Assembly (NCBI GenBank): GCA_050261575.1
Contig: JBLNDL010000078.1
Location: forward strand, 62,001 to 126,000
Length of the DNA: 64,000 nt
Source of the DNA: Sphingomonadaceae bacterium
GTDB lineage: Bacteria > Chloroflexota > UBA6077
Direction: 5' to 3'
Part shown: in pieces, positions 1 to 64,000 of the stretch
How positions within the stretch are numbered: the stretch's first letter is position 1
Layout: each line of letters begins with the position of its first letter
The notes under the pieces: model-generated
The model's input: only the letters and a program-made list of their open reading frames with translations
What the model was told of the DNA's origin: nothing
Database searches by the model: none
Position numbers and translations under genes: made by a program

Positions 1-229
1 TCCTCTCCACTAGCCCCCGCACCCTTTCATGCACTACAACGTTGTGCCGGTTGCCGGTCTCGCGCTACGATGACACCCACGAGCTGCCGGACCGTCGAGG
101 CGGTTTCGCGATCGGCGAATCGGCATTGCTCCCGACACCGCCGGCCGCAGAGGTGCCAGCGGCGGGATCGCGAGGACCGCCTGAAGTCCGGCGGTGGGCC
201 ACGAGCGAGGGGAGGATATCGAGAAGAAG

Positions 230-709
230 ATGTCGGACACGTTGAGTCCAAGTGCCCAGAGGGTTCAGGATGCGCTGCGCCAGCTCGGGCTGCCACTGGA
301 GGTAGTTGAGCTGCCACGGACCACTCGGACCGCCGCAGAGGCCGCCTCCGCGATAGGGTGTCGGGTCGAGCAGATCGCCAAGTCGCTGCTGTTTCGTGGG
401 AAGCAGTCACAGAAGCCGATTCTGGTGATCGCCAGCGGCGCCAACCGGGTCGACGAGCAGAGGATGTCCGAGCTTCTCGGCGAGGGCATAGAGAGGGCCG
501 ATCCGGACTTCGTCCGCAGACACACCGGCTTCGTGATAGGCGGGGTCCCCCCGGTCGGCCACCTGGAGAGGATTCAGACCTTCATCGACGAGGATCTTCT
601 GCGGCTCGACGAGATCTGGGCCGCAGCCGGCAACCCCAACGCCGTGTTCCGGCTGAACCCCTCGGATCTTCTCAAGGCCACTGGCGGGCAGGTGGCCCGG
701 GTCAAGTAA
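230..709 (+). CDS. YbaK/EbsC family aminoacyl-tRNA deacylase (editing domain)
   Basis: TRTAAEAA..IAKSLLF..GANRVD..TGFVIGGVPPVGH..WAAAG motifs; start moved to ATG 230 (track starts at 194). Confidence 0.9.
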   Translation: MSDTLSPSAQRVQDALRQLGLPLEVVELPRTTRTAAEAASAIGCRVEQIAKSLLFRGKQSQKPILVIASGANRVDEQRMSELLGEGIERADPDFVRRHTGFVIGGVPPVGHLERIQTFIDEDLLRLDEIWAAAGNPNAVFRLNPSDLLKATGGQVARVK

Positions 710-763
710 CGTTCGATCCACCGAGTTGAAGAAGCACGCAAGTGCAGAGAAAACTTGCATGCG

Positions 764-800
764 CAGCATAGCGCCCCTTGCACGGGCGCTATGCTGTTTA
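764..800 (+). terminator. Probable intrinsic terminator after ybaK-like gene
   Basis: Perfect 13-bp stem CAGCATAGCGCCC/GGGCGCTATGCTG, 7-nt loop, followed by TTTA. Confidence 0.65.
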
Positions 801-814
801 GGAACAATTGGCTA

Positions 815-843
815 TTGGCAATCGCGTACTCATCCTCTAAGCT
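815..843 (+). promoter_or_regulatory. Putative sigma-70/A promoter for the glycoside hydrolase gene
   Basis: TTGGCA-17 nt-TAAGCT. Confidence 0.5.
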
Positions 844-1174
844 GCCCTGGCAGGCGGCAAGGAGGCGGTAGCGGCTTCCACGCCTGTCGAACCGGATTGC
901 GGACGATCACAGCCTGACCCGCGTGGCAAGCGAGGGATTACCAGCCTGCCGCCGAAATCCGACATCTCCTGCTTCTGAGGGCGAGGTTCTACCTCCCCTT
1001 CCTCGACGGCGGGTCCGTCGAGACCCACGGCATCACCTCGCATCCATCTCAATCGATAGCGAACATCGGCAACAACACTCGGTTCGCCTGCTGGCGCCGC
1101 CGTACATGGGTAGCGCCATGTCCCTGCGCCGCGGCACGCCGCAGTCGAGCGCCACCAGATTCTGTGCGGAGGGA

Positions 1175-4100
1175 ATGGAGTTGAAGAAGCGGATATCGAT
1201 GCTGGCCATCGTGGTCGCGTTCCTCTCGGCGATGGTTCAGCAGGCCCCGGACGCGAGTTCTCAGACGACGCCGCCGATAAGGGAGATGATCGGCGTGAAC
1301 GCCGTCGTGAACAACAACCCCTCGGATATCGCGAAGGTGGCCGGATGGGTTAGGGACTATCACAAGTGGTACTGGTACGAGCCCACGAAGGATACCTACA
1401 CCTGGAGCACCGGCTGGCAGAGACTGGACTCCTTCTACGGCAGTCTGAAGGCGGCAGGAGTGAAGGTGATGCCGGACGTGGAGTTCGCCCCAGGGTGGGC
1501 AAGCTCAAACGGGCAGATCGACGGGATCCCCGACGCCGCGCAGCACGCCGAGTACCTGGGCGAGTTGGCCCGCCACTACAGCGACACCATCGCAGCGGTG
1601 GAGAACTTCAACGAGCCCAATCAGACCTGGCAGCCGATCAGGTTTCCGGCGAACATCTTCGGCGAGATGACCGCTCGGGACTACGACGCGGTGAAGGCGG
1701 CGAACTCGAAGCTGCCCGTGGTGCTGGCCGGCATGGCAGGACCCGACACCACCTATCTGGACGCCGCGAACCAGGCGAGCGGCGGGAAATTCGACGTGGT
1801 GAACTTCCACTGGTACGCCGAGGGCGACACGGCAGCCGGAGGGAAGAATCCGGAGGCCGGAGGACTGTTCGAGGCGATCGATCGGGTGCGACAGTGGCGG
1901 GACGCCAATGCCCCCGGCAAGCCCATCTGGATCACCGAGTTCGGGTGGGACACTTTCGCCCAGCCGGACGGCCGGAAGTCGAAGATCTACGCCCCCGAGG
2001 CGAACGCGGCCAACTACCTGTTGCGATCCATCTTCCTCATGCAGGGCCGCGGGGTGGAGAAGGCATTCGCCTTCATATATCGAGATGTGTCCAGCAACGA
2101 GGCATATCTCCACAACGTGTACTCCAGTTCGGGACTGGTCGTCAACGACGCCGAGAAGGACGGGAGAAAGAAGACCGGCTGGTACTACCTGGCGACCCTG
2201 AAGGGCGTGTTGGGCGAATACGTCCTCGACAGGATCGTCTCGAACGGCCCCAACGTGTACCACTACGAGTACGCCCTCCCCGGCAGCGACAAACGAGCGG
2301 CCGTGTTGTGGGCACGCAACGGGCTGCGGGATAACGGCTACACGGCGAGCTACACGGCTCCGGCAGGCACGCTCGTGGTCCCCACAGCCGGATCGACCGT
2401 CGGAACCAGATCCCAGACCGACGGGCGCCTGACCCTCACTGAGCGCCCCGTCTTCGTGCTGTACAGCGGCAGTCCGGCGGCCACCGCTGCGGCGCAGCCG
2501 ACACAGACAGTCGCCCCCACGTCGTCCCCGGTGCCGACTTCGCCCCCCACCTCACCCCCGGCCACCGCCACCCCCATCCAATCGACCGCTACATCCGGTG
2601 GCAGCACCGAACTGCTGGTGAACGGCGGCTTCGAGAGCGGTCTCGGCAACTGGTTCGTGCCCGCCTGGTTCGCCGGAGCAGCCAAGGTGGACGGAACCGA
2701 GAAGCACAGCGGCTCCAGCGCCCTGAGGTTCCAGGGCAACGTCGCTGGCCCCTACAGCTACCAGCAGGTTGCCGCCTCCCCCGGGCAGAAGGTGACCTTC
2801 TCGGGTTGGGTGAACATTCCACAACTGAGCGGCGACATGTCCATGGTGCTGGAGCTGGTACCCCGGCACCAGTACAACGGCGACCTGCCCGCCGTCCGCC
2901 TGGCCACCTTCTCCAAGGCCACGAGTGGCTGGACACAGGTGAGCGGATCGGCGGTGATGCCCGCGCGCACGGCATTCGTGAGGCTGATGGTTCGTTTCCC
3001 GAGGCTGAACGGCACGGCCTACCTCGACGACCTCTCGCTGAAGGCGGACGGAGCCGCCCCAACGCCTACCGTCACGGCCAGCCCCACGGCTCCGCCTGCG
3101 ACCCCAGCCGCAACGAATCCGCCGGCAACACCGACCCCGACTGCTCCGCCGGCCACCGCGCCCCCGGTGCCGACGCAGCCCACGGTCGCGCCCACGCAGG
3201 TGCCCGCCACTCCGACCGTTGGGCCAACCCAGCCTCCGGCCGGAAACGGGGCGCTGGCCAACACGCCCTGGCCGTCCTACGGACAGAATGCCCTCCGGAA
3301 CAACCGCAGTCCCTATGTTGGGCCTCAGCAGCAACCTAGGGTCAAGTGGACCTTCAACCGAAGCAACGACCATTGGGGCACGGACTACAGGGGCACCGGG
3401 ATTGGCCAGAACGGCACCACCTACATCGCTGCAGGCATGACAGGCGTGTACGCCCTGGACTCCGCCACCGGCCAGATGAAGTGGCTCTGGGTTCCCGAGA
3501 ACACGGGCCACGAGACCTGGATCGAGTTCCCGCCCACGGTCGCCGCGGACGGCACACTCTACGTGACCTCGGAGAACGACTACCTCTACGCGCTCAGCAA
3601 GGATGGCAAGGTGCTGTGGAAGTTCCTATCGGATCACCTCCACACCCCGGTGTCCATCAGTCCAGACGGCACGACCCTCCACTTCATCTCGGAGAACGGC
3701 TTCGTCTCCGCCCTCAACCGAAGCGACGGGTCGCTGAAGTGGAAGCAGCAGCTCGGCAACAAGGTGTACGCCACGGGGCGTCGCATCCCGGTGGTGTACG
3801 ACTCGGCCGGCAACCTCTACTTCGCCTGGATCAGCACCGTCTACTCGATGACCGCCAGCGGGCAGGTGCGTTGGTCCGTGAACGTGGGCAACAAGGGACC
3901 CTACATGGTGGGGCCCGCGGTCTCCGACGACGGCACACTGTACTTCGTCTACGTCCAGAACGTGATCGCCGTGGGAATGGACGGAAAGGTCAAGTGGCAG
4001 TACACGCTGGGCAAGAGCGCTTTCGATCGCACCCCCGCCATCGGAACGGACGGCACAGCCTACATCGGTGCAGAGGACGGCTTCGTCTACGCGCTTAATC

Positions 4101-5323
4101 CCAACGGCAGTCTGAAATGGAAGCAGCAGTACGCCAACACCACCGGATGGGGCGGAGGGATCAAGAGCAACATCCTGGTGGACGCCCGGGGGACGCTCTA
4201 CTTCCTAACGAAGGACCGGGAGATCCTGGCCGTCAACTCGTCCACGAGGCAGGTGCTGTGGAGTTACTCCACCGGCTACGGAGACAACTCCTACCCCGGC
4301 ATCCAGCTCAGCCTAGACTCCGACGGCACGCTGTACTCGCCGGTCAACGAGGGCGTGGCCGTTGCCCTCGCCCCCGCGGTGGGCGGTGCCACCGGGCCGA
4401 CCCCCATCGCAACCCCGTCACCGACCGCGACGGCGGTGCCCACCGTCGCGCCAACGGCGAGCCCCGCTCCTTCCGGGAGCACCCTCTGGGGCGCTTGGGT
4501 TGGGAGCGCCGTGAACGTGGCAGGGAACGAATCCGCATTCGAGCAGGCGGTCGACAAGCCCAGGGCGATCCGGCACTGGTACTGGTCGGTCGCGCCGATC
4601 AGCCAGAGCGCGGCGAACTTCGGGAGCTGGTCGGCCTCGATGCCCGCAGGTGCCATTCTGATGCTGTCCTGGGCTCCCTCACCCACTGACTCGAGCCTGG
4701 ACAACGTAAACGCCGGCAAGCACGACGGTTACATCGTGGAGTGGGCGAAGGCCTTGAAGTCCTACGGTCGGGAGGTGTGGTTGCGGCCGATGTGGGAGGA
4801 CAACGGCAGTTGGTACTGGTGGAACTCTGGGGGAGACTGGGACACCAACAAGAAGAACAAGTACAAATCCGCCTTCCAGCGGATCGTCAACCTCTTCCGC
4901 CAGGAGGGTGCCGGGAACGTCAAGTTCGTCTGGAGCCCTCACGTGAGCGGATCCGGGGCCGGCACCGCGAAGCTCAGTTACCCCGGTAGCGAGTACGTCG
5001 ACATCATCGGTCTGGACGGCTATCCCATGAGGGGAGGTAGGGGAGACTTCTACTCCACCTTCAAGCCCGACTACGACGCACTCGGGACGCTGGGCAAGCC
5101 GATGATCGTGGCCGAGACCAGCATCAGTATCGGAGTCGACGGCCAACGTGCCCAGTACGTGACCAACCTGCTGGGATACGAGTTGCCCACGAGATTCCCG
5201 AAGTTCGGCGCCTTCGTCTGGTTCAACGAGCCGGGGTGGGGCGACCTGCTGGATCCCAAGTATCCTGCCACGCTGGACGCGTTCCGCAAGGGGATCGGGA
5301 GCCAATACTACAAGGGCCGGTAG
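1175..5323 (+). CDS. Secreted multidomain glycoside hydrolase: clan GH-A domain + CBM4/9-like + PQQ-like beta-propeller + GH26 domain, with Pro/Thr linkers
   Basis: Signal peptide MELKKRISMLAIVVAFLSA after GGAGG RBS; NEPN and WITEFGW (GH-A catalytic Glu pair); NGGFESG CBM start; repeated DGTLY..LYAL..G..KW propeller blades; LRPMWEDNG/IIGLDGY/KPMIVAE (GH26-like). Confidence 0.8.
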   Translation: MELKKRISMLAIVVAFLSAMVQQAPDASSQTTPPIREMIGVNAVVNNNPSDIAKVAGWVRDYHKWYWYEPTKDTYTWSTGWQRLDSFYGSLKAAGVKVMPDVEFAPGWASSNGQIDGIPDAAQHAEYLGELARHYSDTIAAVENFNEPNQTWQPIRFPANIFGEMTARDYDAVKAANSKLPVVLAGMAGPDTTYLDAANQASGGKFDVVNFHWYAEGDTAAGGKNPEAGGLFEAIDRVRQWRDANAPGKPIWITEFGWDTFAQPDGRKSKIYAPEANAANYLLRSIFLMQGRGVEKAFAFIYRDVSSNEAYLHNVYSSSGLVVNDAEKDGRKKTGWYYLATLKGVLGEYVLDRIVSNGPNVYHYEYALPGSDKRAAVLWARNGLRDNGYTASYTAPAGTLVVPTAGSTVGTRSQTDGRLTLTERPVFVLYSGSPAATAAAQPTQTVAPTSSPVPTSPPTSPPATATPIQSTATSGGSTELLVNGGFESGLGNWFVPAWFAGAAKVDGTEKHSGSSALRFQGNVAGPYSYQQVAASPGQKVTFSGWVNIPQLSGDMSMVLELVPRHQYNGDLPAVRLATFSKATSGWTQVSGSAVMPARTAFVRLMVRFPRLNGTAYLDDLSLKADGAAPTPTVTASPTAPPATPAATNPPATPTPTAPPATAPPVPTQPTVAPTQVPATPTVGPTQPPAGNGALANTPWPSYGQNALRNNRSPYVGPQQQPRVKWTFNRSNDHWGTDYRGTGIGQNGTTYIAAGMTGVYALDSATGQMKWLWVPENTGHETWIEFPPTVAADGTLYVTSENDYLYALSKDGKVLWKFLSDHLHTPVSISPDGTTLHFISENGFVSALNRSDGSLKWKQQLGNKVYATGRRIPVVYDSAGNLYFAWISTVYSMTASGQVRWSVNVGNKGPYMVGPAVSDDGTLYFVYVQNVIAVGMDGKVKWQYTLGKSAFDRTPAIGTDGTAYIGAEDGFVYALNPNGSLKWKQQYANTTGWGGGIKSNILVDARGTLYFLTKDREILAVNSSTRQVLWSYSTGYGDNSYPGIQLSLDSDGTLYSPVNEGVAVALAPAVGGATGPTPIATPSPTATAVPTVAPTASPAPSGSTLWGAWVGSAVNVAGNESAFEQAVDKPRAIRHWYWSVAPISQSAANFGSWSASMPAGAILMLSWAPSPTDSSLDNVNAGKHDGYIVEWAKALKSYGREVWLRPMWEDNGSWYWWNSGGDWDTNKKNKYKSAFQRIVNLFRQEGAGNVKFVWSPHVSGSGAGTAKLSYPGSEYVDIIGLDGYPMRGGRGDFYSTFKPDYDALGTLGKPMIVAETSISIGVDGQRAQYVTNLLGYELPTRFPKFGAFVWFNEPGWGDLLDPKYPATLDAFRKGIGSQYYKGR

Positions 5324-5407
5324 AGCCGAATCCACTCACAGCCGCGCGCCCGAAGGCAATGGGGGCCGGCCTGCGCAGAGTCGAGAGGACTGCTCTCGGC
5401 TCTGGGT

Positions 5408-5860
5408 TCAGGCCGGCTCCTCTTTCAGGTTCCGCGCCCCTAGCTTCGCGGCAACGGCCCGCCCGGCTCCCGAGAGTGCGCCGCGCACCGTGGAGAGCAG
5501 CTCGTCCGCGTGGAGCGGCTTCACGAGGCATCCCGCAACCTTGATGCGAAGCTCCGCCAACAACTCGGGGATGTCGGGTCGAGCAGTGACGATCACGACC
5601 GGGCCCCGATACCCCATCACGCGCAGCCGATCGTGCAGCCAGATGCCGTCGGTGTCGGGCATGATGACGTTGAGAAGGATCAGGTCGGGGACCCGGCGTG
5701 CGTACTCTCGAAGCGCGGACTCGCCGTCCGCAGCGGAGGCAACGGCCAGCCCTTCGCTCTCCAGGAGGTACTGGATCAAGCGAACGGTGGGGGCGTCGTC
5801 GTCGACCACGAGGACCGTGGCGGAGGGCAGGTCGCCTTTTGAGCAAGCTGGCTCGAGCAT
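5408..5860 (-). CDS. Stand-alone receiver domain protein with Asp-to-Asn at the phosphoacceptor site
   Basis: VLVVDDD..PDLILLNVIMP..VVIVTA..LVKP. Confidence 0.8.
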   Translation of the reverse strand: MLEPACSKGDLPSATVLVVDDDAPTVRLIQYLLESEGLAVASAADGESALREYARRVPDLILLNVIMPDTDGIWLHDRLRVMGYRGPVVIVTARPDIPELLAELRIKVAGCLVKPLHADELLSTVRGALSGAGRAVAAKLGARNLKEEPA

Positions 5861-6050
5861 CTGTCATCTAGCTCCATCGATAGGACACCAGGTCGATCTG
5901 GAAACCGCGCAGCGCAGGATTGATGCCACGAGTTTGTTCTTGAAGATTTCCTCCATGATCGCATCCATCGGAACCTGCCCGCGGACGCGCCCCGAACCGA
6001 TCCACAGAGGCCAGTCGTCCGTCCGCGCCGTCAGGAGGTGCAACTAGGCA

Positions 6051-6124
6051 CTGAGCAGGCATCTCTACACAAAGTTCACGTCTCCCGCTCGAAAAGCCGG
6101 TACGGACTGCAGATACCTGGTTGG
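6051..6124 (-). repeat. 74-bp palindromic dispersed element, copy A (most diverged)
   Basis: Reverse complement CCAACCAGGTATCTGCAG...GCGGGAGACGTG...TAGAGATGCCTGCTCAG aligns without gaps to the other copies. Confidence 0.8.
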
Positions 6125-6269
6125 TAAACGAGCTTCTGGCCGAAATGGAGACGCAAGCGCCTTCGTAGCGCCCTTTTGCAGGCGGCAATCGCCTCGCTTA
6201 GGCAGATAAGGCGGACAGCTACAGCCCACCAAGCCGCTATCGCGACGCGAGGCAGCCACCTGGCGCACC

Positions 6270-6298
6270 TTGACACTGGAACCGAAGACTAGTAACAT
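6270..6298 (+). promoter_or_regulatory. sigma-70/A promoter of glmU-prs operon
   Basis: TTGACA-17 nt-TAACAT. Confidence 0.75.
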
Positions 6299-6349
6299 TT
6301 CAAAGTAGAGCTTCGGCCAGTGCCGGGCGGTAGATTCACGCCTTCTTTT

Positions 6350-7777
6350 ATGGACGACATACCAGAACAACCTAGCCGAGAAACGGATCCTGTAGCGGTC
6401 ATCCTTGCTGCCGGGATGGGCACCAGGATGCGTTCCGGCCTCCACAAGATCCTCCATCGCGTTGCCGGAGATCCCATCATCTCCCACATACTGGACGCCG
6501 CCGCCGAGGCTGGCATCGTGCGTCCGGTGCTGGTGGTGGGCCACCTGGCCGATCAGGTGAAGTCGACGGTCGGTGCCTCCGTACGGTACGTGGTGCAGGA
6601 GCCTCAGTTGGGCACTGGTCACGCCCTTCAGCAGGCGATGGCCATTCTGGAACCAGCGCCGCGACACCTCCTAGTCCTGTATGGGGACACTCCCCTGCTC
6701 ACTTCCTCCACCATGTCTCGCATGCTCTCGACCCTGGATGGTGCCGCCATAGTGTTGTTGACTGCGCACCTGCCAAACCCCACCGGCTACGGCCGGGTGG
6801 TGCGGGACGGGGCCGGTGGGGTTCGAGCCATCGTCGAGGAGGTCGACGCGACCGAGGAGGAGCGAAGGCTCACGGAGATCAACAGCGGCCTGTACTGCTT
6901 CGATGGCCGGTGGGCGAGGGAGAACCTCGGAAAGCTCCAGATGAGCGCCAAGGGGGAGTACTACCTCACCGATCTGGTCGCGATGGCGGTGGCCGAGGGT
7001 CGCGAAGTCCGCGCGGTGGTAGCCGAGGATCCTTCGGAGGTCATGGGAGTCAACGATCGCGTGCAACTCGCGGAGGCAGACCGGATTCTGAGGGAGCGGA
7101 TCTGCCGAAGACTGATGCTGAGTGGTGTGACGATCGTGGATCCCGCCTCCACCTACATCGGCAGGCGTGTATCAGTAGGCGCGGACACGGTGATCCATCC
7201 GGGGACCCACCTGCGCGGCCGCACCTCGATCGGGGAGCGGTGTGAGATCGGGCCGAACTCGGTGGTGGTGGACTCGACCATCGGCAACGACTGCGTGCTC
7301 CTCTCCTCGGTCGTGGAGGAGTCGTGGGTGGCGGACCGAGTCAGTATCGGGCCGTTCGCTCACCTGCGGGCTGGCGCGCGCATCGGCTCCGACGTGAGGC
7401 TGGGCAACTACGCCGAGGTCAAGAACAGCACCATCGGCGAGGGAGTCCAGATGCACCACTTCAGCTATCTGGGCGACGCCGATGTGGGTGCCGGTGCCAA
7501 CATCGGGGCGGGCACCATCACCTGCAACTTCGATGGTCGACGAAAACACCGCACCCGAATCGGCAAGGGTGCGTTCGTAGGTAGCGACACCATGTTGAGG
7601 GCTCCGGTGGAGATCGGCGATGGCGCCGTGACGGGCGCCGGGTCGGTGGTGACCCGAGACGTTCCTCCTGGGGCCACGGCGTTCGGGGTTCCGGCGCGGG
7701 TACGTGAGGAGAGGCGAGGGCTGGACTCTCAGGGTACAGAGACGAACCGGCAGGGAGAGGAAGAAAGTGGAGGCTAG
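6350..7777 (+). CDS. glmU: Bifunctional UDP-GlcNAc pyrophosphorylase/glucosamine-1-P acetyltransferase
   Basis: ILAAGMGTRM, QLGTGHA, YGDTPL, EYYLTD, hexapeptide repeats, HFSYLGDA, GAGTITCN. Confidence 0.97.
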   Translation: MDDIPEQPSRETDPVAVILAAGMGTRMRSGLHKILHRVAGDPIISHILDAAAEAGIVRPVLVVGHLADQVKSTVGASVRYVVQEPQLGTGHALQQAMAILEPAPRHLLVLYGDTPLLTSSTMSRMLSTLDGAAIVLLTAHLPNPTGYGRVVRDGAGGVRAIVEEVDATEEERRLTEINSGLYCFDGRWARENLGKLQMSAKGEYYLTDLVAMAVAEGREVRAVVAEDPSEVMGVNDRVQLAEADRILRERICRRLMLSGVTIVDPASTYIGRRVSVGADTVIHPGTHLRGRTSIGERCEIGPNSVVVDSTIGNDCVLLSSVVEESWVADRVSIGPFAHLRAGARIGSDVRLGNYAEVKNSTIGEGVQMHHFSYLGDADVGAGANIGAGTITCNFDGRRKHRTRIGKGAFVGSDTMLRAPVEIGDGAVTGAGSVVTRDVPPGATAFGVPARVREERRGLDSQGTETNRQGEEESGG

Positions 7778-8705
7778 ACTTCAGATCTTTTCCGGCAGTT
7801 CCAACCCCAGGTTGGCTGGTGAGATCGTCGAGTGCCTCGGCGTGCCCGCCGGGCGGGCAACGGTCGGTGCCTTCGACGACGGCGAGACTCGGATCCGGTT
7901 GGAGGAGAACGTCCGCGGATCGGACGTCTTCATCGTCCAGTCGCTGTGCCAACCCACCGATCACCACATCGTGGAACTGTTGCTGATGATCGACACGGTG
8001 CGCCGTTCCTCGGCCTCCAGAGTCACGGCGGTGATCCCATACATGGCCTACGCGAAGCAGGAGAAGAAGAGCCAGAGTCGGGAGCCCATCTCAGCCAAGC
8101 TGCTGGCCAACATTATCACGAGAGCGGGAGCCGATCGTATCCTCGCGGTCGATCTCCACTCTGCTGCCATCGAGGGCTTCTTCGACATCCCGGTGGATCA
8201 CCTGAGAGCCGGCCCGATCCTAGCCAACTATTTCGATCTGGCTGACCTCTCCAATGCGGTGGTGGTATCTCCCGATACTGGCGGAGTGGCGAGAGCCAAC
8301 GAACTTCGGGAGAGACTGGGCGCGTCTCTTGCCATCGTCTACCGCCAGCGCAAGGGCTACGAGAACAGCCACAAGCTGGAGATGGTTGGCGACGTCCAGG
8401 GGAAGACAGCCATCATCGTCGACGACATGATCTCCACGGGCGACACCCTGCTGCTGGCCACGGAGGCCCTTCTGGAACGGGGGGCGGCGGAGGTCTACGC
8501 CTGCGCGACCCACGCAGTCTTCGCCAACAACGCCCTGGAGGCGATCGAGCGCTCCCCTCTCAAGAAGGTTGTGGTCACCAACACCATTCCGGTTGACCCG
8601 GGGTCGGGCTCGAGCAAGATCGAAGTCCTGAGCGTCGGCTCCCTGATCGCCGAATCCATCCTCCGGATTCACAAGGACATCTCGCTCAGTAGTCTCTTCA
8701 CCTAG
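7767..8705 (+). CDS. prs: Ribose-phosphate pyrophosphokinase
   Basis: FDDGET..ENVRG, DLHS..IEGFFDIP, VSPD.GG, IVDDMISTG, ATHAVF; follows glmU; GTG start 7767. Confidence 0.95.
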   Translation: MEARLQIFSGSSNPRLAGEIVECLGVPAGRATVGAFDDGETRIRLEENVRGSDVFIVQSLCQPTDHHIVELLLMIDTVRRSSASRVTAVIPYMAYAKQEKKSQSREPISAKLLANIITRAGADRILAVDLHSAAIEGFFDIPVDHLRAGPILANYFDLADLSNAVVVSPDTGGVARANELRERLGASLAIVYRQRKGYENSHKLEMVGDVQGKTAIIVDDMISTGDTLLLATEALLERGAAEVYACATHAVFANNALEAIERSPLKKVVVTNTIPVDPGSGSSKIEVLSVGSLIAESILRIHKDISLSSLFT

Positions 8706-8740
8706 GAAGGCGTGGGTCGCTAATAGGGGATTTGCCAATC

Positions 8741-10009
8741 GTGGACGTATGGACGAAGCTGGCTGCGCTGCTAGCGGTGTTGCTCCTGCTCGCCGGTAGC
8801 TCGGCCGGGTACGGTGCCCTGCTGAAGCTGAACAGGGCACGGGTTCGCTATCTCGCGGGCGAGGGGGTGCCTCGTGCCCGCCGGCTGATGGAGATGCTCG
8901 AAGAGAGCTCCTCGCTCGAGCTCACCCTGGCTTCCGCCAACGGGCTCGCCCTGGCGGTCGCCGCCGCTGTGGTGGTACTGGAGGTGGGCAACGCCTTGGG
9001 CCACCTCACCCCGGCCGGGATCGTCTTCGAGGCACTGGGCTTCCTGGCTGTTCTCCTGGTCCAGGTGGTGTCCCGGGCGGCGGGGTCGCTACACCCGGAC
9101 GACACCCTGTTCCTGCTGCGCCTGCCCTTGCGGGCGCTTCGGTTGCTGCTCGTCCCATTGACTGCGCTATTCAGGTCCGTGATCAGGCTGGTGGTGCCGA
9201 TGGATCGATCCGTGGCGACCGGCGCCGCCTCCGCAACCGACGACGAGCTGCGCATGTTCGTCGATGCCGCTGAAGAGGAAGGCGCGCTCGAAGAGGAAGA
9301 GCGCGAGATGATCCACGGCATCTTCGAGATGGGTGAGAGAACGGTCAGGGAGATCATGGTGCCCAGGGTCGACGTGACCGCCGTGGAGGCGAGTGAGCCG
9401 CTTCGAGAGGTGCTGGAGGCGATCAAGGCCAAGGGGCACTCACGGATACCCATCTACGAGGAGACCATCGACAATATCGTCGGCATCGTCTACGCCAAGG
9501 ATCTGCTTCGCCACATGGACGGCGGCTCGCTCGAGGACGCATCGCGAACACTCGGCCGCCCGTCCTACTTCATACCCGAGTCTAAGAAGATCGACGAGCT
9601 ACTCCACGAGATGCAGCGGGACAAGGTGCACATGGCCATAGTGGTGGACGAGTATGGCGGCACCGCCGGAATCGTCACAATCGAGGACCTGCTGGAGGAG
9701 ATCGTCGGCGACATCCAGGACGAGTTCGACGTCGAGGAGAGTGCGATCGAGCCGCTGGGGGAGGGCGAGGCGATCTTCGATGCCCGCGTGAGCATCCACG
9801 ACGTCAGCGAGACCTTGTCAGTCACCCTCGCCGACGGGGAGTACGACACGATCGGAGGGCTGGTCTACGACCGGCTCGGGAAGATACCCCTGGTCGGCGA
9901 CCGGCTCGATGTCGATGGACTCTCCATCACGGTGCTGGCCACGGTAGGCAAGCGGATAAAGAAGGTCAAGGTGCAGGTGCAGCCAGCCGTGGCGCAGGAG
10001 CAAAGCTGA
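8741..10009 (+). CDS. HlyC/CorC (CNNM) family membrane protein with CBS pair
   Basis: N-terminal TM helices, VREIMVPR, HSRIPIY, VVDEYGGTAGIVTIEDLLEEIVG, YDTIGG. Confidence 0.92.
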   Translation: MDVWTKLAALLAVLLLLAGSSAGYGALLKLNRARVRYLAGEGVPRARRLMEMLEESSSLELTLASANGLALAVAAAVVVLEVGNALGHLTPAGIVFEALGFLAVLLVQVVSRAAGSLHPDDTLFLLRLPLRALRLLLVPLTALFRSVIRLVVPMDRSVATGAASATDDELRMFVDAAEEEGALEEEEREMIHGIFEMGERTVREIMVPRVDVTAVEASEPLREVLEAIKAKGHSRIPIYEETIDNIVGIVYAKDLLRHMDGGSLEDASRTLGRPSYFIPESKKIDELLHEMQRDKVHMAIVVDEYGGTAGIVTIEDLLEEIVGDIQDEFDVEESAIEPLGEGEAIFDARVSIHDVSETLSVTLADGEYDTIGGLVYDRLGKIPLVGDRLDVDGLSITVLATVGKRIKKVKVQVQPAVAQEQS

Positions 10010-10128
10010 GCGCGCCGGGGGTCTCGGCCAGCGCCCGGTCTCGTGGCCGATGCCGCGGCGCGGTCCAGCCGGCACGTTCCTCGCTTCGCGACCTAGTCTC
10101 GCCGTGACGAGTCACCAGGGGTAGATCG

Positions 10129-10536
10129 ATGGAGTTGGACGCCGCCACGATCGGAAGGCTGAGGGAGGCAGCGCAGGCCGCCGCCGAGCGCGCCTATGCC
10201 CCGTACAGCCGGTTCAGGGTCGGTGCCGCCGTGCTGACGGAGGACGGCGAGGTCTTCGGGGGCTGCAACGTGGAGTGCGCCTCCTACTCCCTCACCATCT
10301 GCGCGGAACGTAACGCCATCTTCCACGCGGTCGCCGCCGGACATCGAAAGGTGGCCGCCGTGGCCATATACACGCCGACTGCCGACCCCACGCCCCCATG
10401 CGGGGCCTGTCGCCAGGTACTGAGCGAGTTCGGCCCGGAGGCCGAGATCCTATCCTTCTCGGAAGGCGGTGCGGAGTTCCGGGCTCACCTGGGCGATCTG
10501 CTGCCTCACTCCTTCGGACCGCGCGATCTGAAGTAG
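10129..10536 (+). CDS. cdd: Cytidine deaminase (homotetrameric type)
   Basis: AYAPYSRFRVGAA, GCNVE, ICAERNA, PCGACRQ, LLPHSF. Confidence 0.95.
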   Translation: MELDAATIGRLREAAQAAAERAYAPYSRFRVGAAVLTEDGEVFGGCNVECASYSLTICAERNAIFHAVAAGHRKVAAVAIYTPTADPTPPCGACRQVLSEFGPEAEILSFSEGGAEFRAHLGDLLPHSFGPRDLK

Positions 10537-10581
10537 ACGCCGGCTAGCCCCACCCACCGACGGATCCACAACAACTTGGCG

Positions 10582-10610
10582 TTGACTGCTGGAACGTCAT
10601 GGACTAGAAT
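10582..10610 (+). promoter_or_regulatory. sigma-70/A promoter
   Basis: TTGACT-17 nt-TAGAAT, ~200 nt upstream of the receiver gene. Confidence 0.7.
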
Positions 10611-10815
10611 GGACCCTGTTCGACTGATGTCGCCTCAGGCTCTGCTGAGTCAGGCAAACCACCTGCCGGCCGCGTTCGTTGGCCGCATCCTCTCCAAGTT
10701 CGTATCGACCATCCGGTCGTGAATACGGTGTGCCTTCGTGCCGAAGCGGCCATAACCCGTCCGCACTTGGAGCGCGCGGGCTTCCCGCCGCCCGGCGCTG
10801 CGGGCGACATCGAGA

Positions 10816-11223
10816 ATGACTGCGGAGGCCCATTTGCCGAAGACCAGCGCCCCCGACAGGCGATCCGCCCTCATCATCGATGACCATCGGGAACTCGCCG
10901 ATCTTCTCGCCGAGCGCCTGTCGCTGGATGGTTTCGACCCGATGGTAGCCACGACCGCGAGGGAGGGGTTGAGCCTCTTCCGCCAGCGAGGCTGCGACGT
11001 GGCATTCGTCGACCTCAAGCTGCCGGATATGAGCGGCGTCACCGTCGCCGCGGAGCTGCGGAAACGTTCGGCTGGTCTCAAAGTCATTCTGATTACCGGC
11101 TTTGCCACCACCGTGGACGACTCCGAACCGGGCTGGACCCAGTTCGACGGTGTCCTCCCCAAGCCTTGGAGGCCCACCGAGTTGGAGACGATCCTTCGTG
11201 CGGTGGGGAAGGGACGACGATGA
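10816..11223 (+). CDS. Single-domain response regulator (receiver)
   Basis: LIIDDH..AFVDLKLPDMSG..ILITG..LPKP. Confidence 0.85.
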   Translation: MTAEAHLPKTSAPDRRSALIIDDHRELADLLAERLSLDGFDPMVATTAREGLSLFRQRGCDVAFVDLKLPDMSGVTVAAELRKRSAGLKVILITGFATTVDDSEPGWTQFDGVLPKPWRPTELETILRAVGKGRR

Positions 11224-12350
11224 AACCCTGCACACACTGGCTCCGGTCAATTGTCGTGGCCGTTCTCGTGGCCACCGCCTCGCTGCCAATTACCCCCGCC
11301 GCCGCCAACGGCATCGGCACCGTCTACGTCGCCAGCGAGGTTGGCAGCTCGATTTCCGTGATCGACAGCACCACCAATACAGTCGTGGAAGTAGTTCCAC
11401 TGAACCGTTCCCCCTTGTCGATCGCTTTCAGCCCCGACGCTCACTTCGTCTACGTCAGCCATCTGGACTCCAACGTGGTCTCCATCCTGGACACTAGTGT
11501 CGAGGATATAACTGCTTCCCTCAAGCTGGGCAGCCAGGTGGCCCACGTCGCCGTGACCTCCGGTGGTGCCTGGCTGCTGGCCACGGATCCCCAGGAGGGC
11601 GTGCTCCGAGTCGTCGACACCAACTCTCGCCGGGAGCTGTACTCGGTTCCAGTTGGGGGGAGGCCAGAGCAGCTAGCGGTGTCACAGGACGGCACCGTGG
11701 CCGTCGTCACCGACCGAGCCTCAGGGCTGGTCTCCGTGATCGATCTGAGCACCAGATCGGTCGTCCGTACTCATAGTGCCGCCGAGGGAGATCTCTATCC
11801 AGCCGTCTCCCCGACGGGGAAGGAGATGTTCGTCGCAAGCAAGAGCAGCCCGGATCTTCTTGTGCTGGACACGGCGACCGGCCAACTGACGCGGACCATC
11901 CATGCAGGGCCGGCCTCGGCCGCCATCGGGTTCTCTCCAGTCGGGGATGTCCTCTACCTGCCCAGGCAGGACAAGAACGAGGTCCTGATCGTGGACGCGG
12001 CATCGGGGACTGCCAGGGGATCGGTGGCGATCCCGAGCACCGCCTCGAGTCTCGGGCTCAGCAAAGACGGCACGAAGGCTTACGTCGCCCTCGCGGCGAT
12101 CGATAGGGTGGCTGTGATCGATCCGGCAACGCGATCGGTGATGGCGGAGGTTCAAGTGGAAGCCCGGCCCACCAGGGTGGCTGTATCACCACTCCAACCG
12201 AAGCCGGCCTCGGTTAAGATGCCGGGGGCGCTACCCAACACCGGAGACGGCTCATCGCCCCATCTGCCGCCGGCGGCGACTCTGGCCCTGAGCCTCCTGG
12301 TCATCGGCGCCGGTCTCGCCGCATGGCATCGGGCGAAGGCACGTCTCTGA
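11220..12350 (+). CDS. Secreted YVTN/YncE-type beta-propeller with LPXTG sortase anchor
   Basis: Signal peptide, repeated YV..S..VSVID..T / A.SPDG blades, LPNTG + hydrophobic helix + basic tail HRAKARL; ATGA overlap with upstream gene. Confidence 0.85.
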   Translation: MKPCTHWLRSIVVAVLVATASLPITPAAANGIGTVYVASEVGSSISVIDSTTNTVVEVVPLNRSPLSIAFSPDAHFVYVSHLDSNVVSILDTSVEDITASLKLGSQVAHVAVTSGGAWLLATDPQEGVLRVVDTNSRRELYSVPVGGRPEQLAVSQDGTVAVVTDRASGLVSVIDLSTRSVVRTHSAAEGDLYPAVSPTGKEMFVASKSSPDLLVLDTATGQLTRTIHAGPASAAIGFSPVGDVLYLPRQDKNEVLIVDAASGTARGSVAIPSTASSLGLSKDGTKAYVALAAIDRVAVIDPATRSVMAEVQVEARPTRVAVSPLQPKPASVKMPGALPNTGDGSSPHLPPAATLALSLLVIGAGLAAWHRAKARL

Positions 12351-12386
12351 CGTCGGGGAGCCGCAGCCTACCTGAAAAGGGTCCGC

Positions 12387-14501
12387 TCAATACAACAGTA
12401 TCCCCACTGCGGCCGAGAGGGCGAGCAGCAGGTGGATCCCCACGTAGAACAGCAGGAAGGCGGTGCCGGCCACCACCAGCAGGGTGGACCAGTGAGCCGC
12501 CATCAGGTAGAGGCCAAACGAGGCGATCTTCTGCCGCCCTGCGTCCCTGCCACCGGTCTCCTCTACCCGCGCATGCCTGGCCAGCAGATCGACGACCCAC
12601 GAAACAGCCTTACCGGCTCCGGCTGTGCGCCGCAGCCAGCCACCGGCCGCCACATCCTCTGCCTTCACTATTGGGACCAGGCTGGCCGCTCCCAGTACGA
12701 ACCCCGCGAGAAGCCCGAGGCAGCCGGCGATCCCAACCAGGGCGGACGCCAGGCCGGCCCCCGGCAGCCCGAGCAGGGCCGCGGAGCCACCACCCACTGC
12801 CGGAGCAAGATAGCCCACGCTCCCACTGCGGGCTTCTGCCCACCAACCGACGGTGCCATCCAACGCTAGCCCGAACCCCATTCCGGCCAGCAACGTGGGC
12901 ACGATGCCCCAGAGGATGCCCGAAGCTGCCCGTCTCCACTCGCTGGGGAAATCGGGGTTTCGCCCGCAGACAACCACGTTCCCGACGATCCAGCCGGTGA
13001 GGGCACCCCAGGAGGCACCTGCCTCAATTACGCCGCCCAGAACGCCTTGGAAACCCAGGGCCACCAGCACCACCCATGCGGTAATGGCAGCGAGGCTCAG
13101 GGTCGCCAGTGCGACCACCCTGTGCCGCGACGCGAAGCGAACTGGGGCTAGCACCAGTCCGTCGCGGGCGGAAACGCTGAGGCACGAAGCGCACCCGGAC
13201 ACCGCGCCGGCCAGCACGAGTGAAGGGCCGGCAACGCCCCAGGTCCGCCACGTGCCAGCGGACGCCCCCAGCACCCCTCCGAGCACGGCCCACGAGGAAA
13301 CGACGAGCCAGAGCCTGAGCACGTCGCCGCGCGGCCCCAGCTCCCAACCATCTGCCTCGCGCCTCGGGCCCACGGCAAGGCTCCACTTCCGTCGCATCCT
13401 CCCAGCCGCTACCGGCAGGCCGACGGCCGTCACGAGGGCCAGGGCCAGCGCTACGGCGGGTAGCCCCGACAGCACCGCGACCGCGGCCAGCGACGTGCAG
13501 ATGGTCAGTCCCAGCGGAAGCAGCCATCGAGTTCTCGCGGCGTCCACCTGGGTCGGCTCTCTCCGGGGCATCCCCACGAGCGACACCTGCCGAAGCTCCC
13601 CCGCGTCTGTGCCCACCCAGAGGAAACCATCCGGGGTGCCGGCCGCTTCCCATTCCTGGCAGTCCACCTCCACGGCGATGTGAGAGGTGCCGGATGCGCG
13701 GGACAGCGGGCCGAATCGACGAGAGGCAACCCGCATCCAGGGCTCTCCCTGGAGGAATCCGGCCTCCGCCCCTCCACCCTCGTTCGACACCAGCAGGTGC
13801 AGCACCAGGGAGCGCGGCGCCCCGGCGCACTCGCACGGACGCACCACCCAATCACCCGGTTTGACCCGCAGTCGCGGGGGGTGCTCTGGTGCCACCGCCA
13901 GCGTCACCACCAGCGTCACCTCGTCGCTCCGCAGCCCCTCCGTCGGGTTCGCCAGACGCAGCTTCAACTCGGCTCGGTGGCGGTGCCGCGCCGCAAGCTT
14001 GCTGGTGTCTATGCGAACGGCAACGTGGAGCGGGAAGCCGAGTTCTCCCCCCTTCCAGTCCTTGGAGACCGAGATCCAGTTCGGCAGGTTGTGGGACAGC
14101 TCCACCGATGTTGCCCTGCCGCCCAGGTTGTGGAGGCATACTGAACTCGTCGCGTTCTCTCCTCGCCTCACCACCCCTAGATCGAGGATGCGTGGTTCGA
14201 TCTCCAGCCGGGGTGGGAGGGCTTGCGGTCGGCTAGCGGGCTCAGAAGCAGCAGGGCGCACCGCCTCGACGAGCCGCCTCCTATCGTAGTCCGCCCTCCT
14301 CGAGGGGTTCCCCAGCACCTTCCAGGCTTCGACCAACTCCGCGACACGCCGGCCCACCGCCGGATCCGATGCACCACGATGCGCGTCGGGATGAACGGCC
14401 TTGATCGACCGCCTGTAGGCCCTGCCGATGGCCTCCTGGCTGGCAGACGGGGGCACGCCCAGTACGGCGTAGTAGTCCTTGCGCTCCTCGTTGGGTTCCA
14501 C
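12387..14501 (-). CDS. DnaJ-domain membrane protein (J domain + probable Ig-like domains + multi-TM C terminus)
   Basis: DYYAVLGV..AYR..HPD..EAWKVLG.P.RRADYD; PPRLEIEP..LDLG and PPRLRVKP..LVSNEGG beta-rich repeats; long hydrophobic C-terminal half; start uncertain. Confidence 0.7.
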   Translation of the reverse strand: MEPNEERKDYYAVLGVPPSASQEAIGRAYRRSIKAVHPDAHRGASDPAVGRRVAELVEAWKVLGNPSRRADYDRRRLVEAVRPAASEPASRPQALPPRLEIEPRILDLGVVRRGENATSSVCLHNLGGRATSVELSHNLPNWISVSKDWKGGELGFPLHVAVRIDTSKLAARHRHRAELKLRLANPTEGLRSDEVTLVVTLAVAPEHPPRLRVKPGDWVVRPCECAGAPRSLVLHLLVSNEGGGAEAGFLQGEPWMRVASRRFGPLSRASGTSHIAVEVDCQEWEAAGTPDGFLWVGTDAGELRQVSLVGMPRREPTQVDAARTRWLLPLGLTICTSLAAVAVLSGLPAVALALALVTAVGLPVAAGRMRRKWSLAVGPRREADGWELGPRGDVLRLWLVVSSWAVLGGVLGASAGTWRTWGVAGPSLVLAGAVSGCASCLSVSARDGLVLAPVRFASRHRVVALATLSLAAITAWVVLVALGFQGVLGGVIEAGASWGALTGWIVGNVVVCGRNPDFPSEWRRAASGILWGIVPTLLAGMGFGLALDGTVGWWAEARSGSVGYLAPAVGGGSAALLGLPGAGLASALVGIAGCLGLLAGFVLGAASLVPIVKAEDVAAGGWLRRTAGAGKAVSWVVDLLARHARVEETGGRDAGRQKIASFGLYLMAAHWSTLLVVAGTAFLLFYVGIHLLLALSAAVGILLY

Positions 14502-14581
14502 GATTCTGCCCGATCCCACTAGAAAGCTGGGGCGCCCGGCATCCTTCCGAACCGGCTGCCGGGCGCCTCGTCGAGCGGCCT

Positions 14582-14655
14582 CCAAGCAGGTATCTCTGGC
14601 TTACGTCAGCTTTGCAGGCGGGAAGTGCATGCCCTTTCCAGAGATGCCTCCTTGG
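14582..14655 (+). repeat. 74-bp palindromic dispersed element, copy B
   Basis: CCAAGCAGGTATCTCTGG...GGCGGGAAGTG...CCAGAGATGCCTCCTTGG. Confidence 0.9.
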
Positions 14656-14688
14656 CCCGTTAGATGTCCCCTCGTCATCCCCTGCAGA

Positions 14689-15531
14689 CTACCGCTTCAT
14701 GTTGACCAGGTCCTGGAGCATCTCGTCGGAGGCTGTGATGATCCTGGAGTTCGCCTGGAAGCCCCGCTCTGCCATGATCATGCGGGTGAACTGCTCCGCC
14801 AACTCCACGTTGGACCCTTCCAGCGTCCCGGACATCAGCGTCCCCATTCCGATGGTGTTGTCACCTGGGGCACCTATGATGGGATCGCCGCTATTCAAGC
14901 CCTCCTGGAAGAGGCTGCCTCCTGCCCGCAACAAGCCCTCCGGGTTGTTGAACTTGGCCAGCAGAATCTGCGGACGGTTGACGGTATCGGTGGTGCCATC
15001 TGCCAGGACGCCGGTGATGGTCCCGTCGCTCGAGATGGCGAAGTTGGCCCAACCCCAGGCGGGATCGATCAGGATCCGGTCCGGGGCTGCGGGGTCCCCA
15101 CCCAAGAGGTACTGTCCGCTCACGGGATCCACCAGGTACCCCGCCTCATCCCGAGAGAAGGCACCGTCCCGCGTGAAGTAGGCAGGCACGACATTGCCGC
15201 CTGCGTCAGGCGTGCCCAACATGAAGAAGCCCTCCCCCTGGATCGCCAGGTCGGTCGTCTTTCCCGTGGGGGTCATGGGCCCCTGGGTCATGATCGTGTC
15301 GATCCCACCCAGAGTGACGCCGAGGCCAACCTGGGCGGGGTTCGTTCCGCCCATGCCATTCGGTACCGGCTCGGAACCGACCCGGTAGGTCTGGGCCAAG
15401 GCTTCCTTGAAGTTGATGCGGCTAGCCTTGAAGCCAACGGTGTTGACGTTGGCTATGTTGTGCCCTACCACATCCATGTAGGTCTGGTGGTTTCGAAGGC
15501 CCGAGATGGCCGAAGACATCGATCGTAGCAC
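14689..15531 (-). CDS. flgE: Flagellar hook protein (short form)
   Basis: MLRSMSSAISGL..NIANVNTVGFK, DLAIQGEGFF, LEGSNVELAEQFT.MI.A.RGFQAN; follows flgD. Confidence 0.88.
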   Translation of the reverse strand: MLRSMSSAISGLRNHQTYMDVVGHNIANVNTVGFKASRINFKEALAQTYRVGSEPVPNGMGGTNPAQVGLGVTLGGIDTIMTQGPMTPTGKTTDLAIQGEGFFMLGTPDAGGNVVPAYFTRDGAFSRDEAGYLVDPVSGQYLLGGDPAAPDRILIDPAWGWANFAISSDGTITGVLADGTTDTVNRPQILLAKFNNPEGLLRAGGSLFQEGLNSGDPIIGAPGDNTIGMGTLMSGTLEGSNVELAEQFTRMIMAERGFQANSRIITASDEMLQDLVNMKR

Positions 15532-15613
15532 TGCACACTCTCCTTACTTCGAGCGGTTATCCTCGTCAAGTGAACACACCACCCCGTCGGGCTCGGGTGT
15601 TGATCGCGACCTA

Positions 15614-16228
15614 TCAGGGTTCTCGCTCGCCATCGGCGACGGAGACCACTTCGCCCAGCTTGACCGACTTTCCGCCGACCAACAGGACTGCACCACTGTC
15701 GGACATCTTCACCGAGTCGACGATCCCTTCGACGGTCTCGCCAGAAGCCTCCAGTTTGGCCTCGATCAGCTTGCCGATCAGGCTGCTGGCCCGCGCAAGC
15801 TGCGACTCTTCGCCCTCCACGACCGACAGCACCTCGCTCAGGCGGACTTCTTTGCCATCGACCAGCAGGATCGCTTCACCGTCCGCCACCTTCACCGCGT
15901 CCACGGTGCCCTTGAGAGCCGCATCGGAGTGGCCTGTGGCAGCCTCTATCTCCTTGCCGATCAGGTTGTTGGCCTGGCCCAACTGCTCTACCCTTAGCAT
16001 CAGCTCCATTCGCCTGTCCAGCTCCTGCATTCGCTCCAGGGTGCTGAACTGCGCCATTTGGGCGATGAACTGGGTGTCCTGCATGGGATTCAGCGGATCC
16101 TGGTTCTGGAGCTGGGCCAGCAACAGCTTCAGGAAGTCGTCCTTCCCCAACTGGCCGATCTGCTTCGCCTCGCCGCTGCCGGTCTGGGTAGTCGCCGAAC
16201 TTGCAGTAGCCCCTACCTGCATTCCCAC
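15614..16228 (-). CDS. flgD: Flagellar hook capping protein with duplicated C-terminal module
   Basis: LGKDDFLKLLLAQLQNQDPLNPM..FIAQMAQFS. Confidence 0.93.
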   Translation of the reverse strand: MGMQVGATASSATTQTGSGEAKQIGQLGKDDFLKLLLAQLQNQDPLNPMQDTQFIAQMAQFSTLERMQELDRRMELMLRVEQLGQANNLIGKEIEAATGHSDAALKGTVDAVKVADGEAILLVDGKEVRLSEVLSVVEGEESQLARASSLIGKLIEAKLEASGETVEGIVDSVKMSDSGAVLLVGGKSVKLGEVVSVADGEREP

Positions 16229-16231
16229 CTC

Positions 16232-17968
16232 CTAGATACGGTAATCCACCAAATGGCTGCCAGGTCGGGAGTTATCGACCCCGGCCGCCGCCAGATCGAC
16301 GTCTGTCCGCTCCTCCAGCCTTGCCTGTGCCGTAGGCGCCGAAGGGTATCGCTTCTCCCCCTGCCACTGCCCCGGACCGGAGAACGGCGCCGACAGACTC
16401 TGCCAACTGCCGGATCCATCGGGCACACTGCCGAGCGACACCTGCGCGACCCCGATCGATCTCCCTTCCAGAGCCTGCCGGAGCTGAGGCAGCGCCGCCT
16501 GGATCATGTCGCGCGTCGACTCCGATTCGGCCAGGATCTGGAGGGTGAGCGCCCCATCGTGGAGAGCCAGCCGCAGGTCCAGGTGGCCCAGCGAGGCCGG
16601 CCTTAGTTGGATACGCAGGCTGGCGTTCCTCGGCACACTCAGTCTCGCAGCGTGAGACACCAACTGATCGATCAAGTCTCTGCCCGCCGTCGCCTCGCCT
16701 CCGGCGCCGTTCACGCCGTCCGTCCGAACGGAGCCACGCCCGCTCGGCCCCTCGGTGCCGACGGCAACCGTCTGAGCGCTCCGATTCTCTGGCCGCTCGC
16801 GCGAGGCGCTGGGTCCGTCGGCGTGCACGGTCGCATCTGCGACCTCGTGCGCCTTCTCGGGATGAAACCCCGACGACGGGCTTGCTTTCCCTAGGGATGT
16901 GACCCGCGCTGAGGTTGCATCGGCCGCCGCGCGAACCGCACCTGTCTCCGGGCCCGCCTTCGGTGTGTCCATGGATGTCCAGGTGCCGTGAGCCGAGCGG
17001 GTCCTGCTGGACCCGTGGACCGCCTGTGCCCCCACCGACCCCTCCTGCGCGGCGGGTGGGATTCCGGAATCATCGCTGGCAGCACCCCTCGGCACCGTCG
17101 AGGGGGAACGACCCAACCCATCCTGCTCCGACACCATCGAGGGGGAACGACCCAACCCATCCTGCTCCGGCACCATCGAGGGGGAACGACTCAACCCATC
17201 CTGCTCCGGCACCCGCGCATCCAGCCGTTGCCGGGTCGCTCCCTCCGCGAGAGCGCCCATCTCGCCAGACGCGGTGCCCTCCTGGGCCGCGCCCGCCGTG
17301 GGCGTCTCGTCGGCCACGGCCGGCCCCGTCGAGGGACCCATCCGGCGACGGGGCTCCCCCACCCCGCTGGCGAAGACGGCGCTCGTGCCGGCGCCATCAC
17401 TCGCCTTTGCGCCTTCCATGTCCGTGACCGCAGCCTCAGCACCCGGCTGGGCCGCCACGGCCGTCACGGCATTCCCGTCCTCAGATCGGCCGACGAGGGC
17501 GGTGGAAGGAGCCTCCTCGATCGAGGCATGGGCCGGGACTCGTCGAGGAGCGGCCGCGCTCGCCAGCGCCACATCCGTCAAGGCTGCGCTCGGGACGGCG
17601 ACTCCACCCTCAACCTGAGCCGCGCCGACCGCGGCCACGGCGGCGACGCCACCCCCTCGCCCTTCAGCCGTCGGCACGTGAGTCTGAGGATCGGAGTTCG
17701 GGTGTGGAGACCGTATCAGCGCGCCGAGGGTCTCCACCAACCCTTCGGCCAAATCCCACTCGGCATCGTGCCGGTCGGTGGTCGGCACAGAAGCAGAATC
17801 GGACTCCTGCGTGCCATCCACGGCGGGATCCGTCGCCTGCCACCTGCTTGAGGCCGCCTCGAGAAAGACCCCGAAACCGCACCCCGCTTCCGACTCGGAG
17901 TGAGTCGCCGGAACGGGAAGAGCGGCTGGCGATGCCGCCTCAGAGGGGGTCGCAGTCAGCACCTTCAA
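16232..17968 (-). CDS. fliK: Flagellar hook-length control protein
   Basis: Low-complexity N region; C-terminal LRIQLRPASLGHL..LPQLRQALE (T3S4 domain); upstream of flgD. Confidence 0.88.
   Translation of the reverse strand: MKVLTATPSEAASPAALPVPATHSESEAGCGFGVFLEAASSRWQATDPAVDGTQESDSASVPTTDRHDAEWDLAEGLVETLGALIRSPHPNSDPQTHVPTAEGRGGGVAAVAAVGAAQVEGGVAVPSAALTDVALASAAAPRRVPAHASIEEAPSTALVGRSEDGNAVTAVAAQPGAEAAVTDMEGAKASDGAGTSAVFASGVGEPRRRMGPSTGPAVADETPTAGAAQEGTASGEMGALAEGATRQRLDARVPEQDGLSRSPSMVPEQDGLGRSPSMVSEQDGLGRSPSTVPRGAASDDSGIPPAAQEGSVGAQAVHGSSRTRSAHGTWTSMDTPKAGPETGAVRAAADATSARVTSLGKASPSSGFHPEKAHEVADATVHADGPSASRERPENRSAQTVAVGTEGPSGRGSVRTDGVNGAGGEATAGRDLIDQLVSHAARLSVPRNASLRIQLRPASLGHLDLRLALHDGALTLQILAESESTRDMIQAALPQLRQALEGRSIGVAQVSLGSVPDGSGSWQSLSAPFSGPGQWQGEKRYPSAPTAQARLEERTDVDLAAAGVDNSRPGSHLVDYRI
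17091..17213. repeat. 39-bp tandem repeat x3 in fliK (VPEQDGLGRSPSM-type unit)
   Basis: Unit GGCACCATCGAGGGGGAACGACCCAACCCATCCTGCTCC at 17091, 17130 and 17169, each with a single substitution from consensus. Confidence 0.95.
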
Positions 17969-17986
17969 CGACGCACCTCCCTTCCA

Positions 17987-18394
17987 CTACCTCCTACCCT
18001 CGGTGATGGCGGTTCGCAGCAAAGCCAGCCGCCCCGCCATCAGTTGCGTGAGGGCGGTGAACTCGATGGTCGTCTCCGCGAGTCTGGCCATCTCAGCGTC
18101 CACGTCGACGCCGTTCCGGTCGGTGCGAAACACCGCCGTCTGCTGCATGCTCAACGCCTGCTCCATGGTGTCGGGGCTCCTAAAATGGGCAGGGCTCGTC
18201 GCTGCCATCGCCAGTTGGCCTTCCTTCCGCATCTCCCGGTCGAGCACCTGCTCGAACGGGATCTCCAGCGCGCGGTACCCGGGAGTATCCATGTTGGCCA
18301 GGTTGTTGGAGATCAACTGCTGCCGCTTGGTCAACCCCGAGAGGCTCTCTTGCAGCAACCGCCCGGTCAGGTCAAGCAGTGGTCCCTGAGCCAT
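17987..18394 (-). CDS. flgB: Flagellar basal-body rod protein
   Basis: RQQLISNNLANMDTPGY..DRNGVDVDAEM. Confidence 0.93.
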   Translation of the reverse strand: MAQGPLLDLTGRLLQESLSGLTKRQQLISNNLANMDTPGYRALEIPFEQVLDREMRKEGQLAMAATSPAHFRSPDTMEQALSMQQTAVFRTDRNGVDVDAEMARLAETTIEFTALTQLMAGRLALLRTAITEGRR

Positions 18395-19001
18395 CGGCAC
18401 CTCCCTCTACCTCGTTGCGTCCTGCGGCCTTCAGGTTTCGCTGCTGCAGGGCCAGCACCCTCTCCACGTAGTTCCTCGTCTCCTTGTAGGGCGGCACGCC
18501 GTTGTACTTCTCCACGGCCCCAGGCCCGGCGTTGTATGCTGCCAGCGCGAGCGGCACCGATCCAAACTTGTCCAGCATGGCCCTAAGGTACTTGGCCCCA
18601 CCGGCCAGGTTGGCAGCCGGGTCGAACGAGTCCCTCACCCCGAGGGATCTCGCCGTTTCGTCCATGAGCTGCATCAACCCCTTGGCACCGGCACTCGATA
18701 CAGCCAGCGGGTCGAACCCAGACTCGGCCTCGACCACCGCCTTCACCAAGTGCGCGTCCACACCCTCTCGTTGGGCGGCGCGTCGGATCATCTCCTCGAA
18801 GTTGGCGGCGCGTGCCTGCGCCTCTGCCCCCATCTGTCGCACGGCGAGCGGCTCCCGCCTCGGGACGGCTCCGCTCGGTCGCATCGCAGGTATGGATGCG
18901 GCAGGCTTCGGAGTCTGACCGAGCCGCAGGGAGGCGAGCGCTGCGCGGAACCTTCCAACTGTCCCAACCGGAACCGGCAGTCGACTGCTCATCTCAGACA
19001 T
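18372..19001 (-). CDS. Lytic transglycosylase (SLT domain)
   Basis: AVVEAESGF, AKGLMQLM, LAAYNAGPG, ETRNYV. Confidence 0.92.
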   Translation of the reverse strand: MSEMSSRLPVPVGTVGRFRAALASLRLGQTPKPAASIPAMRPSGAVPRREPLAVRQMGAEAQARAANFEEMIRRAAQREGVDAHLVKAVVEAESGFDPLAVSSAGAKGLMQLMDETARSLGVRDSFDPAANLAGGAKYLRAMLDKFGSVPLALAAYNAGPGAVEKYNGVPPYKETRNYVERVLALQQRNLKAAGRNEVEGGADGSGTTA

Positions 19002-19458
19002 ACTCCCTGCTCTGCTGTCTCCGCACGTGGCGGACGGTGGCCACCTCCTCGGCGGTCTTCAGCTCCTTCCGGGACTCCTCCCGAGCGTAGGCCATGAGTA
19101 GAGCTTCCCTAAGCTTCTCCATCGCCTTCTTCTCTCGAGACGCCTGCAAAACCGCCTCCATGTCCTCCTCCACCCGCCGGCGCCGCTCTTCAACCACCTG
19201 CGTCTGGGAGCGGATGCGCCGCTCCAGGCCCGACAAGTAGGCGCTGTCTCGGTCGAGCTGCGCCACATCCAGCGGCCCCCTGCCCTGCTGCCTCGAGAGC
19301 CTCTCGGTCTGCATCCTCAATTCCTGCCTCAGCGCCTCCAGCCGAGCGACCGCGTCGTCCAGAGTCCTTTGAGACTCGGCGAGCCGGACTTGCAGCGATT
19401 CCAGCTTGTGCCGCCGCAGGGTAAGCACCGGCTCCAGACGGAAGTGGAATCCCTTCAT
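18994..19458 (-). CDS. fliJ: Flagellar export protein
   Basis: MKGFHFRLEPVL.LR, coiled coil, EKKAMEKL; follows fliI. Confidence 0.88.
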   Translation of the reverse strand: MKGFHFRLEPVLTLRRHKLESLQVRLAESQRTLDDAVARLEALRQELRMQTERLSRQQGRGPLDVAQLDRDSAYLSGLERRIRSQTQVVEERRRRVEEDMEAVLQASREKKAMEKLREALLMAYAREESRKELKTAEEVATVRHVRRQQSREYV

Positions 19459-19502
19459 CTGTCCACTCTAACCCAGCCCGTGCCCTCCGCCGCTCGGCCG
19501 AT

Positions 19503-20867
19503 CTACGACAGGGTGTACGCCCCAGATGCCAGCAACCCCTTGGCGATGGCCTCCAGTTGGCTCAGCGTAGCCTCCATGGGCGACTGCTCGTCGGCCCTCT
19601 GCCTCAAGAACGCCTCGATCTGAGGCAGGGCATCGATGGCAGCGTCGATCTTCGGGTTGCTGCCCCGAACGTAGGCCCCGATGTTGATCAGGTCCCTGGC
19701 ATCCTGGTAGGTGGCGAGCGCCTCGCGGAGCAGCCCAGCCCACCGCTGGTGGTCCGGCGAGGTCACCGACACCATCAAGCGACTGGTACTGTTCATCACG
19801 TCGATGGCCGGATACCTGTTCGCCGCCACCAACTCGCGAGAGAGGACGATGTGGCCGTCCAGAATGCTCCGCACGGCATCGGTGATCGGCTCCGTCAGGT
19901 CGTCGGATTCGACCAGCACCGTGTAGAATGCCGTAATGGCGCCCCGGTCGGAGGTCCCGGTGCGCTCCATCAGCTTCGGCAACAACGCGAACACGGAAGG
20001 GGTGTAGCCCCGCACCGTCGGCGGCTCCCCTGCGGCTAGCCCGATCTCGCGCTGGGCCATGGCGAACCGTGTCACGGAGTCCATCAAGAGGGCGACCTGC
20101 AGCCCCTGGTCACGGAAGTACTCTGCGATCACCGTCGCTACCCAGGCACCCTTCACGCGCATGAGGGCGGACTGGTCCGAAGTTGAGACCACCACGACCG
20201 ACCGCCTCAGCCCCTCGGGGCCCAGGTCGCGCTCGATGAAGTCCTGCACCTCCCGACCACGCTCACCTATCAGGGCGATGACGTTCACGTCTGCCTTGGA
20301 GCTTCGGGCGATCATGCCCAGCAGGGTGCTCTTGCCCACCCCACTGCCTGCGAAGATCCCCACTCGCTGCCCCCTGCCGCAGGTGAGCAGGCCGTCGATG
20401 GCCTTCACCCCGGTGGGGAGGGATTCCACGATGCGTGACCGCGCCAAGACGTCTGGCGCGCTGTTGGTGAGCGGGTACGAGATGATGGAGTCGATGGGGC
20501 CTCGATGATCGATCGGCCGCCCCAGGCCGTCGACCACTCTACCGAGCAACTCTCTGCCCACCTGGACGGTGAACACGCGACCTCGTGGCACAACTTCACT
20601 GCCGGGTCTGACTCCCCCCAGATCGGCGAGTGGCATTAGCAGCAGACGTCCGCCGCGGAAGCCGATCACCTCCGCCGAAACCGGCAGTTGCCCCTTCTCG
20701 GGGTAGATGAAGCACATCTCCCCTATGCGGGAGGCAAGGCCCTCCACCTCCACGGTGAGACCCACCACCTGCACTACCTTTCCGCGGCAGGACACAGGAT
20801 CGATCTGCTCCAGCAGCCTGCGGTAGCGATCCAGTAGGCGGATTTGCGGGGCATCCACAGCGCTCAC
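19503..20867 (-). CDS. fliI: Flagellum-specific ATPase
   Basis: AGSGVGKST, IGERGREV, MDSVTRFAMAQREIGL. Confidence 0.97.
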   Translation of the reverse strand: MSAVDAPQIRLLDRYRRLLEQIDPVSCRGKVVQVVGLTVEVEGLASRIGEMCFIYPEKGQLPVSAEVIGFRGGRLLLMPLADLGGVRPGSEVVPRGRVFTVQVGRELLGRVVDGLGRPIDHRGPIDSIISYPLTNSAPDVLARSRIVESLPTGVKAIDGLLTCGRGQRVGIFAGSGVGKSTLLGMIARSSKADVNVIALIGERGREVQDFIERDLGPEGLRRSVVVVSTSDQSALMRVKGAWVATVIAEYFRDQGLQVALLMDSVTRFAMAQREIGLAAGEPPTVRGYTPSVFALLPKLMERTGTSDRGAITAFYTVLVESDDLTEPITDAVRSILDGHIVLSRELVAANRYPAIDVMNSTSRLMVSVTSPDHQRWAGLLREALATYQDARDLINIGAYVRGSNPKIDAAIDALPQIEAFLRQRADEQSPMEATLSQLEAIAKGLLASGAYTLS

Positions 20868-21574
20868 TGTCCGACCTCGAAAGCCGTCACTATCTCAGCT
20901 AGCTGTGTCTCGATGCGGCTATCGACCAAGCCGCTCTTGGTCTCCACGATGCAGCCCCCTCTGTCCACCTGATCGTCGCCAACCACTTCCCAGTTCGTCC
21001 CAAAAGCCACGGCGCCCCTCAGCTCCGACCACTTCTCTCGCACCAGATCCACGTCCTCGGGATGGACCAGGATACGCACCGACTCGGTCGACCCGACCTT
21101 CTCGATGGCGGATTCGATCATGGCGAGAACGATCGTGGGATCCGTGGCGACCTCCCGGCGGATGATCTTGCTGGCGATCTCCAGGGCAAGGGTTGCGAGT
21201 TCCTGCTCTGCCGAACGGATCATAGTCTCGCGGTCGATGACGGCCCTTTTCGCCAGCTCGGCCAGACGCTCCAGATACCCCTTGCACTGCTCCTCGGCGG
21301 CCCTCAGCCCCTCGGCCTTGCCGTCACTGTAGCCACGGGCCATCGCCTCCCTGGTGACGGCGGCCGCTCTGGCCTCGGCCTCCGCCAGGATCTCTTCAGC
21401 CCGGGCCTCGGCGCGCGCCAGATCCGCTCCATCCTGCGCCTGGACCGCAACCGGGGGCTGCTCCTCGTCCCCCTGTGGATCCAAGTACCGGCGCTGAACG
21501 AACCTGGAGCCACGCTGGCCGGGAATAACCACCGGATCGTCCCGGAAGTTGGCCGACTTGATGATCCTAGGCAA
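20864..21574 (-). CDS. fliH: Flagellar assembly protein
   Basis: GYSDGKAEG GxxxG repeat, VHPED, RGGCIVET..G.VD. Confidence 0.9.
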   Translation of the reverse strand: MPRIIKSANFRDDPVVIPGQRGSRFVQRRYLDPQGDEEQPPVAVQAQDGADLARAEARAEEILAEAEARAAAVTREAMARGYSDGKAEGLRAAEEQCKGYLERLAELAKRAVIDRETMIRSAEQELATLALEIASKIIRREVATDPTIVLAMIESAIEKVGSTESVRILVHPEDVDLVREKWSELRGAVAFGTNWEVVGDDQVDRGGCIVETKSGLVDSRIETQLAEIVTAFEVGQ

Positions 21575-22586
21575 CGACTTCGTCCTCCGAGCCGCCCCGT
21601 GCGATCACGATCTCCTCGGCGTCGTCCAGGCGCCGCACCACCGCCACGATCCGCTGCTGCGCGTCCTCCACTGTCCGCAGCCTGACCGGGCCGCCGACCT
21701 CCATGTCCTCTTTCAGCATCTGGCCCGCGCGTGTGGACATGTTCCGGAAGATCTTGTTCTTCACTTCCTCGCTCGCCCCCCTGAGTGCGAGGGCAAGATC
21801 CTTCGTATCCACTTCCCGCAGCACCCGCTGAATGGAGCGATCGTCCAGCTTGATGATGTCCTCGAACACGAACATCTGCTTCCGGACTTCCTCGGCCAAC
21901 GCCGGGTCGGTCTCCTCCAGCGACTGCATGATCGTCTTCTCGGTCGCCCGGTTCACTTGAGTCAGCACCTTGACCAGGAACTCCACACCGCCAACGGTCG
22001 AGTAGTCCTGGTTCAGCACCGATGACAGCCTCTTCTTCAGCGTCGACTCGACCTGGTCGATGGCCTCCGGCGTGGTCCGCTCCATGGTGGCGATCCTCAC
22101 CGCTACTTCAGCCTGCAAGTCCCGATCGAGCCGAGCCAGAATCGATGCCGCCAGCACGGGGTGAAGATGGGCGATGATGAGCGCGATGGTCTGCGGACGC
22201 TCCTCCTGGATATAGCTCACCAGTTGCGCCGGGTCCGCCATCCGCACGAAGTCGAACGGCTCGTTGCGCCATCCGGAGGCCAGCCTGTTCACGATCTCGT
22301 TCGCCTTCTGAGGTCCCAGAGCGTGTGTCAGGACCTCCTTGGCGTACTCCACCCCACCGCTGGAGATGTATCCCTGAGCGTGTGCCAGCTCGAGGCATTC
22401 GCTAAGCACCTCTGTGCGGACCTCATGGGCGATCCGCTCCATGCTGAAGATCTCGACGGTCACACGATCGATGTCGGCGTCCTTGAGATGCTTCATCACC
22501 TCGGCCGACAGATCCGTCCCCAGGGCGATCAGTAGAGCCGCGGCTTTCTGCCGTCCGCTCAGTCTTCTCGCAGTCGGACCAGCCAT
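21567..22586 (-). CDS. fliG: Flagellar motor switch protein
   Basis: KAAALLIALG, ERPQTIA, MFVFEDI, NMSTR. Confidence 0.97.
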   Translation of the reverse strand: MAGPTARRLSGRQKAAALLIALGTDLSAEVMKHLKDADIDRVTVEIFSMERIAHEVRTEVLSECLELAHAQGYISSGGVEYAKEVLTHALGPQKANEIVNRLASGWRNEPFDFVRMADPAQLVSYIQEERPQTIALIIAHLHPVLAASILARLDRDLQAEVAVRIATMERTTPEAIDQVESTLKKRLSSVLNQDYSTVGGVEFLVKVLTQVNRATEKTIMQSLEETDPALAEEVRKQMFVFEDIIKLDDRSIQRVLREVDTKDLALALRGASEEVKNKIFRNMSTRAGQMLKEDMEVGGPVRLRTVEDAQQRIVAVVRRLDDAEEIVIARGGSEDEVVA

Positions 22587-24251
22587 CTATCCCTTCTCAT
22601 CCAACCAAGACTTGACGATCTGTGCCACGAGCTTCGGCTCGGTCTGAGCCAGCTTGGTCACGTCCTTCAGCACCTGTGCAGGCCGGACGTCGTCTTCCTT
22701 CACCGGTGCGTTGATGGCTGCCACCGCCTCGGCTACCCTCTGCCCCTGCAACTGGGGCACAGCCGCTCCCGCACCCAATGCCTCCAGGTCCGCAGGGCGC
22801 GGAGCGCGCATCAGCCCCTTGATCACCGACCGAACCAGCAGCAGCACCACCAGGATGGACAGCACCACCAGCGCCCCCTTCGCCACGGTGGTGTACAGCT
22901 CGAGCTGCGCCGCCTCCTCGTCTGCCTTCTCCCGCGCGATCTTCGACGTCTGGTCGAAGGGCAAGCTGGCCACAACCACGGTGTCGCCCCGGTTGGTGTC
23001 CAGTCCCACCGCCGCAGTCACGACCTTGGAGATAGTCGAGGAGACCGCCTCGTCCAACTGCCCGTCGAGCAGCACCGAAACCGACAGCCTCTTCACGCTG
23101 CCCGGCGCCTTGACTATTCGCTCGACCTGCCTCGATATCTCGTAGTTCGTGGTGACCTCACGCCGCTCGTACTTGGGATCGGTGACCACGAGAGCCTCCT
23201 CCGCCGTGAGGGTGGGCCGGGGGGTAGCCTCCGCACCCGGAGTGGGCGCTGGGGTGACACTCGGGCTCACCGGACCGGCAGGGGTACGGCCGTCGATGGG
23301 GTACGACGGAACGGTGAGGCTCCCGTCGCCCAGCGGTACCGCCGAGCGCTCAACGAACTCTCTGGTGCTTCGTACCGGGGACGGCTTGTCGGCCGGAGAG
23401 TATGTCTCGCTGCTGGACTCGATTTGGTCCCAGTCCAGCGTTGCGCTTACCCGAACCACGGCTTTGCGTGGACCGAGCACCTGCTCCAGCATCGTCTGGA
23501 TGTCCTGCTGCAGAGCCCGCTCGTAGTTCTTCTGGGCCTCCCGCTGGGCACTGTTTCCCGCGGAGGACAGGAGAGACTTGTCATCCTGCCCAGATAACGT
23601 CACGCCGTCCCCGTCGACCACCGTGACGTTCTCCGGCTCGAGCCCCTCGACACTCCGAGAGACCAGGTTCACTACGCCTCTGATCTGGCGCGCATCCAGT
23701 TCAGTCCCAGCCTTCAGCCGTAGCATCACCGAGGCAGTCGCGGGCTTTTCCCTAGCAGCGAACAGCTCGTCCTGAGGGATGACGATGTGGACACGGGCTT
23801 CCTGGACCCCTGATAGGGTGGATATGGTTCTGGCAAGCTCTCCCTCGAGGGCTCGCTGGTAGTTCAGCTTCTGGGCGAAGTCGGTAAGCCCGAAGCTCAT
23901 CTTGTCGAACAGCTCGTAACCGACCGAACTCCCTTTCGGCAACCCCTGTGACGCCAGGTCTAGCCGCACTTCGTGCACCCGATCTGCAGGGACGCGCACC
24001 GTGGCTCCGCCGTCCGCCAACTCGTAGGGGATCTTCTGCTCCTTCAGCTTGGCCACTATCGCCCCAGCGTCGCTCTCGTTCAGTTTCGTGAACAGGGCGG
24101 AGTACTCGGTCCGCTGCGCCCACTGCGTCAGGAAGAATATGGCCGCGAGCGCACCCAGTGCCACTGCCACGAGACTGCCCTTTTGCAGCAGCGTCAGCTT
24201 GCGCCATACCTGCGGGCCCTCTACCTTGAGTCGGGCTATCAGATCGCCCAC
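22587..24251 (-). CDS. fliF: Flagellar MS-ring protein
   Basis: GYELFD, YQRALEGELARTI, ARVHIVIP, ASVML, two TM helices; start set at GTG 24251 because the track start lies inside the 74-bp element. Confidence 0.95.
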   Translation of the reverse strand: MGDLIARLKVEGPQVWRKLTLLQKGSLVAVALGALAAIFFLTQWAQRTEYSALFTKLNESDAGAIVAKLKEQKIPYELADGGATVRVPADRVHEVRLDLASQGLPKGSSVGYELFDKMSFGLTDFAQKLNYQRALEGELARTISTLSGVQEARVHIVIPQDELFAAREKPATASVMLRLKAGTELDARQIRGVVNLVSRSVEGLEPENVTVVDGDGVTLSGQDDKSLLSSAGNSAQREAQKNYERALQQDIQTMLEQVLGPRKAVVRVSATLDWDQIESSSETYSPADKPSPVRSTREFVERSAVPLGDGSLTVPSYPIDGRTPAGPVSPSVTPAPTPGAEATPRPTLTAEEALVVTDPKYERREVTTNYEISRQVERIVKAPGSVKRLSVSVLLDGQLDEAVSSTISKVVTAAVGLDTNRGDTVVVASLPFDQTSKIAREKADEEAAQLELYTTVAKGALVVLSILVVLLLVRSVIKGLMRAPRPADLEALGAGAAVPQLQGQRVAEAVAAINAPVKEDDVRPAQVLKDVTKLAQTEPKLVAQIVKSWLDEKG

Positions 24252-24303
24252 GCGTACCCTTCCCTTCTGAGCAACTTGACGACGTGGATGCGTGGGGCAG
24301 TGG

Positions 24304-24377
24304 CTAGGCAGATGTCTCTGGATCGAGTACACGTTTCACGCCAGTGAAGTTGACGTGAACTAGAGATACCTGCTCTG
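24304..24377 (-). repeat. 74-bp palindromic dispersed element, copy C (between fliE and fliF)
   Basis: Reverse complement CAGAGCAGGTATCTCTAGTTCACGTC...GGCGTGAAACGTG...CCAGAGACATCTGCCTAG. Confidence 0.88.
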
Positions 24378-24425
24378 TCCCCCGCCACGGTCGAGGACAA
24401 CACCGAGTGGCTGCCCCGGCCGGAG

Positions 24426-24719
24426 CTACACCTGCATCCGCATGACTTCCTGGTAAGCCTCGATCAGCTTGTTTCGGATCTGAAGCGCATACTGGAAGGA
24501 CATCTGCGCCTCCTCCATGGCGAGGACGGCGTCGTGCAACTCCACATCCTTGCCCAGCGCCAGTTGAATGGCCAGGTCGTCGGCCCTTCCCTGCTGCGCG
24601 TTCACCTCTTTGATGGCGTTGGCCAGAGCATCTCCGAACTGGCCCACACCCTGGCTCGCCGGCCTCTTTCGGGCCAGATCGAGAGGAAGAGGCGAATAGC
24701 CGATAGATGTGATCTCCAT
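24426..24719 (-). CDS. fliE: Flagellar hook-basal body protein
   Basis: IRNKLIEAYQEVMRMQV. Confidence 0.95.
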   Translation of the reverse strand: MEITSIGYSPLPLDLARKRPASQGVGQFGDALANAIKEVNAQQGRADDLAIQLALGKDVELHDAVLAMEEAQMSFQYALQIRNKLIEAYQEVMRMQV

Positions 24720-24815
24720 CAGTCCCTCCAAGCCACCTCGACAGCCATCTCAGGACGGGGGAACGCCTGCCACCGCAGCAGCGGCGTCGCGAGATCCGGA
24801 GATGGCCGCCGATTC

Positions 24816-25247
24816 CTACACCTTGCCGAGATCCAGTGCCCTCACGGCCATGCTCTTGGCCGCGTTCAACGCCGCCACGCTGGCCTCGTAGGCCCGCACT
24901 GCCGACATCATGTCCGTCATCTCCTGCACTAGGTCGATGTCGGGATAGGCGACGATTCCGTTCTCGTCCGCATCGGGGTGGGATGGATCACTGACCAACC
25001 GAGTCCCACCGTTCTCCACGACCCCTGCCACCCGGACTCCGGTGGGATTGACGCCCCTGTTCACCGCCGGGACGACCCCACCTCGCGCCGGGGACGCGCT
25101 GAACACCACCTCCCGCCGCTTGTAGGGGCCTCCTGCCGTGGTGCGGGTAGTCTGGAGGTTCGCGATGTTCCCGGAGACGACGTCCATCCGCAGCCGCTGC
25201 GCGGTGAGCCCCGAAGCGCTGATCCTTAGAGACGATGCGAAGCTCAT
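24816..25247 (-). CDS. flgC: Flagellar basal-body rod protein
   Basis: ISASGLTAQRLRMDV..NIAN, GGPYKR, PSHPDAD..G.V.YP. Confidence 0.96.
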   Translation of the reverse strand: MSFASSLRISASGLTAQRLRMDVVSGNIANLQTTRTTAGGPYKRREVVFSASPARGGVVPAVNRGVNPTGVRVAGVVENGGTRLVSDPSHPDADENGIVAYPDIDLVQEMTDMMSAVRAYEASVAALNAAKSMAVRALDLGKV

Positions 25248-25282
25248 GGTCGTTCCTCACAGCAGAGTGTTATCGCGAGAGG

Positions 25283-25349
25283 ATGCTAAATGGAGTACCC
25301 AAGATTGCCACATAGGGATTCCCCCTAATTGCTGGGGGCCTTTCCCCTA
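25283..25349 (-). promoter_or_regulatory. Putative activator-dependent promoter of flgC operon with palindromic operator(s)
   Basis: -10 TAGCAT (25288-25283), TAGGG-N5-CCCTA at 25313-25327, second imperfect palindrome at 25333-25349. Confidence 0.5.
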
Positions 25350-25408
25350 TTCGTGGAGGAGTGGGGTGAAGTCTCGGGGGAGTGGACCTCGAAGCCCGCT
25401 AGGTAGGT

Positions 25409-25442
25409 CTGGGCACTCGCGCTGGGCAGCGCGAGTGCCCAG
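25409..25442. repeat. Perfect 16-bp inverted repeat
   Basis: CTGGGCACTCGCGCTG-GG-CAGCGCGAGTGCCCAG, flanked by AGGTAGGT/ACCTACCT. Confidence 0.85.
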
Positions 25443-25520
25443 CGCGCTGGCTCGCCACCTACCTGGGAAGCGGCGGTGGGCTGTCGCCCTCCTCTACTTG
25501 GGCCACGGTTACTCATTTGC

Positions 25521-25559
25521 AGGGCGGAGGCAGGGTCTCACCCTGCCCTTCCCCGCCCT
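25521..25559 (-). terminator. Hairpin downstream of cheX, possible terminator of the che operon
   Basis: GGCAGGGT/ACCCTGCC inner stem, AGGGCGG/CCGCCCT outer stem; no clear U tract. Confidence 0.4.
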
Positions 25560-25586
25560 ACGGTCGGATGCCGCTCCTTCCAGCGA

Positions 25587-26057
25587 TCAGCGAACACCGT
25601 TTTCGCGCAACGCCAACTGCATCTCGATCGTGCCTGAAGGAGTCAGAAGAGGGAAAACCAGCCTGTGCAGATTGGGGGTAGAGATCACGGTGTTGCTCCC
25701 CAGGACCACCGCGGGGGGGGTGATCCCGCACTTGTAGCCGAACTCGGCGAGGGAGGTCACGGCGGAGCCAACCACCACGTTCCCCAGTTCCGCGATCCCG
25801 CTCTCGGCGACGGCGTCGAGCTCCCTGAACTCCTGCCCCATCATGTGGGAGACCAGCGCGAGAGCTGTTTCCTTTGAGAGGCCAAAGATCACCATGCCTC
25901 GCAGTTCGCCGGTCACCCCGACCAGAGCAGTGACATCCTGGGTCACGTAGTTGTCTTTCTGGGCCGATAGCTGGCCCACCCCTATCTGAGCCCCCAACTC
26001 GGTGCTCAGAACCGCCCGCCCCGAATTGACGAACCTCTCGATTACCTTGGAATTCAC
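25587..26057 (-). CDS. cheX: Chemotaxis phosphatase
   Basis: DVTALVGVTG, SGIAELGNV (ExxN), ITPP; GTG start behind GGAGGAGG. Confidence 0.9.
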   Translation of the reverse strand: MNSKVIERFVNSGRAVLSTELGAQIGVGQLSAQKDNYVTQDVTALVGVTGELRGMVIFGLSKETALALVSHMMGQEFRELDAVAESGIAELGNVVVGSAVTSLAEFGYKCGITPPAVVLGSNTVISTPNLHRLVFPLLTPSGTIEMQLALRENGVR

Positions 26058-26127
26058 CTGGTCAGCCTCCTCCATTCGGAGTCCCGTGCACTGTAGGAGC
26101 GGGACCAACCTGTGAAGCACGGGATCG

Positions 26128-26982
26128 TCAATGTGATGCTCGGCCGGTCACCACGGCATGACCGCCGATCTTGCGATAGAAGGACACCCCCATGGTCTCA
26201 AAGCCGAACTCCCTGGCGCGGGAGATGATCTCGGTGCCGCCCACGAACAAGACGCCGCCATCTACCAGGGAATCGGCGAACTTGAGATAGAGGGTATTCT
26301 TGGCCTCTTCGGTGAAGTAGATCACGACGTGCCGACACAGGATCACGTGGAAACCGGACTCGAAGGGATCCTTCAGCAGGTCGTGCACCTGGAACCTGAT
26401 GCGCTCCTTCAGGCGATCCTTCACCCTGTAGCCGGTCTCATCACGTTCGAAGAACCTGGTGAGGCGGCGCTCGCTGACGTTCCGCAGGTCCGATGCCGTG
26501 TACCTATCCCCCCTTTGGGCTCGGGCGAGCGTGGTCCGGTCCACGTCGGTGGCAAGTATGCTCCACCGGCCGAGAGGAGCTAACTCCTCCAAGAGGATCG
26601 CCAGAGAGTAGGGCTCGGCGCCATTCGAGCACCCAGCGCTCCAAATCCTGAGTTCGCGGGTGGTCGCGATCAACTTCGGCAGCACCTGAGAGGCCAGAAG
26701 CTCGAACTTGTCTGGAATCCGGAAGAACTCCGACACGTTGATGGTGAAGAAATCCAGAAACTGCTGAAGCCTGTCAGGCTTCTCCAATTCCTTCGCGTAC
26801 TCGAGGAGACTGGCAGTCTTGCTGCGAGCCAACAGCGTACCCAACCTTCGTTTCATCTGTTGGCTCTTGTAGGCCCCCAGATCGATCCCCGTCAAAGTCT
26901 GGACGCGCCGCTGGAAATAGGCGTAGGAAAGGTCATCTATCGGCGGCACGCCGCTGGGGCTCTGCTCCACTGAACTGCTCAT
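26128..26982 (-). CDS. cheR: Chemotaxis methyltransferase
   Basis: TINVSEFFR, IWSAGCSNGAEPYSLA, ATDVD, ILCRHVVIYF. Confidence 0.96.
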   Translation of the reverse strand: MSSSVEQSPSGVPPIDDLSYAYFQRRVQTLTGIDLGAYKSQQMKRRLGTLLARSKTASLLEYAKELEKPDRLQQFLDFFTINVSEFFRIPDKFELLASQVLPKLIATTRELRIWSAGCSNGAEPYSLAILLEELAPLGRWSILATDVDRTTLARAQRGDRYTASDLRNVSERRLTRFFERDETGYRVKDRLKERIRFQVHDLLKDPFESGFHVILCRHVVIYFTEEAKNTLYLKFADSLVDGGVLFVGGTEIISRAREFGFETMGVSFYRKIGGHAVVTGRASH

Positions 26983-28115
26983 CTCGCCGAGGCACCTACC
27001 TCTGTCGATGATGCGGACACGGCGTCGACGATGGCATCTGCCATCGCCTCCAGCCTTACGACTCGGTCCACAGCGCCTGCCTCACGGACGCTGCGAGGCA
27101 TTCCGTACACCACACAGGTCGACTCGTCCTCCGCGATGACGATGCCACCGCCTCTGCGAATCGCGATAGCCCCGCTCGTTCCGTCGGTGCCCATTCCGGT
27201 GAGAACCACGCCCACGGTCGCCGCACCGTACACCGACGCCGCAGACTCCATGGTGACGTCCACGGACGGCCTCACACCGTGCACCGGAGGGCTCTTCTCC
27301 AGCGAAACCCTCCCGCCGCGTCGCACCGCCATGTGATAGTCGCCGGGCGCGAGCAAGGCGACCCCCCTCTCGATCGCATCGCCCTCTACCGCCTCTCGCA
27401 CTTGCAGTAGAGAGACATCGTTCAGGCGATGGGCGAGAGACTTGGTGAAGCCCGACGGCATGTGCTGAACCAACAGCAGCGCAGCCGGCAGGTTGGCCGG
27501 CAGTCGGGGAACGACCTCGAACAGTGCCCGTGGGCCCCCGGTGGAGGTTCCCACTACCACCACCCTATCGGCCTTGAAAGGCTTCCCGCGCCCTGGGGAC
27601 ACCGCAGGCTTGGCCTGGGCAGCCTCCTCGCTATGCCCTCTGAAAGCGCGAGCTGCCCCAGCCTTCAGACGGCGACCGTCCAGCCCGCCCGCTTCTTTCA
27701 CTTTGGCGATCAGTTGCCGCCAGACCGGCTCAGCGGAGCCGGCCTCGAACGCAGATGGCTTTGGCACGAAATCGGCAGCGCCAAGCTCCAGGCCACGAAT
27801 GGTCTCCGCGGCACCCTCCTGGGTCAGACTGCTGAGCAGTATCACCGGAACCGGCTCCTCCCGCATGATCCTCTCGATGGCGGTGAGTCCGTCCATGCGG
27901 GGCATCTCCAGGTCCATGGTGACCACGTCGGGTTTCAACTGCGCGATCTTCTGAATGGCGTCGATGCCGTCCCGCGCCATGCCGACGACCTGAAGCGCGG
28001 GATCCGCGGACAACTCCTTGGATATCACGTACCGCATGAACGCGGAGTCGTCCACTACCAGGACCTTCACTCGCTTCTCTGTTCTCGCCGCGCGCAGTGC
28101 ATCACACGCATCCAT
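26979..28115 (-). CDS. cheB: Chemotaxis response regulator methylesterase
   Basis: Receiver + GTSTGGP, VQHMP, LTGMGTDG. Confidence 0.97.
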   Translation of the reverse strand: MDACDALRAARTEKRVKVLVVDDSAFMRYVISKELSADPALQVVGMARDGIDAIQKIAQLKPDVVTMDLEMPRMDGLTAIERIMREEPVPVILLSSLTQEGAAETIRGLELGAADFVPKPSAFEAGSAEPVWRQLIAKVKEAGGLDGRRLKAGAARAFRGHSEEAAQAKPAVSPGRGKPFKADRVVVVGTSTGGPRALFEVVPRLPANLPAALLLVQHMPSGFTKSLAHRLNDVSLLQVREAVEGDAIERGVALLAPGDYHMAVRRGGRVSLEKSPPVHGVRPSVDVTMESAASVYGAATVGVVLTGMGTDGTSGAIAIRRGGGIVIAEDESTCVVYGMPRSVREAGAVDRVVRLEAMADAIVDAVSASSTEVGASAR

Positions 28116-28472
28116 CTAGCCCACCAGTTTCTTTACTGTTGCCAGAACTCGGTCACTCTGGAAGGGCTTCAGAACGAAGTCTCGCGCCCCGGCCTTGAGC
28201 GCCTCCATGACGATCGACTGCTGGCCCATGGCCGTCACCATCGCCACCTTGGCGTTCGGATCCAGCTTGCGGATCTCCTTCAGGGCGGTGAGACCATCCA
28301 TCTCCGGCATGGTTATGTCGAGCAACACGGCGTCCGGGCGGTGCGCTCGGTATTGCTCCACAGCTTGCGCCCCGTTTTCGGCCTCGATCACCTGGTATCC
28401 ACTCTCGGTAAGCAGCTTCGAGCACCGCATCCGCATAAAGGCGGCATCGTCGACAACCAACAAAGTCGGCAT
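28116..28472 (-). CDS. cheY: Chemotaxis response regulator
   Basis: VVDDAAFMR..DITMPEMDG..AMGQQ..KPF (Bacillus/Thermotoga-type CheY). Confidence 0.95.
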   Translation of the reverse strand: MPTLLVVDDAAFMRMRCSKLLTESGYQVIEAENGAQAVEQYRAHRPDAVLLDITMPEMDGLTALKEIRKLDPNAKVAMVTAMGQQSIVMEALKAGARDFVLKPFQSDRVLATVKKLVG

Positions 28473-28565
28473 AAACCTATCACTCCCTCCAGGATTACCA
28501 CCGCGCGGCAGCGCTTCGCGGCGTTCCCAAAGCCCACACGGCTTACCCCAGACAGGCAGCCGGGC

Positions 28566-29063
28566 CTACAGCTCGATCTCCCTCTCTCCGATAGTCCTTA
28601 CCATGACCTTGCCGGTCGCCAGGTGCAACGAAAGGGTACGCCCCCGGTTCCCCCCCGTTGCCGCGCCTCGCAACGGCACACGATGCAGTTCCAGTGCGGA
28701 TTTGACGGCCTCCACGTTCCGCTCGCCCACATTGAAACCGTTGGTGCTGAACCCGGGAGCCACCAGCATCTGCGCCCCGCCCGCTATCTTGCAGATCAGC
28801 CTGGCCGGGTCGGCCCCCAGCAGCACCATCTCCTCCAAGAGCAATGGAACCGCGTGATCGGCGAACTTTCCGAGCGGCCGCTGGCTAATGGCTTCAGCAC
28901 TGTTGGGCAGCATCACGTGGGCAAGCCCTCCGACTCTGGCAGTGGGGTCCCACAGGCACACCCCAACGCACGATCCGAGTCCGTAGGCTATCAACACCTC
29001 TGAGGGATCCCTGCCGGCACGCAACTCTCCTATGCCCACTGGCACCATCACTTGATCCGCCAT
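28566..29063 (-). CDS. cheD: Chemoreceptor glutamine deamidase
   Basis: GLGSCVGV, AHVMLP, KIAGGA, VGERN, GG..GR; true start ATG 29063. Confidence 0.94.
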   Translation of the reverse strand: MADQVMVPVGIGELRAGRDPSEVLIAYGLGSCVGVCLWDPTARVGGLAHVMLPNSAEAISQRPLGKFADHAVPLLLEEMVLLGADPARLICKIAGGAQMLVAPGFSTNGFNVGERNVEAVKSALELHRVPLRGAATGGNRGRTLSLHLATGKVMVRTIGEREIEL

Positions 29064-29677
29064 CGCTTCCCGAGCACCTCCAGGATTGCTTCCAGCGATG
29101 GCATGTCCGGCATGACCAGGAAAGCAGCCTCGATCGTCCGCTGGTCGTCCATGAAGAGCGTCTTTATCACCAGCGATTCCTCGGCCGATCGTGCTAGAGC
29201 CGCCAATGGCACGTCCAGAACCGCCTGCCCCATGTCGACCATCACCGCAGGCGGCGAAGGCTGCACGTTGAGGCGAGTCATCTCGGCCAGCGCATTCAGA
29301 AAGAAGGTCCCGGTGAGGTTTCCCACCTCTCCCAGAGCCGACCGCTCCATCGCCCCCAGCGACACGGTGGTGCCCGGCGGCTGGTCCATCAACATGTCCA
29401 CCAGCCCTTGGGCTTCCTGCGGGGAAAACAACAGCAGTATGTGGCCCGTCACCTCGCCGCACATGGCGAGGTAAACGCCCACCACCAACTCCTCCGGACC
29501 CCTCAAGAGGCTAGATACTGCGCCCAGCCTCACCATGAATACGTCAGGCGCCTGGATGCGGATATTCCGGCCCACCATTTCGGATAGTCCAGCCGCGGCA
29601 TTGGTGATGCCGCGGGCCGCAACGTCCCGCAGCGCCCTGAGGTGGCCATCCTGCAGCACCTCTGAGAGAGTGATCAT
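29048..29677 (-). CDS. cheC: CheY-P phosphatase
   Basis: NAAAGLSEM, SALGEVGN, PSPP; adjacent to cheD. Confidence 0.9.
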   Translation of the reverse strand: MITLSEVLQDGHLRALRDVAARGITNAAAGLSEMVGRNIRIQAPDVFMVRLGAVSSLLRGPEELVVGVYLAMCGEVTGHILLLFSPQEAQGLVDMLMDQPPGTTVSLGAMERSALGEVGNLTGTFFLNALAEMTRLNVQPSPPAVMVDMGQAVLDVPLAALARSAEESLVIKTLFMDDQRTIEAAFLVMPDMPSLEAILEVLGKRWRIK

Positions 29678-31725
29678 GCTGCACATCCCTTCGACTGCTC
29701 ATCCAGCACGCTCTTGACCAGACTGGGCACGTCGATGATCAGAGCTACCCGCCCATCCCCCAGGATGGTGGCACCCGTGACCCCGGCGATATTGCCCACC
29801 TGCCTGCCCAGCGACTTGATTACCACCTGAAGCTCGCCAAGGAGGGAGTCCACCACCAGCCCGTACCGGTTGTCACCAACCCTCACCGCCACCACGAAGA
29901 CCCGATCAGGGTCGTTGTTGGAGGAGGGCAGTCCCAGAGCGTGATCCAGCCCGATCAGCGGGAGGACACTCCCGCGAAGCTGGATCGCCTGCCGCTTGTT
30001 GATCCAATGAATGTCGTTTCGCCGCACCCTCAGCGTCTCCACCACCGAAACCAGGGGGATCGCCAGAACCTCGTCACCCAGTCCAACCATCAAGGCGTCG
30101 ATGATCGCCAGGGTCAGAGGCAGCTCCAGGGTAAAGCGTGTCCCCTCGCCCACCTTACTCTGCACGTGGACGGCGCCGTTCAGCTTCTCGATGTTCGTCC
30201 TTACGATGTCCATGCCTACGCCCCGCCCAGACACGTCGGTCACGGTCGCAGCGGTGCTGAAGCCCGGCGAGAAGATGAGGTCGATCGCCTCCGACTCCGA
30301 TAGACGCTTGGCCGCCTCCGGGGTGAGCAGGCCCTTCTCTATAGCCTTTGCCTTTACCTTGTCCGGGTCGATGCCGGCGCCGTCGTCCTCGACCTTCAGC
30401 AGGATCCGGTTCTCCCGGTGCATGGCCGAGAGTGCGATCCTGCCAACCTCCGGCTTGCCGGCGGCGACTCGTTGTTCGGGTGTTTCCACCCCATGGTCCA
30501 CACAGTTTCGAAGCAGGTGCACCAGCGGATCGTGCAACTCCTCTATGACCGAGCGATCCAGCTCCGTCTCACGCCCCTCGACGACGAAGTCGACCTTCTT
30601 GCCCGACCGCTGGGCGAGATCCCTGACGACACGAGGCAACCGGTTGAAGAGAGCCTCCACCGGGAGCATCCGAGCCTTCATGATGCTCTCCTGTAGCTCG
30701 TCGACTATCCTGCCGATGTGCTGCGACGTCTCACTCAGATCGCCAATGGACAGATCATCGTACTTTGCCTGCAACTCCAAGCCGATCTGGATCAACCTGG
30801 TGCGATCGATCACCAGCTCTCCCACCAGATTCAGAAGATCATCCAGTCGAGTCACGTCTATGCGCACGGTCTTCCCCAGACCCCCGGAGCGACTACCGCT
30901 GGACTTGGACACGCTGCCCGGCTCCCGACTCACACCCGAGGAAGTCGCCGGCCCACCGGTGCCGCGGGTCACGCCCCCCTCCGAGGAAGCGCTCGAGTCG
31001 GCCGGCTTGGCCGCGCTCGTGGTCACGTCGGCGATGTCTGGTATCGCCTTCAGGGCCGCGACCATTCCCTCCAGGTCCGCGTCGGCCGCGACCACCATCT
31101 CCAGGCGGTGTCCTCCCTGCTGGTTCTCGATGGCCTCGAGGCTCGGGCTGCACTCCAACACTGTGCCGAATCGCCCCGCCTCCAGGTAGCATTGAAGGCA
31201 GCGGGCAGACGCGAGGAGACACTCCTCGTCGATCTTCACGGAGACTGCAACCGCGTCCCCACCCTTTCCCCGGCTGCCGTTTGAGTCCGATGGGCTGGAC
31301 GCGACACCGGTACCGCCTTCGGGGGATTCTGCCGCCACGGACACGATGACGTTGAGCGATTCCACCAGGTCGGCCGGATCGAACCCACAGTCCTGGAGGG
31401 TGACCACCTCTTCTTTGAACAAACGCAAGGCATCCAGGCTCTCCAGCAACACGTCGACCAGTTCGGTCGTGCACCCTGCGCGCCCCTGCCTCAACTGGTC
31501 CAGCACGTTCTCCATGGCGTGGGTCAGAGACGCCATCTTCCGGTGCCCGATGGATGCCGAGGAGCCCTTCAGCGTATGAGCCGCACGGAAGATCTCCTGG
31601 AGTAGCTCGGGCCGTGGGCCTTCCTTCTCAAGCAAGACGATGTCTTGATCCAGGAGTTGAAGTTGCTCTTCAGCCTCCTGCAGAAACAGTTGAAGCTCGT
31701 CCGGCGCCGCATCGAAACTCAGCAT
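29674..31725 (-). CDS. cheA: Chemotaxis histidine kinase
   Basis: FRAAHTLKG (Hpt), HLLRNCVDHG, DDGAG, GFST..SGRGVGMD, C-terminal CheW-like domain. Confidence 0.98.
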   Translation of the reverse strand: MLSFDAAPDELQLFLQEAEEQLQLLDQDIVLLEKEGPRPELLQEIFRAAHTLKGSSASIGHRKMASLTHAMENVLDQLRQGRAGCTTELVDVLLESLDALRLFKEEVVTLQDCGFDPADLVESLNVIVSVAAESPEGGTGVASSPSDSNGSRGKGGDAVAVSVKIDEECLLASARCLQCYLEAGRFGTVLECSPSLEAIENQQGGHRLEMVVAADADLEGMVAALKAIPDIADVTTSAAKPADSSASSEGGVTRGTGGPATSSGVSREPGSVSKSSGSRSGGLGKTVRIDVTRLDDLLNLVGELVIDRTRLIQIGLELQAKYDDLSIGDLSETSQHIGRIVDELQESIMKARMLPVEALFNRLPRVVRDLAQRSGKKVDFVVEGRETELDRSVIEELHDPLVHLLRNCVDHGVETPEQRVAAGKPEVGRIALSAMHRENRILLKVEDDGAGIDPDKVKAKAIEKGLLTPEAAKRLSESEAIDLIFSPGFSTAATVTDVSGRGVGMDIVRTNIEKLNGAVHVQSKVGEGTRFTLELPLTLAIIDALMVGLGDEVLAIPLVSVVETLRVRRNDIHWINKRQAIQLRGSVLPLIGLDHALGLPSSNNDPDRVFVVAVRVGDNRYGLVVDSLLGELQVVIKSLGRQVGNIAGVTGATILGDGRVALIIDVPSLVKSVLDEQSKGCAA

Positions 31726-31925
31726 TCTCCCCTTCCCGTTCCGCCGGGTGCGCTGAACGCCCCCCTCGGATGTTCCATCGTGAAGTATCGGATGCCAGCC
31801 GCATCAGCCACCCTGCCTAAGGTCCTTCCCTCCAGGGACAATGGTCCCAGGACCATCCGCTTCGGAACCAAGACGAATCGGTCAGGTTTGCCGGGCTATG
31901 CCCACCTAGGAGTGCGTCATACGCA

Positions 31926-31999
31926 CCAAGCAGGTATCTCTAGTTCATGTCGACTCCTCAGGCGGGAAACGCGTGCCCTATCTAGAGATACCTGCTTGG
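31926..31999 (+). repeat. 74-bp palindromic dispersed element, copy D (perfect 18-bp terminal inverted repeats)
   Basis: CCAAGCAGGTATCTCTAG-38 nt-CTAGAGATACCTGCTTGG. Confidence 0.93.
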
Positions 32000-32307
32000 G
32001 AACGCCGCCTCTCGTAGGGTCCGGGGTGAGGCACGCACCCTCCAACTGCAAGGCATCGGTTCCTGGATTCGGGAGGAAGCAGCAGATCAGGGGAGGGACG
32101 CCCTTGCCGCTTGATGGCAGCCGCAGATCCGGGGGTGAGGACGCCAGAATCACGCACCACAGGAGGCAATGCCCACCCGGCACCCTCCTGCCGTCCGATC
32201 GTCTGGCATCGTGGTGGTCGACGGTGCCTTTCGATGCCCAGGAGCACGAGTGCACGAACATCCGGTCCAGGTGCGCCAAACCGCCAGCGCCCGCCTGTCT
32301 AGGGCTC

Positions 32308-32670
32308 TCAACTCTGTCGATCCACTAGCAGTCCCAGGTACTGGTCGATCGCCTTCGCCAACCGCAGTATCTCGTCGGGCGGGATCTGGCGGATCACGTT
32401 GCCAGAGGCATCCTTCACCCGAACCAACAGCTTGCCCGATTCCTTGTCCGTTTCGAAGGTGATCCGGGCGTCCTGGCTCTGCAACTGCGCCTTGAGTATC
32501 TCGACTGCGGTGTCGGCTGGGCGCTCGCTCGCTCCCACGGCGCCGGTCTTGGCCAGCGCGGCCGCCCTTCCGTCGACATCCGGCTGCAGGGCAGCGTCCG
32601 ACAGGCCGGCGGAACGGCGATCGGTCGATATCGCCTGAACGGGTGCTATTCCATCATCCCGCGGGACCAT
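32308..32670 (-). CDS. flaG: Flagellar protein FlaG
   Basis: F..D.ESG.L.V.VKD..GNVIRQIPPDE.L..GLLVD. Confidence 0.9.
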   Translation of the reverse strand: MVPRDDGIAPVQAISTDRRSAGLSDAALQPDVDGRAAALAKTGAVGASERPADTAVEILKAQLQSQDARITFETDKESGKLLVRVKDASGNVIRQIPPDEILRLAKAIDQYLGLLVDRQS

Positions 32671-32700
32671 GTGTATCCTCCTCGCTCCCGCTGCATCGAT

Positions 32701-34134
32701 CTAGAATCCCCAACCTGAAGAGAAGATGGAGTTCAACTGCTGCTGCTGCTGGTAGGCCGCCACCATCATGGACTGCAGTTCAGTGAACTGCTTTCGCAGG
32801 ATCGCCTCCCGCGCTGCGAGCCGCTCGTTTAGTGTGGCGATCCGGTCGTCGATGGAGTCCTGCTGGTTGGCGATGGCGTCCAACTCCTGCTTCAGGTAGG
32901 GCTCTTGCGTGTAGACGGGTGGGTCCACGTAGGCGGCGAGCCGGTTCGAAACCCGGCTGGCCACACCCGAACTGCTACCGAAGAAGTGCTGCACCCCAGC
33001 CGGGTTGCTGGCGAGTGCCGCGTCGAGCTTGGCCGAGTCCTCGATCACGAAGTGGCCGCTTCGATCCATCCTGATACCCAACTCCCAGAGCTGGCTCGGG
33101 CCGCCGGACTCCCCTCCCGTCACCGCGGCCGAGAGATCCAGGGCCAGGTACGACACTAGCCCGGTGTAGAGGGTGTAGCCACTGAGAGGACCCCGCACGT
33201 AGTTGCCTCTGCTGTCTTGGGTTACCGCGGACTTGGTCTTGAGGTAGTCCACCACCCCGTTCAACTCGTCCAGGAACGACTGAATCTTCGATCGCATGGC
33301 GGCGGTATCGCCGGCCACGGTCAGCTTGACGGCCTCCCCGTCGGTCTCAGCCTTCAGGTCGATGGTTAGTCCGCTCACCACGTCGTCGAGTCCCGTGTTC
33401 TTGGAGCGGCTGACCGCCACACCGTTGACGGTGAACAGGGCATCCTGGGCGTTGGACAGGACGGGCTGGGCGAAACTGCTTCCAGCCGGGTCGGCGATCA
33501 ACTCGAGGCCAGATGCAGCCACGGTGGAGCTGAGCATGGAGCCGGAGACGTCCGCCAGGCTGACCGTGGCGGAGCTCCCCGTGTTTCTGTTCTCCAGCAC
33601 GAGCCTGCTGTGTGTGGCATCGACGTTGACGATGGTGGCCATCACCTCCTTGCCGGAGGCATAGCTCGCCGCGTTGATGGCGTCCCGGATGGTCGCCAGG
33701 GAGTCTCCGGCGGAGTAGCTGACTGTAACCCCATTCACTGAGAAGCTCCCCGCCCCGGAAGCCATCCAGTCGACGGCGACCGCTCCTGACTGCACCCGCT
33801 GCCCCGAGGCCAGTTGTGTGACCTCGATGGAGTAGATGCCGTTTGCAGCCGAGGAAGAAGCAGTTGCCGCGACCTTCGTCGCTTGGTCGGAGGTCACCGA
33901 GTGAGAGGTGAAGACGGAATCCGTGCTGGAGGCGAGTCCATCGGCCAGATCCTTGAGGGCCTGCAGCTTGGACTGCAGATCCTTGAACACCCCGGAGAGG
34001 ACCGCCAGATCGCTCTTCCTCTGCTTGAGGTCATCGACCGGCTTCTGCTCCACCGACATGTACATGGAAACCAGCTTGTCGATGGAGCCCTTCGCGCCGC
34101 CGCTCACCAGAGAGCTAAGGGGATCAAGAACCAT
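32701..34134 (-). CDS. fliD: Flagellar filament cap
   Basis: YSIEVTQLA, AQDA.FTVNG, GLTIDL, C-terminal LRKQF..L. Confidence 0.93.
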   Translation of the reverse strand: MVLDPLSSLVSGGAKGSIDKLVSMYMSVEQKPVDDLKQRKSDLAVLSGVFKDLQSKLQALKDLADGLASSTDSVFTSHSVTSDQATKVAATASSSAANGIYSIEVTQLASGQRVQSGAVAVDWMASGAGSFSVNGVTVSYSAGDSLATIRDAINAASYASGKEVMATIVNVDATHSRLVLENRNTGSSATVSLADVSGSMLSSTVAASGLELIADPAGSSFAQPVLSNAQDALFTVNGVAVSRSKNTGLDDVVSGLTIDLKAETDGEAVKLTVAGDTAAMRSKIQSFLDELNGVVDYLKTKSAVTQDSRGNYVRGPLSGYTLYTGLVSYLALDLSAAVTGGESGGPSQLWELGIRMDRSGHFVIEDSAKLDAALASNPAGVQHFFGSSSGVASRVSNRLAAYVDPPVYTQEPYLKQELDAIANQQDSIDDRIATLNERLAAREAILRKQFTELQSMMVAAYQQQQQLNSIFSSGWGF

Positions 34135-34152
34135 GGTTCATTCCTCCCGCCG

Positions 34153-34491
34153 CTACGAGGCCACTCCCGGCGTGGAGCTAATAGCTCGGGCCCAGGTGTC
34201 CCGCAGCTCTTTCAGGATGAGGGTCGCCATATCGTACTTGCCGCGCTTGATTTCGTCCATACAGTATCGGTACAGCCGGAAGAGACCGAAGGCGATGTCG
34301 CTGTAGCGGAAATCGAGGCTCTCGATCATCTGCGCCACCACGCGGGACGCCCGCTGCCCATCCTGAGCGGCCAGGGCGGAGATCCCCAGGTCGTACAGCT
34401 TCAGCAGCAGTTCGCCTCGGGTGAGTCCCACCACCGAGTTCACTCGGTAGGAGTTGAGCTGCGGACGGTTGTTGGAGAAGGCCATTGCCAT
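34153..34491 (-). CDS. fliS: Flagellin export chaperone
   Basis: LLLKLYD, SLDF..IA..LFRLYRY, ELRDTW. Confidence 0.88.
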   Translation of the reverse strand: MAMAFSNNRPQLNSYRVNSVVGLTRGELLLKLYDLGISALAAQDGQRASRVVAQMIESLDFRYSDIAFGLFRLYRYCMDEIKRGKYDMATLILKELRDTWARAISSTPGVAS

Positions 34492-34553
34492 TCAGTCCCT
34501 CCCAGGACGATCTGCCGGCCCCGTCGGCCGGCCCAGAGTTCTACCACTTACAT

Positions 34554-34580
34554 ATATCGGCACGTAGCGCGGGAACTTTA
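34554..34580 (-). promoter_or_regulatory. sigma-28 promoter of fliS-fliD-flaG
   Basis: TAAA-15 nt-GCCGATAT, exact SigD/FliA consensus. Confidence 0.85.
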
Positions 34581-34596
34581 GGAATGGCTTTCAGCG

Positions 34597-34631
34597 AAAA
34601 GGCCCTGCCCCTCCGTCCGGAGGGGCAGGGC
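34597..34631 (-). terminator. Intrinsic terminator of flagellin gene
   Basis: GCCCTGCCCCTCCG/CGGAGGGGCAGGGC stem followed on the minus strand by CTTTT. Confidence 0.75.
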
Positions 34632-34687
34632 GGTCGGCTGGGCCAGGCGCGGGAGCCTGCTGGCTACCCGCTCACGCCATCTGATTG

Positions 34688-35533
34688 CTACCTGAAGAGG
34701 GACAGGACGCTCTGCGGCGCGGCGTTCGCCTGGGCCAGCATCGCCGTGGCAGTCTGCTGCAGGATCTGGTACTTGGTGGCGTTCAACTGCTCGTTCGCCA
34801 TGTCCGCGTCCATGATCCGGCTGTAGGCCGCCTCCGTGTTCACCTTGGCGATGGTCACCGTCTCCTCGCGGAAGTTCAACCGGGACACCGCGGCGCCGAT
34901 GTACTGCAGTTTCGCAGAGACACTCTGGATGGCACTGCTCAGGGAGTCGATCGCAGCCTGGGCGCCACCAGCACTCGAGACGGTGAGGGCGTCCACGCCG
35001 AGGTCGCCGGAACTCGCCGACCCGAATGAAGCACCGGTAAGCGTGATCTGGTCGTTCGAGTCGTTGTCGGCACCGGTCTGCAGTACTATGTCGCCGACCG
35101 AGCTGTTGAGCAACGCCGCGTCGTTCCACTTGGTGCTTCCGACGATGTTGTCGATCTCAGCCGTGAACTGGTCGAGCTGGGCCTGAATGGCAGTCCGCTC
35201 CTCTGTCCCCAAGGTGTCTGACGCCGCCTGGACGGCCTTGTCGCGCATGATCATCAGGATGTCGTTGATCTTCTGCAGGCCACCCTCGGCAACCGCCAGC
35301 ATGTTCTTGGCGTCACCGATGTTGTTGAGAGCCTGCCCCAGTCCGCTGGCCCGGAACTGGAACTTGGTGGCAATGGTCAAGCCAGCCGGGTCATCCGCCG
35401 CCGAGTTGATCTGCTTGCCCGTGGCCAGGCGCAACTGCGCCACCCCGAGCCTGTTCTGAACCGCCTTCAACGAGTTCAGTGCGTTCAGGGCCCCGATGTT
35501 GGTGTTGATCCTCGTGTAATCACCCTGTGCCAT
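34688..35533 (-). CDS. fliC: Flagellin (281 aa, minimal variable region)
   Basis: RINTN, RLATGKQINSAADDPAG, AEGGL, SRIMDADMA, AQAN..PQSVLSL. Confidence 0.97.
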   Translation of the reverse strand: MAQGDYTRINTNIGALNALNSLKAVQNRLGVAQLRLATGKQINSAADDPAGLTIATKFQFRASGLGQALNNIGDAKNMLAVAEGGLQKINDILMIMRDKAVQAASDTLGTEERTAIQAQLDQFTAEIDNIVGSTKWNDAALLNSSVGDIVLQTGADNDSNDQITLTGASFGSASSGDLGVDALTVSSAGGAQAAIDSLSSAIQSVSAKLQYIGAAVSRLNFREETVTIAKVNTEAAYSRIMDADMANEQLNATKYQILQQTATAMLAQANAAPQSVLSLFR

Positions 35534-35578
35534 CCTGCTTCCTCCTTGTCACTTTCGCCCTGCGGGCGATTCCTCTTC

Positions 35579-35596
35579 CCGCGAGTCCCTTCGCGG
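35579..35596 (-). promoter_or_regulatory. Putative CsrA-binding hairpin in the flagellin leader
   Basis: mRNA CCGCGA-AGGGAC-UCGCGG with ANGGAN hexaloop; further GGA motifs overlap the RBS. Confidence 0.65.
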
Positions 35597-35656
35597 TGTG
35601 GCGCACCGCTGGGCCGCGCTGCCCTCACGAGGCTTCCTCCGGTCGCCACACTCATG

Positions 35657-35684
35657 TATTCGGCAGGGGGAGCGCAAAACTTTA
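35657..35684 (-). promoter_or_regulatory. sigma-28 promoter of flagellin
   Basis: TAAA-16 nt-GCCGAATA. Confidence 0.8.
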
Positions 35685-35850
35685 GGGGACCTCCGGCAGA
35701 CTCCAGACAGACCGGGCGATCTCACAGGATGGATCCTTCGGCCACCTCCCCTTCACCCCCAACTGCCCCTCGCCTGGAGGGCAGCGCGGACTGGGTGAGG
35801 GATCGGCCGTCGGTTCGTCAGGGAAGAATAGGAGAAATGCGCGTCAGAAT

Positions 35851-35894
35851 TAGGGCGTTTCCCTATATGGACCCCGGAGGTCCCGACCTACGAT
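35851..35894 (+). promoter_or_regulatory. Putative activator-dependent promoter of the glycosylation island
   Basis: TAGGG-CGTTT-CCCTA at 35851-35865, -10 TACGAT at 35889-35894. Confidence 0.5.
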
Positions 35895-36117
35895 CCCGGA
35901 GGCGCAACCCGTCGTCGGTCTCCGCAGGGGCATTCCCCACGGCACGCACACTTGCCGAAGTCGACGTGCAGCCAGCAGGCGGAATGCGAATTCCGCCCCA
36001 GCGCTGCAGTTCATCGCGACGCACTCGCGACAGCGTGGCCATGAGGTTGCCGTGGCAGACGGTACTCGCCACTGGACCGACCTTGTGGTCGCCGCGATGG
36101 AGGAGGGCTCAGACATA

Positions 36118-39100
36118 ATGGTTAGCAGATCCAGGTGCGAGTCCAACCGGTGGCTACGCAGGCACGCCGCCGAGATCACGGGAAAAGTGCTTTCCCTGGG
36201 CAGCGGCGACGATTCCGACGGCCAGGGCAGGAAGTACAGGGACTACTTTACCCGCTGCTCGTCCTACACCACATCGGAGGTGTCGGCCGAGTTCGGTTGC
36301 GATCTGGTGTTGGACGTCCGAAGCATGCCCGAAGTCGCTACCGCCTCGTACGACTGCGTCTTCTGCAGCGGTGTCCTCGAGCATGTGGATGATTTCCAGG
36401 CCGCATTGCAGGAGATCACACGGATCCTCAAGCCAGGCGGCACCCTGCTGCTGGGGGTACCCTTCCGGCAGGGCATCCACCTCGCTCCACAGGACTTCTG
36501 GCGCTTCACCGAGTTCGGCTTGCGTCTCCTTCTCGAGCAGCGCGGCTACACCGTGAACGAACTGGTGGCACTCGATGACGTTGCTGAGAATGGCTTCCCC
36601 GCAACCTACTGGGCTAGAGCTACGAAGCAGCCAGGAGCCAGCGGGTCCCACACCGGCTACGCGATCGTAAACACCTTCTTCAACCAGCGGGACGTCGACG
36701 CGGATCCAGGCACCGTCCAGTCTCTGCGCGCCTTCGACCCAGGATTGGCGGCTCTCATAGACCAGAAGGAAATCAAGAGCATTCGCCATTGGGAATACTC
36801 GGTGCTTCTCAACGCCTTCGGCCACGACTTCCGCAACAAGACGGTGTTGGACGTGGGCTGCGGTCGATCTCTGTTCTCGATGTATCTCGCCAGCCTGGGA
36901 GCTGAGGTGACCACTTTCGACCTACCCAGTCCATTGCAGCGCCAGGACGAGGCCATAGCCAAGAGGCGACGAGCTGGTATCAGGCACATGCAGGGAGACA
37001 TGCTCGACCTGCCCTTCGAGCCAGAGTCCTTCGACCTCGTGATCTGCATTTCAGTCATCGAGCACCTTCAAGAAAACCCTGGAAACCCACTCAATCCCCG
37101 ACCGCGCGACGCCTTCTTGGCAGACACCGAGAAGGCCGTGGCCGAGATGGCCCGAGTGGTCAAGCGAGGCGGCTACCTGTACCTTACCAGCGACGTCTAC
37201 GATCCATCTCGCCAAAAGGATGATGGTTGGCGCCCAGGGACAGGAGTCACGTGCTGCTACACGGAATCCGAATTCAAGGAGGTGATCCTCGAGACAGCTC
37301 AGAGGCAAGGTCTCTCCTTCGATCGCGCACAGGACTACGACTTCAAGAGGATCATCGAAGACCCCGCCAGATGCACGTATCGCGGGCGATACGTCTCCAC
37401 CTTCGCGATGCTCATGAAACGAACTGAGGCCTCGCGGCACCAAACCGCCTATGCGCACACTCGATTGCCGGAATCCAACGGGTTTCCTGGCGGGGCCCTG
37501 GTAGCCAACGTTCTGGGCCACCGCATGGAGCTAGATTCGCGAGACTCGCTGGCGCTTGCCGCCAACGGGGTCTACGAACCTCTGGAGACCGCCCTCTTCA
37601 TGGCAATAGTGAAGCGAGGGGACGTGGTGATCGATATCGGAGCGAATATCGGCTACTACACCCTTCAGTTCGCGCGCCTCGTTGGCGATGAGGGTAAGGT
37701 CTTCGCCTTCGAACCGGATCCGACCAATTTCGCGACGTTGAAGCGAAACGTCGAGGCCAACGGTTACCGGAACGTAGTACTGATTCAGAAGGCTTGTTCG
37801 AGCGAAGCAGGACGGTTGAAGCTCTTCCTGTCGGACGACAACAAGGGGGACCACAGGCTTTACGACTCCGGCGACGGCCGTTCCTACGTGGAGGTCGACG
37901 TCGTCCGCATAGACGACTACTTCGAGCACTACACGGGGAAGGTCAACCTCATAAAGATGGACATCCAGGGGGCCGAGTACGGTGCCCTCTCAGGGATGAC
38001 CAACCTCATCGAGAGGAATCCTGACCTTGTGCTGGTTACCGAGTTCTGGCCTCTCGGGTTCAAGCGATCCGGCGTGTCGGCATCCGACTTCGTAGCCCTT
38101 CTCCAGAAGCTCGGGTTCAACATCCTGCACATCAACGACGTGCGCAACACGATCGAGCAAGTCCCCATGCAGCAGATCTTCCACTGGTTCACGGAGGAGC
38201 TGGGCAATCACACCAACCTCTTGTGCTGGAAGGGTGCCATGCCCAAGCCGGAACCGCTGCCGAGGGAAGAGCTTCTGAGGATTCTTGGCGGGCATTCGGG
38301 CAGCAACTGCCCGGCAGCCCCACCGGTCGCCGCACACGAGACCGGCAGCGCAGTCTCTCCGCGGGCTCAGGCTCGAGCCCCAAGACCTGGCGATCCGTCG
38401 GTTCACATCGTCATAGCGGACGAGGGCTGGATCCTCGAAAGGTGTGCGCGCGAGTTGGAGGCTCGCCTCCCCTACGTGACGGTCGGAAAGGAGCCGGACC
38501 CGAAGGCCAACTTGAACTATTACGTCAACTACTCCTGCTGCCAGGGGGCAAAAAGGGGCAAGGAGGCTGCGCTATTCACGCACGTAGAGGAGCTATCCCC
38601 GCCAGCAGCCCTCCGGTTCTTCGACGTCGCCCGCAGGGTCGACCACAGGGTCTGCATGTCGGAGGTGTATGCCGACCGGCTGAAGAAGGCAGGGCTGGAT
38701 AGCGTCTCGGTGATCACACCGGGGGTAGACCTGGACGCCTACGCGCCGAAGGTGCGGATCGGCGTCGTCGGTCGCACCTACCACACGGGCCGCAAGGGCG
38801 AAGACCTGGTGCGGCAGGTGATGGACGTTCCCGGCATAGAGTGGCATTTCACAGGAGAGGGTTGGCCGGGTCCTGCCAAGCACTACGCCGCTGACGAGAT
38901 GCCAGCGTTCTACAACTCGGTCGACTACATCCTGGTCCCCTCCTACTACGAGGGCGGTCCCATGTGCGTGCTGGAAGCTTTGGCGTGCGGCAAGGAGGTG
39001 ATCGCGCCTCCCGTCGGGTTCGTCCCCGACTACCCCCACATCGAATTCCGGACGGGTGACGCCTCGGACCTCCGCCGCGTGCTCAGAGAGTTGGTGGCGA

Positions 39101-42100
39101 AGAGGGATGCCCTTCGCCAGTCCGTGCTGCACCGTACGTGGGACGCCTGGGCGGAGGAGCACGATCGGCTGTTCAGAGGAATCCTCGCCCTGGAGAAACC
39201 CGCGGCGGCCTCCGAGCCCTCCGCTCCCGAAACAGTCGTGCAGGTCCACTCGGCCGTTAGGACTTCGGGCGGGAATGGGAGATGCCTGCGGGTTCTACTG
39301 GCTAGCCACTCGCCCGAGAACCGCGCGCGTGGCGGTCCCACCATCCGCCTCAGGAAGACCGCGGAGGCGCTACGAGCGCTTGGCGTCCAAGTAGACGTCA
39401 CTGGAGACGATCTCCCGGACGCAGCAGGCTACGACCTGGTCCACTCGTTCAACGTGTGGGAGCCAGCGGCGGCGCTCGCCCAGCTCCGCCATCTGAAGCG
39501 ATTCGGTGTGCCCGTCGTCTTCTCTCCGATCTATCTGGACCTGTCAGAGACCCTGTGGGCTTACCACGCAATCCCCCAGGTTTTCAAGGAGGCTCGCGGC
39601 TCTAAGCGGCTCGACGAGTTCCTGAAAGCCATGGCAGACGGGACCCTGCTGGTCGGAGGAAAGCCCAGAGAGTGCCGCCGCGAGTTCGTACCCGGCTACT
39701 TCAGCGCCCTCGAGAGTATGGCCGGCCTCGCCGACCACCTGATCGCACTCGGCAACCGCGAGATGGAACGGCTGTGGGAGGCTGGTGTACCGAGACGCGC
39801 TTACAGCCTTGTCCGCAACGGCACCGACTACGCCCGCTTCTCGGGGGCATCTGGCGATGCCTTCGAAGCCCGCTACGGGGTGAAGGATTACGTCCTCTGC
39901 GTCGGGCGCCTGGAGGTCCGAAAGAACCAGCTCATGCTGGCAATGGCCCTTAGCGGAACCGGAATCCCCCTCGTGCTGATCGGCCAGCCGGCAGAGCAGG
40001 AGTACGTGGAACTGATCCGCCGCCACGGCGAGAACGTCATCTTCATCGATCACCTGCCCCACGATAGCGACCTGCTCGCCTCGGCGTACGCCGGGGCAGG
40101 CGCATTCTGCCTGCCCAGTTGGGTGGAGGGTGCACCGTTGACGGCGCTGGAAGCCGCGGCCGCAGGCACGCCGCTGGTTCTCAGCGACCGGGCCTGCGAG
40201 CAAGAGTACTTCGGGGATCTCGCCAGGTACGTCGATCCGGCGAGCGTCGACTCCATCCGGGAGGCGGTTCTGGCTGCATGTCGCGGTGCTGACGGCCCGG
40301 GTCGACGGGAAGCGCTGAGGGGGCTGGTGAGGGAACGGTACACCTGGGAGCACACCGCACGGCAGACCTTGGCAGCTTACGAGAAGGCTCTCGCGGGCCG
40401 GCGGGAGGCGGCGTTTCCGGCACCTGCCGCCACAACGCCCCCCTGTCGGCACGACGTGCGAACGAGGGGGCGCGATGCGAATGCACTCGACGCCCCGCTT
40501 GCGGGCGCCATCCCCGACGGCACGAGCGTCGCTCCGCCCGTTCTGTGGTTCGCCCCGGTGTTCGATCCGAGCGGCTACTCCGACGAGGCGCGCGGCTTCG
40601 TCCTTTCCCTGCCCGGTGAGGGCATCGAGCCCGCTCTCAGGGCCATTGCCCGCCACTCGCCCGTCTTCAAGACGCAGCTCGCCCCCGAGATCCGGCGCGC
40701 GCTGGACGCGGCCCTGGCCCGCACCGTCCAGAGGGATGGCATCGCCGTCATCCACGCGCCCGGGTCGGCCTTCCAGAGGGTCCGTGGCGCGGCGTACATG
40801 GTCGGCCGGACCATGTTCGAGACCGACGGGCTGCCTCCAGAGTGGGTGGCCAGGTGCAACGAGATGGACGAGATCTGGGTGCCCACCGGCTTCAACCTCG
40901 AGACCTTCCGGCGAGCCGGGGTCACGGCCAAGCTAGTCAAGGTGCCCAGCGGCATCGACACGGCACGGTTCAGGCCGGGGCTGGCGCCGCTGCCTACTCA
41001 TGGGGCTCGGGGCACGGTGTTCCTCTCGATCTTCGAGTGGATCTACCGCAAGGGTTGGGACGTGCTGCTGCGGGCGTGGGCGAGGGCCTTCGGCCCGACC
41101 GACGACGTCACCCTGCTGCTGCGGACCTACCCTGCAAACACGACCGAAGGAGAGGGGATCACCAAGGAAATCCAGGACCGAATCGACCGCTTCCTTCTCG
41201 CAGAGCTGGGGTTGCGCCGAGATCAGGTGGCTCCGATCATCGTGCTAGGGGAGCAAGTACCCGAAGAAGACATGCCTCGTCTCTTCGCAGCGGCTACGGC
41301 GTACGTCGCCCCGTCGCGCGGCGAAGGATGGGGACGTCCGCACCTCCAGGCCATGTCGTGCGGCCTTCCGGTCATCGCCACTCGCTGGAGTGGCAACCTG
41401 GAGTTCATGAACGACGACAACAGCCTCCTCCTCGACGTCGAGGGGCTGGTACCCATCGACGAACGGGCCGAGTTCCAGTTCTATCGAGGGCAAAGGTGGG
41501 CAGAACCGTCGGTAGAACACCTGGCAGCTCTGATGCGCCGAGTCGTCGAGCGCCCGGATGAGATGGCGCGCATCGGTCGGAGGGCACGCGCGGACGTCGA
41601 GGAGCAATGGGGTTGGAGAAGGGTCGCGGCGATCGCGGCCGATCGCTTGAGGGCAATCCACTCCGAACTGAACGGTGGCAGGACAACAGTCGGCAGAACC
41701 CAGGCGCCACCATTCGCGGTGCGATGGGAAGGCTCTCAGTTCGTCCACCACTCGTTGGCCCATGTCAACCGCGAGCTTTGCCTCCAACTGATCGATGCCG
41801 GCAACGACCTGGCCATCGTGCCCTACGAGCCGGATCAATTCGGCGCGGAGGCCGACGAGCGGTTCCCGAAGCTTGCCGCTCGGCACAACGCGCGGCTCTC
41901 CCGCCCGGTCGACATCCACGTGCGGCACCAATGGCCCCCCAGCTTCGATCCTCCCAGGGAGGGCCACTGGGTGATGATCCAGCCCTGGGAGTTCGGCAGC
42001 CTGCCCAAGGAGTGGATCGAGAAGATGAGGGCCCAGGTGGATGAGGTTTGGGCCTACACCAGCTTCGTCAGGAACAGCTATATCGAGAGCGGCATGCCTG

Positions 42101-44115
42101 CCGACCGGGTCCATGTGGTCCCCTTGGGAGTGGATGTGGCTCGGTTCAACCCGTCCGCGCGACCCTCGAAGCTCGCTACCTCGAAGACGTTCAAGTTCCT
42201 CTTCGTCGGCGGCACCATCCACCGCAAGGGACCCGACATCCTCTTGGATGCCTACGTGAACAGCTTCTCCGCCCAAGACGACGTCTGCCTGGTCATCAAG
42301 GACATGGGCGGCAAGAGCTTCTACCGGGGCCAGACCGCGGAGAAAACCATCCGTGCCCTACAGGCCAGACCGGACGCCCCGGAAATCCTCTACCTGACGG
42401 ACGACATCCCTGACTCGGATATGCCCGGCCTGTACACCGCCTGCGACTGCTTGGTCCACCCCTACCGTGGTGAGGGCTTCGGCCTGCCCATCGCCGAGGC
42501 GATGGCCTGCGGTCTGCCGGTAATAGTCACAGGGGCCGGCGCCTGCCTCGACTTCTGCGACGACACGGTGGCGTATCTCATTCCCGCCGAGAAGCGGTAC
42601 CTCTCCAGGGCGCGGATCGACCACTGGGAGACGGCAGGCAGACCCTACCTGTACGAGCCCAGTGCGGCGGCCACCGCGCGCCTGATGAGGCACGTCTTCG
42701 AGAACCGGGAAGAGGCGCGATCCGTCGGCCTGCGCGCTCGACAGCGGATCACCGATCGGTTCTCCTGGCGGCACGCGGCCGAGCGAGCGATGGAGAGGAT
42801 GCGCGAACTCTCCAACAGGCCGATCCTTCGCTTCCAGCAACCGGCTGCCCGTCCGATCGTTGGCCTGGTCGTTCAGCAGGGAGTAGATGTTTCTCGCCTA
42901 TCGAGGTCTCTGGCGGACACCGTCTCCAATCCGGCTCACCTCATCATCGCCAACGCCTCCGATCGACGTGCCCTCGCGGGGACCGATTTCGACCTGCCAC
43001 CGGGATGGAGCTTGCAGCCCTCCGAGAAGTCGGCGACCGCGCTCCTCAACGAGGTCCTGCAGGCACCGGGAGACGATCCAGTCCTGCTGCTCTCGGGCGA
43101 CCTCGTCTTCACCTCCGGCTGGCTGGAGCCGCTGCTCGGGGCCATAGAGAGGGATTCCGGCGCGGCCGTAGTCGGGCCGGTCTCCAACCGCGCCCCCAAG
43201 CCCCAGCGCGTCGGCGTCAAGTACGAGGGCACCGGCAAGGAGCTCCGCCGCTTCGCCGCCCGGCGCGCCCTGGCGCACCGCGGCCGGAGTGAGGAGGTTC
43301 CCTACCTGGGAGCCTTCTGTCTGTTCTTCAACCGGCGGTTATGCCGGCAGATCGGCCCGCTGAGGGAGGATCTGGATCTCCCCCTGGCGATCTGGGAGTT
43401 CTTCGGCCGGCTGAAGCAGGCGGGGCACCGCATCCTGCTCGCCCTCGACAGCTTCGTCCACCACGAGAAGCTCACGGAAGACGAGGGTGCCCGCTTCGAT
43501 GATCTGGCCGAGACCGAGGCGGAGATGGACCGGACGCTCAGCGAGGGGCAGGCCGCACTTCAGGCCGGCCAGGTCGACCGAGCGATCGAGGAGTTCACGC
43601 GGGTCACCGAGCAGTACCCCGACTGGGCAGCCGGCCACATGGCCCTGGCATCCGCCCTCATGGTCCGGGAGGACTTCGCCGGTGCCGTTCCGGTCCTCCG
43701 GCGCGCAGCCGATCTGGCGCCGCAATCCGGAGCGATCCAGAACCTGCTGGGCATCGCACTCTTCCGAAAGCAGGAGATCCAGGAGGCAGAGGCAGCCTTC
43801 CGACGAGCCCAGCAGTCCGATCCCGAGGACGTGGAGCCGCCGCTCAACCTCATCGAGCTCTACCGGTCACAAGGGAGATACGAAGAAGCCACTCAGACCC
43901 TGAAGGAGGCCCTCGCCGCCAACCGCGACCACCCGGACCTCCTGGCGACCTTGGCCACCCTCAGCCTGGAGTTGGGGGACCTGGAGGGCGCGGAGCTGGG
44001 GCTGGAGCGACTCGCCGCCGTCGCGCCCGATCATCCGGAGGCCGGCCTCATCCGGGAGGCCATCGACGGGATGCGCGCCACGCAACCCTCGAATGGAACG
44101 GAGGTGTCTCAGTGA
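36118..44115 (+). CDS. Giant multidomain methyltransferase/glycosyltransferase (3 SAM MTases, 4 GT4, degenerate GT2, TPR)
   Basis: VLSLGSG, VLDVGCG and FkbM-type DIGANIG..KMDIQGAE; four GT4 signatures EGGPMCVLE, EGAPLTALE, EGWGRPHLQ, EGFGLPIAE; VGPVSN..FVHH GT2-like; C-terminal TPRs; ATG 36118 behind GGAGG. Confidence 0.9.
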   Translation: MVSRSRCESNRWLRRHAAEITGKVLSLGSGDDSDGQGRKYRDYFTRCSSYTTSEVSAEFGCDLVLDVRSMPEVATASYDCVFCSGVLEHVDDFQAALQEITRILKPGGTLLLGVPFRQGIHLAPQDFWRFTEFGLRLLLEQRGYTVNELVALDDVAENGFPATYWARATKQPGASGSHTGYAIVNTFFNQRDVDADPGTVQSLRAFDPGLAALIDQKEIKSIRHWEYSVLLNAFGHDFRNKTVLDVGCGRSLFSMYLASLGAEVTTFDLPSPLQRQDEAIAKRRRAGIRHMQGDMLDLPFEPESFDLVICISVIEHLQENPGNPLNPRPRDAFLADTEKAVAEMARVVKRGGYLYLTSDVYDPSRQKDDGWRPGTGVTCCYTESEFKEVILETAQRQGLSFDRAQDYDFKRIIEDPARCTYRGRYVSTFAMLMKRTEASRHQTAYAHTRLPESNGFPGGALVANVLGHRMELDSRDSLALAANGVYEPLETALFMAIVKRGDVVIDIGANIGYYTLQFARLVGDEGKVFAFEPDPTNFATLKRNVEANGYRNVVLIQKACSSEAGRLKLFLSDDNKGDHRLYDSGDGRSYVEVDVVRIDDYFEHYTGKVNLIKMDIQGAEYGALSGMTNLIERNPDLVLVTEFWPLGFKRSGVSASDFVALLQKLGFNILHINDVRNTIEQVPMQQIFHWFTEELGNHTNLLCWKGAMPKPEPLPREELLRILGGHSGSNCPAAPPVAAHETGSAVSPRAQARAPRPGDPSVHIVIADEGWILERCARELEARLPYVTVGKEPDPKANLNYYVNYSCCQGAKRGKEAALFTHVEELSPPAALRFFDVARRVDHRVCMSEVYADRLKKAGLDSVSVITPGVDLDAYAPKVRIGVVGRTYHTGRKGEDLVRQVMDVPGIEWHFTGEGWPGPAKHYAADEMPAFYNSVDYILVPSYYEGGPMCVLEALACGKEVIAPPVGFVPDYPHIEFRTGDASDLRRVLRELVAKRDALRQSVLHRTWDAWAEEHDRLFRGILALEKPAAASEPSAPETVVQVHSAVRTSGGNGRCLRVLLASHSPENRARGGPTIRLRKTAEALRALGVQVDVTGDDLPDAAGYDLVHSFNVWEPAAALAQLRHLKRFGVPVVFSPIYLDLSETLWAYHAIPQVFKEARGSKRLDEFLKAMADGTLLVGGKPRECRREFVPGYFSALESMAGLADHLIALGNREMERLWEAGVPRRAYSLVRNGTDYARFSGASGDAFEARYGVKDYVLCVGRLEVRKNQLMLAMALSGTGIPLVLIGQPAEQEYVELIRRHGENVIFIDHLPHDSDLLASAYAGAGAFCLPSWVEGAPLTALEAAAAGTPLVLSDRACEQEYFGDLARYVDPASVDSIREAVLAACRGADGPGRREALRGLVRERYTWEHTARQTLAAYEKALAGRREAAFPAPAATTPPCRHDVRTRGRDANALDAPLAGAIPDGTSVAPPVLWFAPVFDPSGYSDEARGFVLSLPGEGIEPALRAIARHSPVFKTQLAPEIRRALDAALARTVQRDGIAVIHAPGSAFQRVRGAAYMVGRTMFETDGLPPEWVARCNEMDEIWVPTGFNLETFRRAGVTAKLVKVPSGIDTARFRPGLAPLPTHGARGTVFLSIFEWIYRKGWDVLLRAWARAFGPTDDVTLLLRTYPANTTEGEGITKEIQDRIDRFLLAELGLRRDQVAPIIVLGEQVPEEDMPRLFAAATAYVAPSRGEGWGRPHLQAMSCGLPVIATRWSGNLEFMNDDNSLLLDVEGLVPIDERAEFQFYRGQRWAEPSVEHLAALMRRVVERPDEMARIGRRARADVEEQWGWRRVAAIAADRLRAIHSELNGGRTTVGRTQAPPFAVRWEGSQFVHHSLAHVNRELCLQLIDAGNDLAIVPYEPDQFGAEADERFPKLAARHNARLSRPVDIHVRHQWPPSFDPPREGHWVMIQPWEFGSLPKEWIEKMRAQVDEVWAYTSFVRNSYIESGMPADRVHVVPLGVDVARFNPSARPSKLATSKTFKFLFVGGTIHRKGPDILLDAYVNSFSAQDDVCLVIKDMGGKSFYRGQTAEKTIRALQARPDAPEILYLTDDIPDSDMPGLYTACDCLVHPYRGEGFGLPIAEAMACGLPVIVTGAGACLDFCDDTVAYLIPAEKRYLSRARIDHWETAGRPYLYEPSAAATARLMRHVFENREEARSVGLRARQRITDRFSWRHAAERAMERMRELSNRPILRFQQPAARPIVGLVVQQGVDVSRLSRSLADTVSNPAHLIIANASDRRALAGTDFDLPPGWSLQPSEKSATALLNEVLQAPGDDPVLLLSGDLVFTSGWLEPLLGAIERDSGAAVVGPVSNRAPKPQRVGVKYEGTGKELRRFAARRALAHRGRSEEVPYLGAFCLFFNRRLCRQIGPLREDLDLPLAIWEFFGRLKQAGHRILLALDSFVHHEKLTEDEGARFDDLAETEAEMDRTLSEGQAALQAGQVDRAIEEFTRVTEQYPDWAAGHMALASALMVREDFAGAVPVLRRAADLAPQSGAIQNLLGIALFRKQEIQEAEAAFRRAQQSDPEDVEPPLNLIELYRSQGRYEEATQTLKEALAANRDHPDLLATLATLSLELGDLEGAELGLERLAAVAPDHPEAGLIREAIDGMRATQPSNGTEVSQ

Positions 44116-45896
44116 AACGAGCAGGCCGCGCCCGTGATGTCGGGCGGCGGGAGAGGAAGCTCCACACGGCCGCAACGAGCCTCGCAGTGCGGGAGCCCAT
44201 CTCCAGCCGGCCGGGCGACGCCCTCGAAGGCGTAGGGCGGGAGCTTGCCCCCCACCGCCGGGAGGGCCAGGATGCACGGCATCCCCAGAACAGGCAGTTC
44301 GAGGCCTTCGAGGTCACGCTGGAGGCCAGGGAGATCCCCCGATGGCCCTCCATCTCCCTGTGTATGATAGTCAAGAACGAGGAGGCCAACCTCCGCCCCT
44401 GCATCGAATCGGCTTGCGACCTGGCATCGGAGATCATCGTCGTCGACACCGGCTCCGCCGACGACACTGTGCGTGTTGCGCGCGAGATGGGCGCGCGCGT
44501 CTTCGACTTCGCCTGGACCAACGACTTCGCCGCTGCGCGTAACGAGTCGATCCGCCACGCCACCGGCGAGTGGATCTTCTGGATGGACGCCGATGACCGT
44601 CTCACCCCAAAGGCAGTCTCACAGCTCAAGTGTGCGGCGGCAAGCGGAAAGGCTGACGCCTTCCTCTGCCTCGTCTCCAGCAGGACGGCCGCCGGCTCGC
44701 GCGACGTCACGGAGCACGTGCGGCTTTTCAGGAACGGCATAGGCATCACCTTCAGCCAATCCATCCACGAGACAGTCTACCCCGCCCTGGTCCGGCTGGG
44801 GCTGCGGCTCGCCATCACCGACATCGCCATCGAGCACACCGGCTACGAGTCGCCGGATGCAAAGCGGACAAAGGCCGCCCGGAACCTGGCTATCCTCGAT
44901 GCCCAACTGGAACGGCACCCCGACGACCCCACCCTCGTCTTCTACCGAGGCCAATCCCGTGGTATGGTGGGCGACGCCGCGGGCTCCGTAGCCGACCTGC
45001 AGCGCTACCTGGAGCTAACCCAGCCGGACGTACGCTTCAACTTCATGCGCTTCTGGGCCCATGCCTCGCTCCTCCGCTTCCGGGAGATCAAGGAGGACAG
45101 GGAACGCCACGGCGCCCTGCTGGAGTCCGCGCTCGCGGAGTTCCCGGGCCACCCCAACTTCCTCTTGGAGCGGGCTTCACTGCAGATGGCCGACGGCCAT
45201 CTGGAGGGTGCCCTGCGCGACCTGGAACGGGCCCACAAGGCGCTCCAGGGGACGGTGCGGGGTCTGGCCCCTTCGCTGTCCCAGGTGGAGATCCGACTCT
45301 CGGACTGCTGCCGCCAGTTGGGGAGGGCGAACGAGGCTATCCAGTGGGCAGAGCGGGCGTGGCAGCGCTCCCCTGCCGACGAGGGGATCGGCCTCGCACT
45401 CGCACGGATCTACCTGGAAAAGGGACGACTGAGGGAAGCGGAAACGACGCTGGATCGGCTGCCACCGACGGCCGACTCGGCGGATCGGTGGCTTCTGGTT
45501 GCGGAGCTGCGGCTGCGCCAGGGTCGTCCCGACGAGGCAGAGAAGGCGATGCAGGCAGCCGAGGCAAGGGGACTGCCCGCGGAGCAAGCCGCCCAGACGG
45601 CGCAGCGGCTCCAGGCGGCACGACTGCTGGCCGCCACTCGCACCCATCCGGTGGCGCAGGAGGCGCCGCAGGTGGGGTCGCAGTTGCGAGGGCTGGCCCT
45701 GTTGGGCCAGGGGCGGGAGATGGAGGCTGCGGAGCTTTTCGCCTCGGCCATCCAGGAGGCCCCCTCTGACCCAGACAACTACCGCTACCTGGCGGTGGCG
45801 CTCCAGAAGCTGGGCCGAGAGGCGGAGGCCCAGGAGGCGTGGAGGCTGGGGCTGATCTGGCAGCAGCGCGCCGCATCCCGCGCCGCCAGGAGGTAG
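44112..45896 (+). CDS. GT2 glycosyltransferase with TPR repeats (flagellin glycosyltransferase-like)
   Basis: SLCMIVKNEE, VDTGS.DDT, DFAAARN, WMDADD, IHE, HTGY; TPRs; true start may be downstream. Confidence 0.88.
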   Translation: MKRAGRARDVGRRERKLHTAATSLAVREPISSRPGDALEGVGRELAPHRREGQDARHPQNRQFEAFEVTLEAREIPRWPSISLCMIVKNEEANLRPCIESACDLASEIIVVDTGSADDTVRVAREMGARVFDFAWTNDFAAARNESIRHATGEWIFWMDADDRLTPKAVSQLKCAAASGKADAFLCLVSSRTAAGSRDVTEHVRLFRNGIGITFSQSIHETVYPALVRLGLRLAITDIAIEHTGYESPDAKRTKAARNLAILDAQLERHPDDPTLVFYRGQSRGMVGDAAGSVADLQRYLELTQPDVRFNFMRFWAHASLLRFREIKEDRERHGALLESALAEFPGHPNFLLERASLQMADGHLEGALRDLERAHKALQGTVRGLAPSLSQVEIRLSDCCRQLGRANEAIQWAERAWQRSPADEGIGLALARIYLEKGRLREAETTLDRLPPTADSADRWLLVAELRLRQGRPDEAEKAMQAAEARGLPAEQAAQTAQRLQAARLLAATRTHPVAQEAPQVGSQLRGLALLGQGREMEAAELFASAIQEAPSDPDNYRYLAVALQKLGREAEAQEAWRLGLIWQQRAASRAARR

Positions 45897-45902
45897 AGCC
45901 GC

Positions 45903-46946
45903 ATGTCCGCTTCCCGGGCCCCATCCCCGACCGTCTCCCTCTGCATGATCGTGAAGAACGAGGAGCGTTGGCTGGCCAGTTGCCTGGAGAGCGTACGAGG
46001 GGTGGTGGACGAGATGGTGGTGGTGGACACCGGGTCCAACGATGCCACCCTCGAGATCGCGCGCTCTTTCGGCGCCAGGGTCTTCTCCCATCGCTGGCAA
46101 GGCGACTTCGCGGTTGCTCGAAACGAGTCGCTCCTCCACGCCACCGGGGATTGGGCACTGGTCCTGGACGCCGACGAGGAGCTGGAACGCGGCGCTGGCA
46201 CGCTGCTCCGGGGGCTGATCGACCGGCCGGAGGTAGAAGGGTACCAGGTGAGAGTGAGGAGTCTGCTCCCCGCCGGGGACCTGCTCTGCCACGAGGACAT
46301 TCACCTCACCAGGCTCTTTCGGCGCCGTCCTCAGTATCGCTACGAGCAAGCCATACACGAGCAGATTCGTCCCGCCATCGAGCGGCAGGGCGGCCTGGTG
46401 GTGGAGACCAGCGAGATCACCATCGTTCACCACGGCTACGCCCAGCCGATCGCTCAGGGCGGTGAACGCAGGGCAGTCCGAAACCTGGGGTTGCTAGAGG
46501 CGGCCGTTTCCCGATCCCCCGGCGACCCCTACCTCTGGTACCAACTGGGCGCGACCTACAAGTCGCTGGGCGACAACGAGAAGGCCGAGCAGGCCCTGCG
46601 CGCCGTCCTGGGGATGGACTGGGAGGGCCTCGGAAGCGGGCTGGTCGACAAGCTACACCAGAAGCTGGCGCAACTGGCACTGGGTAGGCAGGATTACCCT
46701 GCGGCTCTTCGCCACGCTCGAGAGAGCCTCGCGCGGAACCCGGAGAACCTGGCCTCGATGTACGTGGCAGGGCTCGCCTGCATCTTCCAGCACGACCTCC
46801 ACGGGGGGTACGACTACTTCGCGCGCCTCCGCGCCAAAGGGGCAGGCAACCTGGTGGACACCGCAGACCTGGATCGAGTTCTGGCATTCTGCCGGGAGCG
46901 CCTGGGGCTCCGCCGCCAACCCGATAGTGAAGCTGGCGAGAGCTAG
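45903..46946 (+). CDS. GT2 glycosyltransferase with TPR repeats
   Basis: SLCMIVKNEE, VDTGSND, LDADE, IHEQ, HHGY; TPRs. Confidence 0.9.
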   Translation: MSASRAPSPTVSLCMIVKNEERWLASCLESVRGVVDEMVVVDTGSNDATLEIARSFGARVFSHRWQGDFAVARNESLLHATGDWALVLDADEELERGAGTLLRGLIDRPEVEGYQVRVRSLLPAGDLLCHEDIHLTRLFRRRPQYRYEQAIHEQIRPAIERQGGLVVETSEITIVHHGYAQPIAQGGERRAVRNLGLLEAAVSRSPGDPYLWYQLGATYKSLGDNEKAEQALRAVLGMDWEGLGSGLVDKLHQKLAQLALGRQDYPAALRHARESLARNPENLASMYVAGLACIFQHDLHGGYDYFARLRAKGAGNLVDTADLDRVLAFCRERLGLRRQPDSEAGES

Positions 46947-46960
46947 AGATACCTGCCTAG
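46920..46960 (-). repeat. Half copy of the 74-bp element (copy E), overlapping the GT2 stop codon
   Basis: Reverse complement CTAGGCAGGTATCTCTAGCTCTCGCCAGCTTCACT matches the first ~40 nt of copy C. Confidence 0.7.
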
Positions 46961-47003
46961 CTCCCGCGAGGGCACCAAGACTGCGGACGCGAAACCGTGA
47001 AGC

Positions 47004-47246
47004 TCAGCCTCCGGCTCTGCGGACACGGAGGCTGCCGGCCAGCCGGAGCGGCAGCTTCGCCTGGGTTCCCGCGGCCAGCCGGTTCTCCCGCTCCACCTCG
47101 TCCCGCAACTCCTTGCGCAGCACTTGGACGTCGCGGGGCGCCTGGATACCCAGGCGCACGTGATCGCCGCTCACATCCAGGACCGTGAGCTCGATATCGC
47201 CGCCGATGTTGATAGCCTCCCCGCTGCGCCGAGTGAGGATCAGCAT
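47004..47246 (-). CDS. csrA: Carbon storage regulator / translational repressor
   Basis: MLILTRR.GE.I.IG, VRLGIQAP..V.V.RKE..EN (FliW-regulated type with C-terminal extension). Confidence 0.95.
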   Translation of the reverse strand: MLILTRRSGEAINIGGDIELTVLDVSGDHVRLGIQAPRDVQVLRKELRDEVERENRLAAGTQAKLPLRLAGSLRVRRAGG

Positions 47247-47767
47247 CTGACCACCTCGCGAGCGGCGCTAGGCCCCGCGACACGACCCTCTTGGCCGGCC
47301 TCGTGCGCCTCGCCACCCGCCAGGACGATGCGCCCATCTTCGGTGACGGACAGGGGGTGGTGGACCGAGTAGCAGCTCCGCTGGGGGATCAATTGAGCGC
47401 CCAGCCGCCTGGCCGGGTTGAGTGCCACCGGAGCCCTCAGGTTAGCGCCCGCCGGAACGCCTTCCGGCGACAGGGTCACTACGCACAGCAACTCAGGGCG
47501 CTCCCCGCGCTTGAGCTCCAACAGATCCCTATCGTCGCGAGCCAGTTGCGCCTCGTACCCCGGCTTCAGCAAGAGAGGATCCACGAGGACGAAACCAACC
47601 TCAGGGTCGTCCACGGACTGGAGCAGGAAGAGGGGAAGCTCCAGATGGAAGAGGGCGTATCGGGTGAACTCTTCGAAGCCCACCATCCCCCTTGGAAACT
47701 CCAGCAAGTCCTCCTCCGGGACCTCGACTCGCTCCTCGCTCTCCCCCAGGACGACTGTCACCTGCAT
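47240..47767 (-). CDS. fliW: Flagellar assembly factor, CsrA antagonist
   Basis: FPRGMVGFE, LQS.DDP..F...DP, ANLRAP..N. Confidence 0.92.
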   Translation of the reverse strand: MQVTVVLGESEERVEVPEEDLLEFPRGMVGFEEFTRYALFHLELPLFLLQSVDDPEVGFVLVDPLLLKPGYEAQLARDDRDLLELKRGERPELLCVVTLSPEGVPAGANLRAPVALNPARRLGAQLIPQRSCYSVHHPLSVTEDGRIVLAGGEAHEAGQEGRVAGPSAAREVVRC

Positions 47768-47905
47768 GTGGAACCTCCGGCACGAGCAATCAACTTTCGG
47801 CGGTCAGCTTTCAGAACCAAGCGCTGGTACACCAACAAGATGGTTTTCACATGGGGCGGCGGGAGACGAACCCCGCGCTACTATCGGAACCAGATTGGCG
47901 GAGTG

Positions 47906-47979
47906 CCAAGCAGGTATCTCAAGCTCATGTCACCTGTTCTGGGAGGAAACGTGCACTCTATATGGAGATGCCCGCTCAG
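47906..47979 (+). repeat. 74-bp palindromic dispersed element, copy F (overlaps flgL stop)
   Basis: CCAAGCAGGTATCTCAAGCTCATGTC...GGAAACGTG...GGAGATGCCCGCTCAG. Confidence 0.88.
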
Positions 47980-48872
47980 CGGAGGAAGTCGAGGAGGCTT
48001 GGCTGAATCACCCGAGCGCCGATGTTCAGCGCGGCCCGGTAGACGCTCTCCTGCATCATCAGCTTCGTCATCACCTCGGCAACGTCGGCATCCTGCTCCC
48101 TGGAGAGCATCACGGCCACGTTGCTCTGCAATCCCTTGATGGCACTCTCGGTCTCATCTATCCGCTGCATCCTGGCCCCCACGAGCCCCCGGATGGACGG
48201 CATCTCCTCCAGAGCCGTCGTCAGTTGCCCCAACTGGGCCGAGGTCACCTTGTTGCCACTCAGTAGTTGGTCCCTGATGTCCAGCATCGCCTGCAGGCCG
48301 TCGATGATGGGTGTATCACCGCCCACGGTCGAGTCGCCGGTGATGTTGATCCCGAGCCTGATGCCTGCCGAGATCTCCCGTTCGATCGAGCCAGAGTCGC
48401 CGTTGTAGACGATGGTAACCCCTGAGATCTCGAATGGGGGAGAGCCGGGGCCGACCTGGAACCCGGCGAAGAGGTACTTCCCTCCGTGGCTGGCATTCGC
48501 CGCCTCGAGCGCCTCCTGCAGGTAGCTGTCCACCTGCGCGCCCAGAGCCCGCAGAGCGTCGTCGTCAAGGGTATCGGTTGAACCCCGCAGCGCGACATCC
48601 CTAGCCTGTCTGAGTGCGGTGCTCATCTGGTCGAGCGCGGTGTCGGTGGCCTCCAACCAGCCCCGAGCCGAGGAGATGTTGCGGAGGTACTGCGTATACT
48701 GGGCTGACGTGGTCCTCAACGAGAGGGCGCGGCTTACCGCCTGGGGATCGTCCGAGGGCCGTCTCAGCCTCATCCCCGAGGAGAGCTGGTCCTGGAGCCT
48801 CGCCAGGTTCTCCGAGTTGAGGTTGATGTTCTGGCGGAGGTTCTCCACCATCATTCGGCTCGTCACTCTCAT
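47976..48872 (-). CDS. flgL: Hook-associated protein 3
   Basis: MRVT, LSSG..RPSDDP, YLFAG, QPSLLDFLR. Confidence 0.95.
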   Translation of the reverse strand: MRVTSRMMVENLRQNINLNSENLARLQDQLSSGMRLRRPSDDPQAVSRALSLRTTSAQYTQYLRNISSARGWLEATDTALDQMSTALRQARDVALRGSTDTLDDDALRALGAQVDSYLQEALEAANASHGGKYLFAGFQVGPGSPPFEISGVTIVYNGDSGSIEREISAGIRLGINITGDSTVGGDTPIIDGLQAMLDIRDQLLSGNKVTSAQLGQLTTALEEMPSIRGLVGARMQRIDETESAIKGLQSNVAVMLSREQDADVAEVMTKLMMQESVYRAALNIGARVIQPSLLDFLR

Positions 48873-48893
48873 GCCAACACCCACCAAGAAGGA

Positions 48894-50390
48894 CTACCGC
48901 CCAACGATGCCCACCCCAGTGACGAGCTGCTCCAGCAGCTCGTCCATGGCGTTCATCACCCGAGCGGCCGCCTGGTAGGCCCGCTCGAAGCGGATGACGT
49001 TGGCGGCCTCTTCGTCCAGGGACACCCCGGAGAAGGACTCGCGGTTCTTCGTCAGGCGATCCACCAGCAACCCCTGATTCGTTTTCATGTCCACCGCCTG
49101 CTGCCCATCGATGCCCAATTGCGCGATCATAGCGCGGTACCAATCGCCGATGGTGGTCGCACGGCCATCGATGGTAACCATTTGGCTCTGTAAGGCGCTC
49201 GCAATCGCACCTGCCTGGTCACCGTTGCCGGGCTGGCCGGCCGCCGAAGCCGCCCCGACCTTGTTTGCATTGGCCAGCAGGGTTGGGTTGACCTGGATGT
49301 CGGCGGCACCGGTGCTGGGGTTGACCCCGTCACCGAAGAACGGCAGTCCCGTGGTGCCGTCGAGGCCGTGACCGCCAGCGTGCAAGCCGTTGACCAGGTC
49401 GATGATGGCCTCAGCCAGCGCGTTCAGCCGGTTGGCGATACCGCCGGTGTGGCCGACGTCGAGCATCTCGTCCCGCAGTTCCAACAACCCCTTCAACTCG
49501 CCGTCCTGCACGATGGCATCCGCACCATCCATCGTCGCGATGTCGCCATCCAAGTCCCAGACCGGGGCACCCATGCTCTGGTGCAGCAGGTAGCGGCGGG
49601 TATCGGCCTGCACCAGGATCTGAGGGCTTGCAGGGTCGCCCAGCCAGACGGTGACGGTACCGTCGCTCTCCTCCCGGTAGCCCACCTTCAAAGTCCGCGA
49701 CAGCTTGTCCAACAGTAGGTCGCGCCTGTCCCGGAGATCGTTCGCCTGGGCTTTCGCCACCTTGACGTTGGGATCGAAGTCGCTGGCGACTTGCGCCTCC
49801 ACCGCGCCGATCTGCTTGTTCAGGCTGGCGATCTCCGCCAACCAGTCGTTCACCTGCCTGAGATTCGCCTCGATCTCTTCGTCGGCCTGCGAGCGGAGAC
49901 CCTGCAGCAGTCCGTAGTCTCGTTGGATCACGCTCGCTAGGACAGTTGCGCTCTCAACCACAGAGACCCTGGCGGCGTAGCTCTCAGGGTTGCTGGCCAG
50001 GTCCTGCCATGCCTTCCAGAACTTGGTGAGCAGATTGTTTACCCCCTCGTCCGACGGTTCGTTGAATACGACCTCGATCTGCTCGATGTAGTCCTGTCTG
50101 GTTTCCCAGTATCCCAAGGAGCCCACCTGGCTGCGAACCTGGCTGTCCAGGAAGGTGTCCCGGAGGCGGCGAATCATCGCCACATCCACACCGGTGCCCA
50201 ACTGGCCGGCCTGTCCTGCCACGGCAGCGATCGGAGTGGGAAAGGGGCGACCCGCCACCATATCGGCTTCCTGGCGCGTGTAGCCCTCGGTATTCGCGTT
50301 TGCCACGTTGTGAGCGGTGATCTCCAGCGCCCTCTGTTGGGCCGTCAAAGCGCTCAACGCGATGTTCAGTCCGAAGAAGGTCGACGTCAT
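48894..50390 (-). CDS. flgK: Hook-associated protein 1
   Basis: HNVANANTEGYTRQ, LGTGV, NDLRDRRD, SGVSLDEE..YQAAAR. Confidence 0.96.
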   Translation of the reverse strand: MTSTFFGLNIALSALTAQQRALEITAHNVANANTEGYTRQEADMVAGRPFPTPIAAVAGQAGQLGTGVDVAMIRRLRDTFLDSQVRSQVGSLGYWETRQDYIEQIEVVFNEPSDEGVNNLLTKFWKAWQDLASNPESYAARVSVVESATVLASVIQRDYGLLQGLRSQADEEIEANLRQVNDWLAEIASLNKQIGAVEAQVASDFDPNVKVAKAQANDLRDRRDLLLDKLSRTLKVGYREESDGTVTVWLGDPASPQILVQADTRRYLLHQSMGAPVWDLDGDIATMDGADAIVQDGELKGLLELRDEMLDVGHTGGIANRLNALAEAIIDLVNGLHAGGHGLDGTTGLPFFGDGVNPSTGAADIQVNPTLLANANKVGAASAAGQPGNGDQAGAIASALQSQMVTIDGRATTIGDWYRAMIAQLGIDGQQAVDMKTNQGLLVDRLTKNRESFSGVSLDEEAANVIRFERAYQAAARVMNAMDELLEQLVTGVGIVGR

Positions 50391-50402
50391 CGTGTCGTAT
50401 CC

Positions 50403-50939
50403 TCAGACATGGCAATCCACCGCCAGGGTACCTTCCACGGCGAAATGCTGCCGCCCGCTTCGTGTGTAGGTGTCACCCGACGCGATGGCATGCCGAAGCT
50501 GGCGTAAAGAGTCCCGAACCGTCTCCAGCGACTTGCGCATCAGGAGGAGGTTGTTCTCGTTGCTTTCCTTCAGCTTCGCCACCGATTCCGCCACCCTGCG
50601 GCGGATCTCCAGCAGTTCCTCCCCCTCCTGGCCGCCGAGGCGACAGGCGAGAGATACGAGGGACGCGTCCGTGGGAAGCCCTAACCGCACCGCCAGGTTG
50701 AGGGCGATCCCGCGACGCATCTGCTCTAGTCGCTCCATCTGCTCCATTAGGCCGCCCTTGTCTCGGGTGGCCTTCTCCAATAGATCCACCCGTCCCTGCA
50801 GCACCGAGGCCCGCTCGGTGGCCGAGAGTTCCAGCAGCCTGATGCAGATCTGCTCCTGCTCACGCATGACCTCTATTAGCTCGGTGCACCGGCCGGCGCA
50901 CGGAGCCGTGGATGACTCTGTCAACTGCTTGGTGGTCAT
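50403..50939 (-). CDS. flgN: Flagellar export chaperone
   Basis: Helical protein with NENN.LL and Y..SG; position between flgM and flgK. Confidence 0.8.
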   Translation of the reverse strand: MTTKQLTESSTAPCAGRCTELIEVMREQEQICIRLLELSATERASVLQGRVDLLEKATRDKGGLMEQMERLEQMRRGIALNLAVRLGLPTDASLVSLACRLGGQEGEELLEIRRRVAESVAKLKESNENNLLLMRKSLETVRDSLRQLRHAIASGDTYTRSGRQHFAVEGTLAVDCHV

Positions 50940-51229
50940 CTCGTCCTCGATGCCAGGATCGCCTTGGCTATCTCCTCGAAGGACGGATGGTATCTCCCCT
51001 GTTCGATGGCGGCGCGCAGGCGGGCCACCTTCTCCTCGCGTACGTCCGTAGAATCCCTGACCGCCTCGCCCAGCCTTTGCAGCAACTGGCCGCGATCCGA
51101 GATCACCGCCTCATCCGATCCTGACCGGCGGTGGGAATCCCCACGCACCCTTCGCTGCACTAGGTCGTATAGCTTTTGCGAGTCGCGGATGACACCGGAA
51201 CTAGTTGCATTGCTGCCGGAGATATCCAT
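50936..51229 (-). CDS. flgM: Anti-sigma-28 factor
   Basis: DEAVIS..DVREEKVARLRAAIEQGRY..IAKAIL. Confidence 0.9.
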   Translation of the reverse strand: MDISGSNATSSGVIRDSQKLYDLVQRRVRGDSHRRSGSDEAVISDRGQLLQRLGEAVRDSTDVREEKVARLRAAIEQGRYHPSFEEIAKAILASRTR

Positions 51230-51279
51230 ACCGTTTCACCCCCGCAGGACTGCCTTGGCCTGCCTGGCCACATCAGTAA

Positions 51280-51306
51280 TATTCGGCACGCATCATCAGA
51301 ACTTGA
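51280..51306 (-). promoter_or_regulatory. sigma-28 promoter of flgM operon
   Basis: TCAA-15 nt-GCCGAATA. Confidence 0.7.
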
Positions 51307-51316
51307 GAGTTGGCCG

Positions 51317-52099
51317 CTACACCACGCGGCCGACCTCGTTGACTGCCTTGCCCAGCAGTTCGTCTTGCGCCTGCAGCATCCTCTGGCTGGCCTGATAGGC
51401 ACGCACCAGCGACACCAGATCGCTCATCGCCGAGACCGCGTCAACGTTCGATGCCTCCAGATACCCCTGCTTGACCACAGTCCCTGTGGCTGCCGTCGGC
51501 GGAACGCCGTTGGGATCGTCGAGGACGTAGTACTCCAGGCCGACCTTCGCCAGCCTCGTCCCGGGGAGGAACTCCACCACCGAGAGGGTCGCAGCGGGCA
51601 CGTCGCCGGTGAGAATGGTCCCATCGGCAGAAATGGACACCTCGCCATCCCCCAGCACGATCTCCTGCCCATCGGCATCGAGAACGGGGTAGCCCTCAGC
51701 GGTCACCAGGCGCCTCTCGGCATCCGTGTACAGCGCCCCCCCTCTGGAGAAGAGGATTCCGTCGGGAGTCGCCACCTGCAAGAACCCATCCCCCTGCAGT
51801 GCCACGTCCAGCGGACGGCGCGTCTCCTCCAGGCGCCCCTGGCGGAAGTCCACGGACACCCTGTCGATGGCCGTATGGACGCCCAGCGACCCGATGACGT
51901 CGGTCGATATCGCCTGCTCCAGCCGGGTTCGCGCCAGCCCCCTCTCGACACGACCCAGGGCGGCAGAGAAACCGTCGACAGCAGCAGACTCCTGTTTGTA
52001 CCCGGGAGTACCCAGGTTGCCCAGGTTCCTGGCCAGCACCTCCTGCCTGGCAAGGTGTGCCTTCATGGCCGACATGGCGGTTTGTACCCCTCGTATCAT
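51317..52099 (-). CDS. Flagellar basal-body rod protein FlgF/FlgG (FlhO-like)
   Basis: MIRG, NLGN..TPGYK, LDVALQGDGF, LEASNVD, KAVNEVGRV. Confidence 0.9.
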   Translation of the reverse strand: MIRGVQTAMSAMKAHLARQEVLARNLGNLGTPGYKQESAAVDGFSAALGRVERGLARTRLEQAISTDVIGSLGVHTAIDRVSVDFRQGRLEETRRPLDVALQGDGFLQVATPDGILFSRGGALYTDAERRLVTAEGYPVLDADGQEIVLGDGEVSISADGTILTGDVPAATLSVVEFLPGTRLAKVGLEYYVLDDPNGVPPTAATGTVVKQGYLEASNVDAVSAMSDLVSLVRAYQASQRMLQAQDELLGKAVNEVGRVV

Positions 52100-52105
52100 C
52101 GCCGT

Positions 52106-52879
52106 TCACTCCTCGGTTCGACGCCAGGACTGCATCTGCGCCCTGAGGCGCAGCACTGCCCGTGTATGGAGTTGGCAAACCCGGGATTCCGACACCCCCA
52201 TGACCCGGCTGATCTCCCGCATCGTCAACTCCTCCTTGTAGTAGAGCGCCAACAGAAGCCTCTCCCGCTCACTCAAGTTGGAGATCGCTTCGGCAAGGGA
52301 GTCCAGCAGCCCCCGCCTCTCGGCGAGGGAGACAGGATCGGGGCTGTTGGTGTCCTCCAGCGTCGACAGCAGGCTGCCAGCCTCGCCATCCCCATCACCC
52401 ACCAGCATGGCGTCCAGCGAAATCGTGGCAGGTCCGACCTCGGTCAACAGCTTGCGGTAGCTGTCCACGCTCAGCCCCAGTTTGTCGGCAACCTCATCGT
52501 CTGTGGGCAACCGGCCCAGAGCCATCTGGAGGCTGGTCATGGCCTTCTCTATCTCCCTGGCTCGTTGCCGTACCGAGCGGGAGAACACATCGAGTGACCT
52601 GAGCTGGTCGAGGATCGCACCTCTGATGCAGGTCACCGCGTAGTTCTCGAAAGGCACGCCGCGCCCGGGATCGTAGTGCTCGACCGCCCGGATCAACCCT
52701 ACCATGCCGGAACTCAGCACGTCATCCATATCGAGGACCGGTGGCAAGGCGATCGAGAGCCTGCCCGCGACGTACTTGACCAGAGGTGCGTACTTCAGGA
52801 TTATGGCCTCTCTCGCTGCTCGATCTCCTCTACCACAGTGAGCCTGCCAGAGATCCTCGGTCACCGCTGTAGCCGCCAC
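52106..52879 (-). CDS. fliA: RNA polymerase sigma-28 factor (FliA/WhiG family)
   Basis: YAPLVKYVAGR, IRGAILDQLR, YY.EELT.REI..V.GVSESRVCQLH. Confidence 0.95.
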   Translation of the reverse strand: MAATAVTEDLWQAHCGRGDRAAREAIILKYAPLVKYVAGRLSIALPPVLDMDDVLSSGMVGLIRAVEHYDPGRGVPFENYAVTCIRGAILDQLRSLDVFSRSVRQRAREIEKAMTSLQMALGRLPTDDEVADKLGLSVDSYRKLLTEVGPATISLDAMLVGDGDGEAGSLLSTLEDTNSPDPVSLAERRGLLDSLAEAISNLSERERLLLALYYKEELTMREISRVMGVSESRVCQLHTRAVLRLRAQMQSWRRTEE

Positions 52880-52952
52880 TCCATCACCTCCCTTCTACGT
52901 CGATAACACGCCATCGACACCCGCCCTCTCTCGGCTCCGGCTGCACGATGGC

Positions 52953-53159
52953 CTACTCCTCTGGAGACTCGGACGGCCTCGACCACTCGCGTGTCACCAG
53001 ACCGGCGAACACGCCGAGCATGGCAATGAGAACCAGCCCCGTGAGTCCCCGCAGGACTGCGGTTGTGGGAGGAAGACCTCGCAACAGGGCGAGTGCGTTC
53101 AGGGCGAAGAACACGCCCAGCCCCAGGTAGAGTGATAACGCCACCAACACCCTGCTCAT
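52953..53159 (-). CDS. Small hypothetical membrane protein (2 TM)
   Basis: 68 aa, two hydrophobic segments, GGAGG RBS, fills the gap in the operon. Confidence 0.6.
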   Translation of the reverse strand: MSRVLVALSLYLGLGVFFALNALALLRGLPPTTAVLRGLTGLVLIAMLGVFAGLVTREWSRPSESPEE

Positions 53160-53169
53160 TCGGCGCCTC

Positions 53170-53859
53170 CTACAGCAATCCTCTCCTTCGGAGCAACTGC
53201 TGCTGATGCAGGACGAAACGAATCACCCTGTCCTGCTGATCTTCGGGCAACTCGACGAAGGACACCCCTATCTTCCACTTCTTCACACCACCCAGGTCCA
53301 TCTCGGTGCATCGGACGGCCTCGGCGTCGGCGACGAGGCGCCCGAACCCATCGGGAAGCCGAACCTTCAGCCGCACCGAGCTACCGATGGGCAATGGCCG
53401 CCGACACACCATCCCCAATCCACCGGCGCTGATGTTCACGACTAGCGTGGAGCGCTTGTCCGGAGGGTTTCCCAACTCGGGATCCACCACCATGTCGACC
53501 GGCTCCATGCAGGCATCCACCCGCACGTGGGACCGTCGCTCGTCCCTCCTCACCTCCCCCACTTCTCGCAGGACGAGGAACGGGATCCGGCCGTCGGTCA
53601 GGGCAGCGACCACCGCACTGAAGTTGTAGCGCACGCCACCCCTGTTGAAGTGGACCGAGACCCGCGTGTCGACGTTCAGGGCGACCAAGGACCTCGCCTT
53701 CGTCGGCGTCGACACCACGATGGCATCCTCCAGCACATCCTCGATGCGACTCGGATACCCTTCCCTCCGGCCCCTTCCCAGGTCCTCGGGAGCCTCCGGC
53801 ACGATAGTGATCAACTGTCCAACGGGCAGGAGTCGTGACGCCAGTCGGGCCTTACCCAC
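53170..53859 (-). CDS. PilZ-domain flagellar brake (YcgR/DgrA-like)
   Basis: ERRSHVR (RxxxR) and NISAGG ([D/N]xSxxG) c-di-GMP motifs; N-terminal YcgR-like domain. Confidence 0.88.
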   Translation of the reverse strand: MGKARLASRLLPVGQLITIVPEAPEDLGRGRREGYPSRIEDVLEDAIVVSTPTKARSLVALNVDTRVSVHFNRGGVRYNFSAVVAALTDGRIPFLVLREVGEVRRDERRSHVRVDACMEPVDMVVDPELGNPPDKRSTLVVNISAGGLGMVCRRPLPIGSSVRLKVRLPDGFGRLVADAEAVRCTEMDLGGVKKWKIGVSFVELPEDQQDRVIRFVLHQQQLLRRRGLL

Positions 53860-53879
53860 TTACACACCTCCTTGCCCCA

Positions 53880-55964
53880 CTACTCGTCAGAACCCAAGGC
53901 CACCGTGGCCTCGCACTCCACCTTGAAATCCGAAGGGATCTCTGCGAACGAGAGCACCACCAGGTTGGGCATCGATCGCTCGGTCAGCCGCTTGAGAGGA
54001 AGCCGGATTCGACCGGAGCAGAGGATCACCGGTAGATAGCCAGCCTCGGTTACCCGCTGGATCTCCCTGCCCAACTGCTGCAGCATCCTGTGGGCGATAC
54101 CCGGCTCCAGGGCAACCACCGCGGTCCGGTCGGAGCCCTGCAGCGCATTGGCGATCAACTGTTCCGCTTCGGGCCCAATGGTGATCACGTGCACCGCCCC
54201 GTCGGGAGCCTTCAGTTGGGAGCATATCTCCCGGCCCAACACACGACGGACAGCCTCGCTCAGGAAGTCGGGATCCCGGGAAGTCCTGCCCTCCACTGCC
54301 AGGGTCTCCAGGATCGTGGCCATGTTCCGAATGGACACCCGCTCACGCAGCAGGTTTTGCAGCACACGATGCACCTCTCCGGCGGTCAAGACGTTGGGTA
54401 TCAGTTCTTCCACCACGGCGGGGTGGGAGGCCTTCGCGGTATCCAGCAACACCTGGACGTCCTGGCGCCCCAGGATGACCGGCGCGAAGGTCTTGACTAT
54501 CTCGGTGAAATGGGTGCTGAAAACTGAGATGGAGTCCACGACCGTGTAGCCCATCGCCTCGGCTCGCTCCCGATCGCCCTCCCCTATCCATATCGCCGGA
54601 AGTCCGAAGGCGGGATCAGAGGTCTTCACCCCCTCGATGGGAGTCTCGTCCCAGCCCATTCCCAGCGCCAGGAAACGGCTGGCCATCAACTCCCCTCGGC
54701 CGATCTCCACGCCTCGCAGCTTCACCACGTAGCAGTTCGGACCCAGTTGCAGGTTGTCTCGGATGCGAACGGTGGGCACGACGATGCCCAGCTCCTGCGC
54801 CAACTGCCGCCGGATGGCGGTTATGCGCGCCAGCATTCCGCCAGGCTTCTGCTCCACGAGGGAGATGAGCCCGTAGCCGATCTCCACCTCCATCGGATCC
54901 ACGTGGAGCATGGCCGCGGGAGACTCCTGCTCCGCGGGCTCGGCGACTGCCTGCTCCTCCTCCGACGGCTGCTCCACCACGCTCCGCGTGCGCGAAATCG
55001 CCCAGGCGACCCCGCCCAGAACCGCGGCTGCCCCCAGAAAAGGCAGCTTCGGCAGCGCAGGCACCAGCCCGAACCCCGCCATGATGCCCGCGACGATCCC
55101 GAGCACTCGCGGGTTAGCGAGGATTTGGGAGGCCATCTCACGGCCGAGATCGGACTCCGACGCGCTCCTAGTCACCACGATGCCGGTGGCCGTAGAGATC
55201 AGCAGGGCTGGTATCTGGGTCACCAGGCCATCACCGACCGTCAGCAGCGTGTAAACCTGGACGCTGTCCATCAGGCTCATGCCGCGCTGCATCACGCCGA
55301 TGATGAACCCGCCGACGATGTTGATCACTATGATGATGATGCCGGCAACAGCGTCGCCCTTGACGAACTTGCTGGCGCCGTCCATGGCGCCGTAGAAGTC
55401 CGCCTCCAGCTCGATTGCCCGACGACGCCTTCTGGCCTCGGTTTCCGTGATCAGCCCGGCGTTCAGGTCCGCGTCGATGCTCATCTGCTTGCCAGGCATG
55501 GCATCCAAGGTGAACCTGGCCGCCACCTCCGCGATTCGGCCGGCACCGTTCGTGATAACCACGAACTGGATGACCACCAGAATGAGGAAGACCACGACGC
55601 CGACCACGTAGTTGCCGCCGACGACGAAGCTCCCGAATGCCTCGATCACGTGCCCAGCGCTGCCGTTGAGAAGTATCAATCTGGTGGCGGATACGTTTAG
55701 TCCCAGTCTGAAGAGGGTGGTGATCAGCAGCAGAGAAGGGAAGACCGAGAACTCCAGCGGCTCCATGACGTACATGGAGACCAGGAGGATCGTTAGGGCG
55801 GCCGCGATGTTCACCACCTGGAGGATGTCCAGCAGGTCGGCGGGCAGCGGGATCACCATCATCGCCACGATCCCGATGACGGCCACTGCCAGCATCACGT
55901 CACTCTGGGCAACCATCCTTCCAAGAGTGGGATTCCTCTTAGAACTAACAGAGGTCACAGCCAT
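53880..55964 (-). CDS. flhA: Flagellar export apparatus protein
   Basis: [39 protein letters not shown]. Confidence 0.98.
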
Positions 55965-55966
55965 CG

Positions 55967-57049
55967 TCATTCCCTTTCAAAGCTGCCCGCGGAGGAGTGC
56001 TGCTCCCGCAAGCGATAGATGAAGGCGAGCACCTCGGCTACCGCCTGGTACATCGCAGGAGGAATGGCATCCCCGATTTCCACGGAGGAGTGGAGGGCTC
56101 TGGCAAGTGGAGGGTTCTCCACCACCGGAACCCCGTGCTCCCTGGCAACCCGCTTGATCTGCTCGGCGATGAGATTCTGGCCCTTGGCCACCACCACCGG
56201 CGCCTGCATACTGGGTGGCTTGTACTCCAGCGCGACGGCGTAGTGCGTGGGATTCGTGACTACGACGTCGGCGTGCGGCACCGCCTGCATCATTCGGCTC
56301 CGCGCCAGTTGCCGCTGCAGAGACCGAAGCTTCCCCTTCACCTGCGGGTTCCCTTCCGCCTGCTTCGCCTCCTCCCTGACCTCTTCCTTGGTCATCTTGA
56401 GGCTAGACTCCACGGACCTACGCTGGTACACGTAGTCCGCGGCGGCCATCACCAGCAAGGCAACACCGCACTTCTGCGCGATCTCCAGCGCGATGCTCCC
56501 CACGATCGCCAGGGCTCCCTGCGCCGACGCGGTCTGCAGCCCTGCCAGCATCCACTCCCGCTCCCTGATCACCTGGTAGGCTACGAAGGCCACGACGCTC
56601 AGCTTCACCGCAGCCTTCAACAGCTCGACAAGGATGCGAGGGGACCACATACGCTGGAGTCCGGCTATGGGGTTCAGCTTGCTCAGGTTGGGCCTCAGCA
56701 CCTCGGTACTGAACATCGGGCCAACCTGCACGAGGTTTATCGCCACCCCTGCCAGCGCGACCCCCATCATCACCGGAGCGAGGACCAGCGCGCTGCTCGC
56801 CATCATCGACATGGCCAGCGAAAGCACCGCCTCGGGGCGCTCGTCTCGAACGGTCAGTTGAAGGAAGGCCCCACGAGTCACGTCGGCGTACTGGTTCAGG
56901 ATGTCGGCAGCGTTGGCGCTCAGAAGCATCATGCCGGCAAAGAGCACGACGACAGAGCTTATCTCTGCGCTGCGGGCCACCTGGCCCTTCTTCCTGGCCT
57001 CTTGCCGTCTCCTACTGGTTGGTTGTTCAGTCCTGTTGTCGCCAGCCAT
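55967..57049 (-). CDS. flhB: Flagellar export switch protein
   Basis: TE.PT..R..ARKKGQV, EGNPQVK, VTNPTH cleavage motif. Confidence 0.97.
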
Positions 57050-57070
57050 CCTTCACCGTACCGCGCACCG

Positions 57071-57835
57071 CTACTGCAGCACTCCGGACACAGCGGAGCC
57101 GACACTCCGCGTGAGCTCTGCTATCCCGCTCACGAACAATGGGGTGAGGCCAACCAGTGTGAGGAACCCCACCACCATCTTCACCGGGAGACCCACCACG
57201 AACACGTTCATCTGCGGTATCGAGCGGACCACGAGGGCAGTGGCACTATCCACCAGCAGCATGGTTCCCACGATCGGCATCGCCATCCGGAGACCGATCG
57301 CAAAGGCCATCGAACTGAGCGCCACTATCCTCTCCCCCACTATCGGGCCCAGCCCGGGTCCGCCCAACGGAGCCATGTCGAAACTCTGACTCAGCCCCAC
57401 GATCAGGGCGTGGTGTCCGCCCAGGCTGAGGAAGACGACGATGGCCATCAGGTTGTACAGCGTCTCGAGAAAGCTGGAGTTCTGGGCCGAGAGCGGGTCC
57501 ATAACGTTCGAGAAACCGTACCCGATCTGTACCCCGATGACTTGAGCCGCCATGTGAACCGCGGAGAAGAGCAGCGTGGCCACGAATCCCAACAACAGTC
57601 CAATCACCACCTCCCGGGCAACCGAAGTTGCGATGCTCAGCCAGTCAGTGAAGATCGGTCCAGGCACCTCCTGCAGGGGGGTGAGAACGATAGCCAGCAA
57701 CACCGAGAGCCCGACCTTCACCTGCACGGGCACCCCCCTGGCGCCCAGGGCTGGGGCTACCATCACCATGGCGGCCACCCGAAAGAGTACCAGTAGAAAC
57801 ACGTCCCATCGCCCAACGGTGACACTGAGATCCAA
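57071..57835 (-). CDS. fliR: Flagellar export protein
   Basis: Multi-TM; G.QIGYG...DP, PQMNVFVVGLP. Confidence 0.94.
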   Translation of the reverse strand: MDLSVTVGRWDVFLLVLFRVAAMVMVAPALGARGVPVQVKVGLSVLLAIVLTPLQEVPGPIFTDWLSIATSVAREVVIGLLLGFVATLLFSAVHMAAQVIGVQIGYGFSNVMDPLSAQNSSFLETLYNLMAIVVFLSLGGHHALIVGLSQSFDMAPLGGPGLGPIVGERIVALSSMAFAIGLRMAMPIVGTMLLVDSATALVVRSIPQMNVFVVGLPVKMVVGFLTLVGLTPLFVSGIAELTRSVGSAVSGVLQ

Positions 57836-57845
57836 CTGACACCCC

Positions 57846-58115
57846 TCAACGAGCGTAGCTGGGCAGGGCACTGAATAGCTGAGCCGTGTAGACGATCAAG
57901 TTGTTCAGCACCCACGGTCCGATGAGGACGCCAACCACACCCACCGCAAGCACCTTGGGCACGAAGGTGAGGGTCATCTCCTGGATCTGCGTCGCCGCCT
58001 GGAATACGCTGATCAGAACCCCAACCACCAGGCTCACTCCGAGCAGAGGAAGGGCTGTCAACAGGGTGATGGTGAAGGCATCCTTTCCCAACTCGACAAC
58101 CATGCTCTGTGTCAT
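57846..58115 (-). CDS. fliQ: Flagellar export protein
   Basis: FQAATQIQEMTLTFVPK. Confidence 0.96.
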   Translation of the reverse strand: MTQSMVVELGKDAFTITLLTALPLLGVSLVVGVLISVFQAATQIQEMTLTFVPKVLAVGVVGVLIGPWVLNNLIVYTAQLFSALPSYAR

Positions 58116-58125
58116 GACATATCTC

Positions 58126-58950
58126 CTACGAGAAGCTTCTCACCAGGGATCCGACCACCAGATACCACCCATCGACCATCACGAAGAGCAGCAGCTTGAA
58201 GGGTAGCGAGATCATGGCGGGAGGCAGCATCATCATGCCCATGGACATCAGGGTGCTGGAGATCACCATGTCGATCACGAGGAACGGAATAAAGATGATG
58301 AACCCCATCTGGAAGGCGGTCTTCAGCTCGCTGATGACGAAGGCCGGTATCAGGACGTGGGTGGGGACGTCGTCCGGCTGGTTGGGACGTTCCTCCCGGC
58401 TGAGTTCGATGAAGAGCGCGAGGTCCTTCTGCCTCGTCTGCTTAAGCATGAACTCACGCAAGGGACGCTGTGCCCTCTCCAGCGCATCATCCTGGCTCAA
58501 CTCACCCTGCATGTAGGGTTGCAGCGCCTCTCGATTGACGGCATCGATCGTGGGCATCATCACGAACAGGGTGAGGAACAGCCCCAAACCTAGCAGCACC
58601 TGGTTCGGCGGGAGCATGGGGACCCCCAGGGCGCTGCGGATGAACCCAAGCACCACGATGATGCGGGTGAAGGAGGTAACCATCACCAGCAACGCGGGGG
58701 CAAGGGTCAGGACGGTCAGCAGCGCTACCACCTGGATCGCCAGGCTGACGTCACGGGGATCGCTGGACGGATCCACCCCCACGTCCACCGCGCCGCGCGC
58801 ACCGTCAATGGCAACGTTCAGCCGCGGCACCCCAGCCGCTGACGATGGCGAAGCGGCGCACCCCGCCACGGTCACGGTGACCGCTACCAGGGCCAGAACC
58901 ATCAGAGCCTTGCTCGGGACGCGCAGGTCCTCTCGCCCCAACAGCCTCAT
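58126..58950 (-). CDS. fliP: Flagellar export protein
   Basis: [42 protein letters not shown] 58950 overlaps fliO stop. Confidence 0.96.
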
Positions 58951-59366
58951 TGCGAGACTCCAATGCCGTTCTCGCCACCGTCGCTGCCGCCGCGACGACC
59001 ACCGTGTATTCGGGAAGACAGGCGGCCGGCCACGCCGATCGCCTGCTGAAGGTATCGGTCGAAGCCGTAGGCAGGCTCCTGCTCCTCCCCACCGGCTCCG
59101 ATCTCCGCGCCATCCAGTTCCGCCAGCAACGACACCTGCTGCGAGGTGGAGCCCACCAGCAGCACCCTTCCGCCAACTCCGATCAGGTGCAGCGAGCGAC
59201 CGGGCCCGAGCTGCGCGCTCTGCACCACCAGGATAGAGGGACCCCTCCGCACGACGCCGGCTTTCCCGTAGTAGCGTCGAAAGAGCCACAGCACGCCGTA
59301 TAGAAGGGCCAACACCATGGCCGTCTTGACGGCCACGTCCCAAATCAAATCCAGCGGTGCATCCAC
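58947..59366 (-). CDS. fliO: Flagellar biosynthesis protein FliO/FliZ
   Basis: N-terminal [14 protein letters not shown]...LLVG; between fliN and fliP. Confidence 0.85.
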
Positions 59367-59377
59367 TTCCTGCTTCC

Positions 59378-59716
59378 CTACCTCAGCGAGTTGAGCCTCT
59401 TCTCCAGGGTGACGATATCGGTGACCCGAACACCGAAGTTCTCGTCGACGACCACGACCTCTCCTCTGGCGATCAGCTTCTCGTTGGCCACGATATCCAC
59501 CGGTTCGCCTGCCATCTTGTCCAACTCCACCACGGAGCCGGGCCCCAGAGCCAGCACGTCCCTGATCGACATGCTGGTCTTCCCCAGCACTACCGAGATC
59601 CGCAGAGGGACGTCCAGCAGCAGATCAATGGAGTTGCTCTGTCTCTCTTGTCCCAGGTCGTCGAAAGCCGCGAACTGCGCTGGGTTGACTTGCGGTGCAC
59701 TGTCCTCTGGATCCAC
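59378..59716 (-). CDS. fliN: Flagellar motor switch protein
   Basis: [29 protein letters not shown]. Confidence 0.95.
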
Positions 59717-59777
59717 AGGGGTTTCCTCCAGAACCTACCGGCCGTCCATAGACCGGGTGGCGTTCAACTCTCTTCTA

Positions 59778-60809
59778 CTACACGGCCGCGCTCTGTCTGA
59801 TCTGCTCCAGGATCTCCAACTCTTCTACCTTGCCCACCACCTGAACGGCGAGCTTGTTCCCGACCGTTCCTGGCCGCCCCAGGAACTTCCTGCGTCCCCC
59901 GATGACGAGGTCCAGGGGTTGACCAACAGTCCGCTCCATGAGGACCACGTCGCCGACACTCAGTTCTGTCAACTCCTGGAGGGTCACCGAAGCGCTCCCA
60001 AGCTCGACCATGACGTCGATCTCTACCGCCTCCAGGCTCTGGCGAAGAAGGTCGACCAGATGGGCGTCCCCTCCCCTCCGACCGCTGGCGAACCACAGTT
60101 GAGCGGTAAGCTTCGGCAGGATGGGCTCGAGAGCCACATAGGGCAGGCAGAGGGTGACGGTCCCGGAGTTCTGCGCCAGCGCCACCTCGAGGGCGATCAC
60201 TACGACAGGGTCGCTCCGCAGGGCCACCTGGACGTATCGCGCATCCAGCACCACGTCTCGAATGGCCGGCTGCAGGTCCACTACTCGGCCCCACGCCTCG
60301 GTAAGGGACGTCAACATGTTGCCCACGAGGCTCTGCAACAGGGCCAGCTCGATTTCCGTCGGGTTCCTCGCGGTATCAGGAGCGAACCCCGTGCCTCCCA
60401 GCAGCCGCTCCACGGCAGACATTGCGGCAACTCGATCCAGACCGATCAGCACGCTCCCGGGCAACGGATCCATCGAGAGGATATGCAGGATGGTGTCGGG
60501 AGGCATGCGCTCCACGTACTCGCCGTACACTCCCTGCTCGATAGACACCATGTTCAACTGCACGGCCGTCCTCAAGTAAGCAGAGAGGGAGGAGCTGGCC
60601 AGTCGACCGAAGGTCTCGTGGATCAGTTGCAGGGTCCGCATCTGGTCCTTGGAGAGCTTGTCCGGCCGACGGAAGTCGTAGGTCTTGATTACCTTCCAGC
60701 GCTCCTCCGGCGCCTCCTCCACCGTGTCACCATCCTCGGAGGCCAGCTTGGCTAGAAGAGCGTCTATCTCGGATTGCGAGAGCTCCCTCGCGTCGAAACC
60801 CGAATCCAT
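59778..60809 (-). CDS. fliM: Flagellar motor switch protein
   Basis: LSQSEIDALL CheY-binding peptide, YDFRRPDK, LLGG.G, SpoA-like C terminus. Confidence 0.96.
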   Translation of the reverse strand: MDSGFDARELSQSEIDALLAKLASEDGDTVEEAPEERWKVIKTYDFRRPDKLSKDQMRTLQLIHETFGRLASSSLSAYLRTAVQLNMVSIEQGVYGEYVERMPPDTILHILSMDPLPGSVLIGLDRVAAMSAVERLLGGTGFAPDTARNPTEIELALLQSLVGNMLTSLTEAWGRVVDLQPAIRDVVLDARYVQVALRSDPVVVIALEVALAQNSGTVTLCLPYVALEPILPKLTAQLWFASGRRGGDAHLVDLLRQSLEAVEIDVMVELGSASVTLQELTELSVGDVVLMERTVGQPLDLVIGGRRKFLGRPGTVGNKLAVQVVGKVEELEILEQIRQSAAV

Positions 60810-60827
60810 TGCCTTCCCCCGCCACGG

Positions 60828-61340
60828 CTACTGCATGACGAACTGAGTGAAATAGACGTTGCTCACCCTATCGCCGCCCAGAAGTTCGTTAAGGCTCTGC
60901 TTGATGTCAGTCTTCAGCTTCTGCTTCCCCTCGGGCGTCGACAGTTCGCTCGAGGTCCTGACCGAGAGAATCGTGATGATGCTGTCCTCGATCAGCGGCG
61001 CCTGGGGCGCCAGATCCTTCTCGAACTCCGCCTGCTTCGCCTTGCGGGCCTCGGGGCCAGCCTTCCGAAACTCGGCTCCGCCCGTCGAGAACTCGATGGC
61101 GAGGCCGATCTTCAGATACCGGCGGCCGTTGGCGTCCGCCAGATTCACCACTCGCTCCTTCAGCTCGTACATCGGCCCTGGCCCGAGCACCAGGCTGGCG
61201 TCATCACCGTCCAGGGGTGCCCGGCTGGCAGCGGCCTGCTTGGCCCCCGAGGAGGCGCCAAGCAAGTAGGCCCCTCCCACCATCAGAACGATGCCCAACA
61301 CTGCTACCACGCGGATGAGCCTACCTCGAAGCGATCGCAC
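60828..61340 (-). CDS. fliL: Flagellar basal body-associated protein
   Basis: N-terminal TM, VVNLAD..RYLK, EGKQKLK, VYFTQFVMQ. Confidence 0.93.
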   Translation of the reverse strand: MRSLRGRLIRVVAVLGIVLMVGGAYLLGASSGAKQAAASRAPLDGDDASLVLGPGPMYELKERVVNLADANGRRYLKIGLAIEFSTGGAEFRKAGPEARKAKQAEFEKDLAPQAPLIEDSIITILSVRTSSELSTPEGKQKLKTDIKQSLNELLGGDRVSNVYFTQFVMQ

Positions 61341-62163
61341 TACTGTCCACCTCCTCTGGCGAGTCCTCCGGCCCCACGGCGATTGGAGTGGGGATGGGCC
61401 CCAGCGAGGACGCCGCAGTCGTGTTCAGGATCAATATCTCGGATCGCCGGTTCTTGGCTCGGCTCCTAGGAGAGTCGTTCGCGGACACCGGCTGGAACTG
61501 CGCGTAGGCAGCCGCAGAAAGGCGGCTCGGGTCTATCCCCTCGATCTCGGTCAGATACCTCACCACGGCCACCGCCCTGGCTCCAGAAAGCTCCCAGTTG
61601 GACGGATACTCCGTCCCACTTGGGGGGATGTCGTCCGTGTGCCCTTCGATGCGCACTTGGTTCGGCAGCCTGGCGAGAGCCCTCGCGACCGCCTGCAGGA
61701 CCCTCAGCGAGTCCGGCCGCAGGTCCGCGCGCCCGGAGGCGAAGAGCAGGTTGCCCGACACGCTGATGGCCACCCCCTCCTGACGGAGCCCGATGCTCAC
61801 CTTGTCCGCGAGCAGCTCGTCCTCCAGGATGGATCCCATCTCACCGAAGACCGTCTCCAATGTACTCGAGGCAGCGGATAGATCCTCGGAGTCTCCGGCT
61901 TCGGTGGAAATCCCGACGGTCTGCTCCAGGACAGACGCGCTCGGGCTCCCTTCCAACACGCCCACGTTGAACGCCCGCTTCATGGCCTCCGAAAACCTGG
62001 TGAACTTCTTAGCATCGGCGCTCGATATCCCGTACATGATGACAAAGAAGGCCAGAAGCAGCGTGATCATGTCGGAATAGGTCAGAAGCCACCGCTCCGC
62101 GTTGTCCTTCTTCAGCTTAGGTGGTCTGGTAATCCTCCCGGATCCGGCCTGCTGCTGCATCAC
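61321..62163 (-). CDS. motB: Flagellar stator protein B
   Basis: WLLTYSDMITLL, IEGHTD, NWELSGARA, NRRSEI (OmpA-like PG-binding domain). Confidence 0.95.
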   Translation of the reverse strand: MMQQQAGSGRITRPPKLKKDNAERWLLTYSDMITLLLAFFVIMYGISSADAKKFTRFSEAMKRAFNVGVLEGSPSASVLEQTVGISTEAGDSEDLSAASSTLETVFGEMGSILEDELLADKVSIGLRQEGVAISVSGNLLFASGRADLRPDSLRVLQAVARALARLPNQVRIEGHTDDIPPSGTEYPSNWELSGARAVAVVRYLTEIEGIDPSRLSAAAYAQFQPVSANDSPRSRAKNRRSEILILNTTAASSLGPIPTPIAVGPEDSPEEVDSSAIASR

Positions 62164-62938
62164 CCTCCGGCTCCTCGGTTTGCTTGCCCCTGCCCTCCCT
62201 GGGCAGGTACGGCTCCAGGCGTTCCTGCAGTATCCTGGGGTTCTCGCCCGACTGGATCGAAGCCAGCCCCTCCAGGATCATCTCGTCCAGCAACTGTGTC
62301 TTCTCAGCCTGCTTCTTCAGCTTGGAACCCAGCGGCAGCCACACCAGGTTGGCGGTGCTGATCCCATAGAAGGTGGCGATGAAGGCGACCGCGATGGCCT
62401 CCCCCAGATGAGAAGGATCTTCGATGTTGCCCAGCACATTCACCAGCCCCATCACGGTGCCGATGATGCCCATGGTGGGTGCATAACCGCCCATCGCTTC
62501 CAGAAGGCTCGCGTCGGATTCCACCTCGCGATCTCGGACCGAGATATCGGACAGGAGAACACTCCTGACCAAGTCCGGATCAGTGCCGTCTACCACCAGC
62601 ATTACGCCCTTCCGCAGAAGGTGGTTCTCCAGCTTGGGGACCTCCTCCTCCAGTGCCAGCAACCCCTCTCGCCTGGCACGCTCCGAGAGCCGCACGAGGA
62701 TGTCCGCCACCCCGACGGCATCGGCGGTCTTGGAGACGAATGCCTTGGAGATCATCCTGGGCAGCCGAGCGAGGGTAGTGCCGGGGAAGCTGACCATCGC
62801 GGCACCGAAGGTGCCGCCGAGCACGATGACGGCCGCGGAGGGCTTCAGGAAGGAGACCAGATCGCCATCCTCCATTATCACCCCGACGATCAGCGCGCCA
62901 AACCCAAGCAGCATGCCCACTACAGTCGTGATGTTCAC
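62117..62938 (-). CDS. motA: Flagellar stator protein A
   Basis: ARREGLLALE, APTMGIIGTVMGL, AFIATFYG. Confidence 0.96.
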   Translation of the reverse strand: MNITTVVGMLLGFGALIVGVIMEDGDLVSFLKPSAAVIVLGGTFGAAMVSFPGTTLARLPRMISKAFVSKTADAVGVADILVRLSERARREGLLALEEEVPKLENHLLRKGVMLVVDGTDPDLVRSVLLSDISVRDREVESDASLLEAMGGYAPTMGIIGTVMGLVNVLGNIEDPSHLGEAIAVAFIATFYGISTANLVWLPLGSKLKKQAEKTQLLDEMILEGLASIQSGENPRILQERLEPYLPREGRGKQTEEPEGDAAAGRIREDYQTT

Positions 62939-62948
62939 CCTGCAAACC

Positions 62949-63200
62949 TCAGGAGACAGGATTGCGGCAGACGTCGTTGTCCGCCGCTGGGGCGTCTAGC
63001 CGATTCCTAAGGAGGGGGCAGAGGTGCAGCCTCCGCCGATACTCCACCACCCGTTCCACGATCTCTTCAGCGGTCTCCCTGACCACCAGCTTGTGGCCGT
63101 TCCACAATGAGACGACTGTGTCCGGCGTGCCTTCCACGGACTCCACCAGATCGCAATTGATGGTGAGTACCGAACCGTCGAGGCGCGTCACTCGGATCAC
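62949..63200 (-). CDS. flbD: Flagellar FlbD/SwrD family protein
   Basis: MIRVTRLDG..N.DL.E..E.TPDT...L.NG...VV.E. Confidence 0.92.
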   Translation of the reverse strand: MIRVTRLDGSVLTINCDLVESVEGTPDTVVSLWNGHKLVVRETAEEIVERVVEYRRRLHLCPLLRNRLDAPAADNDVCRNPVS

Positions 63201-63206
63201 GATCCC

Positions 63207-63947
63207 CTACCCGTCTATACCGACGAAGCCGGCGGTGATGGCGAGCCTCACGAGGCCCGCTCTTCCTCGAACGTTGAGCTTGTTGCAGATGTTGGCCTCG
63301 TGGGCCTCCACAGTCTTCACACTGAGACAGAGCTGATCGGCGATCTCCCGATTCGTGTAGCCCTCCCCAACCAGTTGCAGGAGCTCCCGCTCTCTGCTGG
63401 TCAGTATGTCGGGCGACTCGACGGCGTCGCGATTCCTCCACCGTCGCACGTAGTTGCCGAGGGAGCGGCCCTCCAGGCTCGGCGTTAGATAGGAGTAGCC
63501 CGCGTGGACCTTGCGCAAGGCGACAGTCAACTCCTGGAAGTCCGACTCCTTCAGAAGATATCCGGCCACGCTCGCATCCATAGTCCTCAGAAGCAGAGGC
63601 TCTTGCCCGCGAGAGGCCAGGATGATCACTCTCGTCGGCACCCTGGATCGCCGAAGCCGCCGGCTCACCTCCAGTCCGTTCAGCAGAGGCAGCCCCAGGT
63701 CCACCAGCGCAATCTCGGGCCCGGTCTCTTCTATCGCGCGAAGAGCCTCTCTTCCGTCCGACGCCTCACCAACCACCGCGAAGCCGTCGTCCATCTCCAG
63801 GACGGCTCTCAGCGCCTGGCGGAAGAGGGTGTGATCGTCCGCGATGAACAACCTGACAGCCGACGGGCTGCGGCGAGGCTGGAAAGCATGCATCAAGGTT
63901 GGCTCCATCGCCACGCGCCGGGCGACCATCTCTGCCGTGCTCAACAC
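63207..63947 (-). CDS. NarL/LuxR-family response regulator
   Basis: IADDH..VDLGLP.LNG..GYLLK receiver + LTSRERE..G.TNREIA..L.LSVKTVE HTH; start uncertain (GTG 63947 behind GGAGGAGG). Confidence 0.92.
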   Translation of the reverse strand: MLSTAEMVARRVAMEPTLMHAFQPRRSPSAVRLFIADDHTLFRQALRAVLEMDDGFAVVGEASDGREALRAIEETGPEIALVDLGLPLLNGLEVSRRLRRSRVPTRVIILASRGQEPLLLRTMDASVAGYLLKESDFQELTVALRKVHAGYSYLTPSLEGRSLGNYVRRWRNRDAVESPDILTSRERELLQLVGEGYTNREIADQLCLSVKTVEAHEANICNKLNVRGRAGLVRLAITAGFVGIDG

Positions 63948-64000
63948 AACCTCCTCCTGACCACCTAACACAGTCGCGATCGGTGCCTTCTAGGGAAATC

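Follow-up and report, generated by a model that had tools for sequence, protein, structure and literature searches.

A 2665-Residue Methyltransferase/Glycosyltransferase/TPR Protein in a Flagellar Locus and Its Probable Role in Flagellin Glycosylation

In the genome of an uncultured Chloroflexota bacterium from soil, a single open reading frame in which methyltransferase, glycosyltransferase and TPR modules follow one another stands next to the flagellin gene. This raises the question of whether so many enzymes are truly joined in one protein and, if so, what that protein modifies. An earlier note, made from the sequence alone, proposed a modular megaenzyme by which a glycan on flagellin is extended and methyl-capped in a colinear, PKS/NRPS-like fashion. 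All positions given here refer to the window, namely the whole stretch of 64,000 nucleotides that was analysed.

Continuity and Modular Composition of the Giant Protein

The gene of the giant (36118..44115 including the stop, plus strand) starts with an ATG at 36118 that is preceded by GGAGG at a distance of about 10 nt, ends with the stop codon at 44113-44115 and encodes 2665 aa. The longest possible frame begins at a GTG at 36052 and encodes 2687 aa, which is the form found in database entry P0003. In run X1, a possible source of the present DNA, a single contig of 29,082 nt spans 36000-44200 with 4 substitutions and 0 gaps. In run X4 (from the same study, and not flagged as the source), one contig covers 36000-42777 with 6 substitutions and 0 gaps and two further pieces extend to 44200, while run X5, from another study, provides fragments without gaps over the reading frame. 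No insertions or deletions in the giant's reading frame are listed among the contigs of these three runs. The 7 variant sites across the contigs comprise 5 synonymous changes, D294N and S1279R, and 0 of them create a stop. Thus, the uninterrupted frame reported earlier is real, its modules are intact, and the contigs carry no frameshift or stop that would indicate an assembly fusion. A hydropathy scan reveals no membrane segment, signal peptide or N-terminal hydrophobic stretch, in agreement with the earlier note; the highest 19-residue value is 1.67 and is located within a GT4 core. The giant is thus predicted to be a soluble protein.

The modules, all encoded on the plus strand, were assigned using Pfam with curated cut-offs, both on the entire giant and on 9 pieces of it. 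The first two are class I SAM methyltransferases. M1 (36170..36630, aa ~18-171) matches Methyltransf_11 (aa 63-111, E 2.2e-12) and Methyltransf_23 (aa 66-146), the match covering only the C-terminal half of the profile (aa 63-146), with the GSG of motif I legible in the sequence as LGSG. M2 (36780..37420, aa ~221-435) matches Methyltransf_11 over aa 244-356 (E 1.5e-20) and has VGCG as motif I. The third methyltransferase, Fk (37500..38230, aa ~461-705), belongs to the FkbM family and lies above both cut-offs, with 87.7 bits vs. 22.7 for PF05050 (aa 506-667) and 124.6 bits vs. 37.7 for TIGR01444.

Four GT4 glycosyltransferase modules follow, namely: the compact GT4-type GT-B module Ga (38400..39190, aa ~761-1025); Gb (39290..40390, aa ~1058-1425; Pfam match 1102-1386); Gc (40540..41670, aa ~1475-1851; Pfam match 1634-1824); and Gd (41720..42810, aa ~1868-2231; Pfam match 1920-2159). 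All four pass the cut-off of the Glycos_transf_1 / Glyco_trans_1_4 profiles (36.5, 61.3, 57.9 and 71.3 bits, respectively). The match of Ga, over about aa 833-1015, is weak yet over the cut-off (36.5 bits for PF13692 vs. 27; 33.7 bits for PF00534), and its counterpart in one relative (L051) is 60% identical. The EX7E motif, which we take to be that of the GT4-type C-terminal Rossmann domain, is intact in three of the four modules (945-953, 1337-1345 and 2119-2127). Gc has the variant E..Q (EGWGRPHLQ, 1736-1744), which is common to three relatives (L015, L016 and L023) and is therefore conserved rather than decayed.

The C-terminus is formed by a TPR array (43540..44043, aa ~2475-2642), which is found by Pfam and has TPR/OGT matches in the PDB. 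Between modules, the sequence consists throughout of short Pro/Ala-rich linkers, visible at about aa 705-760, 1026-1057 and 1427-1474, with 724-748 flagged by script. Pfam thereby confirms the two class I methyltransferases, the FkbM domain, the four GT4 modules and the C-terminal TPRs of the original domain map, whose boundaries are correct within a few tens of residues and whose linkers are legible in the protein sequence. In total, the giant has 7-8 catalytic modules, that is, three methyltransferases and four or five sugar-adding modules. A PDB sequence search with the entire giant returned generic GT4, methyltransferase and TPR chains only, none of them close.

The uncertain sugar-adding module is the domain between Gd and the TPRs (module A; 42835..43512, aa 2240-2465, plus strand), which had been described as GT2-like. 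With 18.5 bits over aa 2308-2411, it falls below the 23.3 cut-off of PF00535, so that the family assignment does not hold by profile, whereas the fold does hold in the model. The AlphaFold model of aa 2240-2465 (pLDDT 86.2, pTM 0.85) matches GT-A glycosyltransferases, the best being 8v9q_A (E 2.5e-9, TMq 0.65), with ppGalNAc-transferases, WrtF and PcManGT as its closest structural matches (TMq 0.57-0.65; E about 1e-9 to 1e-7). Module A is thus predicted to adopt a divergent GT-A fold. Its DxD position is occupied by SGD, whose last D is retained in 10 of 12 aligned sequences, while 4 homologues lack the nucleotide-binding strand. No acidic residue occurs in the invariant or 90%-conserved columns of the alignment, and the module may be non-catalytic. 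We also considered whether the GT-A-like and TPR end is a degenerate copy of the adjoining GmaR-type genes (see below), and set this aside since the BLASTP similarity is at TPR level only (E 0.001 and 0.07).

The Flagellar Locus and the Distribution of Relatives

The giant appears to be the first gene of a tight three-gene operon. The GTG start of the second gene (44112..45896, plus strand) overlaps the giant's stop codon (GTGA), and the third (45903..46946, plus strand) follows after a gap of 6 nt. The second gene encodes a 594-aa GmaR/SunS-type GT2-TPR protein (GmaR 22ao_A, E 6.9e-29; SunS 7msp_A, E 1.2e-20), a candidate flagellin-priming O-glycosyltransferase, and the third its 347-aa GT2-TPR paralogue (42% identity over 216 aa). 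On the other side, as noted earlier, fliC is divergent from the giant (34688..35533, minus strand), the spacer being 584 nt. It encodes a short flagellin of 281 aa with a Ser/Thr-rich central stretch, which is the presumed acceptor. The flagellar/chemotaxis regulon occupies window positions 14.6-59 kb, and within it the three plus-strand glycosyltransferase genes are flanked by fliC-fliS-fliD-flaG and fliW-flgL-flgK-flgN-flgM. The locus thus combines a position amid late flagellar genes with a GmaR-type flagellin glycosyltransferase, as in a flagellin glycosylation island. No nucleotide-sugar genes are found in the island among the scanned ORFs of the window; RmlC and many dehydratase/epimerase genes are present elsewhere in the genome, which does not in itself identify the donors.

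A sigma-28-like promoter motif (TAAA, 16 nt, GCCGA, then ATA), called using what we take to be the sigma-28 consensus, is located upstream of fliC (35660..35684, minus strand), and a similar pattern is found upstream of fliS. The scans found no sigma-28-like or sigma-70-like promoter upstream of the giant, and no sigma-70-like site in 35400-36300 or 43900-47400. A sigma-28-like match inside the giant's reading frame (37952-37976) is probably due to chance. A 190-aa ORF between fliC and the giant (35546-36118) has no Pfam match and an Arg/Pro-rich, non-coding look, and was treated as spacer.

The architecture of the giant is not unique. The 335 proteins that match it range from 1465 to 4664 aa, with flagellin-linked relatives of up to 3590 aa, so that the rarity implied earlier does not stand; such giants, uncharacterised and of similar or greater size, number in the hundreds and are common yet unstudied. 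The earlier note also knew of no characterised enzyme with so many modules, which is consistent with our literature searches. Within the literature searched, whose coverage left out most subscription journals, we found no description of giant fused flagellar glycosyltransferases and no paper on flagellin glycosylation in Chloroflexota.

In a sample of 401 Chloroflexota genomes, the GT4-GT4 core is matched in 20 (E<=1e-60) and flagellin in 53. The 6 core matches of at least 45% identity, one of them in an unpublished genome (G075), all come from flagellated genomes, and for 4 of these 6 the same contig carries a flagellin-family gene at most 12 kb away. Weaker homologues (37-43% identity, first core module only) are found in 14 sampled genomes without a flagellin match, and the module family is therefore not flagellum-specific.

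Across many phyla, fliC, fliD, fliS, flgK, flgL, fliW or flaG is present in the fetched flanks of 20 of 61 loci with relatives of the GT4-GT4 core and, among the loci of at least 18 kb, a flagellar gene is present in the flanks of 15 of 34; the flanks of the other 41 loci, including 19 of the 34 long ones, contain none. Relatives occupy the same slot, with flagellin on one side and flgK/flgL/fliW on the other, in Chloroflexota, Desulfobacterota, Latescibacterota, Gemmatimonadota, Ignavibacteria, Terriglobia and Actinomycetota. In the relatives' islands, the same activities are also encoded by separate genes, e.g. in G005 (a 277-aa methyltransferase) and G039 (a rhamnosyl O-methyltransferase), together with nucleotide-sugar genes. 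Gd is the most widely conserved module: across many phyla it shares 45-75% identity with most relatives, and 32-42% in a few loci. The order [Gc]n-Gd-(A)-(T) is all that relatives have in common, their N-terminal modules varying freely. Gc and Gd form a fixed-order unit that also stands alone at about 780 aa, and Gc is tandem-duplicated in relatives.

Comparison with Known Systems and Proposed Function

Several characterised systems resemble parts of this locus. GmaR transfers GlcNAc to flagellin, according to the part of PMC9638930 consulted. The two genes downstream of the giant share the GT2 family (followed by TPRs) and the flagellin neighbourhood with GmaR of Listeria monocytogenes (PDB 22ao) and with SunS, a related glycosyltransferase acting on peptides, whereas the giant itself stands outside this family: its catalytic modules are GT4 and its GT-A-like domain has no significant similarity to its two neighbours. 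FlmG of Caulobacter crescentus, whose TPR domain binds flagellins, likewise joins a flagellin-binding TPR block to a cytoplasmic GT-B domain, as far as the sections consulted go (PMC7591256). The likeness is one of architecture: FlmG has 596 residues, one glycosyltransferase, N-terminal TPRs and pseudaminic acid as its sugar, whereas the giant has four GT4 modules, three methyltransferases and C-terminal TPRs.

A further group comprises WsaE of Geobacillus stearothermophilus and the Klebsiella and E. coli enzymes ORF6-O7, WbbB and WbdA-WbdD, which, as described in the consulted portions of PMC2943079 and PMC11231755, are soluble and combine an N-terminal methyltransferase with several glycosyltransferases, as does the giant. 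In the same excerpts, WbdA, WbbB, WsaE and ORF6-O7 are iterative polymerases equipped with terminators rather than colinear assembly lines, and in enzymes of the WsaE/ORF6-O7 type a methyl group caps the chain. They make undecaprenyl-linked glycans exported by ABC transporters and have 3-4 catalytic modules, often with a coiled-coil ruler, whereas the giant has 7-8, no transporter or lipid-priming gene nearby and a protein as presumed acceptor. No solved chain of a WsaE/WbbB/WbdA-WbdD-type enzyme has a sequence match to the giant in the PDB search.

In gene content there is a parallel with the islands for flagellin glycosylation in Geobacillus, Pseudomonas, Aeromonas and Clostridium, in which, according to the part of PMC5109656 available, a variable set of GT2/GT4 and FkbM/SAM genes lies amid late flagellar genes, as here. 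The Geobacillus islands include both FkbM and SAM methyltransferases. In that account, however, the methyltransferases and 19 glycosyltransferases are separate genes, whereas here they are mostly fused in 2665 aa, in a Chloroflexota host.

Taken together, we consider it likely that the giant is a soluble multi-enzyme that works in the cytoplasm, as part of a flagellin glycosylation island, to extend and methylate the glycan of flagellin. This is the best reading because of the locus, the GmaR-type operon, the relatives beside flagellin and the separate-gene equivalents, and, at the level of genomic context, it is well supported. We infer the acceptor, donors, order of steps, capping and docking as follows. 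Before the short flagellin is exported via the flagellar type III system, the two co-transcribed GmaR/SunS-type enzymes would attach the first sugar(s) to its Ser/Thr residues. This primer would be lengthened by the giant's four GT4 (GT-B) modules from nucleotide sugars made elsewhere in the genome, and the three SAM-dependent methyltransferase modules would add O-methyl groups to sugars in the chain, which might serve as a terminal cap, by likeness to WsaE/WbdD. The C-terminal TPR array, perhaps with the GT-A-like domain, would hold the giant on flagellin or on the priming enzymes; docking on flagellin is suggested by the likeness to FlmG (PMC7591256, in the sections consulted). A complex prediction of the giant's TPR block with flagellin (score 0.06, mark 0.32) says nothing either way. 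Fusion in a single polypeptide would keep the activities together at a fixed stoichiometry. Extension and methylation, as first proposed, are therefore favoured by context, but the colinear, PKS/NRPS-like part of that proposal has no support: Pfam scans reveal no carrier, tethering or thiolation-type domain, the N-terminal modules of relatives are freely variable, and nothing points to the order of domains dictating the order of sugars.

The giant would thus be a highly fused form of an already known type of island, the degree of fusion being the new part, and textbook views are unchanged by the present results. Flagellin glycosylation has so far been investigated almost only in pathogens, whose glycosylation enzymes are small, separate proteins, whereas environmental bacteria of many phyla appear to pack entire glycan pathways in single proteins of 2000-3600 residues beside flagellin. 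Their fixed core (two GT4 modules, often with the GT-A-like domain and TPRs) with freely swapped accessory modules amounts to a natural experiment in modular glycan synthesis. The prediction can be tested in culture, since Desulfacinum hydrothermale DSM 13146 (locus L024) carries such a core. If transferable to a heterologous host, such fused enzymes could be compact tools for protein glyco-engineering.

Alternative Readings

The three glycosyltransferase genes might instead make an envelope, S-layer or exopolysaccharide glycan, the island being merely inserted in the flagellar locus. This would fit the related modules outside flagellar loci (41 of 61) and in flagellin-less genomes, the GC of 0.587 to 0.701 inside the giant's reading frame, which suggests a mosaic, mobile origin, and the failure of our scans to find a flagellar-type promoter upstream of the giant. 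However, no ORF scanned in the window encodes a polyprenyl-phosphate priming transferase, a flippase, an ABC exporter or an oligosaccharyltransferase, and lipid-linked-primer genes and a Wzm/Wzt exporter are likewise absent from these ORFs. All three operon proteins are soluble by the hydropathy scan, the operon partners are GmaR-type protein glycosyltransferases, and relatives occupy this slot beside flagellin in all seven groups named above, from Chloroflexota to Actinomycetota; we therefore find this reading improbable. We find it very improbable that the giant glycosylates FliD, FlgK/FlgL or the hook, instead of or besides flagellin, or moonlights as a TPR regulator like GmaR. In several loci fliD, flgK and flgL are as near to such islands as fliC, and GmaR is both enzyme and anti-repressor in the portion of PMC9638930 consulted, but the TPRs of the giant form a short block of about 170 aa, and Pfam scans reveal no GmaR-type anti-repressor domain in the giant.

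Closer to the flagellin-glycan reading is a polymerase-terminator, in which at least two GT4 modules grow a repeat polysaccharide on flagellin, free of a lipid carrier, until a methyltransferase cap ends the chain; this is a special case of that reading, with a polymer replacing a defined oligosaccharide. Several glycosyltransferases and a methyltransferase in one soluble polypeptide do correspond to such enzymes, at the level of architecture only, and an N-terminal methyltransferase followed by C-terminal glycosyltransferases is the layout of WsaE and K. pneumoniae ORF6-O7 in the excerpts of PMC2943079 and PMC11231755. The fixed-order Gc-Gd pair, its standalone form of ~780 aa and the tandem duplication of Gc are as polymerase modules might show, and the shortness of the 281-aa flagellin suggests that the filament surface could be a long glycan. 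On the other hand, neither a coiled-coil ruler nor an ABC transporter nor a carbohydrate-binding module turned up in the Pfam scans, no WbdD or WbbB chain was among the matches of the PDB search (E<=1e-3), and three different methyltransferases with four dissimilar GT4s suit a heterogeneous, multiply methylated oligosaccharide at least equally. We consider a polymerase-terminator unlikely. Slightly less likely still is a polysaccharide synthase that is primed by protein and needs no carrier, in which the conserved Gc-Gd pair would polymerise a repeat straight onto a short flagellin without outer D2/D3 domains, the methyltransferases would set the length of the chain by capping it, and the degenerate GT-A-like domain and TPRs would recognise the acceptor. 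If this were true, the surface of the filament would, in a broad range of environmental bacteria, consist of a glycan coat and not of protein domains.

Continuity and modular composition of the giant ORF

The giant ORF starts at ATG 36118 on the plus strand, with a GGAGG sequence about 10 nt 5′ of the start codon, and runs for 2665 codons to a stop at 44113-44115. With an alternative start at GTG 36052 the protein would be 22 residues longer, and this 2687-aa form is present in a public protein collection (P0003). The window is part of contig C78 in a 3.7-Mb genome of 103 contigs, and the named best protein matches of the giant are from Chloroflexota, Caldilineae and Anaerolineae.

Continuity of the ORF was checked by comparing positions 36000-44200 with Logan contigs, rather than raw reads, of four public runs, three of them from one study. 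In run X1, possibly the source of the window DNA, one 29-kb contig covers the entire region; in X4, which belongs to the same study and is not flagged as source, 36000-42777 is found in one contig and the remainder in two pieces, and X5, from a different study, covers the region in fragments. These contigs contain no reported insertion, deletion or joint, and of the seven variant sites five are synonymous and the other two give D294N and S1279R. At the contig level, independent assemblies thus preserve the reading frame, which upholds the earlier note's uninterrupted ORF against the assembly fusion it had named as a refuter. GC content within the ORF (36000-44000) ranges from 0.587 at 37-38 kb, in the methyltransferase part, to 0.701 at 40-41 kb, near the Gb-Gc junction, suggesting that the giant is a mosaic of modules with different origins.

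To map the domains, the whole protein was searched against Pfam and NCBIfam, and nine pieces of it against Pfam. The N-terminal part contains two class I methyltransferases, M1 (aa ~18-171, profile match 63-146) and M2 (aa 244-356, Pfam), and an FkbM-family methyltransferase, Fk (aa 506-667, TIGR01444 well over cut-off). These are followed by a compact GT4-type GT-B module, Ga (aa ~761-1025, a weak match that is still over cut-off), and by three GT4-type GT-B modules identified by Pfam, namely: Gb (aa ~1058-1425), Gc (aa ~1475-1851) and Gd (aa ~1868-2231). A TPR array, T (aa 2475-2642, Pfam), lies near the C-terminus. The modules are connected by short Pro/Ala-rich linkers, and sequence analysis of the giant revealed no signal peptide or membrane segment. 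Ga, Gb and Gd retain an intact EX7E signature, which is typical of GT4 enzymes. In Gc, the motif is EGWGRPHLQ; since three relatives (L015, L016 and L023) have the identical Q in their orthologous module, it looks like a tolerated lineage variant rather than decay.

The segment between Gd and the TPRs (A, aa 2240-2465), described in the earlier note as GT2-like, is the sole weak domain call of the giant. Its fold is as claimed, in that the structure model (pLDDT 86.2, pTM 0.85) matches GT-A glycosyltransferases in Foldseek, including ppGalNAc-transferases, WrtF and a Pyrobaculum mannosyltransferase (E 1e-9 to 1e-7, TMq ~0.6), but its score of 18.5 bits is under the Pfam cut-off of 23.3. The DxD position is occupied by SGD. 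In an alignment with 11 homologous segments taken from related loci, the conserved columns contain no acidic residue, and 4 of the homologues lack the strand that normally binds nucleotide. Module A is thus a predicted GT-A fold that is possibly non-catalytic and could plausibly function in binding or scaffolding.

The flagellar locus and a proposed glycosylation pathway

The genes at ~14.6-59 kb form a flagellar and chemotaxis regulon. On the minus strand, oriented divergently to the giant, are fliC (281 aa), fliS, fliD, flaG, cheA, cheC, cheD and cheB. Two GT2-TPR genes lie 3′ of the giant on the plus strand and, beyond them, fliW, flgL, flgK, flgN and flgM on the minus strand. The stop codon of the giant and the GTG start of the first GT2-TPR gene overlap (GTGA), the second GT2-TPR gene begins 6 nt after the first, and both are preceded by Shine-Dalgarno sequences. 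Because of the overlap, the 6-nt gap and the shared strand, the giant and the two GT2-TPR genes are predicted to form a three-gene operon. The first gene encodes a GT2 domain that matches the one solved for Listeria GmaR (22ao_A, E 6.9e-29) as well as SunS, a peptide glycosyltransferase (E 1.2e-20), and the second gene is a paralogue of the first with 42% identity. Flagellin receives GlcNAc from GmaR (PMC9638930). Judged by these matches, the two genes are obvious candidates for the priming step. A scan of the window ORFs revealed no nucleotide-sugar gene, lipid-carrier priming enzyme or exporter in the glycosylation island; sugar-nucleotide genes are present elsewhere in the genome.

Sigma-28-like patterns (TAAA, 14-16 nt, GCCGA) occur on the minus strand upstream of fliS (34555-34580) and fliC (35660-35684), with 3 matches in the window vs. 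0.36 expected. The window scan gave no such pattern upstream of the giant gene. The third match, at 37952-37976 (plus strand) in the FkbM-encoding part of the giant gene, is probably due to chance, although an internal promoter is conceivable. Upstream of the flagellar region, 923-5323 (plus strand) encodes a 1466-aa protein with a PQQ-like beta-propeller, GH26 and another glycoside-hydrolase domain. A 732-aa protein whose sole Pfam match is an N-terminal DnaJ domain (12387-14585, minus strand) adjoins the flagellar rod/hook genes.

The observed parts list and context support a cytoplasmic flagellin-glycosylation pathway composed of the giant and the GT2-TPR proteins, for which we infer the flagellin-glycan acceptor, the donors, the step order and the capping. 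The GmaR-type enzymes would prime Ser/Thr residues of the short, Ser/Thr-rich flagellin, the GT4 modules of the giant would then lengthen the glycan on primed flagellin, and its three methyltransferases would methylate the sugars. In FlmG, the TPR domain is necessary and sufficient for flagellin binding (PMC7591256); by analogy, the TPR block of the giant may tether it to flagellin or to the priming enzymes.

The closest functional analogues of the giant are WbdA/WbdD, WbbB and ORF6-O7 (PMC11231755) and WsaE (PMC2943079), which act iteratively, use a separate module for each linkage and have a terminator. The colinear, PKS/NRPS-like extension proposed in the earlier note is unsupported, because the giant has no carrier domain and the characterised multi-module enzymes are iterative. 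An N-terminal methyltransferase is shared with WsaE and ORF6-O7; however, the analogues use lipid-linked glycans and ABC exporters, and the giant's island has neither a lipid-carrier priming enzyme nor an exporter. None of the analogues was among the matches of a PDB sequence search with the giant. GT2/GT4 enzymes and FkbM/SAM methyltransferases are already known from flagellin glycosylation islands (PMC5109656), and TPR-bearing flagellin glycosyltransferases are known as well; what is new in the giant is the extent of fusion and the host phylum. A literature search, with most subscription journals outside its scope, retrieved no description of such giants or of Chloroflexota flagellin glycosylation.

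Relatives and the conserved core

Among the 8000 best candidates scored, 335 proteins of 1465-4664 aa match the giant at E≤1e-3. Many of the best 120 combine methyltransferase, GT4, GT2 and TPR domains, reaching 4637 aa, and the matches of large relatives usually span 26-54% of the giant, i.e. the Gc-Gd region. This Gc-Gd core also exists as a stand-alone protein of ~780 aa, and 976 proteins of 444-1414 aa match it at E≤1e-20; carriers include Desulfacinum infernum, D. hydrothermale and Motilibacter rhizosphaerae, where the annotation is just ‘glycosyltransferase’. By sequence, then, the giant is not singular, and comparable uncharacterised proteins are numerous. As a cultured carrier of the core, D. 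hydrothermale makes the proposed role testable.

In the related loci, at least one Gc-type module precedes the Gd-type wherever both are present, and the GT-A-like domain, TPRs or both often come after Gd, as in Fk-Gc-Gd-T (L016), Gc-Gd-T (L017), Gc-Gc-Gd...A (L023) and ...Gc-Gc-Gd-A-T-T (L047). Exceptions to a simple string are L019, in which the pair is repeated, and L067, which has extra Gc-/Gd-type matches around the pair. The N-terminal modules M1, M2, Fk, Ga and Gb vary freely among relatives, and the best match of both Ga (60% identity) and Gb (39%) is a Hyphomicrobiales contig. The conserved core is Gc-Gd-(A)-(T), which, together with the possibly non-catalytic GT-A-like domain, provides testable points.

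Association of the core with flagellar genes

In an even set of 401 Chloroflexota genomes, the core is found in 20 at E≤1e-60 and flagellin (PF00669) in 53. All six genomes with a core of at least 45% identity (G000, G005, G039, G064, G321 and the unpublished G075) have flagellin; in the first four, the core match is at most 12 kb from a flagellin-family gene on one contig, and in G321 and G075 it is on short contigs. None of the genomes with the 14 weaker matches, which cover just the first module at 37-43% identity, has a PF00669 match.

A cross-phylum scan, with one genome per species, identified 61 loci related to the core. Late flagellar genes (fliC, fliD, fliS, flgK, flgL, fliW, flaG, flgN or flgM; phmmer E≤1e-5) flank 20 of them, 15 among the 34 long loci (≥18 kb) and 5 among the 27 shorter loci. 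Such genes should occur in ~1% or less of random 20-30 kb segments, a reasoned figure rather than a computed control. At the same threshold, the flanks of 41 loci, including 19 long ones, contain no flagellar gene, and the link is thus strong but not exclusive. The linked loci are from Chloroflexota, Syntrophales and other Desulfobacterota, Latescibacterota, Gemmatimonadota, Ignavibacteria, Terriglobia, Actinomycetota and Geobacterales, with flagellin-linked open frames of up to 3590 aa (Anaerolineaceae bacterium BD1), 2987 aa and 2886 aa.

The islands of three relatives, analyzed using Pfam, occupy the same position with variable content. That of G005 encodes an aminotransferase, a separate 277-aa methyltransferase, a GT4-GT2 protein, a triple-GT4 protein of 1304 aa and a GT2-TPR protein. 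The G039 island has a GT2-TPR protein, a GT2-GT4-GT4-TPR protein of 1304 aa, a rhamnosyl O-methyltransferase, a C-methyltransferase and nucleotide-sugar genes, and that of G064 has three GT2-TPR proteins, a 1774-aa protein (four GT2, one GT4, TPRs), a sulfotransferase and sulfate-activation genes. At L010 (G039:C3:5463-10721), the RMNT_CmcI rhamnosyl O-methyltransferase, the sugar C-methyltransferase, two epimerase/dehydratase genes and a nucleotidyltransferase adjoin fliS and fliC, which looks like a methylated deoxyhexose pathway for flagellin. At L011/L012 (G064:C52:1-30000), the sulfotransferase, an APS kinase, a PAPS-reductase-family gene and a CysN-like GTPase between flagellin and flgK hint at a sulfated flagellin glycan.

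Island-adjacent flagellins are short in an alignment (A2) of the window fliC with 11 flagellins from related loci (HSPs of ~269-285 residues), whose filter (HSP ≥250 residues) left out longer flagellins beside other islands, e.g. 512 aa in G064. The aligned proteins are 37-52% identical across phyla and have no large outer domains. Finally, in the cultured Chloroflexota species Thermomicrobium roseum, the flagellin trd_A0208 and the cap and chaperone genes trd_A0220 and trd_A0221 are ~11 genes apart by the locus tags in the available part of PMC2615216, which mentions no flagellin glycosylation island there; one might lie in the interval from trd_A0208 to trd_A0220.
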